This document shows, piece after piece, positions 1-64,000 of a stretch of 64,000 nt of DNA. The notes under the pieces were generated by a model. That model did no database searches and was not told the DNA's origin. It saw nothing but the letters and a program-made list of their open reading frames with translations. The stretch's first letter is position 1. The number at the start of each line of letters is the position of its first letter. Source of the stretch: Felis catus. Its lineage: Eukaryota. The DNA lies in NCBI RefSeq assembly GCF_018350175.1, contig NC_058372.1, forward strand, positions 151,404,001 to 151,468,000, in the 5' to 3' direction. Both the position numbers and the translations under genes were made by a program.

Positions 1-14
1 TTCCTGCTTTGCAG

Positions 15-145
15 AGGTCAGGCGTGTTTTCTGGGCCAAGCCCGGCGCTCTCGGCGCGGGGGAAGTGACCTCTTTTCCCTCTGCTTACCTACTGATGGCT
101 TCGCTGTGGAAACGGGACTCGCCTGGTGGCCCCTGCTGGCGCAGG
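15..145 (+). other. Candidate exon (coding or lncRNA), unknown gene
   Basis: Acceptor ttcctgctttgcag ends at 14; donor AGG|gtgagc at 146. The phase 1->0 frame is open (VRRVFWAKPG...GPCWRR) and compatible with 561-671. No homology recognised. Confidence 0.2.
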
Positions 146-560
146 GTGAGCTGCTGGGAGTAGCAGTGGAACTGGGGCTCATATAAACTGTAGAGTTCTG
201 TGTCCTCCACGGCCTCTGCCCACTCCCAGTCGTGGTCCCAGATTTGCCTGCCTCTCCCGACACTGAGGGCCGGCAGTGAGAGGCTCCGACACGGGCAGGG
301 CCCAGGGGTGGTTCCTGCTCAGGCCCCAGGCTCGCATCCTGAGGCCCAGGCTCCCCACCCTCATCAAGGCCTCTTCTTGAGGTGAACGGAGCAGACATCG
401 GTCCTTCTAACCCGAGGACGGCCATGTGGGAAGGGCGAGGCTGTGGGTATCTGGGCCGTGACCTTGCCCCTCCGGATGCCCCGGGCCCTGGGGGCTGCTC
501 TGAGCTGGCCTCCACCCTCGGGGACCTCAGCCCCCAGTTTTCCCTCTCTTCTGCTTCCAG

Positions 561-671
561 GCTGGGTCCCCGTGTCCTGTGGGGCTATTAAAATGGACAG
601 AATGGTTCTGTCCTCAGCAACGTGGGTGCTTTGTCAGTGACAGTAGTCAGAGTCCCCAACCGGAGAACCCG
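561..671 (+). other. Candidate exon (coding or lncRNA), unknown gene
   Basis: Strong polypyrimidine acceptor tttccctctcttctgcttccag; donor CCG|gtaaag; 111 nt; open in phase 0 (AGSPCPVGLLKWTEWFCPQQRGCFVSDSSQSPQPENP). Confidence 0.3.
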
Positions 672-1654
672 GTAAAGCCTCTGCCCATACCCTTTCGCTC
701 TGTTGGGCTCCCAGGCAGGGGCCGAGCCGGGGTTGCCCATTGGGCATCAGGCTCCAAGAGGAATCCCGCCCCCTGACTACCCTTACCGCTCCCCTGAGAG
801 AAGGAAGGCTCCATGGGGTTGGCCAAGGCCAAACGCAGCTGCACGGAGGGGCGGGAACCCGCCAGGGGCCAGTGGGAAAACATACGCCCCGGGACGTGGA
901 GCTACAATCCCTCCAAGACAACAGCCTGTGTCCTTCAAACGCCGGGCTGGAAACGAGGACAAGAAAGCTGCTGTCACCTGCTCCTCGGCAGAAGGTCCAG
1001 CAGCTGGCGAGACTGGAGCGTGGGCTTGGCACGGGCAGACTCGCAGGTGAGGGGCAGGAGCGAGGGGCCCCTGGGCTGGGCGCCCCAGGCCCTGCTCGGG
1101 AGGACGAGCTAACGCTTCCTGAGGAGGGAATTGTTCCCTCAAGAGCCTCCCCGTCTGGCTCCCATCCTTGCTCTGACGGTCCTCCACCGGTGGCCAGGGC
1201 CTCCTCTCGGCCCCCACGGGACCACCAGGCCTCGGCCCAGATACAGAGTCTGTTGGGCAGAGCACCGCTCCGCGCTCCCTGCGGGCTCACACAGCCTGTG
1301 AGTCACTTTTCTTTGCCTCGGTCTTCTGTGGTGTGCTACAGCATATTAACTTTTATTTATGTTACAGCATTAAAACCAGATGAAGCATCAATTGACCCAG
1401 TGGGGTGTCCTTTGGGGTTACATAGAAAATATTTTGAAAGGACTTTTTAAATGTCTTTTAACTAAAGCTCCAGATGGTGGTTAAAGATGTGGAGGGTATT
1501 CTGTACAAATCAAAAGGAATAACGGCAAAAACAAAACAACAACAACAAAAGAAACACATGAATGAATTTGTGTCAGGATCCATTTACTCATTAATGCAGA
1601 GAGCTTGGCTCTGCCTGTGGAGGAATCCGGTGAACACCCTCCATCTGGTTCCTA

Positions 1655-1835
1655 CTCACTCTTTAACCTGTGAACCTCACGCTTCTCCTTTATAAGATGG
1701 CGGAAACGGTCTTTTTGCAAGGTTATTTGCACACTTAGATAATGTCGATCTAAAAAGGGAGAAAGCTTGTATACGTAGTATCAGGCTAGAAATGGTGTAA
1801 AAGGGCTTGGCCCGTAAGTGTTCAATACACGTTGC
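1655..1835 (+). mobile_element. MIR SINE relic
   Basis: gaacctcacgcttctcctttataagatgg ... taagtgttcaatacacgtt resembles the MIR core and 3' end. Confidence 0.45.
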
Positions 1836-1904
1836 CGCCTGTTACTTCCAGTAAGACCACTGCAGTATGATGTTTGTTTAAGAATTATTGAATGTGGGTC
1901 CCGC

Positions 1905-2410
1905 AGAAAAGTCAGAACTAGTAATGTATTCAGCGGTATATGAAATCAACACGCAAAACTCATTTGTGTTTCCATACTAATAACGAACAATTTGAAAAGG
2001 AAATAAATCAAAACATCCATTTACAATATCACCACAAAGGAATAAACTACCTAGGCATAAACTTAACCAAGGAGGCCAAAGACTTAGACACTGAAAACCG
2101 CAAACGTCTCCCAAAGAAAGAGAAGCTATAATCTACATGGACGGAAAGCCACCTGTGTTCACGGATCTGAAAAATTAACATTGTCGTGATGTCAATACTA
2201 CGCAAAGCAACCTGCAGATTTAATGCAATCTCTACCAAAATCTCAGTGGTAATTTTTTGTGTAAATAGAAAAATTCACCCCCAAATCCGTATAGAGTCTC
2301 CAGGAACCCCAAAGAACTAAAACGATCCTGGAAAAGGGCAGCCGGAGGACTCACACTTCCTGGTTTCAGAACTTACTATAAAGCTGCGGTAATCAAAACA
2401 GCGTGGCACA
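1905..2410 (+). mobile_element. Old LINE-1 ORF2 (reverse transcriptase region) fragment
   Basis: Translates to the L1 ORF2 motif INYLGINLTKEAKDL; also carries typical L1 DNA (gatttaatgcaatctctaccaaaat, ggaggactcacacttcctggtttcagaacttactataaagc). Stops and frameshifts present. May continue, highly degraded, to ~3010. Confidence 0.9.
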
Positions 2411-4864
2411 CGGGTGCAAACAGGGGAGCGACAGCCCTGAGGACGGCGGCCCCGCAGAAGGAGCGCCCCCTGGTCCCCCTGTCGGTAGCGCTGAGGCCAA
2501 GGACCCTGGGCAGGAACAGCCTCGTGAACTGGGAACAGCCACCAAAGCAAGGTCGCCCGGAAGGATTTCCCGCAGGAGGCGAGGCTGAAATTCCTCCAGA
2601 GCCTGGCAAAAAAACGTTTCTCGGCAAGCAAACGCCTGCAACCCGCTCTCCCTCGGGCAGAGGACGGGCTGTAGCACACGCAGAACTAGCATTGTGCAGA
2701 AAAATGCTTCCGACTGGGTGGCTCCCAGCAAGGCTGTTGTGTCCTTTTCAGCCCGTGCTGTTTTCACAAGGTGCGAGGAGCCCGTGCAGCGAGGAAGCCC
2801 AGCGCCACGTCTTAGAGACGGCGGGGAAGGAGGCGCCGTCTGCCCCGGCAGGACGGCCTCCTCAACGCCGCTGCGTGGCCCCCGGAGGGGCACGGTCGGA
2901 GGTGGGGACGCCGGCAGGAAGCGTCAGTGCACCGCCAGGACCAGGGATCCGCAAGAAAACCACCGGTCTCGTGCACGCCTGCTGTAATTTTAGCGATAAA
3001 AATTTTACAAGTGCGACAAGCAGATGGTCACAAGCAAGTCAATGCACCTCGGTCCCCGAGTCAGGGTCCCTGGCCGCCTGGGATCCTCCAGGGTGGCATT
3101 TCTGTGGAACAATGGCCCCACAGGAAGGGGAACCTCCGGGCGAAACCCTGGAGGGCTGCCTGGGAGAACGTTCACGTGACAAAGGGTCAGCCCCCCGGGG
3201 ACTGACTGGGCAGACGCCGAGGCCGCTCTGTCTTGTGCTTCAAGAAGCGTCTTCACTCTGGCTTGTGACTAAGCAGCAAGAGTTTATGCCCCAAAGAGAC
3301 GTTGTTTGTAATCGTGCACCCCGGTTACCCTAGAAATCTCTCAAACGGTTTCTGTATACCAGCAGATGCCGGACCCCATCCCCACCGCCCACAGGCCCTG
3401 TTCCATGAAGGGTAGAAGGCCAGGATCACCCGCGTCCCTCGCACTGATTACTGCTAATTAAGCTGCAGCCAGGAGCAGGTCTTGTGTTTGCCCTCGGCCT
3501 TTTAATCTCCTAACGGGTGTGTGCCGTGCAGACGGCCACAGGCAAATACCGATTTGCACGGCACAGCCGAGTGGCCAGAGCAGCTCAGACCTGCCTGGGG
3601 ACAAGGGGCTGGCGGGCCACGCAGGCACGGAGGGGTCAGGGAGACACCAGGAGAAGCAGAACGTGGTCCGTGGTGGACACACAACTGGGGCGCCCGCAGC
3701 TCTAGCGTGACGGGAGACGGGTCTGGGACGGGTCGAGACCACTGAGTGGTGGATTTCTAGAAATGAGGCTGGGGTGCATAAAACACAGGAGAGCCAGCCC
3801 GCGACGTTCAGGTCTACTCTGAGCATAATGTGCGTTACTCTGTTCTCCGTATGGCTTCAGGTCAGCAGGTGTCCTGCTCTCAATGCCACGGACACGCCAG
3901 ACAAGTCATTTCTTAGAGGATTTGTCTCCAAACGTCTCTCTCTCGGGCCTGCCGGCTTGCTCATCTAAAGAGCGTGGTACAAGGGGTGTAAGGGATTTGA
4001 GTTCTTGGTGTCGCCTTCCTGGGAACCCTTGAGGGAAACTCACAGGTGTGGCGTTATCTGGAGGTACGGGACCCCGACACACACACCCCGCCCCCGGCAT
4101 TATCAGACCACCGCACGTGTCCACCGCAAGGGGCAGCCAAGAGCTTGTCAGACGCCCCACTTGGGGGAGGATTTGGCCGTGCACATTTTTAGCTTGGTGG
4201 AATGTTGAGGGTTTCATGGGCCGAGTCCGGGAGACCTGCGTGAGAAAGTCCCGGAAGATACTGAGCCTGGGGTAGAGAGGATTAGCGTTCCTGGGAAGAG
4301 AGGGTCGCCGAGAAAGAGAAGCCGGTGACGGAATGGGGGCTAGGTGCAGTTCAGTTTGTTCCCACATCTGGTATGTTTCTAATGAAGTGAGAGAAGCTTC
4401 TGGAATCCTGGGAGTCAGAATGGGCCATGCAGGCTGGGGTGGGAACCTTCAGCTTCCTGAAGCTCCGCCCGGATCCCAACCCACTCCCAGAGGCCGGTTT
4501 CAGTTAAAACTGGCCTCCAGGCAACCTTAGTTATCACTTGGATCTCTGAACTTGTATTAGGTACAGAATCGAAGTTTTTAAAATTAAATTTGTGTGAATG
4601 CATCGGATTCAGACCATAAGAAAAACGTGTTTTAAACGGGGTTAATGGGTCACTTTCTTTCAGGCGAAAATCAGGGATTTAGGGACATTTTGAACGAATG
4701 CTCCGAAGAGCTGATACATGGGAGCACGACATCGTCGGGCACGAACGTTCGGCTGCTTGTACACGGGCCCGTTCTGTCACCAATATGTCTAACGTTATCT
4801 GAAAGCAAACATGTTTGGGCACCAAATATATTTCTCTTCCTTGTCATTTCTATGTCCAGAAATG

Positions 4865-5003
4865 GCTGGATTCCTAGCTAACAGGACATCATCTTCATGA
4901 GAACAAGAACTTTGTCGTGCTCATTCAGACATGTATTCTTAGTTCCTAAAACTGTGGTTGACACCTAATAATTACTCAGTAAATACTGCTGAGTAATAAA
5001 TGA
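4865..5003 (+). mobile_element. LINE-2 3' end relic
   Basis: cttcatgagaacaagaactttgtc ... ctcagtaaatactgctgagtaataaatga matches the layout of the L2 3' terminus. Confidence 0.6.
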
Positions 5004-5787
5004 GGCACACCTACCAACACACACACCGTGAGACTTGTCTCTTGATGCCTGGGAGGAGCAGAGAGTGACCGTAACCTGTCTGTCCTCCCCTGTGTAGACT
5101 TTTATGGAATAGAAGCGGCAATTTGGCTCCCTTCTACAATTTCTTCCCCAAAAGCTGTAGCTATAAAGTCGTTCATGACATGCCACCAAGGGAGAACATT
5201 AGGCCACACCGTAGGATAGAAGGTACAATCCCGCATTGGTTCAAACACACACACAGCCCGGAAAACCACTGGGAGAATAGACACCCAGGTGCTGGCAGTG
5301 TTAACAGACTTTTCTTCCCCTGATTCTGCATGTCGGCATTTTCTAACTGTTTATCCACGCGAATGCGCCGCTTTTGTCTTGGGAAGCCGACCGTGTGTGA
5401 TCACAGAGGTGGGTGTGGGCGTCGACGGCAGCCGTGCCCTCTCGGATGTCCGCAGGCCCAGCTCTGAGCCCCGCGCTGCCTGCCCCAGTGTCCCACCTTT
5501 TCTCTTCAGGGATTCAGCTTCCCCTGACTAGGAATTCAGCTGGGTCCTCGCCCCTGCGCTCACAGAAGCTAAGCGGGCACACGAGGCCCCGAGGAGGAGC
5601 CCCCCTCTCCCTGTGCACATGGCTCCAGCTGCCCTTTCCCGGGGTCTCTTCTGACCCCCCAGCCCCCGCCCCAAGGATTGGACACCTGCTGTGGGCCTCA
5701 CACCCTCTGCTTCCTCTGCTCTGTGGGCACCTCCTTGTCGGCAGGGTACTTGGCAGCCTTCCCCTGAGCTGAATGACCTGGGTCAGG

Positions 5788-5895
5788 CAGAGGAGGGAGG
5801 AAGAGGGAATAAAAGTGGGGGGAGGGGAGGGCAAGGGAGGGGGAGGGGGAGAGAGGAGGAGGAGGAATGAGCCGCAGAAGAAGGAGGAGGGAGGC
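5788..5895. repeat. GA-rich low-complexity tract
   Basis: Runs of gga/ggg/gag. Confidence 0.8.
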
Positions 5896-6478
5896 GGGAA
5901 ACTGAACAGGATTCTTTCCCTCAGCGAGTCCTCTGAGCCGGGCTCTGGGCACGCAGCACTGAGTGAGAAGCCCCGGCCCCGGCCCGCAGGCACCGGCAGC
6001 TTTTGACCAATGATTCACACCATCGCTCCTTCACAGCGCAGTGGAAACTGCCCCAGAGAAGAGGGCTGGGAGGCCGGGTGGCGAGGGCCTCTGCCCGGAG
6101 GGGCTTCTGCACTGAGCTGAGACCCCCACACTCTCTGAGCTGTGCCCAGGGGTCACTTTGTCCACAGGAGCGTCTGAGAGAAGGAATAAGGAGTGTCCCG
6201 TCCATTCTGGGACGCACCCCTGCCAACCAGGACAGCCATCCAACGGCCGGGGACTGCACATCCCCTCTGAGGGTGTGGCCTTCCCCACCCACTCCAGAGT
6301 GACGTGGGACCTGTTCTCAAGGACGCACAGGCACACCGGGAAGCCATTGTCAGTGGGCAGGAGAGGTCACAGGGCAACGGGTGAGGCCCTCTGGCTGCAC
6401 CGGAGGCTTCCCTGATGGAGGAAGCTGCTCCTTTCCACCGCGTCTCCCCAAAGAACATTCCTAATTTGCTCCTGGCAG

Positions 6479-6838
6479 AGAGACAAACAACACATCGATC
6501 CTGCCAACGGGGAGGAGAAGAGGCAACACCTTGAGGTGACAGTGGACCCTGTTTGCTTGGTCGTGAATGTGAGCGCCGCAGCGGCAGCTCTCGTAACCCA
6601 AAACTGGAACACGAAGGACAGAACTGACTCAGCCTGTGACAGCACAGCCTGTGACAGCAGCGCCTTGCTACCGAAACGGCCACCAATAAGCCAGGACGTG
6701 AGAAGACCCGCCCACAAAAGGGCTGAGCCAGCAGCAGCCACTGTCATCCCCGGCAGCGACATCACCCGTGTCCGCGGGGGCAGGACCGGCACATCCCAGG
6801 AGCACGCACAGGACTCGGTGACACGTCCTAGAGCGTGA
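6479..6838 (+). other. Candidate terminal exon/ORF, unknown product
   Basis: Acceptor ctaatttgctcctggcag followed by 119 open codons (RDKQHIDPANGEEKRQHLEVTVDPV...RPRA*). Contains a frame-preserving 15-nt duplication (cagcctgtgacagca x2). No homology recognised. Confidence 0.2.
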
Positions 6839-6919
6839 ACTGCCTGGGCCGCAAATGGTAACAGGAATCTACATAGTCACATGCGTCAGCCACCTCGGGC
6901 CATGAAGTAAGGGTTGTCC

Positions 6920-7225
6920 TCCCTCGGTGACTGTGGAGGCCGAGGGTTTCTCCACCCAGAGTGACTGTGGAGGGCAGGGATTCTGCTCGCTCAGTGACTG
7001 GGGAGGACGTGGGATTCTCCCCCCTCAGTGACTGGGGAGGATGTGGGATTCTCCCCCCCCCCCCCCCCCCCGTCATCTCTGTGTAGGATGAGGATTTCTT
7101 CTCCCTCAGTGACTTTGGAGGCCGAGGGTTTCTCCACCCAGAGTGGCTGGGGAGGACAGGGATTCCCTTCCTTCGGTGGCTGTGCAATACGAGGAAGTCT
7201 CTTCCGTCGGTGACTATGGATGAGC
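6920..7225. repeat. Minisatellite, ~34-bp unit, ~9 degenerate copies, with a C19 run
   Basis: Repeated cagtgactggggagga.gtgggattctcccc-type units; poly-C at 7053-7071. Confidence 0.85.
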
Positions 7226-9049
7226 CTGAGTTTGAATTGTAGCTCTACTACCCCCCAACTCTGTGGCCACGGGCAAGGCGGTGCGCTCCTGCCTGGCTTC
7301 AGGCTTCTCATCGACGACACCGTCGTGATGCGAGTCCTTGGCCGCAGGCTCCCGAGGGAGATCGTGGAGGCGATGCAGAGTGCTGCAGACCACGACAGCA
7401 CACGTGCAGGGAGCGTTAGTTAGACAGACTCCGTCCACGGAACAAAGGTTGGTTAGATCACGGCGAACCGAAAGGCAAAGGCGTCTCTCCGTGGCGAGTG
7501 CTGTTGGAGGGCCGGCCGAGGCTTCTAGCGAAGCCAGCGCCCTGGCAGATTCCGGTTGAGGTCTGCTCCGTCATTGTCCTGCAGCAGAGTTGGATGCATC
7601 TGGGACGTCTGAGAGACCGATGTGGCCACTGCTTTGGGGTTTTTAGGAAATTCCCTCAGAGACCCGGTGCCTCGTTTTCCTCCGTTGCCTCTACTTAGCT
7701 CTCGGGTCTGTACCCCATACACACTGGCATCGCGGGGTCCACGACGTTGTGACTCACGAGGAGGCCTCTCACTGCGCCTAGAGAATCGGAGAGGAAGGGT
7801 CACTTTGCCGTCGATTTTTTTCCCTAATGGTGTTGAAACCCTCTCCCTTCTCCTTTCTCCTTTTTCGTTCAGACCCTCGCGGGTGCTTCCACGCTTTCCC
7901 TCTCTCTCCCACTGCTTTTGGGGGGGAGGGCTCTTCCTGTCCTCTCCCCCCAGCCCCGTCTCCGTCCTCCCTCTGCAAATGTGGCTCCGCGCCCTCCGCG
8001 GCTTCTCTCCCCCAGCTCACCTCTCCGCGCCGCGCACCTGCCGAGTTCCGGGGCTGAAGCTGTGCAGATTGCTGTGTCCTTGGTCCGCGGATCAGTTTTC
8101 TAGCGTGCGGGATGGCTTGAGGCTGATCTGGCTGCGTTTCAGGGACGAGAGGAGCCGAGAGCTTACATGCCTGCCGCTCAGCCATCTTCTTCTTTTCTTT
8201 TTTCTTTTCTGCGATCCCTGCCATCGCACAGGTGGCGTGGGGTACAGGTGACCGAGAGAAGGCGTAGGTCACTTCCTCAGGAAACCCACAGGCAGCGGGA
8301 GAGGCAGTGAGCTCGCAGGACGCGGCAAGTGCCTGGATCCTTGCCATGTTTGCAGCCACCGGGCCCAGGGCAAGGGAGGGTGGCCCCCGAAAGACCCAGC
8401 CGCCAGGATCAGGGGCGAGCCGGAGGGTGAGGGTAAGGGCTCCTCTGGCACGCAGGGAACTGGAGAGAGTCCCGGGGGCTGACAGCCACTTCTCGTGGAA
8501 AGAGCCAGACACGAAGGACCTCACAGCCTTCACTTTATACCTGAGGACCGCGGGGGCTGCTGAAGGGTATTTATGGTGAGGAGAGGCATGTCTGGGTCTA
8601 GGTCAACTGCAGTGAGATGCCGTGCAAGGTGACAAGGCAGAAGCTGAGACCGGCAGTGACGCAGAGACATGTGACCGAGGCAGCAGGGCTGTGAGGCTGC
8701 CGGCGGAGCTGAGTGATGTCGTGGGGATGACAGACTCAGGGGCCCCAGGTACTGACAGGGGTGCACTGAGGCCACCAAGCCCAGGGTCCCCAAGGGCAGG
8801 AGAGACTGGCAGGGCCCACAGGGAGCCTTTCAGTGGGCAGGGGGGTCAGGCCCTCTGACCTTGCCCTCCCCTCCCCAGGCGAAGACACTCCCTTGTCAGT
8901 GCTGGCCGACTCTTGGGTGCCAGTCCCCAGCTCCCTCACCAAGGCCGCGCCCCGGGGCCAACCAAGAGGTCAGGGCCCCCACCCTCTTGGCCACCGGGCT
9001 TGCAGCAGACCTCGTCTGACCCCCATTAGGCCTGAGGCACAATTCTCAG

Positions 9050-9335
9050 AACTATTCCTGCTTCAAGTTCCTTGTACAACCGTCCCTCACCCGGGACATT
9101 CAGCCCTCGGTTCCCCACCAAACGCTTGCTAACACTTCAGGTCTTCGTGAATATCTCTCTTCACGAAGGCCTTGCCCTGCCCCAAACCTAAATTGGGTCC
9201 CCCGTGACGAAACCTATACTTGGCCTTCATGGCGCGTAAGGCAATGTGCAATTATGCCTTTGGGTGTGTGGTTATCTGTTTTATATTTAGCTTCCTACTA
9301 GACTGCCATGTGCACGGGGCGGGACCCCTGAGCCC
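9050..9335 (+). mobile_element. LINE-2 3' region relic
   Basis: cttcaggtctt...gaaggccttgccctg ... ttcctactagactgccatgtgcacggggcgggacc follows the L2 3' pattern. Confidence 0.55.
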
Positions 9336-10302
9336 GGCGCCCAGCGCCGACTTCCCGCAGATGCTGGGTGACCTCTGTGCAACACTGGAGGCGCGGTGGC
9401 AGGTGAGGGAGAGGAGGAGCTGGCGCCCAGGTTCCGGCGGCTGACGGTGCCCAGGCCGTTGGCACGTGGGGGACAAGTCTGGAGGGAAGACGCACCGAGA
9501 GACGAGAGAGGTCCAGACTGCTGAAGGGCCACGACGTCCAATCTTTCCATCCTGTTCGTGCATTTTTGTGATAGTAAAACCACATTTGGAGGATAACACC
9601 GAAAATGAAAATCGGAGCTTGCCCTGAGGGCACGCCGCCCTCGCCAGTCCCCGAGGCCCTGGGATGGCGTGGGGCCATCTCTGCCCCGGAGAGCAGAGTC
9701 CCACAGGCTCCAGCCCCTCCTGCTGAGTGCAGCCAAGTGTCCTGTGGGGAGGTTGGGGCCTCCGGCGCACTGCTGCCCCCAGCAGCGAGTCTCAGAAACT
9801 GTGTATTTCGGGAGGTGGGCCCGAAAGCGTGGCAGGTAGCGAGGGCAGCGGCCGCATCGAGCGCCGTCCCTCTGCCCGCGAATGCTGTGGGGGTGGAGGG
9901 CCGGCGGTCCCTGCACACGCCTGCTGAGTACGCAGCTTTCCTTGAGTCCGCTGCAGACTACTTCGACATGGGAACGACATTCTGGTCTCTCTGGAGCTCA
10001 GTCTTCAACAAGAGAAGAATGTTGCACAGGTTTTGGGGGAAGATACACAAAAATAATTACGTGTCTCTAGTGAGTCCGAAGAGTACAAATGGTCCAGAAT
10101 CTGAGACTGGTTCTGCATATTCTATAATACGTCATCTGGGTGCTGCAGGACTGGGGCACTGACAGACTCCATAGGCATTGGGGTACCTCACTTCACAACT
10201 GCTTGAGAAGATAGCAAACTCGCCTGCAGTGGTTTTCAGTACGGATCTCATGACCGTGCTGTCCCCGAACAAGCACCACAAACTACTACACCTTGTCTTT
10301 CT

Positions 10303-10755
10303 CCCCATCTATGCATCCCTATGTCCACCTATCCACCCATCTATCCATTACCTGTCCACCTACCCATTCTTACATCCATCTATGCATCCCTATGTCCATC
10401 TACCCATCCATATATCCATCTACCCATCCATACACCCACCTACCCATCAATACACACGTTGACCCATTGTATGTCCATCTACCCACCCATCCATCCATCT
10501 ATCCATCCCTATGTCTATCTACCCATCCATATATCCATCTACCCACCATACATCCACCTACCCATCAATACACACGTTGACCCATTGTATGTCCAGCTGC
10601 CCAACCACACAGCCATCTCTCCATCATCTGTCCATCTCCCTATCCGTATGGCCATCTATCCAGTCCTATGTCCATTGACCCACCTATACAACCAGCTACC
10701 CATCACATGTCCATTTATCCATCTATACAACCACCTCTCCATCCAACACATACCT
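10303..10755. repeat. (CCAT)n-like degenerate microsatellite with internal ~118-bp duplication
   Basis: atcc/ccat repeats; the block cacctacccatcaatacacacgttgacccattgtatgtcca occurs twice. Confidence 0.9.
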
Positions 10756-10850
10756 ATGGAGCACTTATTATGAGTGGTGCTTGCTGCTTAAGACCCAGTG
10801 GAGAACTTCCTTACCCTCAGATCATACATTCTAGTGGGAGAGACAAGGAA
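10750..10850 (-). mobile_element. LINE-2 3' end, antisense
   Basis: tatggagcacttattatgagt ... ccctcagatcatacattctagtgggagagacaag resembles the reverse complement of the L2 terminus. Confidence 0.6.
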
Positions 10851-13144
10851 GGCCAGTCTGCTTGGTTGGAGGATGAGCAGGGAACCACAGAGTCCTGAGG
10901 AGCTGTCTACTGCAGATGTCAACTAGGATGTGACTTGAAAGACAATTGGAACAGATCTGTGGATGGTCCCGGAAGGTCACACAAATGGTCAGAAGAAAGA
11001 GAACACAGCCTGTCGTCTGCTGCAGACACTGCCCCTCCCACCTGCCTCCCCTCTACTCTGCTCAGGTCCCCTCCTCTCCCACCACCTTCTCGAAGAGTGG
11101 AGGCAAAGGCTCTGTGCATTGGTCATGGTTGGCGGAGGAATGAAGTTGGTTGAGCACAGGGAAGTATTGCAGGTACTTGTCTGGAAGCTGCGGGTCTGGT
11201 CCCTATGCCAATACTTTCCCAGCAACTGCTGTGTGCAAACATGTGTAATCATCCACACTAGATCCCGCCTTATTGGTGTCTAAACCTTTCTAAACCGATA
11301 GATGGCACGCCAATCTGGTTGGCCAGTCAGCTAGGAACACACAAGGCCATCTCTGCAGCAGCAAGCCCAGTGGGGATCGTGACTAGCGTAGACAGACCCC
11401 AGCCCGGCGCTCACAGTGGTGCCGCTGGCACCGGCCTCCCTCTGTGCGGCTCACTCGCTGCAGAGCAACCGTGTGGAAGGCAGTGTCTCAAAAGTCAGCA
11501 GTGCTGATGGCTTTCAGCTGAGCCCTGAAGGAGTTTATAGAGCAAAGCAGCTGAATATTGACAGTTTTAATTTATAGTTCATGTTGTTTCGTCTAAACGT
11601 AAAATTCTAGATTTGGTAAGAAGCTTCCTGGTAACACTGCCTCTTTGCTTCAGAGGTTTGGAGCCTCGAACGCCTCACGTGCCTAATCCTGGCCGGTGTT
11701 TTTCTTCCCACCTTGCAAAGAAACGGGTACTCGAGGCACCTGGCTTACACGTGGTAAGATGGACTGAGGTGTCCTGATTCCAGACGCGGAACTCTGCTCT
11801 TTAAGGGGTTGGCAGCCTCTGCGCTTTGCTCTCCTTTGGTGGCTGGCTGACCTGAATGCAGACTCTGGGCAGCCCTTGGCTCCAAGGTCCGAGGGGTCCC
11901 GGGAGGATGAGGCAGGGCCTAGAGCCGGGCAGGGATGCGGAGAGAGGCCAGACAGAGGCGGCGGCGGAACCTGGCGGGTGAGGACGGGTCCCGGGACCTG
12001 GCACAAAGCTGCTGAGGTGTGGAGAGCCCTAGCTTTCTCCTCTTCGGAATGGCGAACAATCTCTACCACGTACTCACATGCAGGCTCCTCGAGACTGCAC
12101 GAGCACACGCCAAGGGGGGCGGTCCTCCCGTCAGCACGTCAGCCGGCGTGCTGCAAAGCCAAGGCGCAAGGCCCAGCGCTTGTCCCTCTGAACCTGTCCA
12201 GGGGCAGCTGCTGCGCAGAGGGGCACCCTCGGGCCCGACCGTGTCGTCCCCGTCCCTCAGGAGCTGCCTGTCCCTGGATCTGCCGCTTCTCTGAGCCAGG
12301 GCGCCATGGCACCTCACGGGGCCGGGTTGCAAGGCCCAGACGGGCTCGTGACGGCAGGCCCCGCGTGGATGTGCTTCACTCTCTAATCCACGTCTTCAGA
12401 AATAGTGAGATATTGGGGCTTTGTTTTTACTCCTCTGTCCTTCATCCTGTCAGGCTGGCATCCCAGACCCACGGAGCGGGCAGTGGTGGGGAGGGGGTGC
12501 AGGGCTGTGGGGGTGCGGGCATGCGGAGCTGCGGGGCAAGTGTAGCCGGCATCCCACCCACCCTGGATGGCGATGCCCGCTCCGGCTTCACATCATCTCC
12601 CGCCAGGGGTGTCGGGCTGAAGGATGGGATGGGCTACGCGGTGTGCTGGGGCTGTTTACTTGAGGGGGGGGGCTCTGCATCACAGTGAGGGGCCAGGTTC
12701 CTGCTTCCTTAGTCTGGAAGCTTCCAGCAGCTGGAGGAAGCGTGCCTGGGTGAAAGTCTCAGGACAACAGTGCCTGCCCAGATAGCCTCCCTGCCTGAGC
12801 GCCCGGACGCGGGGTCCGCCCTGCAGAGCCCAACTCCACTGCCGCGCTGCCCGGCTCCAAACACCTGCCTGTTCAGGTGAGGGTGTCCGAGTGTGCAGAC
12901 ACTCGAGTGTGGGAGGAGGCAGCCGAGACGGAGGCGGTGCCCCGCGTGTGTGTGAGTGCACGGCACATGCGTGTGATATGTGCTGTAGACATTCGTAACC
13001 GTAAGCTAATGCGGGACGCTACCTGGAGCTTACACAAAGCGCTAGGTCTGTAGAGCACTTTCCGGGCCACGATCCCAGCATCTTGATCTTTTCCTCCGGG
13101 ACTTCGTCTCGGCCACATGGCACGCTGGGCCCCAGATGTTAGCA

Positions 13145-13290
13145 GTGACACTCACTGCGAGCCTGCCCAACAGGTAAGTGCCTTTTCTCTCTTGACGCTT
13201 GGGGAAACTGAGGCCCAGAGGGCGCGCACAGCCCTCGGCCGCACGTCAGGGGCGGTGGTGCCCAGAGGGACGTGGTGGAACCCGGATGGC
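13145..13290 (-). mobile_element. MIR SINE relic
   Basis: MIR core ggggaaactgaggcccagagg. Confidence 0.55.
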
Positions 13291-14546
13291 CCCGGGTGAC
13301 CGGACGTGTCCTTGTGCCGTGTTGCGAAACGAGTGCCATCTGCAGATACGGCCCCATGGTGGCCAGGCCCGTGTGCAGAGCGTACCTGCCCGGACGAATG
13401 TTTCAGGAGGGGTCAGATTCCCCGGCTCCCAAGGACCCTCACACGGCGTCCTGCCGATGCTGCAGGTGTAGCCGGGAAGGACCTCGGCCTCCGAAACAGA
13501 TCCGTCACTGAAAAGACAGCTTAGATGAGATGCATTTCCCAGGTAACCGAGGACACTCACATCCAGCATCGCAGGAACCAGCAGGGCCGACCCCTGTCTT
13601 TCACAGGAAAGAATTTTTCTAAAAAGAAAACACATCTGTTTACATTCCAGGCCAATTACAGTTCATTACTCGGACAAAAATGCTGTAAGGCTGTTAATGG
13701 GGCTTAATGAATGAAAAAGACTGAGTTTCACAAAACTTATATTTTGCACTAGAGGTTTGCCTCAATCTGCACCTTTTGTGGAGGCCTGATTGAGACAGAA
13801 AGCTGATCTCGTAGAAACTGAGATCAATACGGTTTTGTCACGTTTCTTTTTCAGCTGGTTGTTACACGCCACTGTGCGTTTACAGAACAGGGGTGAGGTG
13901 AGCAGAGCAGTCACAGCGACAGGAAGGTCAGGCCTCCCCCTGCAGTCCCCCTGCTCTCCTTGCCTGCAGGAGGGAGAGGCCTGGGCGGGCGGTGGTGGTG
14001 GGGTGGCCACAGAGGAGGGGGCCACGCGGGGTCAGGTCCTCAAGGTCGACTCATCCGGCTCCGAGGAGCCCGCAACGCAGACCGGACAGCCAGGCACACG
14101 GACACGCTCGCCTGGCGGGACCTCCTCTGCTCTGCCGGCTCTGGAAGCTTCTAGACGCTGAGGTCAGGGAGAGGGAGCGCCCAGCTCTTCTGAGAATCAG
14201 GCCCTCTCAGGACACTATCGTCAGCAGCCCCGAGGACTGGGAATTGGGTGATGTTTTCAAAGGAACTATTTTAAGCTTAGGGGAAACAAGGCCTGGGGTG
14301 CCCTTGCGAAATGAGGGAGGCTGTCAGAGGTGGGGCTTCGATGGCTCCAGGGGCTGAGCCCAGTTTCCAGGGCGGGCGGGAGACCCAGCTCCTCCAGCCC
14401 CGCCCAGGCCCTCCCCGACCCTGGCGACTGCTCGACTGCTCGGAACGGCCGCTTCCTGCCAGACAGCTGCCCTCCGCTCTCCCGCCCGCTCAGGGCCCAT
14501 CACACGCCGTCCTCTCTCCAAGGTCCCAGGTCGTGGTGTTCTGCTG

Positions 14547-14705
14547 GGCACACGTGCATGTTCACGTGCACACACACACGTGCACACGCGAGCACACACT
14601 GTCGCAATGCTTGCCCATACACTCGTACACCCACCTGCCCACATACACACGTGTGCAGACACACAGGTGCACACTCACACACCCGTGTGCACACACACCA
14701 CCACC
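14547..14705. repeat. CA/CACG-rich low-complexity repeat
   Basis: cacacgtgcatg...cacacacc. Confidence 0.8.
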
Positions 14706-16514
14706 ACCAGGCTCTCGTTACAGGTCCTGAAGGACGGGCAGCTCCTGGACCCCACGAGGACGACCTCCCAGCCAAGCGCCCGTGTCCTCTCCCGTATCCT
14801 CTCCCACCAGAGCTGCCCTTCCAGGGCCTGCTCCCTTTCCCCTCAGGGGATGGTGCCCCGGGACCTGTGCACCGCAGTGGGGGGGGCAGCTGACCTCCCA
14901 TGACTCCTTCTCTAAAGGGGACGCTGGCCAGGAAACAAACCGGGTAGCAGTGAGGCCTCCAGGCCGCCGGGGCTGCAGCTGGGGCTCAATCTGCTCGGCA
15001 CCTGCTGGGCCCCTCCACCCCCTCGCGGGGCCCATCCCTGCCAGGGCAGCCCCCGCCCCATCCGTCACCCCCCTGCGGCCAGGAGGCAGAGGCCCAAGGC
15101 AGGCCTCCTCCCTCAGATGCCTGCACTCCAGGCCACCTCTTGATGCTTAATTTTCTGGAACTTGCCACCTTGTTTTCTTGCTTGTTCTGTGATGTGGCAA
15201 CAGCCCGGCGGCCCGGACAGCGGGTAAATATTTACATGAGTTGGCCTGATGGCGCTCGCCTCTGTGCAGCTGGCGGGGAGGAGGCCGGCAGCCAGCCCCG
15301 CGTAGACCCTCTTCCGGCGGAATCGGGCCCGGCTGGGGCGGCCGCAGAGTCAGGGCTTGGAAGACCAGGCGGCAGGGGTGGGGCGGAGCGGGATGGAGGG
15401 GAGGGGGGGTCTGCGGCTACCCCCGAGACAGGGCCCTTAGACTGCAGGCTTTTCCCCGAACAACACCAAGGCCTGTCTCCCCGCAGCCCCGAGGTCCCCG
15501 AGAGGCCCTGTGGGCCTGAGCGTCCCCTGCCAGCACTTTGCTGTCCCGCATCCATCGTCATTCCCGCTTCGGAACATTCTTTGGTTCTCACATTAGTAAT
15601 GTCACATTCTCCCCGGGAGCTGCACTCGGAGACACCTCAGAAAGGCCCGCGTTCTAGTCTGCCAGGGGCCTGTGTGCTGTTCCCTGCCCCGCCCAGTGCT
15701 TTACTCCCTGCTGCAGAGCGGGGCCTCTGGGCCCTGGGTTGTGCTGAGGTAGCTCCAGGGAGGGCCCTCTGCCGTCGGCCTGTGAACCCGCATTTACCGG
15801 GGCATGTGGGACAGGCGTGTGCACGGGGCCCCGTGCATTGAGTGGAAAGCCGGTGACTGTCATCTGTGAGGGTGGTGGTCGCCCTGTCACTGGGACATCT
15901 GGAGGAAGGCCTCGAGGACACTGGAGGCCACCTGAGGCCCCACCGGGCAAGGGAGGAGGACAGTCTCCCCCAGGCTGGACGTTGACCAATGGCCCAGGTC
16001 TGTGGCTCTCCGTCCAGGTGTGCCTGGCCACCCAGACCCAAGGGGATTGCTCATGGCGTCCGGAGCTTGAAAGAGAGCAAGTATTTGGGGAAAGCAGAAG
16101 AAGCCCATCAGGCTGACAGCTGCTGCTTGTGTGCAGAAGGAAGCAGGCTCAGGACCAGAAACGTGGGGACCCAGGTGGGCGAGGGGACACCATCGCTGAG
16201 GCCTCCACCCACCTCTCCCAGAGAGTGCAAGTGTCAGGGAGGAAGAAGCCGGAGGGAAGGGACAGCCTGTCTCCCAGGCGTGACCACGTGGCCAGCAAGG
16301 ACCCAGAATATTTTGGGATCTGGCCTTCTCCTGCAGTAAGTCAGGTAGGGCCCCACAAGCACTAACTTCCACTCGGAGAAATAAGGTAGGACAGGGGTAT
16401 GGCCGGGCCCAGGAGGGGCTGCAGCTCCTCGCCAAGCTGTTTCCAGGGCCCCTGACTGTTAGGTTGTGAGTTTTTCTCTCCCCTTGCCTTCCTAACTCAG
16501 AACAAGTACCCAGG

Positions 16515-16985
16515 AAAAAAAGAAAGGGAGGGAGGAGGAGGAGGGAGGGAGGAAGGGGGGGAGGAAGGAGGAGGAGAAAGGGAAGAAAGAAGNNNNNNNN
16601 NNNNNNNNNNNNNNNNNNNNNNNNNNNNNNNNNNNNNNNNNNNNNNNNNNNNNNNNNNNNNNNNNNNNNNNNNNNNNNNNNNNNNNNNNNNNNNNNNNNN
16701 NNNNNNNNNNNNNNNNNNNNNNGAAGGGAGTGAGGGAGGGTGATGGGGAGGGAGGAAGAGGGGGGAGGGAGGAAGAAGGGAGGAAGGAGGAGGATGGGGA
16801 GGGAGGAGGAGGAGAAAGGGAAGAGAGAGGGGGAGGAGGTAGGAGGGGGAGGAGGAGGGAGAAGGAGGGGGATGAAAGAGGAGGGAGGAGGAAGGAAGAG
16901 TGAGGAGGGAGGAGGGAGGAGGAGGGAGGAGGAGGGAGGAAGAGGGAGGAGGACGGAGGGGGAGGGAGGGGAGGGAGGGAGGAGG
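16515..16985. repeat. (GGA)n/GA-rich polypurine tract spanning an assembly gap
   Basis: Nearly pure purine on both sides of the N run. Confidence 0.9.
16593..16722. other. Assembly gap (130 N)
   Basis: Run of n. Confidence 1.
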
Positions 16986-18699
16986 CAGAGTTCACGCCCT
17001 GTCCTTTCGGGTCTGGCCCTGTGCTCTGGCTGCCATGTTCTGGAAGTGGCTGCCCTCCAGGTCTGCCCAACCCCCGCTTCTTCCCTGTTGTCCCTCCTCC
17101 TGGATCTGCACCTGTGGAAAGGAGCCCCTCTTCTCAGGTATCGGGGACATCTGCCTTCCAAGAGCCAGTGTGGCCCGCGTGCATGGCTCCTGGCCTTCCA
17201 GATGGTCTGGCGCTGTGCCGTGTGGCGGCCATGTGACTGGAGCAGCACTTACTGGTCTAAGTGGATGGTCACCCCCTAAACGTGTAATCGAACGAGTGAG
17301 TGTATTAATCTCAGGCAACTCTAACCCTTACCAAGGTCTTGCTTCCACTTGGCTCTTCAGGCCCGCTGGGGCTCCCTGTCCTCTCTGGAGCCTGGCAGCG
17401 TGCAGAGAGGACAGTCCACCGCCTGATGTGGCTGTTGGGTCCCACCTGGTGGTCGCCCATGCCGCCGGCTCTGCACCAGCGTCCCTGGTCTGGGGTCAGA
17501 GGCACAAAGCTCAAAGCCTCCCAGGCCCTGAGAGGCACTTCACGCTGGAAAGCGTGGGCACTTGGGTCGGGAGCACCGATGGCACGCACTTGACCATTGC
17601 GGGGCATGACCCGAGCCCTGGACGATGGAGGACAACGCGTGCGCTCCAATCGTCCGGCAACCACCTTCCCAGTGATCGGAGAGAAGCACTCGCTGGGCTT
17701 TCGAGCCGATCAGGGAGAGATGTTCCCAAAGCTTGCCCAGCTGTGTTGCTGACTGCACACGTGGGTTCCTCGACAGAGAATGCTAGGGGTGTGGAGATAA
17801 GATCCCATCACCCCGGTGAGATGACCGGCTTCCAGAAGGTTCCAGAGAGCTATGGTGCCCTCCTAGTGCTGGGCCCTGGATCCCACAGACAGCACTGCAT
17901 GCGGAGGTTCGCACCCCTCTCTGGGTGGTGGGAAGGGAGGAGGGGAGACGCCGAGTCTGGAGGTGACCCTGTCCCCTGCCCGTGGTGCTCGTGGCTGGCA
18001 GCCTGTGAAAGAGGTGTTTCCGTGGCTCAGGCCGTGGCCGACCGGGCTGCTGGTGCACGTGTCCAACCGTGGGATGCCACTTTGGACTTGGGTGATGGGC
18101 AGGGGTGGCCACAGACATCGGCAGTGGTTCCGGTGGGGACGTAGGGGGAGGAGGCGGCTGGAGAGAGAGCCTCTGTCATCCTAGAGAGCTCGCCTGGGCC
18201 CCGACCCAGAGACTGACGGGAGAGTGAGGCCGCCCTGGGGAAACGGGAGACCCCAAGGCCCTGCCCCGCTAGGGTCTCAAGCCCGAAAGTGACAAAGGCT
18301 AAGGCAGAAAACAAACCCCAGCAGAGTTCTGGCTCCCCGGGGGGTGAATCACACATGCACACACGCACACACACGCACACCGAGTGGGGCCCGGCCGCAG
18401 CCCTGCTCACACACCAGCCCTGTGGCCGGTGTGGCTAGAGGGCGGCTGTGGGACATCCAGAGGCTCGTTGGCCACGCGGTACCCTGCTCTGGGGGGACAG
18501 GACGGCACAGGGACACCCTGGCCTGCCCCCAGCAACCCCAGTGTGTCAGGCGGGCTCCGCCTTTACCCCACCAGGGAGGCATCGGGGTTCCGGGCGGCCT
18601 CTGCGGGAGCACCTCACTGAGGAAGGCTCCTGGCCCCGCTGGCTGATCCCTTGTTTCCACGTGCGGAGTCGTCATTCCAGTATCTTGTCTCCTGGGACT

Positions 18700-19420
18700 T
18701 AGTACAAAATCTATATATTCTCAGTGCTCTTAAGTAGTAGGTAATTTCTGTACACTTATTACCTATTGTATCATTAAGTTCACTTAAACATGACCCTTAA
18801 GAGTGTTCCTACGAGTTCCTCGTTTAGCAAGCGACATAGAGTTTCCATGGCTTTCAATTAATGTGACAGAAACTCATGCGCCGTCAATAAATTTTAAGTG
18901 AATTGTGCTGTGTTGAATTCAGGGGCTGGATGTATATTAAAATCTGGAATCGTTTTCATGTAATATGCCCTCAAATTACTGTTATGATCCGAAGTTAGGG
19001 CTTTTTTTCACTTAAAGCTTTTAAAAGCCCAGCAGACCTGCTTCTCTGTGGATATTTGGCCCCGCAAGTGACACACGGGGTCTGGAGACACTACTCTTCT
19101 TTGCAAACAACGTGCTGACGGTGTGAGAATGAGAAAGGAAAAGCGAAGCTGACAACAAATCTTACTGTATTTTCCTTTTCTTTTATCGCTTTCGAGGGAA
19201 AACGGGCCTCTGCTGTGTTTCTTGTACAGAGATTTTGGTGAACAAATGCCACCTGTGATCATCCTTTGGCTCATTTGCAGAATCGCTACACTTTTTAGAA
19301 ATGTTTGCCAGTTTTCCTTACGCTTCCTGAATAAGCACCATTGATTTTCATTAAATAATACATGACTATCATAGAAATTCCTTGAAATTGAAAAAAGGCG
19401 AAGATAACTCTGGGGCCATG
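18700..19420. promoter_or_regulatory. AT-rich non-repetitive island, candidate conserved enhancer
   Basis: Sharp AT shift against a GC-rich background. Motifs: CAATTA 18855, TGACAG 18864, CAATAAA 18885, E-box CACCTG, ATTTGCA, CATTGATTTTCATTAAAT. Confidence 0.4.
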
Positions 19421-19494
19421 GTGGCCCCATGCACAAAGAACTCGGGAGTGATGGAGCCACATACACTTATCAGATCCCCAAGAACCTCTGCACT

Positions 19495-19647
19495 CAGGGG
19501 TTCTCAAACTGGCCCCTTTGAAAAGGAAAACAGTATTTTAAAAAAATTATGTGTAAGTAGAGATTGCAACAGTCCTCTTTCTCTCTTTGAAGCACCTTGA
19601 CCCCCTTAGCGCATGTAAGGCACGTCCCTCCCCTTCCTGAACTCCTG
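19495..19647. mobile_element. hAT-Charlie-type non-autonomous DNA transposon relic
   Basis: Begins caggggttctcaaact (hAT TIR-like) and ends with an imperfect inverse, ttcctgaactcctg. Confidence 0.45.
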
Positions 19648-21949
19648 GGGATTTACAAACACCTCCACGGAACAGTTTTCCTTTCGAGTAGAGCGTAAAC
19701 CAAACATTGAGATGTGGGCACCGTGCGTGCGTGCAAGGTGAGGGACATAGCTGGGGTGCTGCTCAGGGCTCTTGAGTTCCCTGCTGTCGCCCTCTGGCCC
19801 TCCCTCCTGCCCCAGGACATTGGAATCTCAGGCAGCTCTAGCACCTTCTCTCCCACCAGCTTGATGTCGCCTTTCAGCTCTCCAGGGTCAAATCTCTTTG
19901 ACCTTGGACCTGCCAAGGGAGCCGAGGGTGAGAGTCGAGGATGCCACCACGCCTTCCCCCAGGTCCCAAGGGGGCCTCGGCAGGCTGCTTCTTCACACCC
20001 ACACCATGCCCTTCTTAGCCCAGTCGGTTTGGTGAGTCCGCTTGTTACCCCATCTGCCAAAGTTTTTCAACATCCTAATTTTCCAGCAAATGAGACACTA
20101 TGAAAAGGCTTGTTTATCTTAGCTAAATATCTCAATTAAAACATTCCATTCCAAAAACATGACCCGGGGTTTGGCACTTTCGTGGTTGCATGAAACAGCT
20201 GGTCCCCTCCTCAATAGCCACCAAGAAGCGGCTTCCTGCCACTTTGTCACTGTCAGGGGGAGGGGTGACAAATGAACCCAAGCTGTCCCCACATGCACTG
20301 GAAGCCAGCGCCTCTCCCCTAGAGGAGCAGCCACGGCCTGTCAGGTGTTCCGGGAACTGGTCGAGCAGGGCTCTGGATGGACGAGCCTCAGGCCCCCCGG
20401 GGCCCTCCAGGGGCTCACGCCGCCAAGGCCCCGTCCCTGGGGCGGCAGGCATGCGCGTGTCCTTCCTGTGAGTCACGGCCCCAAAGGGGGAGATGTGCAG
20501 CTCAGCCAGTGCCTGTGCAACGTGTGGAAGAAAAACTCCGCACGTCTGTCTCGAAGCTCTTGCAGAGGACGTAAAAGTTAGGGTCAGATGCCCCAGAGGC
20601 ACGAGGACACACAAGACAGGGTCCCTGCCCCAGGGGGCGGCTGTCCCCAGGGGAGCCCACAGCGTGGCAAGCGCTGTGATATGGGGTCTGCAGCCGTGAG
20701 GTGGCCAAGGAGGGGAAGGTCTTGGGCTTTGTCTCAGGCACAAAGGGAGGCATCCTGCACTTCTAATCTCTCTGGCCTGGGGGTTGTCGGGGGTGAGGGC
20801 GGCCTTGGCTTAGCTTGTGGCGGAGGATGTCGGGCAGAGGGCACGTGAGGGGCAATCAAGGAGGGGGCAGGCAGCTGGCGTCCTGCAGAGACATGAGGGG
20901 CGAGGGAAAAGAGGTGCCAGCGGGGGCCTGAGGGTCTGTTGTGGGCAACCGGGTGGACGGCTGTGCTGACCCTGAGGCGGGGAGCCAGACGCGGAGCTCC
21001 AGACAGGTTGGGCCGACACCCTGGAATGTTCCTGAGTTTCCAACAGGTGCAGCCCCGGGAGGTGGATGTGGCTCACAGCGCTGATGAGGGTAAAGACACC
21101 CAAAAGGAGGAGAGGGGGTCTTGAGCCGGGACCCCAGGGGGTGGGGGGTAACAGAAAGGGAGCCCCAAAGTCTGAGGGGAGAGAAAGCAGGAGAGGGGGC
21201 CCTCCGTGGGGGAGTGGCCGTCGGGATCACACCCCCTGAAGACGCCAGGCACAGGAGAGGGACCAAACGTCAAATGGCTCCTGGACGGTCACGGCTCCAG
21301 GAGCCGGCTGTGAAGGGCAGCCGTCCGTGGGTGACCACTGGCCCGGATGCGGGACCCGAGGGCGGTTTGCGTGTGGGCCGTGTGGTAACGGCGGGCTCGG
21401 GGGCCGGGCTCGTGCTGAACCCCGGGACACCCAGCTCACCACTCAGCGTGAGGGGTCTGGGGTCTCGGGTTCTTCAGCTCTATGCTGGGGCTGGGGGCTC
21501 CTGTCCACATCCAACTGGGTATTGTTTACACAGAAGTGGACATTTCTGGAAACGTGGGTGCAGATCACCCCAATTAAGCCAGATCTTAATTCTTCAGTGA
21601 GTTTTCTCAAAGACTTAGGGCATATTCTCTACGCCAGATGCTCTGCCCCCGTGAAGCACCCTGGGGACCCAGGCTCAGGGTCGGGGAGGAGGCCCAGGGA
21701 GGCTCAGGCAACTTCAGGTCCAGAAAAGCCCCGCAGGCCATTCACACGAACTCAGAGTTGGGCCAGGAAGAAACACGTCAGTTCGTGTTTTGTGGATTTG
21801 GTCTTTCACGAACCAGGTTCACATTTAAAAGGCACCAAGACTTTGCTTCCAATTGCTCCCTTTTCGCTGGGATTGCGTGTACGTCTTTCACTTTCCAACT
21901 GACATGCAAACTGTTTCAAATGATGTCAGACATGCCTTTTCTCCCCTAC

Positions 21950-22380
21950 TTTTTATTTTGAACTCGCTCAGTCTTACAGAAGGGTCTTGGTGCTGACACA
22001 GTTTTCCCTGCAGCCCACACACAGCCTCCTTATGGGGTTTGCATCTTACCCGGCAACCCGCAGGGTCAGGAACTTACGACATATCCCGCCCTGCCCTGCA
22101 GACCCGCATTCACCCTGAGTGTGGCCTCCTGCAGTCGGGGATGTGACAGCCTCTTTGCTTCCCTTGCCTTTCTCCAGCTTGACCCTCTGGAAGAGTGAAA
22201 ATCACTTATTTTGTCCCCCTGCCCCTGATATGCCCGTCTGATGCTTTCTCACCGTCGGAAGGAGAAGACACAGAAACGTGTCGTCCCTGCCCACACGTCC
22301 CGGGCTCATAGCATCCACGTGGCTTGTCACTGGTGATTCTGACCTCGGTTTCCCGGTGGAGGTCGTTTCTCCACCGTGTG
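21950..22380 (-). mobile_element. L1MC-type LINE-1 3' end, antisense
   Basis: tttattttgaactcgctcagtcttacagaa ... gtctgatgctttctca ... gcttgtcactggtgattctgacct ... gtttctccaccgt follow the L1MC 3' UTR pattern. Confidence 0.65.
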
Positions 22381-23079
22381 GCTGCAGACCGGCTCCGCAA
22401 AGTGATCTTAGCTAGCTGCCCGTCACACATATCCCTACTCAGAATGTGACAGCTCGAGTTGGACATCTTCCCCCAAATGAAAACGGCCCACCCCGTCACC
22501 CTGCAGGTAGATGGTTTCCTCAGAAAACTATGATTTAGTGAGATCGGGTGGGTGGTGGCCACACATCTCGCAGACGTGCTTCTGGTCTTTACCGGACAAG
22601 GCTCCTGTGAACATATAGGTTAAGTTCAAACAGAGATCGGTCTCTCTTTGGACAGGGTTCCAGAGAACGGGGCCGGGGCAGGGCACCGCGAGGGCACAGT
22701 GTCAGTGCTGGGACAAGAGCGAGGCGGCAGGTGCCGGGAGGAAAGGGCTCACCACCCCTGCAGACGGTCCATCACAGGTGTGCAGCCCAGCGGCGTGAGG
22801 CCCTTCGTGAGGAGGCTGCTTACGGGCCGGGTTCCTTCCTCAACTGAGGAGCCAGCTTAGACCCTGCTCGCTCACCATCAGTGACACGTAGGACAGATGG
22901 AGATGCCTTTAGATTCGGTAGGACCGACATGAGATGTGGGAAACAGCGGTCCTATTAGCAGAGACACTGGGGTCCTCGGCCACGGGGCAGCGTGCCACCG
23001 GGATCCCAGGCCCTGCCGCGCGTGTACGAACCACACCTGCCCTTCGACGAGATCTGCGAAGTGGGGGGCTGCTCTCCAC

Positions 23080-23253
23080 CTGGGGTTGGCCACCCTTTCA
23101 GGCTCTGTGGGCCACGTGGCTCAGCTCTGCTCCTGCCACGTGGGAGCGACCGTGGACAGTAAGTAGAGGAGTGAGTGTGGCTATGTTCCAGGAAAACCGT
23201 ATTTGCCAACAGGTGGCCCTCGGGGTCGGCCACGGCCAGAGTAGCCGGCCCTG
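23080..23253 (-). mobile_element. MER58A-like hAT MITE
   Basis: ctggggttggc...caggctctgtgggcca...gtgtggctatgttccaggaaaaccgtattt...gccggccctg. Confidence 0.7.
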
Positions 23254-23799
23254 CTCTCGATGGGTCACCGTCCAGAAGCAGCTCCGTTCCACCTGCAGAG
23301 CGGAGGGAAAGGGAAGTGTGGCAGAGGGCAGTGTTGAATGGCACGGAAAAATGTGATTAGAGTATAACTGAACCCGGTGACGGCAGCCAGCACCGCCATG
23401 CGGGGGTCTGCGACGTTGGTGCCCCTTCCTCCCCGCCCCCGCCCCGCCTTCTCTCACGTGGTCCTCGCCGCGACCTCAGGGATGCGCCGTATTGTTTCCT
23501 TTTCTTCTTCAGACAAAAGTGGGGCTTGAAAAAGTTTAATTACTTACTCAAATCCACGTTTGTTTTAATAAGCGGAACTGGGATTTAAACCAAAACCCTC
23601 TTCATCGTGTGTGAATTTTAGACTCCACTTGGTACAACTAAAAATCTTAGAGTTTCTACCAAAGAAGAAAACTTACTTGAACTCTACGAAAGGCTTGGTT
23701 CAGTTCTGTATAATTCACTGCGTGCGAGGCGGTATCTCGGTGGGGGAATGGTAATGGGTGAAGCCCCTCGACCACCCTCAGAGAACCATGCTGCCCTAG

Positions 23800-24130
23800 A
23801 CGGGGGGGTGTGGGTCCCCCAGAACTCATACATTGCAGCCTGACCCCTAAGGGGGTGGTATTTGGAGATGGGTCCTTGGGGGTAATTGGGTCATGAGGGG
23901 GGAGTCTCCTGATGGAATCAGGACCTTTACAAAGGGACCCCTGAGCACCTCCTCCTCCTCCCTTCTGCTGTGTGAGGACATGACGAGAGGACAGTGTCTA
24001 TGTACCAGGAAGCCAGCCTCAGATCTCAGACCTCCAGCCTCTATAACCATAAATGAGCCATAAATCCCCGTGGTTTCTGAGCCACTCCGTCTAGGGCATT
24101 TTGTCAGAGTGGCCTGAGCGGACGAGGACG
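23800..24130 (+). mobile_element. MaLR MLT1-type solo LTR
   Basis: gtcccccagaactcata...ggtatttggagatggg...tgtgaggaca...gacctccagcctc...ataaat...agccactccgtctagggcattttgt. Confidence 0.8.
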
Positions 24131-25898
24131 CCCTATCTGCGCAGACGCTCCCGGTCTGTCCTTGGTGCTGGGATGGCAGGTGGAAACCGTTCTCTCCTGT
24201 TTTCATTCCTACACTGCTAACCTTTCCCCCCAACCACATCTGCCCACGCTCCGAAGTCCCGATGCTAAAGAACGTCTCCGGCGGCATGACCGCCCGTGCC
24301 TGGCACAGGCCAGACTTGTCGGGCCCTGGCTGGGTGTGAGTGCAGAAACCGGGGGGGGTGACCCTCCATGAGAAGGTGCTGCCTCTCTCTCTGCAAAACC
24401 ACAGAGGCGAAGGGTCCTCACAGTGACCGGTCCTGGCAGCGTCCCAGTCGTGAGCTCGTGTGGACCTGTCCTCGTCAGCCTCCTTTGTGCCGAGAACCAC
24501 GTTTCAGACAAGGTTGGCCACCCTCCGCGTTGCCAAGAACGCTGCAGAGCAGAGAATCCGGTCTGCGCAGACTTGCAGTGGAGGGACAGGAGCGTGGGCT
24601 CCCGAGACGGAAGCCTGGTCCTCTGAGAGCAACTCCAGCACCTGTGTCTTCTCAGGGAAAACGCAGGTGCTGGTGTCCACACGGCAGTGTGAACATTAAT
24701 TGTGAAGTTCCTGGCACTCTACCTGGTGTACAAGACGCTCAAGAAACAGCAGCCATTATTTCCTGAGAAACAGTGAGAATCCTTTCGCTGCCCTCATTTC
24801 AGGGTGAGGAAGCCGCCTCCAGGCCAGCCACAGGCCATACTGGGAAGGAGGGGACCCTGAGGCTACATGGGGCCCTTACTCGTCCAGAGCCTCCGAGCTG
24901 GGGCAGCGGCCTGTGGCCAGGCCTTGGGGAAGAGCTGAGGAAGGTCCCAGGAACCTCTCTGCAGGTGGATTCAAGTAAAAAACTGGTGGCACAGCAGGCT
25001 GTGGTCCTACTTCCAGCCACGTCTGGAGACCAGCGTCAACGCCACTGAAATGTGGCGTCCAGTGCCAAGGGGGAGGGCCGGTGGCGCTCCGGGGATCCCG
25101 TGTTCCGTCTGTCTCCCCTTCCTGGGCCGTGAGTGTTTCCTTTGGACTTGCTTGTCCTTGGTGTTGGGGCTGCTGGGCCTGTGGCCCCTGGTACCCCTGC
25201 CTCGGTGGAAACCCTTCCCCTCCCGGGAGTTTAGTGGAAAGGAGCCCTGAGCACAGCTGGGAAGCGAGAGCTATACAAGGAATTCGTGCGACGCTCGGCC
25301 AGCAGCAACGGACTCCAGCACCAAACAGGCTCAGGAACTCGCGGTGACGCAGAAACCACAATGGGCATGAGTGGCCGAGGCTGGCCACGTGCCTGTCAAT
25401 GTCTGGCCGAGTGTATCTGGTCTGTCATGCCGTGCTCCCTGGAGCCCGAATCTGAGGATGGCACAAAGAGAAAGCGGTCCCAGGTCCACACTCCTGGCTT
25501 TGCTGGCCCGGTGCCCAGAGTTTCGGTTCCTACACGTGCCTGATAGGCGGGCACGGTCGGCTCCGGCTGTCCTCGTGGCCCTGGCTGGTCGTGGACATTT
25601 GGAGCGAGCGAGCGTGAGATGGCTCGCCGTCCCCGCTCACGGGAGGCCGACGCAGCGCGGCTTCAATCTCATCCTGGCGAACCTGGAGGCCTAAGAGTGT
25701 GCCGCTGGTGCGCGATTTTTGTCTCCGCCTCCGGCAGTGAACAGAGTAGAAGGGAGATCTGTGGAGGCCCAGGACACCCTTGAGGACTCTGGCTTTGGGC
25801 GGAACTAAGCTAATGAGAGCCCACCGGGTCTGTCTGTGCCCTATTTCACTTTCTGTCGGAATGTTCCTCTCCGTTATGATTGTGGATCGTGCACTTGT

Positions 25899-26119
25899 GG
25901 GGCGCCTGGGGGGCTCAGTCGTCGAGCATCTGACTCTTGATTTGGCTCAGGCCATGATACCAGGGTTGTGGGATCGAGCCCCGAGCTGGGCTCCGTGCTT
26001 GGGTGGGGCCGGCTTAAGAGTCTCTCTCTGCCCTTCTCCCCGGCCTCTCTCTCTCTCTCTCTCTCTCAAATAAACAAATGATAATAAAATGAAAAAATAA
26101 ATAAAATAAACAATTAAAA
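25899..26119 (+). mobile_element. Carnivore Can-SINE (older subfamily)
   Basis: ggggcgcctggg..ggctcagtcg head, (CT)n, A-rich tail; degenerate TSD atcgtgcacttgt / atggtgcgcttgc. Confidence 0.92.
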
Positions 26120-26451
26120 CATGGTGCGCTTGCGTTAGTGCTGAGAGGAGAGGAAGGCATTCCGGGTGCTGTGAACACATCTCTCATCAACTCCCTCTGT
26201 CGTCAATGCTTTACAGCTGAGGAGACTGAGGCTTGGACTCACTCCAAATGGGGTGAAGGCAGATACAGACACAACTCTGTCCACACTTCCCTCTCCTTGC
26301 TCTGTCTTCCTGGATGATAGGAGGGTCGAAGGTAAGAAACAAGTTAATGGAAACCCTTTTTGTTTTTCAAAGGGGCGAAACATCTAAACAAGAAGGCCCT
26401 GTTCTCTGTGTCCCCAGGCCCTCCCTCTCCCCAAAGACACACAGCGCCCCT

Positions 26452-26605
26452 TGTATTAGTCGGCCAGGGCTGCCATAGCAAATACCACAGATGGGCGACT
26501 AGGCAGCAGAAGTGGCTTCCCCCACGGGCCCGGGGGCTGGAGGTCTGAGATCAGGGTGTCGGCGAGGTTGGTTCTCCTGAGACCTCTCTCCTGGGCTTGG
26601 GATGG
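26452..26605 (-). mobile_element. MaLR MLT1-type LTR fragment, antisense
   Basis: tgtattagtcggccagggctgccatagcaaataccacaga...ggctggaggtctgagatcagggtgtcggc. Confidence 0.8.
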
Positions 26606-27492
26606 GTTGAGGTGAGGTGGGGTGAGGTAAGGAAAGGGTAAGTAAGGTAAAGTGGGGCAAGGAGAGTGGGGTGAGGAAGGGGTGAGGTGGTGTGAGGCGG
26701 AAGGAGGTGGGGTCAAGTGAGGTGAGGGAGGGGTGAGGTAGGGCGAGTTGAGGTGAGGGCAGACTGAAGTGGGGTGAGGGAGGGGTGAGATAGAGTGAAA
26801 TGGACTGAGGTGCCATCCGGTGAGGTGAGGTGGGGTGAGGGAGGGGTGAGGTGGGGTGAGGTGAGGTGAGGGAGGGGTGAGGTAGGGCAAGTTGAGGTGA
26901 GAGCAGACTGAAGTGGGGTGAGGGAGGGGTGAGGTAGAGTTAAATGGACTGAGGTGCCATCCGGTGAGGTGAGTTGGGGTGAGGGAGGGGCGAGGTGGGG
27001 TGAGGTGGGGCGAGGGAGAGGTGAGGCAGGGTGAGTTGGGGTGAGGGAGGGGCGAGGTGGGGTGAGGTGGGGCGAGGGAGAGGTGAGGCGGGGTGAGTTG
27101 GGGTGAGGGAGGGGCGAGGCGGGGTGAGGTGGGGCAAGGGAGGGGTGAGGTGGGGTGAGTTGGGGCGAGGGAGAAGTGAGGTGGGGTGAGGTGGGGCGAG
27201 GGAGGGGTGAGGTGGGGTGAGGTGGAGTGAGGGAGAGGTGAGGTGGGATGAGTTGGGGTGAGGAGGGGTGAGGGGGTGAGGTGGGGCGAGGGAGGGGCGA
27301 GGTGGGGTGAGGTGAGGCGAGGGAGGGGCGGGGGAGGGGCGAGGTGGGGTGAGGTGAGGCGAGGGAGGGGCGAGGTGGGGTGAGTTGGGGTGAGGGAGGG
27401 GCGAGGTGGGGTGAGGTGGGGCGAGGTGAGGCGAGGGAGGGGTGAGGTGGTCTGAGGTCGACTGAGGTGCGGTCAGGTGGGGTGAGGCGAAG
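26606..27492. repeat. G-rich (GGTGA/GGGGT/GGCGA)n pentamer array, ~890 bp
   Basis: Continuous gaggtggggtgagggagggg units; a ~125-bp block containing cagactgaagt...aatggactgaggtgccatccgg occurs twice. Confidence 0.95.
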
Positions 27493-27949
27493 GTGCCCCA
27501 CACCTCTATTCACCTTCTTCTCAAAGGGAAAAGACCGCCAGCTCGAGAGGTACGACCCCGTGTTGTTCCTGCTCCGGATCTCAGGCCGTCCGCAAGGCCC
27601 GTCCGAAGGCAGGTGTGATTTCCACGGCTTCCCCGAGTGCTTGCTGCCAACGTTGTCCTGTAATGCGAAAACGTCGCGTCACGCAAAGTGTCCGAGCTCA
27701 GCTGAATTCTGAAGCTGGTGAAGACTCGGGACAAAATCTAGAAATATCCTCTGCTTTTGAGGAACCGCCGTTCAGGGTCCGAGCTCCGTCAGGACTCCCA
27801 TGAAGGGCCCGGGTCCCAAGGTCCGAGGAGCCTGTGCTCACACGGGAGAGACAGAAGGGACCGCACGCTCCTGGGATTTCGGAAGGTTTTGCAAACCGGA
27901 CGTGCACGTGGAGGGCAGGGTGGCGCAGTGGTCAGAGGCAGGCTCTCTG

Positions 27950-28760
27950 GAGCCTAACGCGCCGGCCTCCACACTCAGCCCGTGCGAAGGGGTGAAGACG
28001 CTTCAGACGCACAGTGTGAAATGACTTCATGCGTGTGGTCGGGCGAGCCCGGGGCACCGAGTGCACATCCCGCACGCACGTCAGGGCCTCCCGCCACGCT
28101 GAGGACGCTGAAGCCACCGGTGCCGACGGACCGCGTCAGCCCGGTCGAGCGGCACGACACGCCGGCCCCCTTAAGATGAGGGACGAGCTGTGGCCGAAGC
28201 TTCAGGAGCAGCGGAGGTAGGGCCCCCGCTAGCCTGGGTTGTGGGAGCCTCGGGAGTCCTGCAGGGGGGACCGTGGGCAGCGGGTCCCCGAGGGCCGCGA
28301 AGGCCCTCTGCTCCTTCGCCCACCTGGACCCGAGGAGAGCGGGAGCCACCCTGAGAGCCCCCGCAGGCCTCCCCTCCCTCCCCGAAGCCGAGTCCACGAT
28401 GCCCATCCTCTGACCCGGCTGCAAACTGCACGGGGAGGAAACGGCGTCTCCGGGAGTCCCTCGTGGGCCCGGTTGGTCAGCTCGGCCCAGGCTGGACAGC
28501 CCGGCAAGGAGGACGAGCAGGTCATGGGGGACCCCGGGCTGAGCGGCCGCAGGACACAGTGCTCTGGAGGCGGCAGTGTCGGGCTCCGGCGTCAGGATGG
28601 CCGAGCCGACCCCCCACCCGTGGGTGTTTCCTTCCCTGCACGAGAGACACCGCCGCAGGGGTCACGGGTCACGGGAGGACGGCGGGGGTGGTACACAGAG
28701 GGATTAACCCGGGACCCAGTACTTAGGACTGCTTCATAAGTGACGCCGCTTAAGGCAGTT
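27950..28760. promoter_or_regulatory. CpG-dense segment (orphan CpG-island-like)
   Basis: High CpG density by eye, e.g. ccggtgccgacggaccgcgtcagcccggtcgagcggcacgacacgccgg; observed/expected ratio not computed. Confidence 0.35.
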
Positions 28761-29492
28761 TTAAATGGCCTATTTCTTCATAAAACAAATGCAAAATCAG
28801 CCCGCGAAGACGCGGGTTCTTAGAATGCAGTCTGTCTCCCGTCCGAGCAGAGAGCTCTTGTCCTACACGAGCAGGGTCTCTGCTCTGTGCGACTTAATTG
28901 CTGCTCGTTTCCGGCCCGCACGCTGCTAGAGGTGGCCAGTCATCAAAAGGCGGGCCGTTTCCAGGGACTGTGCACACATCCTGGGTCTGATCCGGCTTTC
29001 TGAGAATTCTCTCAGTGTGTTGGCTTCCCCTCGCGCTTGTTTTCCCCTGTGAGCAGCTCCGTATTTGCTGGAGAGGCGCCCTCGCAATCACCAAGGAAGT
29101 CGGGGTGCAGACGCTCGGTTGTCCAGGAATAGGTGACGCGCGTTGCGTGTTCTTGGAATCCCGAGGGCAGAAAGTCCCTGGTGGGTTCCCAGAACCTTCC
29201 TGCCCTCCCATCCCACTTGAGGAGGGAAGTTCCGGATTCCGTGACGCCTGTGATTCATACGCGGTACTGGTGGTTCCAGACCGAGCCTCTCGATTGCACA
29301 GCAGTGATGGCTCGTGCATCTGGAAAGGCTTAGGATCGCAGTTAGCTTGGCCAGACTCCACGTTGGGACACAGAAACGCATTTTGTCTGACCTCGTGATT
29401 CCAGTCCAGTCAGCGGGGACTTGGTGCGTGCCCTCGGGCGGCAGGACTGACCCGCCCCCTTGTTTCACTGGACCCAGATGCTCCTTACTAAG

Positions 29493-29590
29493 CCAGTGTT
29501 TCCCAAACTTGCCAGGTTGCCAGACCCATCTGGTTAAAACAGCGGTGTCCTGGGCCTGCCTAGAGGTTCTGGCGCTGTGGGTCTGTGCGT
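29493..29590. mobile_element. MER5-like hAT relic
   Basis: cagtgtttcccaaacttg...cctgggcctgcctagaggttctg...ggtctg. Confidence 0.5.
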
Positions 29591-29989
29591 GCCTGGGAAC
29601 GGAAGCAGCTGTGCAGTGAGCTTGCTCACGGATTCTCACTCTCAAGTCAGAATGTCCAGGGGGCTTTAAATGAAATTTAAAAATTAAAAAAAAAGGAAAT
29701 ACTCATGAAAATGTAAACCTTTATCTCACAGCACTACTCTTGATTCAGAAAATAAATAAAAAAGGTCAAGTGGTATTTAAAGAAAGAGAAAAGCTAAGTA
29801 CACGTTACGTACATCCTCTCCGTTTCCGTCAACTCCTGTGTCACTCGATTTTGTTTCCTGAGTCTGAAGCCTCTCGGTGCTTCTCAGACATAACTGTTTG
29901 TGCAGTTTGTGGGATGTTTGTGCAGCTTTCATAGGTTGGCTGTGGGTCCACCCTCGAAGAGCAAAGGTCTCAGCTCCAATGGCTTCATT

Positions 29990-30213
29990 GAGATTTAGTC
30001 TGCAGACCACGCGACCTCCCTCTTGAAGCATACAGCCCGCTGGCATCCGTGGCCCCACAGAGTCGTGCAACCGGCAGCATCATCAACCTTGGAACGTCTC
30101 CTCCGGAAACACAACTCACACTCCGGACCCAGTGCAAATACCAACCTGCTTTTTCTCTACAGACTTAGCTATTCTGGACACTTCAAACAAAGAGAATCAT
30201 ACGATAGGTGGTC
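29990..30213 (-). mobile_element. L1MB-type LINE-1 3' end, antisense
   Basis: gtcgtgcaacc...gacttagctattctggacacttcaaacaaagagaatcatacgataggtggtc. Confidence 0.7.
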
Positions 30214-30224
30214 AAAAAGAAAGT

Positions 30225-30443
30225 GGGGCGCCTGGGGGGCTCAGTCGGTTGAGCGTCCGACTTCGGCTCAGGTTGATCTCACAGTTCGTGGGTTCGAGCC
30301 CCTCGTCGGGCTCTGTGCTGACGGCTCAGAGCCTGGAGTCTACTTGGGATACTCTCTCTCCCTCTCTCTCTGCCCCTCCCCTGCTGTTCTCTCTCTCTCT
30401 TAAAAATAAAAAAATAAGCTTAAAAAAAAAAAAAAAAAAAAAA
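30225..30443 (+). mobile_element. Felid-type Can-SINE (SINEC_Fc-like)
   Basis: ggggcgcctgg...gagcgtccgacttcggctcagg...gggctctgtgctgacggctcagagcctgg, (CT)n, long poly-A; TSD aaaaagaaagt / aaaaagaatgt. Confidence 0.95.
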
Positions 30444-32299
30444 GAATGTCCTGGGGTCCAGGACTCCGGCAGGATGGCTGGGCCAGCACCACCTCCCAGC
30501 CCCACCTGGCATTGCCACACACACACCGCGTGCCTCCAGAAACCGGGCTCTCGCCGGCCCCCCGAGACCCCCACCTTTCTCTTGCCCTCGAGCTCGGTCG
30601 CCAAGCTGCCTGGGCAGGTGTCGGCGGCATCCGTGGGGTGTGGCCCTCTGACAGGTACCCAGGCCCGCCAGTGGCCTCACGGAGTTCCGTGTGGCTGGTT
30701 CTGGAGGTTTGAACGCTGCTTCCCTGAGCCGGCTCAGCGTGTGCAGAAGCCCGTTTTGTGAGTTGGGGCCCTTAGCGAGTTCAGCCCCCGATGCTTCCCC
30801 ACCTGCCCCAAGATCATGATGACTGCAGCCCGTCCCTGTCTGCCTGTGGGCACAACGCCCACCGTGGTGTCCCCGAAGCAGGCCTGCCTTCCGCCCCTCA
30901 CCGCCACCCCCCGCAGCGGCCCAAGCCTGCTCCAGCCGCCGCCAGGTGTTGCGGGCCACGGGTGAGCAGGCAGGCCTGCCCTCGACAAGAGGGGGGCTGA
31001 GAACGAGGAGGACGAGCCCCTGGGTACCAGAGGGGCGGAGGGGCCTGCTGCATGACCACGGGCACGGAGAGCTGGGGCGACGGGGGGCCTCACACAGGCG
31101 GCCTTGCAACCCGACATCTAAGATGATCGTACACGGTCCGTGCCGACCCGAGTGAACGGCTCTGTAAATAAGTAAATACACGGGGGAGCAGAGAGAGCGC
31201 CGTCCACGTAATTCTCGTGGCTGCTCTGCCTGGGGAGGCGAGCATAGCCCCGTCCCCGCCGGTGGTCTGTGCTTGTGACCAGCGGAGACCCCGACCGCTC
31301 TGCCAGGCAGTCAGCTGCCTTGTGGGGAGAAGGGCCCCCCCGGGTGCTCGGGCCACCGGCCAGGCTGCCGCCGCGGCCCGGGAGTGGCCAGGCGAGTGCC
31401 GAAGCCCCTCAAGGTGTGTGAAGGAGAAGACGTGGGTCCTCGGTCAGCTGGGCGGTGAGGTCCCCACCTGCCCCTGGGTCTCAGCTGGGAGTCCGGAGGC
31501 CTGTCGTCCCGCAGCAGACACGACAGGGTGGGCCCTCCTCCCGTCAGATGAGCGGACGTGCCCAGGGATGTGGAACTCACGCTGGGAGCTCCTTTCCTTC
31601 GGTCCCGAAGCAGGACACGTGAGGGAGGACAGCCAGGGCACAGAGCAGCCCGGGCCCGCCTGGCACGCAGACGTGGTTGAGCAGGGAGCGGCCCTGAGGA
31701 GGGGCGGGGGGGCTGGGCCTCTCCTGGCACCGCTCCCCGCCTGTGCCCCCACCCCGTGGCTGCTGGGTGCCTGTCCCTGCCCGGCTGCGTCCGGAAGCCC
31801 TTCCCACTCCACGTCCCCGATGTGTCGTGCTGCTGGAGGGGTGCGGCTCAGGGAGGCATCCAGGTATGCCCTGGGTGCTTAATAAACGCTGTCGACTGGC
31901 TCCTCTGTAATCAGCATGATGAGGGGTTGAGGTACCAGATAATCACGGATGATAATCACATGGAGTCAAAATTACCCTCGGAAACTCCCTAAAATATCTA
32001 CAGATCCCAGCATCAGAACGTGAGGAGAAGCAGACCCGGCTGGGTTTTCCCTCGGCGCGAGAGTGCCTGCTGCTCAGGGAACGCGTTTCACGAAAGATAC
32101 TGACTTCTGTTTAAACTCTGACCCCGAGCACGGTGCGGGAAGTGCAGGCGGGGCTGCCGGTGGCACCCCGTGACCCGACCCAGGAGGGCACGCTGGTCCG
32201 GGCGGGCGGGACGGCGTTCGGGTGCCCTGGCTCGGCCCGCGACTCTGCACGCTGAGGGACGTCGTCCACGCGGGGTGGCACATGTACACTGATTTAGGG

Positions 32300-32372
32300 C
32301 AGGGTTTCTCAGCCTCTGCATTACTGACGCTTCGAGCCGGAACGTTCTGGTTTGCCAAGTGTCCTGTGCCCT
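32300..32372 (-). mobile_element. MER20-like hAT fragment
   Basis: cagggtttctcagcctctgcattactgacgcttcgagccgga...tgtcctgtgc. Confidence 0.7.
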
Positions 32373-32501
32373 CTCCAGCCTCCCCAACTCTGACACCGCC
32401 TCAGAAACTCACTCACTTCGGTAGCGTCCTGCCTTGCCCTTCCCTCCCCTCCGCCCGCCTAACGCGCCAGAAGCCAGACCTCTGAATGAGTGGTTTTGAA
32501 G

Positions 32502-32646
32502 TTCTTTTATTTATTTATTTTGAGAGAGACAGAGACAGTGCAAGCAGGGGAGGGGCGGGGAGAGGGAGGGGGAGAGTCCCGTGCAGGGACTGACTGATGC
32601 AGGGCTTGATCTCGCGAACCCACTGAGCCGCCCGCCCAGGCGCCCC
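32502..32646 (-). mobile_element. Short (internally deleted) Can-SINE, antisense
   Basis: T-rich tail, gagagagacagagac, ends cccaggcgcccc; TSD tgaatgagtggttttgaa / tgaatgcgtggttcttaa. Confidence 0.88.
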
Positions 32647-33714
32647 TGAATGCGTGGTTCTTAACCAAGACTGTGACTAAACATGTTCCCTTTGTGCTTG
32701 TCGGTTTCACAAACCTGATTTCACTTTAACAAGGAGAATTGGCTTGGACCCCAGGAACTTCTAACCCCCAAGGACCGGAAACAAAAGTAGCTCTTTTTCC
32801 TCTTTTGCCCCCCATCCCGCTGGGTGTTTTTCTCCCAACTTTCCCTTCTTTCCTTTCCTGTTTCTGCTGTCCCCTGAGCGGGGCCCAGCAGGTCCCCTCC
32901 TGTCTGTGTCCCTCGGAGCAGTTCCTCCCAAGTACCCAAACAGCCTGCACTTTCTCCCCACTGCCCCTTGGTCTTTCCGAGCAGATCATCGCAAGAAGGC
33001 GACTCTAAATCCTGGACGTTCTCCTTGAACCCCGCGAGTCCCACTGCTGTTCAGAGAAGAGCCGGTCTATATGGAAATCCAGTCTCCTGGCCATTAGATT
33101 AATTGATTAATTAACGAAATCATCCATTCTCCCGCTCAACATACCCTCTCTGTGTTGCTTTGTCCACTACCCCTACCGAGCCCGTCTTACCAGCGGTGCT
33201 GAAGCCTGGAGTAATTCACGGGCCGCGGTTGAAGGGCCACATCCCGAATGGCCGCCAGGAGCTGTGTTGACAGGGTTCATAAAGCTCGACAAGAAATAGC
33301 ATGAAAATGCGCCTTTCTCCCTCAGGCCTCAGGACACTGTCACAAAGACCGCCTTGTCTGTCTTCTCCACTTCGTGGCAAAACTAGTAACACCGGGCCTG
33401 TCACCACTCGAGAGCTGCGGTCACCCCTTCGGCACACGGCTCCTGACAAGTCCCAGCGCAGGGTCCCCGGCCCCCGGGATGTGCCCTGATCCTCGTGTGG
33501 AGGGGGACATCTGGCACGTCTGCTCACTCATACAGGCGCCCGAACTCAAGAGCCACCGTCCCCTCTGTGCACAAGCCAGTCACCGGGCCAGGGGAGAGCA
33601 AGTGTGGTGTGGGTCACAGGGCAGGGCCGGCGGCTTAACACCACACGACCCAAGACTGAGCAGAGTGCCCTGGGAACACCGTACCTGGGTCCCCTCCTGA
33701 TCCCTCACCCCCAG

Positions 33715-33717
<3 letters not shown>

Positions 33718-33748
<31 letters not shown>
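33718..33748. repeat. (CA)n microsatellite
   Basis: About 15 perfect CA units. Confidence 0.95.
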
Positions 33749-33751
<3 letters not shown>

Positions 33752-36700
33752 CTCTCCAAAGCGGTCAGGAACACAGGGGCAGACACCCCTGTGCGTGGTT
33801 CAGGGCAGGGAGGGGAACGGGGGAAGGGCTCATCCCAAATCATGGCGTAGCCACCGTCCGCGCTGACAGGTGGGGAGGCTAGCCCAAGGAGCCGGGTCAT
33901 CAAACACGGTTTCTGTTGGCTCGGGAGCACGCGCTGTGCTTGGCCTCGGCCACAGGTTTATAACCCTAACCATACTCGCCCTGGACTGTATTCAAATGAG
34001 TTTTCATCCCCGGAGCAGACCCACCCAGCGACGCTGGAAGAAAACGAATGTTCAGGTCACGAAGGGTTAAAATTTTGCTATGGAGATTATTTCACCCAAA
34101 TAATCAGAGTTGGCTGCATTCAAGATCAACATGAGGCCTCTTTCTCTAAAACACACTTCAGTTATCTCCAAACCAACCACGTCCAACAACAGCAGTCTTT
34201 TCTTGCGCCTTTCTATGGGAGGAGGGGACCTCAAGGTGCCCCGTGCATCTTCCCAGGAAACGAGGCAAGAACAAAACGTCCTGGCTGAGGGCTTTCCGGG
34301 ACCTAGCTCTGCTCCCACACAGGGAGCACAGGACCATCTCTCAGGGCAGCCAGGAGGGCAGAAACCCGTGGCCGTCGCAAACCTGGCCTCAAACATGCGT
34401 CCCGAAAATGAGCCGTCAGAATGGCCCATTGAAACATCAGCTTCTCTCCTTTCTCGTTTTGCCCTGATGCAGCTGTTAATGGGCAACTGTGTGTGAGGTC
34501 AGACAGCAGAAGAAAAGTTAGCGGTGGGGGTTGGATAACCCCATCTGAGTAATCAAGATTTGTCCAGACCCCTGCCGTTCATTTTTCAACGATGGTGTGA
34601 AAACACGAATTAAATTCACGTGGATTGAAGATGTCCTCAGACAGCACCCCTTCAATCTTCGAAGGGCAAGATACACAAGAGAACAGTCCTCAGCCCCGGC
34701 GTCGTCCTCAGAGCACGTGAAGCAAATCAGAAAACGTTTTGTAAAACCTGAGAGCAGCTCCTCATTTCTACCCTCTTCCTCTCTGAGGCTTCGGCGATCC
34801 CGTACGGAGCACACGGGAATGACCCACCCGCCAGGTGACTCGGACCTTCCTTCTACCCCCCCGGTGGCGTGTGTGACACTCTTAACAGAGACAGACCCGG
34901 CCGGGGTGGTGCGCCTCGGCTCGCAGAGACGCCGATGGCGGGCGGGCTGTTTGTCCGGGAAGTGCAGGGTCTTGAGGAGGCGGCTGCCCCGCCCTCGGCT
35001 GGCCCGCTGCCTTTTCCTGTCCTCTCCTGCCGTCCCTGCCGTGCCTCTCCTCCACGCCACCGGATTTCTCCCTCCGGCATCTTGTCCTCCGGGTGACACT
35101 CGGGGCAGCGGTGACTGTGTCCCCAGTGCCACAGAGGCCGGAGCGCAGCCCTGGGCGAGGGCGACAGCTCTGACCTGGTCATCCTCCCCGGGGCCGGCAG
35201 AAAGCGTGATGGCTCAGCACACGCCCACCAGACAAAGTCAGAGGTACCATGACTGTCACAGCAGCAGCGTCGCCACCCAGAGCCCGACCTGCCCGACATC
35301 TTCCTCTTTTCTTAGCAGGAAGCCAGAGACTCATTTGGCCAGGAGTGCTGCTGGCTCTGAGGAGTGCCTTCCGGTCCCTAAGCATGGCTGTGTATCAACT
35401 GGGTGGTCTTGGGTCACGGGGCTTTATTCTAAGGGAAGACCTGAACTCCCTCGCTAACTACTTACTGAGCCCTGTTCCTGAGAGACCGGAGGGCCCTCCT
35501 CGTATCACAAGACTGGCCAAGTCCATCCTGCACGAGGACCCTCTTTCCAGCTGCGGTCGTAGTTCCCACCATCGGGGGGCCCAGTGAGAGGCGGCCAGGT
35601 ATGAAGGTGTCCTTTCACGAACTCTTTCTGCAAACGAGACACAGCCTGGCCTGGCGCACTTGTGTCCCGTCTGCTCCTGTGTCCCTCACTGCCAAGGTCC
35701 CCAAGATGACCGAGGGGCTTCCTCTCCGCCCACTTGGCCTTGCCCTGACCACACTGCTGCTCTGGCCCGAGAGGATTCGTCCCAGACCCCAAGTCTACCA
35801 GCACCCGCCCTCCCCAAGCCTCTCCCCAGTGACACCGGTCTGCAGGTCCTGACGGCCGGGTCCCCGAACAGCCTCCAGCACAAACCCTTACCTTCCAAAT
35901 CCACACCAACATCTGCCTGTGCCAGAGCCCTGATGCAGCCCCTTGACGCATGAGTCCAGATTCCATCCGTGTCCCCAATGTGGAGAGGGACCCCCAGCTG
36001 GAGGTCCAGGCCTGGAGGCCAAAGGACACAACCTTCATACTCTGCGTCCCCCTGGAGCCCAGGGCCCGGGCCAAGACCCCTAGTCTCAACAGCCAACCCT
36101 GGGGGCCTTCTCCGCTCCCAGGAGTGTCCCTCAAAAGTCAAAATGGATCATGTGGCTCTCCTAGGTAAAAATTTCCCCTGGTTCCTGATCCCTTTCAGGG
36201 CAAAGCTCAGGTCAGTGGGCTCGGGACCCAGCTCTGGGGTCAGTAGTCCTTGGCTCCACCTGCCCCACCCCCACAGCCCTGCCTGACTACCCTTTCCCTC
36301 ATCCCCAGCTGAAGACAGAGGGTGATGTCAGGATTTCCCCTCTGTCCTGCCCTGGTCCCTCGTGGCCCCACACTGTGTGCTCAGTGCTCCCTTCTTGCTG
36401 CCCTGCCCATCTCTAAGGTGCTGCCCTGGGTCACCTGTGAACTGTCTTTACAGCAAAGACCTCGCCCCTGAATTCCTCGTCCCCAGGATGCCGGATGTAG
36501 GTCACGATGTGCAGCGTGGATGCATGAAACACAGCTTGCACGTCTGAATGCCTCACGACAGGGACCACAGACCCACACCTTTGCGCTTACGGCTGCGCTG
36601 TTGACAGAAGAGCAGGGGCAGACCAGACTGCTTCCCCCCCGGAGCTAAAGGGGCGTGCTGACCTCAGAGCCCTTCGTGGAAGGCCTCTGGCTAAGCCCCC

Positions 36701-39700
36701 AGGGAGGTGGGCACCGCCTCTCGCCGTGGTGCACGTGACCTACGTCCTTTCCATCTTGACCTTTTCCATTTGCAGCAGAGCCAGAGCGGGGTTACCGGAC
36801 TGAGCCCTCCGCGGAACAAGGGGGTGCCCCGGGGCTGTGTCAGCCTCTGGCGACCCGGCCGTGGCTGCAGGCGCACTCGGGGGACGGCTGCGCTTTTCCC
36901 AGCCCCGCAGACCCGGAGTCGGCACCACGAGGGTCTCAGCTCCGTGCTGCACATCGACTCTCTCAGAGCTGGGTTTCCAAGGCGCTGAGGAGATTTTGCT
37001 GCCAGTGTGGGTCCAGTTAGTCCTTCCCCCTCTGCCTCTCTGCCGTTCCAGATCCCTGGCTGCTGCAATTCCGCCCTCCCACGCCCTCGAGCCCAAAATC
37101 TCCCCAGGAGGTTCCTGGAGCAGGTGGGTGCCCCCCAGGGGGTGCTTGGCAACAACGGCCCCCCCCCACGTGGGGAGCGCCTACTCTCCATTTTAAACCG
37201 CTATGAGTCACTTCACTTTTGTCAAGCCAATTCATTTACTTGTACGATACAGAAACAGATGAAATTATTCTAAAATAAGATAAATTTGTAAATGGCCAAA
37301 ACTGGTTTAAATGTTCCCAACCTGCTCTTGGGCCCATCGCCAGCACACTTTCAGCGCCCCCAGGCTCGGAGCGGGACTGGGCGGCCCCTCCTCGGCCCAG
37401 AGTCAGGGCGCAGGCTGCACGCCGCCCTCTGGCCCGCCCCACCCACGCCAGCCCAGGACTGGGCAGCGTGTGTGTCCTCACGCCCAGCCCGACCGGCCCG
37501 CCCGGGGGACCTGGCTGTCGGGCTTCCCGTTACTGTCTTGGGCTACTTCCTAAGTTTCTATTTTCTCTGTATTCCCTTCACCTCCCCGTCCTCTCCCCAG
37601 TGACTCCGCTCATCGGTGTCATGCAGAAAGGACAGGGCCATGAGGCCGGGAGAGGCTACCCCTGGAGCCAGGCCTCGCAGGGCCAGCCTGGTTGGCAATG
37701 GCGGACAGCGCCCGCTGCTTGGCACATCCAGACCTCGGCCGACCGACCACCCTCGGTGATCAATACCAAATCTCGTTTGCAAGTCACATACGTGCGGAAT
37801 GCTGCCGGAATATAAGACCCAGAGATATGTCGGCAGACGTCAAAAATGCTCTGCCCACCCGGCTTCAGAGCCACGCTGGGATGGCGTGCCCATGCGTGTC
37901 TCTGAACCACGGCTCCCAGCTGTGCACGGCGACATCTGCGTGTGGGTCGCTGGCGGACAGAAGAGAGGTGCTGGGCTCTGGGACTCTGAGGGAAGAGAGC
38001 CCAGAGGCAGCCGACAGAAGGCCAATGCCAGTCCCGTTCTGGGGCACGTGGCTGCGTGGCCAGGTGGTCTAGGATGAGCACAGCCCTCCTGGGAGGCGGG
38101 ATGGCAGAGAGGCTCAGCAAGCAGCCACGGGGAGGACGAAGCCACGTCCCAGGACGCAGGCCCAGAAGAAACATGGGGTCTGCCAGGGAGGACAGACCGG
38201 AGCGGCCCCCAGGCTGGCCCTCTCCCTCCTGGATGTGCGGTCAGTCCCGTCCCCTCCTGCAGGGGGTTACCCCCAGGCCGGGAGGCCTCCCACCTTCGCT
38301 GCCCCTCCTAGCCGGTCACAGCCACCCTCATAAATCTGCCAAGCTGATGACAGCAGGCTGTGGGCTGGGGGCCAAGGGACCTGAGTGATCTTCCTTCTGC
38401 TTGCGACCCTCCCCGGAGGGCGACGGGACCGCACAGTGGTGCCGGACCCGCTTCACTGCAGACGGCTCTTCCGGCCCTGCTGGACAGTCCCGGGGAGCTA
38501 GGGAGCCACTGTGAGGCCCTGTGAAGGGCCCACGGAAAGGGTCCGGTGCGCAGGAACTAGGTGCCCACATGATGTTTTATTGTCTGTCCTCAGCTTACAG
38601 GTGGGCCTGTGATCCGAAGCCTCCCCGGCCTGCTGGCTAATGGCTGCGGCAGCTGAGCAAACAATCCGAGGGGCGGCTGGGCCCTGGGGGGCCCCCAGAG
38701 CTCACACCGAAACTAAACCCCACGGGCCCTGCCCCGGGCCGTCCCCGTGGCCCCTCTCCCCACAGGGAGTCTCAGTTGGCCTCGGTGCACCCCTAGGGGT
38801 GTGTCTGGGGGGGCAGTGGGCACAACGACTGAAAGGCCAGGCGGCGAGTTCCTGAGCAAGGTCTCCCCACGCCTCAGCCCTCCTGGAGCAAAGCTCTGCG
38901 GGCCCCAGCACCACCTTCCACGAAGGGCCACGTTCCCTAGTGATGCCACTGTGTGCAGACCTCCTTGACCTCAGACGGGTCCCGTCCGTGTGGGGCTGCT
39001 CCTGCCTGGGGTCAGCAGACACGCAGGAGGGCCACGCGTGGGTTCACAAGTGCGGGGTCCAGCAGGTGCCTGGAAGCATGGGGTTCCCAACCGCACGCTC
39101 GTTTGAGAACACCAAGCCCAGGGTTTGCTTGGAGTCAAGTCCTTGGGGAAAGGGACCCAGAGTTTGCACTTGGAGGAGGGGCAGGGCAGGGGGCACACGA
39201 GGAGGGCGAGAGGAAAGACCCAGGTGCAGGCGCCCCTGAGGCACCCCTCAGCCCCAGTGTGAGGCCCCCTCTGGCTCTGGAGATCTAAAATGCTACCTGG
39301 TGCAAGCAGAAGGATCTCTGGTTTCTCCTGTTCCTGGGGAGTGGGAAACACTGTGAAACCCGTCCTGGCGTCCGTGAAGGGAAGAAGGCCAGCTGCCGTG
39401 TCTGCTCTGTCCTCTGCACCCGCCTCAGGCTCCTCCTCCCCGGCGTCTGAATGGACCCACGGGCTGATGAATACGCGCCTGGCCTTCGTCCCTCTGGGCA
39501 CATGAGGTTCTGCCCACTTCAGCAGACCACAGTGAGGAGGGGGCTGTGTGGATGCTGGCCTTCGGGGCTGGGGGGTGGGATGGGGACAGCCAGCCTCCAG
39601 AGCCCGGCGCCCTTCCCACTGCTCCTGGCCAGCCTGACTCTCGCCCATCCGCTGGGCCCCGTGCCAGCTCCTGAAGAAGGTCTGAGGGAGGGAGCGGGTC

Positions 39701-40185
39701 GCAGACCTCGGCCTGGCCGGCTGATGGGGTCGTGTGGGCCGAGCCCATGAAATCCTGCGGAACAGACACGACTCCGTGGGAAAGGCGGAATGAGTTTGCA
39801 AAGACTTGACCGCACAAGAATCGCTCACCCAAAAGGCGTAATTGGGTTTAGACAGCACAATCCCATCCAGATGGTCTACGGAACTGCCTCAGACGGGGAG
39901 CCGGCCGGAAGCAGCCTCCCAGCCCCCACGAGGGTGGTGCCGGCTCCAGGCCCCGCCGCAGACCCTGTTCCACCCCTGTAGCTCAGCTTCCTACAAAAAT
40001 AAGGCATCGGAGGAGACAGGTGCAGAGGCTTCAAGCCCTGAAATCTGTTCCAGGTGTTCACTTCCGGGAAGTGAGAGGTCCAAGAGCTGTCCATGCATTC
40101 GTTCATCCACGTAATAAACATTCATGGATGTGATTTACGTATCAGACGGTCTAGACTTAGTCTGCCTCCAGTCCTCGGAGTGGGG

Positions 40186-41128
40186 CATATGCATGAATAT
40201 GTGTGCACGTGTGTGTCTGTGAGAGCATGTATGTGCATGTGTGCACATGTGTGTGTTTGTGCACGGGTGCGCGTGTATGTATGTGTGTGCACGTGTGTGT
40301 GCACATGCACATGAGTGTGTACACGCATGTGTGAGAGTATGTATTGTGTGCACACGTGCATGTGTGAGCATATATGTGTAGTGAGTGTGTGCACTTGTGC
40401 GTGTGTGAGAGTATGTGTGTATGCATGTGTGTGAGGGCATGTGTGTGCATATGTGCATGTATGAGAGTATGTACGTGTGTGCACATGTGCGTGTGAGCAT
40501 GTGTATGAGTGTGTGCACATGTGCATGTGTGAGAGTATGTACGTGTGTGCGTGTGTGTGAGCATTTGTGTGAGTGTGTGCACATGTGCATGTGTGAGAGT
40601 ATTATGTTGTGCACATGTGTGAGTATGTACATGAGTGTGTGTACATGTGCATGTGTGAGAGTATATATGTGTGTGCACATATGTGAGAGTATGTACATGA
40701 GTGTGTGCATATGTGCATTGTGAGAGTATGTGTGTGCGCACATGTGCATGTGTGTGAGTGTGTGCACATGTGCATGTGAGCATGTGTGTGAGTGTGTGCA
40801 CATGTGTATATGTGAGAGTATGTGCATCAGTGTGTGCACTTGTACGTGTGAGCATGTGTGTGAATGTGTGCATATGTGTGTGAGCGTATGTGTGTGCACA
40901 CGTGTGTGTGAGAGTGTGTATGTGTGTGCACGTGTGTGAGTATGTACATGAGTGTGTGCACATGTGCATGTGTGAGAGTATGTGTGTGTGCACATGTGCA
41001 TGTGTGAGCATGTGTGTGAGTGTGCATATGTGCGTATGTGAGAGTATGCGTGAGTGCGTGCACCCGTGTGCAAGCATGAATGTGCACGTGTGCATGTGTA
41101 AGCATGTGTGAGCCTGTGTGTGAGTGTG
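40186..41128. repeat. TG/TGCA-rich alternating purine-pyrimidine array, ~940 bp
   Basis: Recurrent gtgtgcacatgtgcatgtgtgagagtat units. Confidence 0.95.
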
Positions 41129-43764
41129 TTTACAGCTGAGCTACTTGTGTCTGCCTTGTTTTCCGGGTCCTGGGGATATAGCTCATGAACATCAGAATGT
41201 GCCCGGATGGAGCCCACATGAGCCCGGACCACCCAGCAGGGGCCATGCAAAGTCGTCACCCCTCATCCAAGAGTCCCGGTCTTTTTTCTGGATGCCACTG
41301 GAGCTGTCTGGGCTTCAGCACAAGGGCAGGTGCACCAAGACCCAGGCTGACGGCAAGGGGAGCACCAGGCCAAGAGTCCTGACCGCGACACGGGGACCCA
41401 GCCTGCCCCGCAGCACTGAAGATGGGCAGCGTTCGGTGAGGACCCAGCAGGGCACCCGGGCCACGTCTCCACCCTCAAGAAGCCTCTGAGACACCCTCCC
41501 AGCCCCCAGGGGGCAGCCTGCACGGGGCTCCAAGTGCCGGTGAAGGAGGTAGGTGGTGAGGGTCCTGGGCGGCGGAGGCCCCGGCCCAGCCCCACGGTCC
41601 ACTCAGCTGCGTTTCCATTGAAGCTATTATGTGGGTGTCATCACCTCTAACTGATGGGAAGAGCCCCCCTTCTCCGGCAGCTGCTAATGTGCTTGTCGGC
41701 CTCCCTCCCGCCCCTTGCCCGGCCTTTGTGCGCCTGTGTTTTTCCAAGTCATGGGCTGTTAACCCCTTGAGGCCTCGCAGCCCCGTGGGGCCTCAGCCAG
41801 GCAGCCCGGGGCCCTGGGCCTGCCTGGGGTCGGACGGTGCCTGTCCTGGGAGCAGCTCCGCTGGGAACACCTGGACAGAGGGGGCTCGGGAGGCTCCTGT
41901 GCGCTGAGCGCCTACTGTGTGCCCCACGCTTCCCGCAGGATGTCAGTCATGCTCTTGGTGAGTTTGAATTACCCCACTTCGCAAGCAAGTGCGGGGAGGT
42001 CGGCAGATGTTGAGGAACAGGCCCCCTGGGCTCAGGAACAACAAGCCACAGGTCTGGGACTGTGATGAGCCAGGTGCTCGAGTGCAGGCAAGGCCCGGGT
42101 GTCTGTGATCTGGTCCTGAGCCCTCAGCAGTGGCTCCTTCCCCCGGCCCAGCCCTGGCTGGAATTTACGGCACGAGAAAGCGTTTCTCGTGACCCTTCGG
42201 CAGCGACACCCTGTTAAGCAGACCGGAAACTGGCCGACAGAGAAGCAGGAGGGCCCCACCTGCGCCAGGCGAGCCCAGCCGGCCCTCAGGTGCCCAAGGT
42301 CCCATTGCACTCCGGACAGCCAGGAAGAACCGTGAGGAGCGACGGACACACAACTGGTCGTGCTGCCTCGGGAGGGCGCCAGGGCACCGGAGTGAGCTCG
42401 GACACCACAGGTGAGACCTCCGGGTGCCCGCGGCCCCCTGAGGGTTAGGGTGGGTTGCAGGGGGTTCTGTGCCTGCTTCTCAGCACAGGAAGGGCTCGTG
42501 GAGATCACGGCACTAACACGGAGTTCTCACACCCGCCCACACCACAGCGCAGGGCAAGGGCCTGGCCACCCGCCCCTGACCCCAGGCCCCGGCCTCTGGT
42601 GCGGTCTGCGAGCATTCCCTCGCCCCCGGCTCCTGGCGCGCCAGGCGGATGGCGCGGCTCCGCACGTGAGCGACTTCCCTGAGGGGCGGCCACTTCCCAT
42701 GCTGGACACACGGACGGCACACACGGCTGGGACGACTTCCTGCCGGGCGTAGGGAGTGGTTCTGGCCCCTCTGAGATTTACAGCTCGTGCGACTCCTTCA
42801 TTTGGTCCCCAACCCTCTGCAGTGCGTGGGAGAGACTTTCGTCACACGCTCAGGGCACGAGCGGCCTCCCTGTCGGGCTTGGGCCTTGTGAACCGACTGG
42901 CCGCCGAGCCCGTGTGGGGAGGACTTGGTGAGGCCACAGCCAGCCCGACGAGGCCGAGGGGCAGCCTTGATCTTCGTTCTACCGAAACGCCCCACGCCGG
43001 GGCCACCTGCCACCCCCTTCATTAACGGGCCTTGGAGACCCTCCATCAGGGATCCTCGGTTCACCTCGGCTGAAGGCATCCCCTCCACCGAAGTGATTTG
43101 TGTCTGGGCAGAGGCCCATTTGGAAGTGGGAAAGCCTTGTTTCTGATGTCATTTCTATAAAGGGCTTTGCAGAAACTCATTAGCATGAAGAACAGCAGAG
43201 GCTGGGCTGCTGGCTAATCCATTTTCTTTTACAGCTCCAAAGCTCTTTGCCAGCACAGCAGCATTTATTTTCCCCGAAGGACACATCTCACGCATCATCA
43301 CTGCAAATAAAAATGTGCCTGGTCAGGATCTCCAGCCCTGAGAGCGGAGGGACCCCCAGGTCTGGGTCTGGGGGCACCGTGGGGAGACACAGCCTTGGTA
43401 CATTTGCACACAGTGCTCTGGGGACCGGCTCTGGGGAGCGCATCTCATAGCCTGACCCACCCAGGCAAAGCCCGTGCTGTGGTTTACGGCCCCACACGTG
43501 GCTGGGACCCCCCACAACGTCCGGCTCCGGGTCCTGCCGGCCATCCTCCAAGGACACAGGCCAAGGCTGCCCTGCCCGGGTGACTGTCTTCTCCTGCCCC
43601 CACCCCTGCAGGGGCCCCACTAGGCCTGGAAGCCCTGGCCGTCACCAGCTGAGCTTGCTTGCTCAAGCCTTCATCATGGTGCATTTCAACAGGGACCATG
43701 ATGCAAAGGACCAGGGACCTTGGGGAAAGGCAGGGCCACCACAGTGCTGCACAGATCCTCAGCA

Positions 43765-44390
43765 CCAGGTTGAACGGTGTCCCCCAAAGTCATGGCCCCT
43801 CTGGATCCCAAGCACGAGACCTTTCCTAGAAGTGGAGACATTGCAGATATAGTCAAGATGAGCTCGTACTAGAGTAGGGAGGGCCTTAAATCCCATGACT
43901 TGTGTCCTTATAAGAAGGGGACAGAGGGGCGCCTGGGTGGCTCAGTCCGTTGAGTGTCTGACTTCGGCTCAGGTCATGATCTCCAGGTTCGTGGGTTCGA
44001 GCCCCGCGTCGGGCTCTGTGCTGACAGCTGGGAGCCCGGAGCCTACTCTGGATTCTGTCTCCCTCTCTCTCTCCCCCTCCCCCACTCATGCTCTGTCTCT
44101 GTCTCTCTCAAAAATAAATAAACATTAAAAAAAATTTTTTTTAAAAAGAAGGGGGCAGAGATGCACAGGGAGGGGCCAGGTGACAGTGGAGGCTGACGGA
44201 CAGGTGCATCCACAAGCCAAGACACCACGGCCACTGGCAGCCATCAGCAGCCTGGAGAAAGGTGTAGACTAGACTGCCCACAGAGACACCCTGACAGGGG
44301 ATCCTGCCACAGAACTGGGAGAGAGTAAATCCCTGCCGGGTAAGCCCCACACCCGTCTGTGGCCTGTGCTGCCGCAGCTGTGGGAAACCA
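43765..44390 (+). mobile_element. MaLR MLT1-type LTR interrupted by a Can-SINE
   Basis: gttgaacggtgtcccccaaa...ttgcagat...tgtccttataagaagggg, then after the SINE gtggaggc...ccacaagccaa...cagaactg...gagagtaaat. Confidence 0.8.
43926..44145 (+). mobile_element. Felid-type Can-SINE (SINEC_Fc-like)
   Basis: Full head, (CT)n and aaaaataaataaacatt tail; TSD aagaaggggacaga (43912-43925) / aagaagggggcaga (44146-44159). Confidence 0.96.
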
Positions 44391-44609
44391 GGCCCCTGGA
44401 CTCGAGAGTCTCTGGATCCTCTGTCTTGCTCACAGCCCCTGGGTCCCCCGTGAGGAACGCCTGCCCGTCCCTGTGCTGAGGACGGTGGCCCGGGGCCTGC
44501 CCCGTCCAGGGACACTGTCCCTGAGGCCTTCCTCTGCAGACCAGCCCTGTGGACTCCCCGGGGGAAGCAGACACCTGAGGCCACTCTCACACGGTCACTT
44601 TATACTAGG

Positions 44610-46110
44610 GTTTCCTTCTGTTTCCGCAAAGTTGTTTTGATCACTCTGGGCCCTCTGCATTTCCTAATGAATTTTAGAAGCAGCCCTTCACCTCAAACAA
44701 GGAAGACTTTGGAGATTTCGACACAGGCAGCGCCAAATGCGTGAGTCGAACACGCTGCCTCTCGCCTCCCTCAGCCACACTGTCACGTTTGGAGTGTGGG
44801 GTTTTCACAGCTTTCGCCAGGTTTACCCTTAAGTGTTTAACCTTTTTATGCTACTGTAAATGGTGCTGTGCTTTTAACTTAAATTTCTGACCCTGTCTGG
44901 CAAGTACCTGGAAGAAGCCTTGATGTTGACATGTCGGTCTCTTATCCTGCAAACTGGACAGACCCCTGAGCCGGTCCAGCCACTTTTTAAAGATTTCATC
45001 TGGTTTTTCACATCGACCGTTGTGTCCCTGGTACATATCCAGCTTGGATGCCTTTTCCTTCTGCTCGCCATCCCGCGTGGGCCAGAGCCCCGGGTCGACC
45101 TCGGTGGCCGCGGTGGGAGCGGCCTCCTTGCCTCCCCCGCCCCAGGGAGAGCGCTCCAGCTCTACGGCGGGTATGATGGTGCCTGCAGGGTCTTCACGGA
45201 TGCCCTAGTCATCTTGCTGGCTGTTTTCATCAGGAAAAGATAGATTTTATCAAATGCTTGCCCTGCATCTGTTGAGATGATCATGCTTTTCATTCCTAGT
45301 TTTAAAATTCAGGGCGTCGTGGCAATCAACCCTGATTAAATCGGTCTTACATTCTGAGATAAACCTCCCTTGGTCATGATATATTAGTATGTTTATATAT
45401 TGGTAGATTTGATTATACATTTGTCTAAGAATTCTGCATCTGTGTGGATGAAGGACTCCTGCCTGCAGTTTTGTTTTCCTCTGATGCTCTTGTCTACTTT
45501 GGGCATCAGCCGAAGCTGCCGTCAGAGAAGAAGCCGGAAGTACTTCCTCCTCCTTAATTTTCTGGAAGAGTTTGTGTAGAATTGGTACTTGTTTCCTCCT
45601 TAAATGTTGAGAAGAATTCACCAGTGAAGCCATCTGGGCCTGGAGCTTTCTTTGTGGGATATTTTTAATTACAGATTTGATTCCCTTAATACATACTGGA
45701 TACTCGCGTTACCTACTTCTTCTTAATGAGATTTTGTAGTTTGTGTCTTTCAAGGAATTTGTCCATTCAACCGGGTTGTTGAATTTATTGACTTAATAAA
45801 TTTTTTGGCGTCTTTATCCCAGATACTATTTTTTTTTTTTGCTTTGAAATCTGTTTTTTCAAACACGGAATTGCTGACAATATTCCCTTATTCTTTTTCT
45901 ATCTGTGGAATCTGAAATTGGTGACCTGTGCTCCTCATCCGTCTATTCGAAGTGAGCAGAGTCTTTTCAAATAGCTTTTAATTTTTTTTGTTTTTTATCT
46001 ATTATTTTTAATCTTTCCAATTTTACTCATTTCTATTCTCATCTTTATGATTTCTTCATTCTGTCTACTGTGGATTTAATTTTCTCTTCTTTGAGTTCAT
46101 TAAGGTGGCA
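44610..46110 (-). mobile_element. Old LINE-1 ORF2 fragment, antisense
   Basis: Minus ORF 45250-45633 contains PILHKLFQKIKEEEVLP (L1 ORF2 signature); gaattcaccagtgaagccatctgggcctgg encodes the PGPDGFTGEF motif on the minus strand. Confidence 0.9.
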
Positions 46111-46119
46111 TCTGCTTCA

Positions 46120-46450
46120 CTCCTGTCCCTTCCTTCAATCCATCTCAGTTCATGGGAAATGCCCCGAGCCTAACATTCAACCCAGATTCCTTTCTGTCCC
46201 CTGGGAAACACGGAATCCATGTGGGACCTGTTGGCTCCACCTTCAAAGCAGCTGTTAGCTCTGCCTCTGCTCACCGTTTTCACAAACCACCCCCACCCCC
46301 CGCTCCCCGCGGTTGCTGCCTGGCCGTTGGTCTGCCTACTTACCCTGTGCACTCAGCACAGCACCCAAGCGTACTTTAAAACAAATCGGGAACACTGGCC
46401 CTTAGAGCCCTGAGCCGCTGCGTTGGAAGTCCAACTGGTCCAAGGCCACT
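46120..46450 (+). mobile_element. LINE-2 relic
   Basis: ccatctcagttcatgg...cctgttggctccaccttcaaa...cacagc...tttaaaacaaatc. Confidence 0.5.
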
Positions 46451-46709
46451 GTGCCGTGAGGAATCACATGAGCAGGTTCCCCAGACCACAGCCCAGGCAG
46501 GCCCAGGCTTATGAATGAGGAAACCTCCAGATCATTCCGTACCTCAACCATTAAGTCTTCTCAGCTACGAGGACGTTCACAGATGTGATGGGACAGAGAC
46601 AAACCATCTCCCACCATGCCCTGTCCAGATTCCTACACGCAGAATCCACGCTGGGAGTTGTAAAAAGATCGCACATTAGATCACATTTGACGCCTACTTC
46701 AGACCCTAC

Positions 46710-47278
46710 CACAACAGTCTGGCAGCTTCTCAAAGGCCAACTGACTCAGAAATTTGCCTGCAGGGGTACACCCAAGAAGAACGAAAACATCCACCACCAC
46801 GGAACCACGTGCACAAATGTAGCACAGTCACAGGATTGCAGCAAAACTGACAATGGCTGAAAAGTGGACGCAACCAAAGTGGCCCTCGGGTGAAGAAGAG
46901 ACAGGTGCAATTCGGGACGTCCACGTGGTGAATATTATTTGGCAGAAAGGAGGAACGGAGTGTTGACGATTCATGCCTCTGCACAGGTGAACTTGAGAAC
47001 ATCGTGCTGAGTGGAAATCAGTCACAAAGGCCACCAACCATGACCCCATTTACGTGAAGTGTCCAGAACATGAAAAGCCATACGGCCAGAAATCGGCGAT
47101 TCACTCTCTCAGGCCAGAATTTGGGGAGGAAACGAGTACAGGGTCTCCTTCAAGGACAAGGGAAGTATTCTGAGATCAGATTGGGGCTCTGGGGTCACGG
47201 CTCTGGGGCCACCCTGAAAACCATTGACTTGCGCACTTCAAACAGGTGCGCACAGGTGAACCAACCTCAATAAAATTG
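46710..47278 (+). mobile_element. L1MB-type LINE-1 3' end
   Basis: acagtctggcagcttctcaaa...gaacttgagaacatcgtgctgagtg...cagtcacaaaggccac...ccatttacgtgaagtgtccagaa...cctcaataaa. Confidence 0.85.
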
Positions 47279-48001
47279 TCACAGACCTTGTAACAGATTT
47301 CTACCCTTAGAATGAAATAAATTCGCTTTATTCCTCAAGCTGACGTGGCTCCGTGTGCTTGGCCTCTGCCTCCCTGTCAAGCTCCTCACCTGGCCAGTTG
47401 GGGGCTGCCCCTCGTGTGTCCTGTTTTAGGGGCATGACACTCGCCCTGTTCTTGCCCGACGCCCTCCTTAATCAGACGGTCCCTGGTTTGTCCTTTACTT
47501 GAGTCTTGACCAAATATACCTTTCCTTTCGTAGAGAGGCCTGTGCAGAATCCCATAGGACAAGGGCCCCGTCCGCGTTGCCCTCAGGCCCTGCCCACTTT
47601 GTTTCCCTCGGTGGCGCTTCGCCACCACGACTGCACGAACCTCGCACATGCGACTGCGTGTTCCTCGCTCAGATAAGATCTCTGTGGAAGCAGAGCGGTT
47701 GGTCTTTTCCTTCAGTGCCCAGAGGGGTGCCAGGCGTGCAGCAGCATTAAAATGTGCACAGAAAAATGAGTGGATGGAGAGGGCAGTGGAGGGCACCCCG
47801 CGGGCCTGCGCACCCGCTTTCCTCCCTCACCGGGAGCCCCTGTGCCAGCCGTCCCGTGATGGTGGGCCTGGGCCCTGCCTCTCTCTCACTATAGCGGCTG
47901 GTGGCCCTTCTCCTGGCTTTGGGGTCAATATGGCATCGGGTCAGCCTTGTAGGAACTGTCTGGGCGGGAGAAACGGCCTCCCCAAAGGCTAACCCTTGTA
48001 C

Positions 48002-48189
48002 CATTTCCACAGCTGCTCTTAAATGTGCTTTTCATTTCGTTTTAAAAGGCCTGTTAGGGCATTGTTCACAGAAGACCAGTCGGTTATTTAAAACATATTT
48101 GTTGAAGACTGGCCACTGTGTAACTAGACATATATCATTTGCAGAGAAAAACCTCAGGAAATGTGTTTCTTATAAGCAATTAGTATTAA
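48002..48189 (-). pseudogene. Exon L candidate (188 nt, phase 1->0): NTNCL*ETHFLRFFSANDICLVTQWPVFNKYVLNNRLVFCEQCPNRPFKTK*KAHLRAAVEM
   Basis: Strong acceptor ttattattctcttcag; only two stops in 62 AT-rich codons; donor gtacaa weak. Confidence 0.35.
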
Positions 48190-49169
48190 CTGAAGAGAAT
48201 AATAACTCTCATACTAAATTAAAATGTAACACATGCATCGGGGACTTGCGTGTCCCTCTGGAGCGGTGGTAAGGTCCCTCTGCTGCCTTTCCAGCCCAGC
48301 ATGCCCGCTCCCCGGGGCTCGCCAGCCGCTCCTGAGGGGCGGCGTGGACGTGCTCGGGGCCCACAGCCCTTTGGCCATGGACTCAGGTGAGGACCCTGTC
48401 GGGGGGCAACCTTGAGCGAGGGGGACACACGTCCCTTGGCCATGCTGTCCCATCGGCCATCCTTGCTGGAGATCAAGTGTTTGACATAAAAGGGATGCGC
48501 TTTGGAATCTCGGAAGGATAACTCAGGTCGTTCCCAAGACGACTTCCCTCCACCTCCCGATTCCTGCCACAGACTGCTCGCTTCAGCAGGCTGGTGCCCC
48601 CACCACACACGCCACCGACCACACAAATACACATTTATACACATCGTGTGCATCGTGACATAGGCCACGCACATGCATACACACCACGTTCCACACACAC
48701 ACAGATGCGTTCATGGACACACACACGAACAAAGACCCAGGGCAGCCCCAGGCATGTAAAAGGGTATTCATGTCTCCTGGTGATCAGTCGGGTTGCTGTG
48801 TACACATTAATTCTTCCTTCTGGCCACGACCTAGGGCTGGTAACAAGTCTGGGTTGTACGACCGGCAGAGGACAGACTGTCATTCTCAGCCTTGTGTTAA
48901 ACTCTTCGGGACCGAGCTGCGCCTTACTGTCTCTCCAAAACTGTCACGCGGATGCTGTGCTGTCCTCAGATAAAGTAGCTTTTGTTGAACACCTGCCTTG
49001 GGTTAAACACTATTTTAATAATTTTATACGCATTGTTCCGTTTCGTTTGTCTCAATGGCTTTTAGGAAGAGGGAGCTGGTGCTGTGGCCTTCCGGCTAGC
49101 CCTGCTGCACACAAGCACCCACGCTCCAGGCTCTGGACAGCCCGCCTTTCAGGACAGACGGCTGGTATA

Positions 49170-49661
49170 ACTCACGGAATTATCTAGAGAATTTTTTGGT
49201 TCCGACAACGACCTTGCCGTTGTGAATGTGAATGAAGTTTCTCTGAAACATCCCATTTACTCTTCTGACTCTGATTTTGCAAATGGGAAAATCGTGTCAC
49301 AAGGGGAGAGAGGCACAAATAGAATTTGATTGTCGGGTTACTGGTTTTCTGGTTTCGGGATGGTTCACGGCATTTAGCTAGCCCACCTGCTTTCTCCCCA
49401 GAAGCTTCCCTGCTGCGTCGCCTCTGTGGTCGACACTTTCCCCGTAGCGGGGTATGGGTGTGTCGGAAAGGGAAACCAACAGCTTCCCTGCCTCGCCGAG
49501 AGGAGAGTCTGCGGTGAGGTCACCCGCTCTCGGCAGAGGGCTTCCCCCCATCACCACTGGGAGCTGGTGAGTGTGCGCGGGGGATAGGACACCATTCTAA
49601 ACGTTTCCAAAGAGGTCCGCAGAGTGAGGCAAATCCCGCTGCCAAGATGGCGTCACATACA
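49170..49661 (-). pseudogene. Exon K candidate, large and degraded (phase 1): YVTPSWQRDLPHSADLFGNV*NGVLSP...
   Basis: Long polypyrimidine acceptor cattctctctttgtctttgaag; stops at 49597 and downstream; 3' boundary unknown. Confidence 0.3.
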
Positions 49662-49719
49662 CTTCAAAGACAAAGAGAGAATGACATTCTGCACGACGAC
49701 GCGCTTCATGAATGTCCCC

Positions 49720-50290
49720 AGACTGCCCTCCTTCCTCCCATGTGACCTTCCAGACCACCGCATCCTGACTCCCGCCTGGACCACCACAGTCACCTTTACT
49801 CAGCCTTGACACAATCCCATCTGCCCTCCTGTGTCAGGACCCCTCGCCTGGGCCGTCTCAGCCTGGAACAGAACCTGTGAGGCAGCGTGCAGCCCCTTGT
49901 GACCTCTCTGCCCTCCTGGACTCCCGTGGTCCTGGCACCTATGGGCCTGGGTGCTCACTGCACCCAGCTGAGCTCAGCTCTGCGTCCAGCCAGGGCCTCT
50001 CACCACCCAGGAGCCCCTGGCTCCCCAGGGCGACTCAGCTCAAGTGTACCTCTTCCAGGAAGCCTGTCTCAGCTCCCAGACATGGGTCCTCAGTGTCCCC
50101 ACAACATCTGGCCCACGCCCCATCGCAATACTTATTGTGTCATTGTTATTATTATTTACTTGTCGGTTTTCACCTCCAGAACGTGAGCCCATCAAACTCA
50201 GGGTCTGCAGTTCATTTATGTTTGGCCAAGGAGCTAGCCCTATTCAGCAAGTCATAGACGCTTGAGCAGCATTTGCTGAATGGAAGGAGT
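49720..50290 (+). mobile_element. LINE-2 3' region relic (in the predicted J-K intron)
   Basis: cagctcaagtgtacctcttccaggaagcct ... ccagaacgtgagccc ... gcatttgctgaatgg. Confidence 0.7.
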
Positions 50291-50335
50291 GGCTGCCCTG
50301 GCTAATCCCGCTGGAGGGCTATCCTCGAGACTCAC

Positions 50336-50419
50336 TTAATGGCTGTCCTCATCCCGGTTTTAAAGAAAATGGTTTGTAATCCCAAAGGCCTCTGTGTGTT
50401 CTTATATTTTCCTCAACAC
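50336..50419 (-). pseudogene. Exon J candidate (84 nt, phase 1->1): VEENIRTHRGLWDYKPFSLKPG*GQPL
   Basis: Acceptor ctattaatctcag, consensus donor gtgagt; TGA at 50349-50351. Confidence 0.45.
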
Positions 50420-50770
50420 CTGAGATTAATAGCAGGCTGGGAGGGCACTGGGGTGCTGGCTGTCACCAGACTGTGATGGCGACCCCACCCACTCCCGGTA
50501 GAGACACGGGCGCCCGCCCTGTCCACCCACACGAGTGTGCCGGCCAGCGGGGCCCTGCTCCGCCACGGCCACGCTCAGGCACGAGGCAGGGAGCGCACGG
50601 AAGGCGGAGGCAGGGCTGAGGTGCGGTCCTAGCCAGGAGCACCGCGGCGGTGGCCCCGCTACTCTGCCCTGAAGAATGAGCCCCAGCGCCCCTACGGTTC
50701 CTCAGGAACTAGGAGAAACCTGACTTGGGGGTGGGGAGAGGCATGGTGCAGGCCACAGACGAGAAAAGAC

Positions 50771-50840
50771 CTTGGGTTTTTAAAACCTGGCATCGAAATC
50801 TGCGGCGGTTAGGGTGCGATGCAAAACCCGGGACCGGAAC
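50771..50840 (-). pseudogene. Exon I candidate (phase 0->1): VPVPGFASHPNRRRFRCQVLKTQ
   Basis: Acceptor gtgcctctgcag; donor weak (exon end 50771, or alternatively 50720; both phase 1). Confidence 0.3.
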
Positions 50841-51407
50841 CTGCAGAGGCACCGAGGCCTCGAGTCAACTACCAGGACACTGAGGCACCGTGGCCCTTTG
50901 GGGCCTCTTCTGGTCACCCCAGAACTCAGTCCAGGCCACAGCTGTGGGGACGGAGAGGAGATGGGTGGGGCAGAAAGGCAGCCTGGAGGCCGGGCACCGT
51001 GGCCCCTCCCTCCCGGGGTCCGGCGTGGGGGCTCCACGCTGGCCACACTGGTGGGCGTCAGAGCCCCAGGCTTGGGCAGGGCCGGGCGGGCAGCAAGGGG
51101 TCAGCCCTGGGAGCTCTCGGGAGGGGTCACCATGACAGGAGAGGGTTCGGGGACACAAGTGGCCAGGCTGTGGCCCTGTGGGAATCCCCCACTGTGTTCC
51201 TAGGGATTGTGTGGAGCCGTCTGTCTGATGTCTGGGCCCCGCGGGCCGTCCCGGCGTCCAGGGCCGTGTTAGTTACTTCTGTTCCTCCAGAGACAGAGCA
51301 CAGGGCCCCGAAGCAGGAGACGCCGGGTGGAGGGGGGCAGTCCCCACCGCCTCGCCAGGACTGCCTGCGGTTAGACTCTGCCGCGCTAGGAAGACCGCCA
51401 GACAAAC

Positions 51408-51662
51408 CTCTGGAAGGAAGAAACCAAAACGTTCCTTCAACCTCAGAAGTGGCTTTTGCTCGTTTTGTGTTTCCTGGCCAGGGTTCAGAGGTGAAAGGTC
51501 AGGGTCTTTCATCCGCCTCTGCTTCTCATGATGCCCTTGAGAAAGAACTTTGGGACTATTTTAGAACTTGATAAAACCTCTTGGGTTTTGAGTTCTGGAC
51601 TGATCAGGGATATTTTGGAGTTTGATCTGGTTTATTCTCAAGAGAAAACAAACTTCAGTTTC
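51408..51662 (-). pseudogene. Exon H (255 nt, phase 0->0): ETEVCFLLRINQIKLQNIPDQSRTQNPRGFIKF*NSPKVLSQ...KPLLRLKERFGFFLPE
   Basis: Acceptor tttatttcaaaacag, donor GAG|gtttgt; a single TAA (51561-51563) in 85 codons. Confidence 0.5.
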
Positions 51663-51954
51663 CTGTTTTGAAATAAATTCTTTCATACACTTGACAAGGA
51701 CACTCAGAAAACACACTGAGCGCCATGGAGATGTCTTGAGGAAGTGTGCAGACCGGCCATCCACGGAGCGCCCTGCTCTGTCCCCGCATTCTGGTCCGAG
51801 CAGATGGGGAAGGGCAGCAGAAGTGCCGTCCGAACTGCGGTCCGCGCACCTCCGCAAAGGGCCCCTTGCGGCTCAGGATGGCTTGTCAGGCCGGCCGGCC
51901 GCTCCCCCCTCGTGGAGCAGCTGTGGCTGCTGTGGGCCCTTCGTTCCACTCCGT

Positions 51955-52050
51955 CTTCAAACAGCCTATCAGGTCCGGGGGGTCAAGCCCATTTTAGAGA
52001 TGAGGAAACTGTGTCCCAGAGGCTGGGCGAAGGCAGTGCCGGAGGACCGG
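51955..52050 (-). mobile_element. MIR relic
   Basis: cccattttagagatgaggaaactgtgtcccagagg. Confidence 0.65.
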
Positions 52051-52564
52051 TGCGCCCCATGTGAAACACGACGGTCTCTGCCTTCTGTCCCGGAGCGGCA
52101 TGGCCTTGTCCCCAAGGAGGCAGGTGCAGTGGGAGCAGCGCTGACCGCCATCCGCACCCTCCTTCGTGCACCTGGGGCCTGGGGGGGCGTCCCGGGAGCG
52201 AGCCGAGCGCACCCGAGTCCACCTGTGGCTGGAGCCCAGCACGGTCAGTTGTTCAGACGCCCACTCGGCGTGAGTTACTGGAAATGGCCACAGGGGAAGG
52301 ACTGAGATGGGTCTTAGAAACGGAGCGTCGTCTGCTGCGTTTAGATACGAAGTAAACGTGGGTTCCCTGAGCTTTTGCTTCCGTTGCATCAACACACAGG
52401 AGCACGCCGTCTCCACCCTGGCCGGTGCTCAAGCACAGCAGAGACCGTCCCTGCCACCCCATCGCTCCCACCCCACCCAGAGCGCGAAGCAAAGACCAAG
52501 CTCGTTTGTCGCACAAAAATCTGTGAACGCGGCACCGTGCAAGTGTGCATACGTGGGCCTTTAC

Positions 52565-52643
52565 CCGGAAGCTGGCGTTCGACTCCCAGTATTTTGTTAG
52601 CTCTGCTCGTGGGATGGCCAAAGGTGTGGGTGTGATGAGAATT
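52565..52643 (-). pseudogene. Exon G candidate (79 nt, phase 2->0): ILITPTPLAIPRAELTKYWESNASFR
   Basis: Acceptor cccgttcacag, donor CGG|gtaaag, open frame. Confidence 0.45.
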
Positions 52644-52800
52644 CTGTGAACGGGCACTCCCGCGTGAACAAGGGCAGACTGTACTTAAGTTCTCAATTTT
52701 CCTGTTTCACTTTTATTCTCATTTTACTACTCGAAGCATCGTTTCTTGTCTGCTTAATACAGTAAATAAATTGGGGACTTGTACTTTTCATGTCTTTGTA

Positions 52801-52974
52801 TTTTCTTTTATTTATTTATTTTTTTTCAATATATGAAATTTATTGTCAAATTGGTTTCCATACAACACCCAGTGCTCATCCCAAAAGGTGCCCTCCTCCA
52901 TACCCATCGCCCACCCTCCCCTCCCTCCCACCCCCATCAACCCTCAGTTTGTTCTCGGTTTTTAAGAGTCTCTT
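52801..52974 (-). mobile_element. Felid-type LINE-1 (L1_Fc-like) 5'-truncated 3' end
   Basis: aatatatgaaatttattgtcaaattggtttccatacaacacccagtgctcatcccaaaaggtgccctcctc...aaccctcagtttgttctc matches the cat L1 3' UTR in antisense, with a T-rich tail. Confidence 0.9.
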
Positions 52975-54119
52975 GTTTCTGCGTGGCTTGCGTCATATTT
53001 TACATGAACATCAATGGGCAGGAGTTGAAATGTTCGATGTCTTTCCTCACGAGAGGCAGAGAGGTGGCCGAGGTGGCTCCGGCAGTGGGGACCTGGGCCC
53101 GGCCCCAGGACACAGGACGGGGTTGTGTGTCTGAGTCGAGGCCCATGACACGCGGCCGCAGCTCTGGGACCTGACGCCTGGGAAGCGACACCAGGTGCCA
53201 CTGTGTCTCCACAGAAGGCCGAGCCCTCCCCCACCTCCCTCTGCGAGCCGAGCCACGGTGGGGCCCCTGCCTTCCCTCATCTGTGGTGGGTCCAGAGGCC
53301 TCACTGGATGGCGTCGTGCCCCAGATGGAAGGTCAAGGACCTAGTGCCCGGTCGTTTCTGCCGCCTCTTCAGGTGTTGCCTGGCTGGGAGACAGCCTCAT
53401 TCCAGGACGGGAAATGTCTACCGCCCCAGGCCTGAGCTCCAGAAATAGCCTTGGACAGTCGGAGGCAGGGGCGAGAGGGGCAGAGCTGGGCTTCTCCTGC
53501 TCAGGCTGCCTTCCACTGCCCCGCGGGGATGTGCCGAGAGACACGCCAGGCGCTCCAGAGAGAGAAGGAGACAGAGGGAGGGAGGGAGGGGGGCGGCAGG
53601 GGAGGGGGAGGAGGAGGGAGGGGGCCACTCAGAGGACAAATTCCATCAACCTAATCTGGGGTGGCCCCGCCTGTGTGGACACGCCCTCAGAGCAAACAAG
53701 GGTCCTGTTGTGAACACGGGCGACCCAGTGCCCTGCAGCCTGAGCCCGGCCTGGTGGCCTCCGGGCGGAGGACACGCATCGCGCTGCCCGATCCTTAGAA
53801 GTCCAAGGAGGGCCTGCTGGCCGTGGGCAGCGCTGCCTCGAGTCGCGGCTTTCATGAAGTTGCCTGTGAGAGAATGGTGGGGCGGCCTCGCTGCACAGAT
53901 GGCTCTTTGTCCCCGCTGACACCTGCCATCTGCTTGTTTGTCTAAATGATGCTGGAGGGGCAGGGGGCTCCCAATCTGCTGCCCGGGCCCCTCCCGCCTG
54001 CAGCGACCTCCTGACCCCTGGGCCAGACAGGTCCACAGAGTTTGTTCGCTCAGCACGGAGGATGCTCTGTTCCCCGAGGCCCAGCCTCTCCTCAGCACTG
54101 GGGCTCAGTGCCCGGACAG

Positions 54120-54640
54120 CGCAGCAGGAGGAGGAGGAGGAGGGGGGAGAGACGAGGGGAGAGGGGAGGGGGAGGGTGGAAGTGGAGGGGGAGGGAGGGA
54201 GAGAGGGAGGAGGGGGAGGGAGGGAGAGGATGGGGAATAAGGGAGGGAGAGGAGGAGGAGCAGCACAGCAGCAGGAGCAGCAGGAGGAGGAGGAGAAGCA
54301 GGAGGAGAAGCAGCAGGAGGAGGAGCAACAGGAGGAGGAGGAGAAGCAGCCTCATGAGGAGCAGCTGTAGGAGCAGTAGGAGGAGGAGAAGCAGCAGCAG
54401 GAGGAGAAGCACCAAGAGGAGGAGGAGGAGCAGCAGGAGGAGGAGAAGCAGCAGCAGGAGGAGAAGCAGGAAGAGAAGCAGCAGCAGGAGGAGCAGCACC
54501 AGGAGGAGGAGCAGCAGAGGAGAAGCAGCAGGAGGAGGGGCAGCAGGAGGAGGAGAAGCAGGAGGAGAAACAGCATCAGGAGGAGAAGCATCAGGAAGAA
54601 GAGCAGCAGGAGGAGCAGCAGCCGCAAGAGGAGCAGCTGC
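54120..54640. repeat. Compound (GGA)n/(CAG)n triplet array with GA-rich lead
   Basis: gaggagaagcagcagcaggaggag units; yields poly-E/Q, R/S and antisense poly-L ORFs. Confidence 0.95.
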
Positions 54641-54652
54641 ATGTAGCCTCAC

Positions 54653-54713
54653 GGGCCCTCCCACTTCGAGGACTAGGCTGGACGCTCTCGCTTCCCGGGT
54701 GCAGCCCTCACGC
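54653..54713 (-). pseudogene. Exon F candidate (61 nt, phase 2->0): REGCTREARASSLVLEVGGP
   Basis: Strong acceptor cattctcttccttaacag, donor gtgagg. Needs an extra 0->2 exon (possibly 53923-53951), or skipping, to join exon G. Confidence 0.3.
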
Positions 54714-55609
54714 CTGTTAAGGAAGAGAATGTCACACGAGGAGGAGTGTGTGGGGACAGAACTTACCGAGAAAAAGCTGGAGCCCCCTCCAGGTCAGAGG
54801 GCCGCGGCCACGGGGACTGGGGCTGGCGCCATCCCTGTTTCTTAACAGGTTTGTGAGGTGAGGAAAGTTCCAGTCTCTACCCAGCATGGGGAGCATTCCA
54901 GAAACCCAAGCCAGTAGTGCTGGCTAGGAGCACTCCGTGTGCGTTGTCCCAACTGACCCACGGGGGCCACGTCACCAGTGAGGCGGCCACGGCTCTGCAG
55001 AGGGTGCACTTTTTAGGACCCCACCCCCGTCCCCAGGCTAGGGGATGCAAAAGCTCACGGCCCCACGTCAGCTGTGGGACCACTAACTGTCCAGAAGTAG
55101 CGTGAGTCCCTTAAATCAGGCAGCATCTTTGTGCTACAGGCCCATACTATCCCCTGCTCCCGAGAGGTGGCCCAGAACTGCCCCGGTCCCAGGGCCGGGA
55201 GCTGAGACCTTGAAAAGCTTACATCTGCAGCCCCGCCCACAGGTGGCCACGGTAAGCCACGGCGCCCGCTCTGCCCTTCCCCAACGAGCACAAGCTTGAC
55301 ACGCACAGTTTCTCAGACCACAGAGGAGTAAAATAACTCCCCTGAGGTTGGGAAGAAGGGTGCAGCCTGGCTGGCCCACCTCACACGCTGTCCCTGTGAC
55401 AGGCACAGAGCCCTGGTCATCCCTTTCCCTGAGGAGAAGCCCACAGCGGAGCAGGCAGGCGCGCACAGCTAACGGCCGATGCCCACACTAATGCTGACAC
55501 TGACACTGACAAACCTTCTGGGGGAAATGAGCTAACTGAGCTCAGACAGGGCTCAGAGCTAACTGAGCTCAGACAGAGTGGATAAGGCTGCACAGAGGAT
55601 GCACTGACC

Positions 55610-55720
55610 TTGCTCACATCCCTATGAAGTAGGCATTATTTTCTCTCTCGTTTGTCTTAGGAAGAGGCAGAGAGGTGAGTAGCTCACCCAGGGAGGCTCG
55701 GGGCTGCCAGAGCCAGACGC
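55610..55720 (-). mobile_element. MIR relic
   Basis: ctcacatccctatgaagtaggcattatt...gaggcagagaggtgagtagctcacccagg. Confidence 0.55.
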
Positions 55721-55795
55721 GGTCACCCACGTGGCCAGGGGAGCTGGGCCTCGTCGCCCCACATGCAACTCGCGCCTGACTTTCGACGTCTTTAC

Positions 55796-56021
55796 CTAAT
55801 CATAGGTCCGTTTGCTTTTCCTTTAATTACATCTTACTGTCGGTGTTTATGGAGGTGTCCCTGAGGTGTGCCTTCGGCGTGCGTCACAGGCCGCAGAAGC
55901 TCGGGTCATTTGCAGAAGCCCCATGGCAGCTTCGTTCCCAGGTGGAACCCGTGCGCAGGTGGGCAGTGGACACCTGTCCCGCACCAGGACAGGGACGCGT
56001 TGGAAAGTGTGGGGAGCTCGC
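55796..56021 (-). pseudogene. Exon E candidate (226 nt, phase 1->2): ELPTLSNASL...FCK*PELL...HRQ*DVIKGKANGPMI
   Basis: Acceptor ccctttacag, donor AG|gtaaag; stops at 55906 and 55834 (an alternative phase-2 donor gtaaga coincides with the latter). Confidence 0.35.
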
Positions 56022-56131
56022 CTGTAAAGGGCTCAGACATGAGCCCTGTTGCCATCCAACCAGCAGGGCTCGTTCTGTGGATTTGTTGGAAACGGGTTGG
56101 GTGGGACATTCGATGGCACACGTTTACTCAC

Positions 56132-56276
56132 GGGTCTTCCTACTCTGAGTGCCTAGGACGCGTCGGTCGTCTGGGACCCAGAGCGTTAATGAGGAGGTCG
56201 GGCTGGTGTGCTGGCCGCCTACGGCTGCCTGTCTAAGAGCTGGCTCAAGGGAGAGATCCCTTCCCGGAGAATCAGG
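56132..56276 (-). pseudogene. Exon D candidate (145 nt, phase 0->1): PDSPGRDLSLEPALRQ...GTQSRKT
   Basis: Acceptor ttcttgtcctatttaag, consensus donor gtgagt, open frame. Confidence 0.4.
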
Positions 56277-56844
56277 CTTAAATAGGACAAGAATTGGATG
56301 GCTCGGTGTGAGGCCACGTGTGAGCCTTCTCGGGGTCGACTCCGGAGGAAAGAGCGCATCTTTGTGGGCGGCAGTGGGGCTGGTAGAAGGCGCAGACGAG
56401 CCCCTTGGACTGATCACAGCGGGAAAGGTGCCGTTGAGGCCGGCGCTCCCGTGAGACCCCAGGCTCGGAACAGCGCACTGGCCGGGGCCCTCGCACCTCT
56501 GGACCCCCAGCGGCCGGAAGAGGAGCAGACATCGCGTCTCACGTCCTCAGCGCCGACCGCTGTGGCTCCACACAAAAGTGACAAGCCACTTTTTCCCGAA
56601 TTCATCAGCGGATGGAAAACGCTCATCACAAGGAAGCTCTTGCTTACTCAGCATCTTGGCTGCCGCTTCCCGGGAGCCACGCGTAGCCCCACGCCTCCCA
56701 CGCTTCGGCACTGTCGGTCCTCACGGCCCTGCCAGGTGGCCTGCCACCTCTCCATTTCTCGGGCAGGGGGTGTGGGAACATGAACAGGATGAGCCGGAGG
56801 CCTCTGGGTAGAAACGAGAGTGTTTGGACCCGAGGTAAACGTAC

Positions 56845-57270
56845 CTTGAGGACTCACGTGTGTCCCTGCGGAGGAAAAGGGACACAAATCGTCTCAGGAG
56901 CAGTACGCTGACTTTGCGGTGTGTAATCCAAAAATCCTGTGTGTTCGAGAAAGCCCTCAGACTTCAAAGCTGAGGTGTGTTATGTAGTACTCTCAGTTAA
57001 TTACACGCCTTGAAATAACTCTGTGCAAGAGTTCAGAACGTCCAATATTCCCAGGAGCTCCGGGAACAGCAGTACCGGAAATCTGTGGGACCCATCCGCT
57101 CGGGGTGTGGGTTAACGCTCCTTCCCCTCACTGGGGCCAAGACTGGAGCGTCGTGAGCGCTCTGCCGGGGCCCCACCGTCGCCCAAGGTAACGCCTTGGC
57201 CCTCACCGAGGCCAGCCGCGGCCTCGCAGCTGACCCTCCCCAGGGCCCTGCTTTCCTCATCGACGAACAT
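56845..57270 (-). pseudogene. Exon C candidate (426 nt, phase 0->0): MFVDEESRALG...PFPPQGHT*VLK
   Basis: Acceptor cgctttcctgtcag, donor AAG|gtacgt, length divisible by 3. Four in-frame stops (57112, 57001, 56980, 56854), so the coding signal is weak. Confidence 0.3.
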
Positions 57271-57579
57271 CTGACAGGAAAGCGTGTTTGTGTGGGCCGT
57301 TCCAGGAGCACAGGCCAAATCATAGGCTGCCGTGTCAGCCAGAGCTGGGAACACAGAGGCTATTTTGGGGAAGGCAGCCACGTGCCCGCCTTCTGCTTGC
57401 AAAGACGCGTGTACCACACACAGCCACAGAGGCACGCGAGGTCGTGGCGCCCACCTGGAGGGAAGGCAGAGAGCCGGCGGAAACGGCCGGAAGCTCGGGC
57501 CCTTCCTGGCTCCCACAGCCCGGGTCTGCACCCCGCCTGGCACGCACCCCAAGCCCGCCAGCCGGTCCTGCCCTTCCCC

Positions 57580-57808
57580 AGCCGTCGGGACCTCCCCGGG
57601 CCGGGCCTCCCTCAGTCCTCAGACTCCACACTTCCACGATCTGCTCCCACCATTTTTTCCGCAGTTCCCGCTTAACACAATATTTATTGTCTTTGTTCTG
57701 TTTCTGCTCTGTCTCCCAACCGCAGCGTGATTTTCTCAAGAGCCAGGATCCTATTTCGTGCACATATGCCTGGCACAGCTCGGACATCAATGAATATGCG
57801 TTGAACAA
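57580..57808 (+). mobile_element. LINE-2 3' end relic (in the predicted B-C intron)
   Basis: ctgtctcccaacc...tgcctggcacagctcggacatcaatgaatatgcgttgaa. Confidence 0.65.
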
Positions 57809-57865
57809 AAGACCCGTGATGACTCAAGAGCCCGTCCTTGTCTTTTTATGAAACCACGTCTTTAC

Positions 57866-58030
57866 CCAAGAATAAAAGACATTTGGATTAAAATGCTCCT
57901 TGAGTTTTTCCATGCTTGGGCTCTCGCAAGATCATTGTGCTACATTTTGGATGACCCACTTTTCCTTCTCAGGCCTAAGACACCAAGAGCCTATTGTAGA
58001 GACAGGGCTATGAATTAATCTTTCCATTTG
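57866..58030 (-). pseudogene. Exon B (165 nt, phase 0->0): QMERLIHSPVSTIGSWCLRPEKEKWVIQNVAQ*SCESPSMEKLKEHFNPNVFYSW
   Basis: Acceptor ttgtattctattttcag, donor TGG|gtaaag; one in-frame TGA at 57932-57934. Confidence 0.6.
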
Positions 58031-59474
58031 CTGAAAATAGAATACAACCGAAGTGAAATGTCTAAGAAGTCGCTGGTGACCAGGACAATGTCGTTAATCT
58101 CGTTTGCATTTGCAGTGAAGTGTTTCCAACTGGCTTTATACCAATTACTTATGTTTACGGCAGATCATAGAGGGTGTGTTTCACACAGAAAACCACACAG
58201 AATACGGTGTCTGCCCAGCCCAAGGACGGTGGTGGCGGGGAGTGACTTGTTCTCGTGGGAAGCGAGAGACCAGCCGACCAGAAGGAGCTGGGCCGTGTGG
58301 CCCGATGGCGGCAGGAAGCACGGCGCGTCAGCTGGAGCGCGGGGCCTCCTCTCCGCCACGTAGCCTGGCTCCACACCCGTCCGTCCAGAGCCTTAGCTTC
58401 AGGACACAGGGCCTTCACGGGCCCCGCCGTCACCCGCTGCACTGAGGCAGCCGCATGGGGCATCCCGTCAGGTTTGGAGCTCTGCCAGGAGCCGCTAGGA
58501 AGACCAGAGGCACAGGGTGTGTTTCCTTACCCTCAGGAAGCTTACGATCTAGGCTGAAGACACCTGCACTGGGCCCGAGGAGGGGTGTGGGTCCAGCCTG
58601 AGCCTGGCAGGTAGGGAGAAGAAAGGGTCGAGCGCAGCCACGGGAGGCCTGACAGAGCAGCGGGCCGCACCCACGGCTGCAAGGGTGAGGTGTGGGGGCT
58701 CATGGCATCACCACAAAGGCAAGGTCGTGGGGCTCTGGAGAAACAGAGGAACGCTAAGGAGGACGTGGGTGCCACGCAGGAAGGGCTCTAGGCCAGGAGG
58801 CGCGGGGCGCTGAGGCCTCGGCCGGGCCTGGACATGGGGCCGCGAGGGCAGGCTCCGCAAGAGCTCAGCCGGCAACACCCCTGGGACGTGTGGGCGGTGG
58901 GGCCATGGCCAAGGGACCTGCGGGGACAGCGGCACGGACGGGGAGTCTGGGCCCCAGTGCGGCGTCCCCCACGCCCGGAGGCAGGACAGCAGCCTGTCAG
59001 GGAGGCCACGTCAACACTGACCGGGCCCCAGGAGCCACGCGGGGCAGACCTGCTTCTCCCCGCAGCCTGGCAGACCCCAGCCTCCCCCTGCAGGCCCCGT
59101 GCTGCCCTCCGCGGCCCCTGCCCGGGCTCACCGACGGCCGGCCGTTTCTCCGTCCCTGCCGTGAGGCGCACACGCGTCCCACACGGAACTCGGCCGTAGG
59201 GTGGCCGGTCCCTGGCTCTGGGGTCACGGCAGCCGCGGCTGTGAGTGCTGTGACCGTCCCCGTGGGCTGCTGCATCGGGCAGGGACGTGTCACGGGCGCC
59301 TCTCGGTGCCTTCTCAGTGTGTGTGTCACAGGCCCCCCTTCTGTGCCCTTCGGAACACGACTCAGGAAGACGGTCGGTTAGCGGGCCGGACGAACGTGTG
59401 TGGCTGTCCCCAAACCCACTGGCTGCCCAGGCCTCGGAAATTGGTGCCGGGGATATCAAGATCTCTGCACTTAC

Positions 59475-59568
59475 AACCAAACTCATAATATCAGTTAAGT
59501 TGCTTAAAGCAATACTAGGAATTACTGTTAATTCTTCACCCAATATAAGAAAGCTTTTGATGAGAAGC
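59475..59568 (-). pseudogene. Exon A (94 nt, phase 2->0): LLIKSFLILGEELTVIPSIALSNLTDIMSLV
   Basis: Acceptor ccattttcttatctag, consensus donor gtaagt, no stop despite AT-richness. Confidence 0.65.
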
Positions 59569-60079
59569 CTAGATAAGAAAATGGATTGTATATAATCTTT
59601 TAAATGTTAAAAACACTATTTTAACATATATTAAATGTATAATGTGTATTTTTTAAAGACTTGGAACTATACATCCGTGATGTATGCAAACATCTGGGTG
59701 AAATTATTCTTTTCGATTAATTTCTGAGTCAGTGTAGAGGCCCTTAAAGCCCCACAGACAAGCACACGTTGTCACCCAGAGTGCAGCTGAAACACCGCTT
59801 CCCCCGTTTGCTCCGATGGTGTTTGTCCCCCGCGCCTGGGCTTCTGCCCACGGTCCTGCGGGGCACACGGTGAGACGAACAGATGGGTCGTAGAATATGT
59901 GCAATTTAAATTCAGGCAGGGGTGCTAAATAAACGCCTGTTCCGTCCTACGTGCCACCTTCTGAAAGAATTTGTGAGACGCAGCCCCACTGTGGCTGGAG
60001 ACCGCATGCGTCCTGTCCTCCCGGCCCAGAGGGAAATGTGAGTTTTCCACGGCGGTCTCCTGACCTCCTGGGAGGGGGG

Positions 60080-60560
60080 GCTGTTTTCAAACAGTCACGA
60101 GTCCTTTGCATTTCTGCTTTATAAACTGCTTGTAATTATTTGGCCATTTCCTGTTGGTCACGCATGTTTTGTCTCTAAGGTGTAGGAAGTATCTCTCTCC
60201 TGCTTTTGGCAGAGGCGTGTTCCAGCTCCTGTCCACGCCGCCTCGTTCTGCCGCGGTCGCTCTGGTGCCACCGAAGCCGCGGGATCCCCTGCGTGCCCTC
60301 TATGCTCCCTGGCTTCTCTGTCCCACCTGAGAATGGCTCCCTACCCCGCGATTATGAAAATATTCTCCCGTTTCTGCTGCTTTGGAACTCTGGTTTCTCT
60401 GCTAAGGTCTTTCACTCTGTGGAATTAATTTTGTAAATGGTACATACGGTCAGGGACTTGGGGCTTCCGAGAGCCTCTAACCATCTAAAATTCCTCTGGA
60501 GTGGCCCTGAGGAGGCCTGCACGTCCCTTCAGAAAGCCCGTCACAGAATGTCCCTGTGCC
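60080..60560 (-). mobile_element. Highly degraded LINE-1 fragment, antisense
   Basis: tttggccattt...tgtaggaagt...gaaaatattctccc...taaggtctttcactctgtggaattaattttgta. Confidence 0.5.
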
Positions 60561-60927
60561 ACCTCGGAGGCCCCAGCCACCTGCCATCATGTCTACCTGC
60601 CTGGACGGCCCACGGGTCCCCACGTGGAGCACCGCCCTCCAGGCTCCGGCCCTCACCTTTCTGCCGGGCCTGAGGACTGGGGACTACAGAGCCACATGCT
60701 CTCCTTCCCCTCAGGGACCCAGGCCCGGCTTCTGCATCTGCCGGCCGCACACAGACCACATACCCGTCAGGCAGCTGTCCGCCCTTCCCAGGGAAGGGAC
60801 ACCTGGAAGGGAAGGAGAGCGGTTCAGACCATCGGGTGTCTGGCATCCCCTATGATGAGAGCCAGCCCGCCTGTCCCAGGGAGGAGGCCACCAGAGGAAG
60901 AGGGCAGAGAACAGTCTGAGTGGCTCC

Positions 60928-61192
60928 ACACCCCACAGAGGACCCCACAGAGCACACCAAAGAGGACCCTGCAGAGGAACCCCGCAGAACAACCCCGCAG
61001 AGGAACCCGCAGAGAAACCAGCGGAGGAACCCTCCAGAGGAACCCCACAGAGGACCCCACAAAGGAACCCCACAGAGGAACCCGCAGAGAAACCAGCAGA
61101 GGAACCCTGCTGAGGAACCCTCCAGAGGAACCCCACAGAGGACCCCACAAAGGAACCCCACAGGGGACCCCACAGAGGAACCCGCAGGGGAA
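60928..61192. repeat. Minisatellite, 12-13-bp unit (agaggaaccccac)
   Basis: About 20 units with a higher-order 75-88-bp duplication. Confidence 0.93.
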
Positions 61193-61849
61193 ACTGCAGG
61201 GGAGCCTGAGCGGCTCAGTGACCCACGGGGCCCCACCCAGATCCCCCATCAGCAGGTCTGCCGTACCTGCAGACCCTCTGCCTGGCGAGGGGGCAGACAG
61301 ACAGACGTGCAGACCACCAGAAGGGAGATGCGTCCCTTGATGGGAGGCAACAGTCATAAGTGTCCAATCCCGTGCCCTGGAAGTTTTCGTGTGCACTTAG
61401 GGCAAAGTGCTTGCTGCCCTCCTGGTGAGTTGTGTCCGGTCCTGCCCACTGGAGTGAATGCAAGACACGGGTGCCCCAGGACCCTCACCTCCCCGTTGGG
61501 CAGCGGGGGGCTCCGGGCCCAGGACACTCACCCCACGGCAGGTGACCCGCCCCCTGTGCACAGGCAACCCAGGCTGGCTGCCTCTCCCTCCTCGCGGCAC
61601 TCAGCACTGCCGGGCCGTGTCTGCGGGCGTTGGAGGGGGGCTGAGCTACAGGGGTCCACGGCAGATGCGCCCCACCTCTGTGCGTTTTCTGGTTGCGTTT
61701 CATTTTGGCCAACTAGTCTGTTAACTAAGAATTAGTATTGCAGATGTCGCTGGCTTCTTCATGACAATGGACAGTGACTTCCTTCCCCTGCCTGGGACAG
61801 GGATGAACAATACTGCGGTCTCTTTGGATCAGTCCAGACACGCCCCTGT

Positions 61850-62372
61850 GCTGAGGTGACCTGGCATCGTCCCCAGGTCCCTGTGCCAAGCTGACCCAGC
61901 ATGGTCCCCAGGCCCCATGGGAGGTGACCCAAAGTGGTCCCCAGGCCCCATGTGAGGTGACCCAGTGTGCAAGGTGACCCGACATGGTCTCCAGGCCCCA
62001 TGCAAAGCTGACCCAGCGTGGTCCCCGGGCCCTTTGCGAGGTGACCCAGCGTGGTCCCCAGGCTCCACGTGAAGTGACCCAGCGTGGTCCCCAGGCCCTG
62101 TGCGAAGCTGACCCAGCATGGTCCCCAGGCCCCATGTGAGGTGACCCAACATGGTCCCCAGGCCCTGTGGGACGTGACCCTGTATGCAAGGTGACCCAAC
62201 ATGGTCCCCAGGCCCCGTGCGAAGCTGACCCAGCATGGTCCCCAGGCCCCACGCGAGGTGACCCAGTGTGCAAGGTGACCCAACATGGTCCCCAGGCCCC
62301 GTGTGAAGCTGACCCAGCATGGTCTTCAGGCCCCATGCGAGGTGACCCTGTGTGGTCCCCAGGCCCTGTGCC
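61850..62372. repeat. Minisatellite, 33-34-bp unit (gtgacccagcatggtccccaggccccatgtgag) with 17-bp half units
   Basis: About 14 full units plus gtgacccagtgtgcaag inserts. Confidence 0.95.
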
Positions 62373-63169
62373 AGGATGACCACATCATGACAGGCCAACC
62401 AGGGAGACCCTGGCTCATGTCCCCTGGCCAGTGATGTCTTCCTACCCAGACCCACCTTGGGTCACTGCACTAGCCTGAGCTTCCCCTCCAACCTCCTGCG
62501 TGGCTGTGGCCAGACTGGTCCAAGCTTCCCCACTGCCCACATGTCCCCTGCCGCCCCACCAGACGCCCTGGCCCACAGAAGCCATGAAACCAGGCCCTCA
62601 CCCTGGATCACCTTCTTCCCCTGATACTTCCAGGTCACCTTCCCAATTACCCATAATGCCGAGTGCTCCGGGCCCCGTCCACTGTTGTGGCCCGAGGGCT
62701 GATAGGAACGACCGTGCAACGACCGTGCTCACCCTCAACCACCGGCCACCTGCCAAGGCGGAGACCCCGAGCGGTTTCTCTGCGCCTGATGCTTCAGCAG
62801 TCCGGACCCGGGCGGGGACAGGCCAGGACGGTGGAACGGCAGGGTGTCTGCCCCGGGCAGAAGGACCCGCCACTGGGGTCGTCTCTGCTCCTGTGGCCTC
62901 GCCCCCCACAAAGCGCCTGCGAGTGTTCCTTGCCCTTGAGGAGCTCTTGGTTCTCACCACATTTAGGCAGTGGATGTGCTTCCCAGTCGACCTTTCTCTG
63001 GGCGATTCTGTGCCTGCTGTTGGCTCCACCCAATGTCCCCCGGGACCACACACCCAGAGCGCCGGCCTTCTGGCTGGGAGGGCAGCTCCCCACGTGTCCG
63101 CTGTTCCACTATACGTTCTGTTGTTGTCCTGTGGGACTCCCCCTGGGAAGGTGAGAGCTGCCTTATAAA

Positions 63170-63381
63170 TTTTTTTTTCTTAATGTTTATTTATTTGTGT
63201 GAGAGAGAGACAGAGTGTGAGCAGGAGAGGGGCAGAGAGAGAGGGAGACATAGAATCGGAAGCAGGCTCCAGGCTCTGAGCTCTCAGCACAGAGCCCGAC
63301 GCGGGGCTCGAACCCACAGCCCGTGAGATCATGGCCTGAGCCGAAGTCAGACGCTTAACCGACTGAGCCACCCAGGCGCCC
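63170..63381 (-). mobile_element. Felid-type Can-SINE, antisense, perfect TSD
   Basis: Full-length; identical flanks tgagagctgccttataaa at 63152-63169 and 63382-63399. Confidence 0.97.
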
Positions 63382-64000
63382 TGAGAGCTGCCTTATAAAA
63401 CAAAGATGCTAAGGTGGGTTATAATTTGCCTCAGGCCCTGGTCCCGGACAGAGTGGACTAGGACATTGGGGTTGGCAACGCGGTTTGAGGACACCATTAA
63501 GGCTGCTCAAAGGAGAAGCCAAAAACGGAAGAGCATTCGGTGTGCCACGTAGCAGGGAGCCGGGTGACGCGGGCGTCACGGAGGCTGGAGGGAGGCGAGT
63601 GGAGGGAGGCGAATGGAGGGCCGCACCCCTCCCCAGCTGACTCAGCCCTGGAGGCCAGAGCCACATCGTGTTCATCTTCTGTCCTGGATCAACCCCGGTT
63701 CCTGACCAGAGCCCATCGGAAGTAAGAGTTTGCTGCATTGAAGAAAACGGAACTGGTTCACTCTTCAAACTGTGGACCAGTCCCGCATGTTATTCAGAAT
63801 CAACAATGGCATGAGCCGTGAAAGGAGAGGGCCACGCATCCTCGCGAGGAGGTGGGGTCACGGTGGGAAGGCCCACAGGAGAAGATGCCGACGAAGGCGG
63901 GTGACCGAGGCCAGATCTTTCGCTCCAGAGAGAAAAAGGCTCAGTGTGAGTCCGTCAGGACTTGGGGCGGGGCGGTTGGGCAGAAGTCAGCTGAAACGGA

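What the first reader, a model, noticed from the sequence alone, without database searches (positions are those of the whole stretch)
48002..59568. Hidden multi-exon gene relic on the minus strand: candidate lineage-specific gene loss
Seen: about 10 segments with AG/GT boundaries whose phases chain without frameshift (A 59475-59568, B 57866-58030, C, D, E, G 52565-52643, H 51408-51662, I, J 50336-50419, K), with L further downstream. Junctions read as protein, e.g. LLIKSFLILGEELTVIPSIALSNLTDIMSLV|QMERLIHSPVSTIGSW... and ...KYWESNASFR|ETEVCFLLRINQ...RLKERFGFFLPE|VPVPGF. All recognisable L2/MIR/L1 fragments lie in the predicted introns. The ORF track misses it because the exons are short and stop-interrupted. 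Inference: an intron-containing gene inactivated by nonsense changes. I cannot name the protein, so it may be an uncharacterised gene. Caveat: exons were picked by hand, and C, E, I and K are weak.
Basis: partly seen in the sequence, partly recalled or inferred. Interest (0 to 1): 0.7.

Follow-up and report, generated by a model that had tools for sequence, protein, structure and literature searches.

The report
Possible orphan gene fossil near DLL1
In a cat-family genome, the gene desert between ERMARD and DLL1 holds about ten AT-rich, exon-like pieces that are likely the remains of a long-dead gene matching no known protein, but the pattern barely beats chance and the data lean against a loss special to cats.

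Summary
The five segments given with coordinates (A, B, G, H, J) exist as described: AG before, GT after, 3 stops in 224 codons, phases that fit. The locus lies 0.5 Mb from a chromosome end, between ERMARD and DLL1. The phase chain is not evidence: an equally good chain is built on the opposite strand and in 36 of 40 other windows, and stop scarcity is not significant (p 0.06-0.31). No annotated protein, Pfam family or structure matches, although the collection holds annotated carnivore proteins. Two comparisons were found. (1) An unannotated ORF from another mammal matches exon B (64%), no better than its flanks (68%), and lacks the donor GT. (2) Exon A with about 360 bases of flank has exactly one old copy, upstream of ABCG2; against it the window turned 48% of A/T into G/C just after the donor but 12% inside the exon (p 3.5e-5), a footprint of past constraint ending at the splice site, without a third-position excess. 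No spliced reads in 4 weak runs. Best reading: an old, nameless gene fossil, dead beyond cats (0.42); constrained non-coding elements are nearly as likely.

The parts
59475..59568 (-). Segment A: best-supported candidate exon, 94 nt, phase 2 to 0, open over 31 codons, 31% GC
   Evidence: acceptor top 1.5%, donor top 4% of local sites by a crude matrix; A/T-to-G/C step at its donor
59314..59775 (-). About 460-bp element (A plus about 200 nt upstream and 160 nt downstream) with one diverged copy at G000:C11:132435597-132437502, just upstream of the ABCG2 CpG island; that copy is broken by L1 and SINE insertions, a stop and a 13-nt gap
57866..58030 (-). Segment B: candidate exon, 165 nt, phase 0 to 0, one TGA; orthologous genomic ORF P0001 reads Arg there
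56913..57020 (-). Candidate C (my placement): 108 nt, phase 0 to 0, two stops, fits an AT-rich island; weak
52565..52643 (-). Segment G: 79 nt, phase 2 to 0, open; weak acceptor (top 23%), 53% GC
51408..51662 (-). Segment H: 255 nt, phase 0 to 0, one TAA; weak acceptor (top 18%); two antisense frames score as well as the chain frame
50771..50840 (-). Candidate I: 70 nt, phase 0 to 1, open; weak
50336..50419 (-). Segment J: 84 nt, phase 1 to 1, one TGA, good splice sites
49555..49661 (-). Candidate K: 107 nt, phase 1 to 0, one stop; weak
49176..49270 (-). Extra candidate M: 95 nt in an AT-rich island; its frame does not follow from K; weak
48928..49009 (-). Extra candidate N: 82 nt, one TGA; weak
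48002..48213 (-). Candidate L: 212 nt, three stops in its best frame, 33% GC
48013..48268 (+). Rival plus-strand exon-like segment over island L: AG/GT, open over 84 codons
57973..58173 (+). Rival plus-strand exon-like segment over island B: the best-scoring island candidate of the region, one stop
52728..52979 (.). Young L1 3' end, between candidate exons
   Evidence: family name recalled

Best explanation
These segments are likely the fossil of an old spliced gene on the minus strand, probably protein-coding, that no longer makes a protein and was likely dead already in at least one other mammal lineage. Shown: the segments, their splice dinucleotides and stops, the place between ERMARD and DLL1 near a chromosome end, the single old copy of the exon A region beside ABCG2, and the sharp rise in A/T-to-G/C change at the donor of A. 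Inferred: while the gene lived, selection kept its exons and acceptor-side intron ends AT-rich while GC-biased gene conversion drove the rest of this subtelomeric stretch to about 60% GC; a 460-bp piece was copied between this locus and the ABCG2 upstream region early, which preserved the old AT-rich state; the gene later died by nonsense, splice-site and probably frameshift changes, leaving AT-rich islands. Speculative: a candidate first exon 5.8 kb upstream of A (ATG in a good context, strong donor, phase fits A) would give a basic stretch followed by the hydrophobic stretch of A, as in N-terminally anchored membrane proteins.
For: 5 of 5 given segments have AG/GT and 3 stops in 224 codons. 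Against the ABCG2-side copy, A/T became G/C at 6 of 49 sites in exon A and 36 of 75 sites after the donor (p 3.5e-5); the intron-only homology is real (0 of 2000 shuffles, 0 of 2000 random pieces); both copies keep AG and GT. Island edges carry minus-strand donors more often than plus-strand ones (4 of 10 against 0 of 10; 6 of 10 against 0 at a looser setting, p 0.016). Minus-strand island exon scores exceed the local null (p 0.02-0.03; plus strand p 0.26). For A, B, G and J the best of the three sense frames is the chain frame, and for H too. The segments are single-copy and the A element has just two copies, so they are not a common transposon. Dead elsewhere: in P0001 the codon over the donor of B reads Ile, which cannot begin with GT.
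Against: No annotated homologue: B 1 unannotated hit among 3 candidates, H 0 among 1.84 billion representatives and 0 candidates at 46-149 aa, L 0 of 4 candidates; no Pfam family over its cut-off; no PDB match. B is no more conserved than its flanks (35 of 55 against 60 of 88 residues, p 0.59). Differences in exon A fall 7 of 23, 5 of 25 and 5 of 25 on codon positions 1, 2, 3, so no third-position excess. The 200 nt upstream of A resisted GC change almost as well as the exon (25 of 130, p 0.38 against the exon), which is long for a splice signal. Phase chains are trivial to build, stop scarcity is not significant, and an ORF-blind test favours the plus strand (p 0.004) and not the minus strand (p 0.73). 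No joints in 4 of 4 runs laid. Few stops point to a young loss while the lack of annotated orthologues points to an old one; this tension is unresolved.
Confidence: 0.42

Rival explanations
1. The AT-rich islands are constrained non-coding elements (for instance enhancers in the DLL1 desert) or exons of a non-coding RNA, and the protein reading is pattern-picking.
For: No protein homologue; no codon-type conservation in either comparison; resistance to GC change extends 200 nt upstream of A; a 29-nt core is nearly identical in both A copies, third positions included; chain and stop tests are at chance. That deserts beside developmental genes hold enhancers is recalled knowledge.
Against: The GC-change step falls at a good GT donor; the strand bias of donors at island edges is not expected of enhancers, though a spliced lncRNA would give it.
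Confidence: 0.33
2. One reading: a recent, cat- or feliform-specific loss of a gene that is intact but unannotated in other mammals.
For: Only 3 stops in 224 codons and no frameshift inside A, B, G, H, J; the TGA in B is Arg in P0001; the word searches need three shared 5-residue words and stop at 2000 aa.
Against: The collection holds RefSeq and UniRef proteins of felids and meerkat, yet B, H and L find no annotated protein; a full HMMER scan with H found none; P0001 lacks the donor and shows flank-level divergence.
Confidence: 0.12
3. Neutral DNA: patchy GC-biased gene conversion left AT-rich remnants, and the step at the donor of A is a coincidence.
For: Similar islands and exon-like segments occur all along 264 kb; most intrinsic tests are at or near chance.
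Against: Sharp step at the donor; weak minus-strand bias.
Confidence: 0.08
4. A relic lies here but on the plus strand (48013-48268 open over 84 codons; 57973-58173).
For: Islands are stop-poor on the plus strand (p 0.004); the two segments have good acceptors and donors.
Against: Other islands lack plus-strand splice sites; island A has no plus-strand acceptor; no Pfam or own-genome hit; test is post hoc.
Confidence: 0.05

Closest known systems
Unitary (unprocessed) pseudogenes found by comparative annotation, e.g. the 44 added by Mudge et al. 2019 (PMC6886504; passages and Supplemental Data S3 part 1 of 2 read, S1 and the held part of S6 searched)
   Same: Single locus, exon-like pieces with splice sites and stops, no intact paralogue in the genome.
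   Different: Those have a coding orthologue in another species and a PhyloCSF signal; here no orthologue was found and the two pairwise tests show no codon signal. The only chromosome 6 row in S3 is at 30 Mb, and the held 2,131 rows of S6 have no chr6 169.7-170.2 Mb row.
lncRNAs and pseudogenes that are fossils of lost coding genes (Hezroni et al. 2017, PMC5577775; passages read, 4 supplements searched)
   Same: Old relic in a desert, little sequence similarity left, possible overlap with enhancers.
   Different: No pair anchored on DLL1, C6orf70/ERMARD, FAM120B, LINC00574 or LINC00242 in its tables; no transcript shown here.
Low-copy ancient interspersed or duplicated elements
   Same: The A region has a second copy on another chromosome at 54-77% identity.
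   Different: Exactly two sites match its core with up to 3 mismatches in the whole genome, and no other segment has a copy in 200 kb around the second site.

Membership tests
Unitary pseudogene | Exon-intron structure with splice sites in compatible phases | tested here: inconclusive
   Present but not beyond chance as a chain; step at the donor of A supports one boundary
Unitary pseudogene | Disabling changes in the inferred frame | tested here: met
   Stops in B, H, J and in C, K, M, N, L; conditional on the frame being real
Unitary pseudogene | No intact paralogue in the same genome | tested here: met
   Only self hits for B, H, L, A as protein; the one DNA copy of A is broken; search sensitivity is limited
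Unitary pseudogene | Intact coding orthologue in another species | tested here: not met
   None among annotated proteins (control); unannotated or very distant orthologues are out of reach
Unitary pseudogene | Codon-type conservation in alignments | tested here: inconclusive
   No signal in two small pairwise comparisons, in each of which one side is dead; no multi-species alignment on hand
Lineage-specific (felid) gene loss | Intact in the nearest outgroups | tested here: not met
   The one outside sequence (P0001, species not known) lacks the donor of B
Processed pseudogene | Exons joined, no introns | tested here: not met
   Segments lie 0.2-4 kb apart; the second copy of A includes both flanks
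Common interspersed repeat | Many copies in the genome | tested here: not met
   2 sites for the A core; self only for the other islands
Spliced lncRNA | Spliced transcripts over the segments | tested here: inconclusive
   0 joints in 4 runs of unknown tissue over 48000-51981 only
Conserved non-coding element or enhancer | Conservation across mammals without codon pattern; enhancer chromatin | not testable with these tools
   No multi-species alignment or chromatin data available

The most novel reading that the evidence does not exclude
The ERMARD-DLL1 desert once held a gene of at least 11 exons for a membrane-anchored protein of no known family, missing from every annotation searched; it may still be intact and unannotated in some mammals, marsupials or reptiles, and one of its exons was copied next to the ABCG2 promoter.
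Probability: 0.15. Interest if true: 0.6.

Novelty: new member of a known kind. Interest (0 to 1): 0.3.

Why it matters
If real, it is an unrecorded vertebrate gene in a well-studied region (human 6q27 by synteny) whose product has no family, and it shows a way to find such fossils: AT-rich islands left standing in GC-converted subtelomeric DNA, with an old duplicate as a clock. As it stands it is an unproven fossil with no function to test, so the interest is modest. It is also a caution: hand-picked AG/GT phase chains arise anywhere in such DNA.

Tried and rejected
Pfam: 0 of 4, 0 of 30, 1 of 27 at E 0.11 under its cut-off, 1 of 17 at E 0.19 under its cut-off. PDB: none (one search used the wrong frame of L). 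ESM Atlas: no usable feature hit for residues 33-89 of P0001, structure rows all under TM 0.5; no Atlas result for H or L. Metagenome scans: 200 pattern matches, none confirmed; one match, L030, has no DNA similarity to the window and is chance. Plasmids: no match. Rfam: two tRNA hits, both heads of SINEs. One search included a SINE and returned only repeats. A piece at 64218-64460 (window-equivalent) that seemed colinear with the second copy is an LTR-type repeat that scores higher elsewhere. Recalled look-alikes (leucine-rich repeat in A, G8 or C2 domain motifs in M and L, APOBEC, NT-C2) got no Pfam support and were dropped. Runs with a small share of words that I did not lay (X7-X10, X12, X13) are not used. 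Paper searches: ERMARD+DLL1+pseudogene gave 1 clinical paper, ERMARD+DLL1+synteny 0, C6orf70/DLL1/gene loss and LINC00574/LINC00242/DLL1 nothing on a lost gene (listings only); the supplement of PMC10195156 had none of 6 terms. Coordinate terms could not match the colon format and are no test. Splice matrices and amino-acid frequencies in my scripts are recalled approximations.
Full report
Place. The window is G000:C13:151404001-151468000, on a contig of 151.96 Mb, so about 0.5 Mb from its end. A DUF4209 exon (the ERMARD family; name recalled) lies at 151244571 and a DSL exon whose best PDB match is Delta-like protein 1 at 151636057. C6orf120 lies at 151186775 and is letter for letter the protein annotated for Felis catus and Prionailurus. 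The genome is thus of the cat subfamily and the finding sits midway in the desert between ERMARD and DLL1, syntenic to human 6q27 (inferred). The window is 49-65% GC per 2 kb.

Observation. All 5 segments given with coordinates are there, with AG and GT, 3 stops in 224 codons and fitting phases for A-B and G-H. By a crude matrix, A and J have good sites on both sides, B fair ones, G and H weak acceptors. I placed candidates for C, I, K, L and two more, M and N; H-I-J-K chain, K to M does not, D and E I could not place. A possible first exon lies outside the window, 5.8 kb upstream of A (L001:1386-1438, minus): ATG with A at -3 and G at +4, a strong donor, and a phase that fits A. It was picked by hand and its composition score is poor.

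Chance. AG/GT-bounded, AT-rich, stop-poor segments are no denser here than elsewhere in 264 kb. A chain finder with splice and stop scores gave 148.9 on the minus strand, 177.9 on the plus strand, and 36 of 40 other strand-windows scored as high; with a higher exon cost 65.9, 88.0 and 35 of 40; 3 of 60 block shuffles reached the real score in each. Against base shuffles the chain frames of B, H and L looked protein-like (best of three frames p 0.032, under 0.001, 0.038; A 0.066, J 0.052, G 0.20; I, K, M, N 0.58-0.90), but two antisense frames of H scored as well, and against dinucleotide shuffles the stop counts of five chains gave p 0.057-0.31. An ORF-blind test on the 10 AT-rich islands found the plus strand, not the minus strand, poor in stops (p 0.004 against 0.73). 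For the minus strand speak the donors at island edges (4 of 10, plus 0 of 10, elsewhere 59 of 274, p 0.16; p 0.016-0.64 over 12 settings) and the island exon scores (p 0.02-0.03), both post hoc. The sequence alone therefore gives a hint and no more.

Homologues. B found 1 hit among 3 candidates of 98-2000 aa: P0001, an unnamed 148-aa ORF on a 566-bp contig. It aligns through B and on into both flanks, so it is genomic DNA of another mammal called as an ORF, not a spliced protein. Identity is 35 of 55 in the exon and 60 of 88 in the flanks (p 0.59); the TGA of B is Arg there, and the codon over the donor is Ile, so the GT is gone. Its open frame is no independent evidence, since the search selects for it. 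H found nothing in a full HMMER scan of 1.84 billion representatives or among proteins of 46-149 aa; L found 0 of 4 candidates. Pfam and PDB gave nothing over a cut-off. As a control, the collection holds RefSeq, nr and UniRef proteins of cats, big cats and meerkat (9 of 9 members named), so an annotated mammalian orthologue would likely have shown. Orthologues at bird or reptile distance, proteins over 2000 aa and unannotated genes stay out of reach.

The second copy of A. DNA searches of the own genome gave self only for B, for 47980-49360, 50300-51760 and 55700-57500, but two places for A. The second lies on C11 just upstream of a CpG island, between PPM1K and ABCG2. It covers window 59775-59314, flanks included, and is split by an L1 and SINEs, with a stop and a 13-nt gap. 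AG and GT are present in both copies. A 29-nt core with up to 3 mismatches occurs at just these 2 sites in 2.43 Gb, which excludes a common repeat; none of 11 other candidates has a copy in the 200 kb around it. Taking the AT-rich C11 copy as nearer the old state (inference), the window changed A/T to G/C at 36 of 75 sites after the donor, 6 of 49 in the exon and 25 of 130 in the 200 nt upstream (exon against 3' side p 3.5e-5; exon against 5' side p 0.38). The homology of the 3' intron alone is real (0 of 2000 in two nulls). GC-biased gene conversion favours G/C over A/T where recombination is high (PMC3744432, start of abstract seen). So the island is a remnant that resisted conversion, and its 3' limit is the donor. 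Yet the differences within the exon are spread evenly over codon positions, and the resistance runs far upstream, so an enhancer-like element ending by chance at a GT is not excluded.

RNA. Of 24 runs listed I laid 4, on 48000-51981 only: a polyA run gave 4 reads under 90% alike, a single-cell run 0, two contig sets 4 and 3 short unspliced pieces, one of which runs from H 16 bases into the upstream intron. No joints. Tissues are unknown and 1-2% of the raw runs was read, so this is a weak negative; the A-B and G-H junctions are untested.

In print. The searches named under Tried and rejected found no report of a lost gene here. In Mudge et al. 2019 (PMC6886504) the unitary pseudogene table has one chromosome 6 row, at 30 Mb, and the held, cut part of the candidate table has none at 169.7-170.2 Mb. 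Hezroni et al. 2017 (PMC5577775) list no pair anchored on the flanking genes; their table of lost genes gives ids without positions and could not be checked. PMC10195156: supplement searched, 0 hits. PMC3296468: listing only.

Verdict. The most likely reading is an old gene fossil on the minus strand with no annotated living relative, dead in at least one other mammal as well (0.42); constrained non-coding DNA or a lncRNA 0.33; a recent cat-side loss with an unannotated intact orthologue 0.12; neutral remnants 0.08; a plus-strand relic 0.05. It works like a unitary pseudogene but fails the membership test on the intact orthologue. Interest 0.3.

Noticed in passing
L001:1386-1438 minus (window-equivalent 65386-65438): Candidate first exon: ATG in a good context, strong donor, phase 2 fits segment A; hand-picked.
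   Followed up: partly
G000:C11 about 132434770-132434940 and L043:6020-6185: A near-identical direct repeat of about 170 bp flanks an 8-kb stretch holding the copy of A and the ABCG2 CpG island (seen by eye).
   Followed up: no
G000:C11:132372583-132373074 minus: 164-codon open stretch with decayed C2H2 zinc-finger-like motifs beside a CpG island near PPM1K.
   Followed up: no
window 48013-48268 plus: AG/GT-bounded stretch open over 84 codons at 37% GC; no Pfam or own-genome relative.
   Followed up: yes
window about 58790-59610 minus: The frame of segment A stays open for 272 codons through GC-rich DNA; likely a GC effect.
   Followed up: no
window 54205-54665, 60939-61214, 61852-62381, about 26600-27500, about 40200-41150: Several minisatellites and low-complexity tracts (CTG/CTC-rich; 12-13-nt unit; 33-34-nt unit; C-rich pentamer-like; CA-rich).
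   Followed up: no
window 63293-63377 and 43931-44015: Rfam tRNA hits that are the heads of carnivore SINEs (SINE identity recalled).
   Followed up: partly
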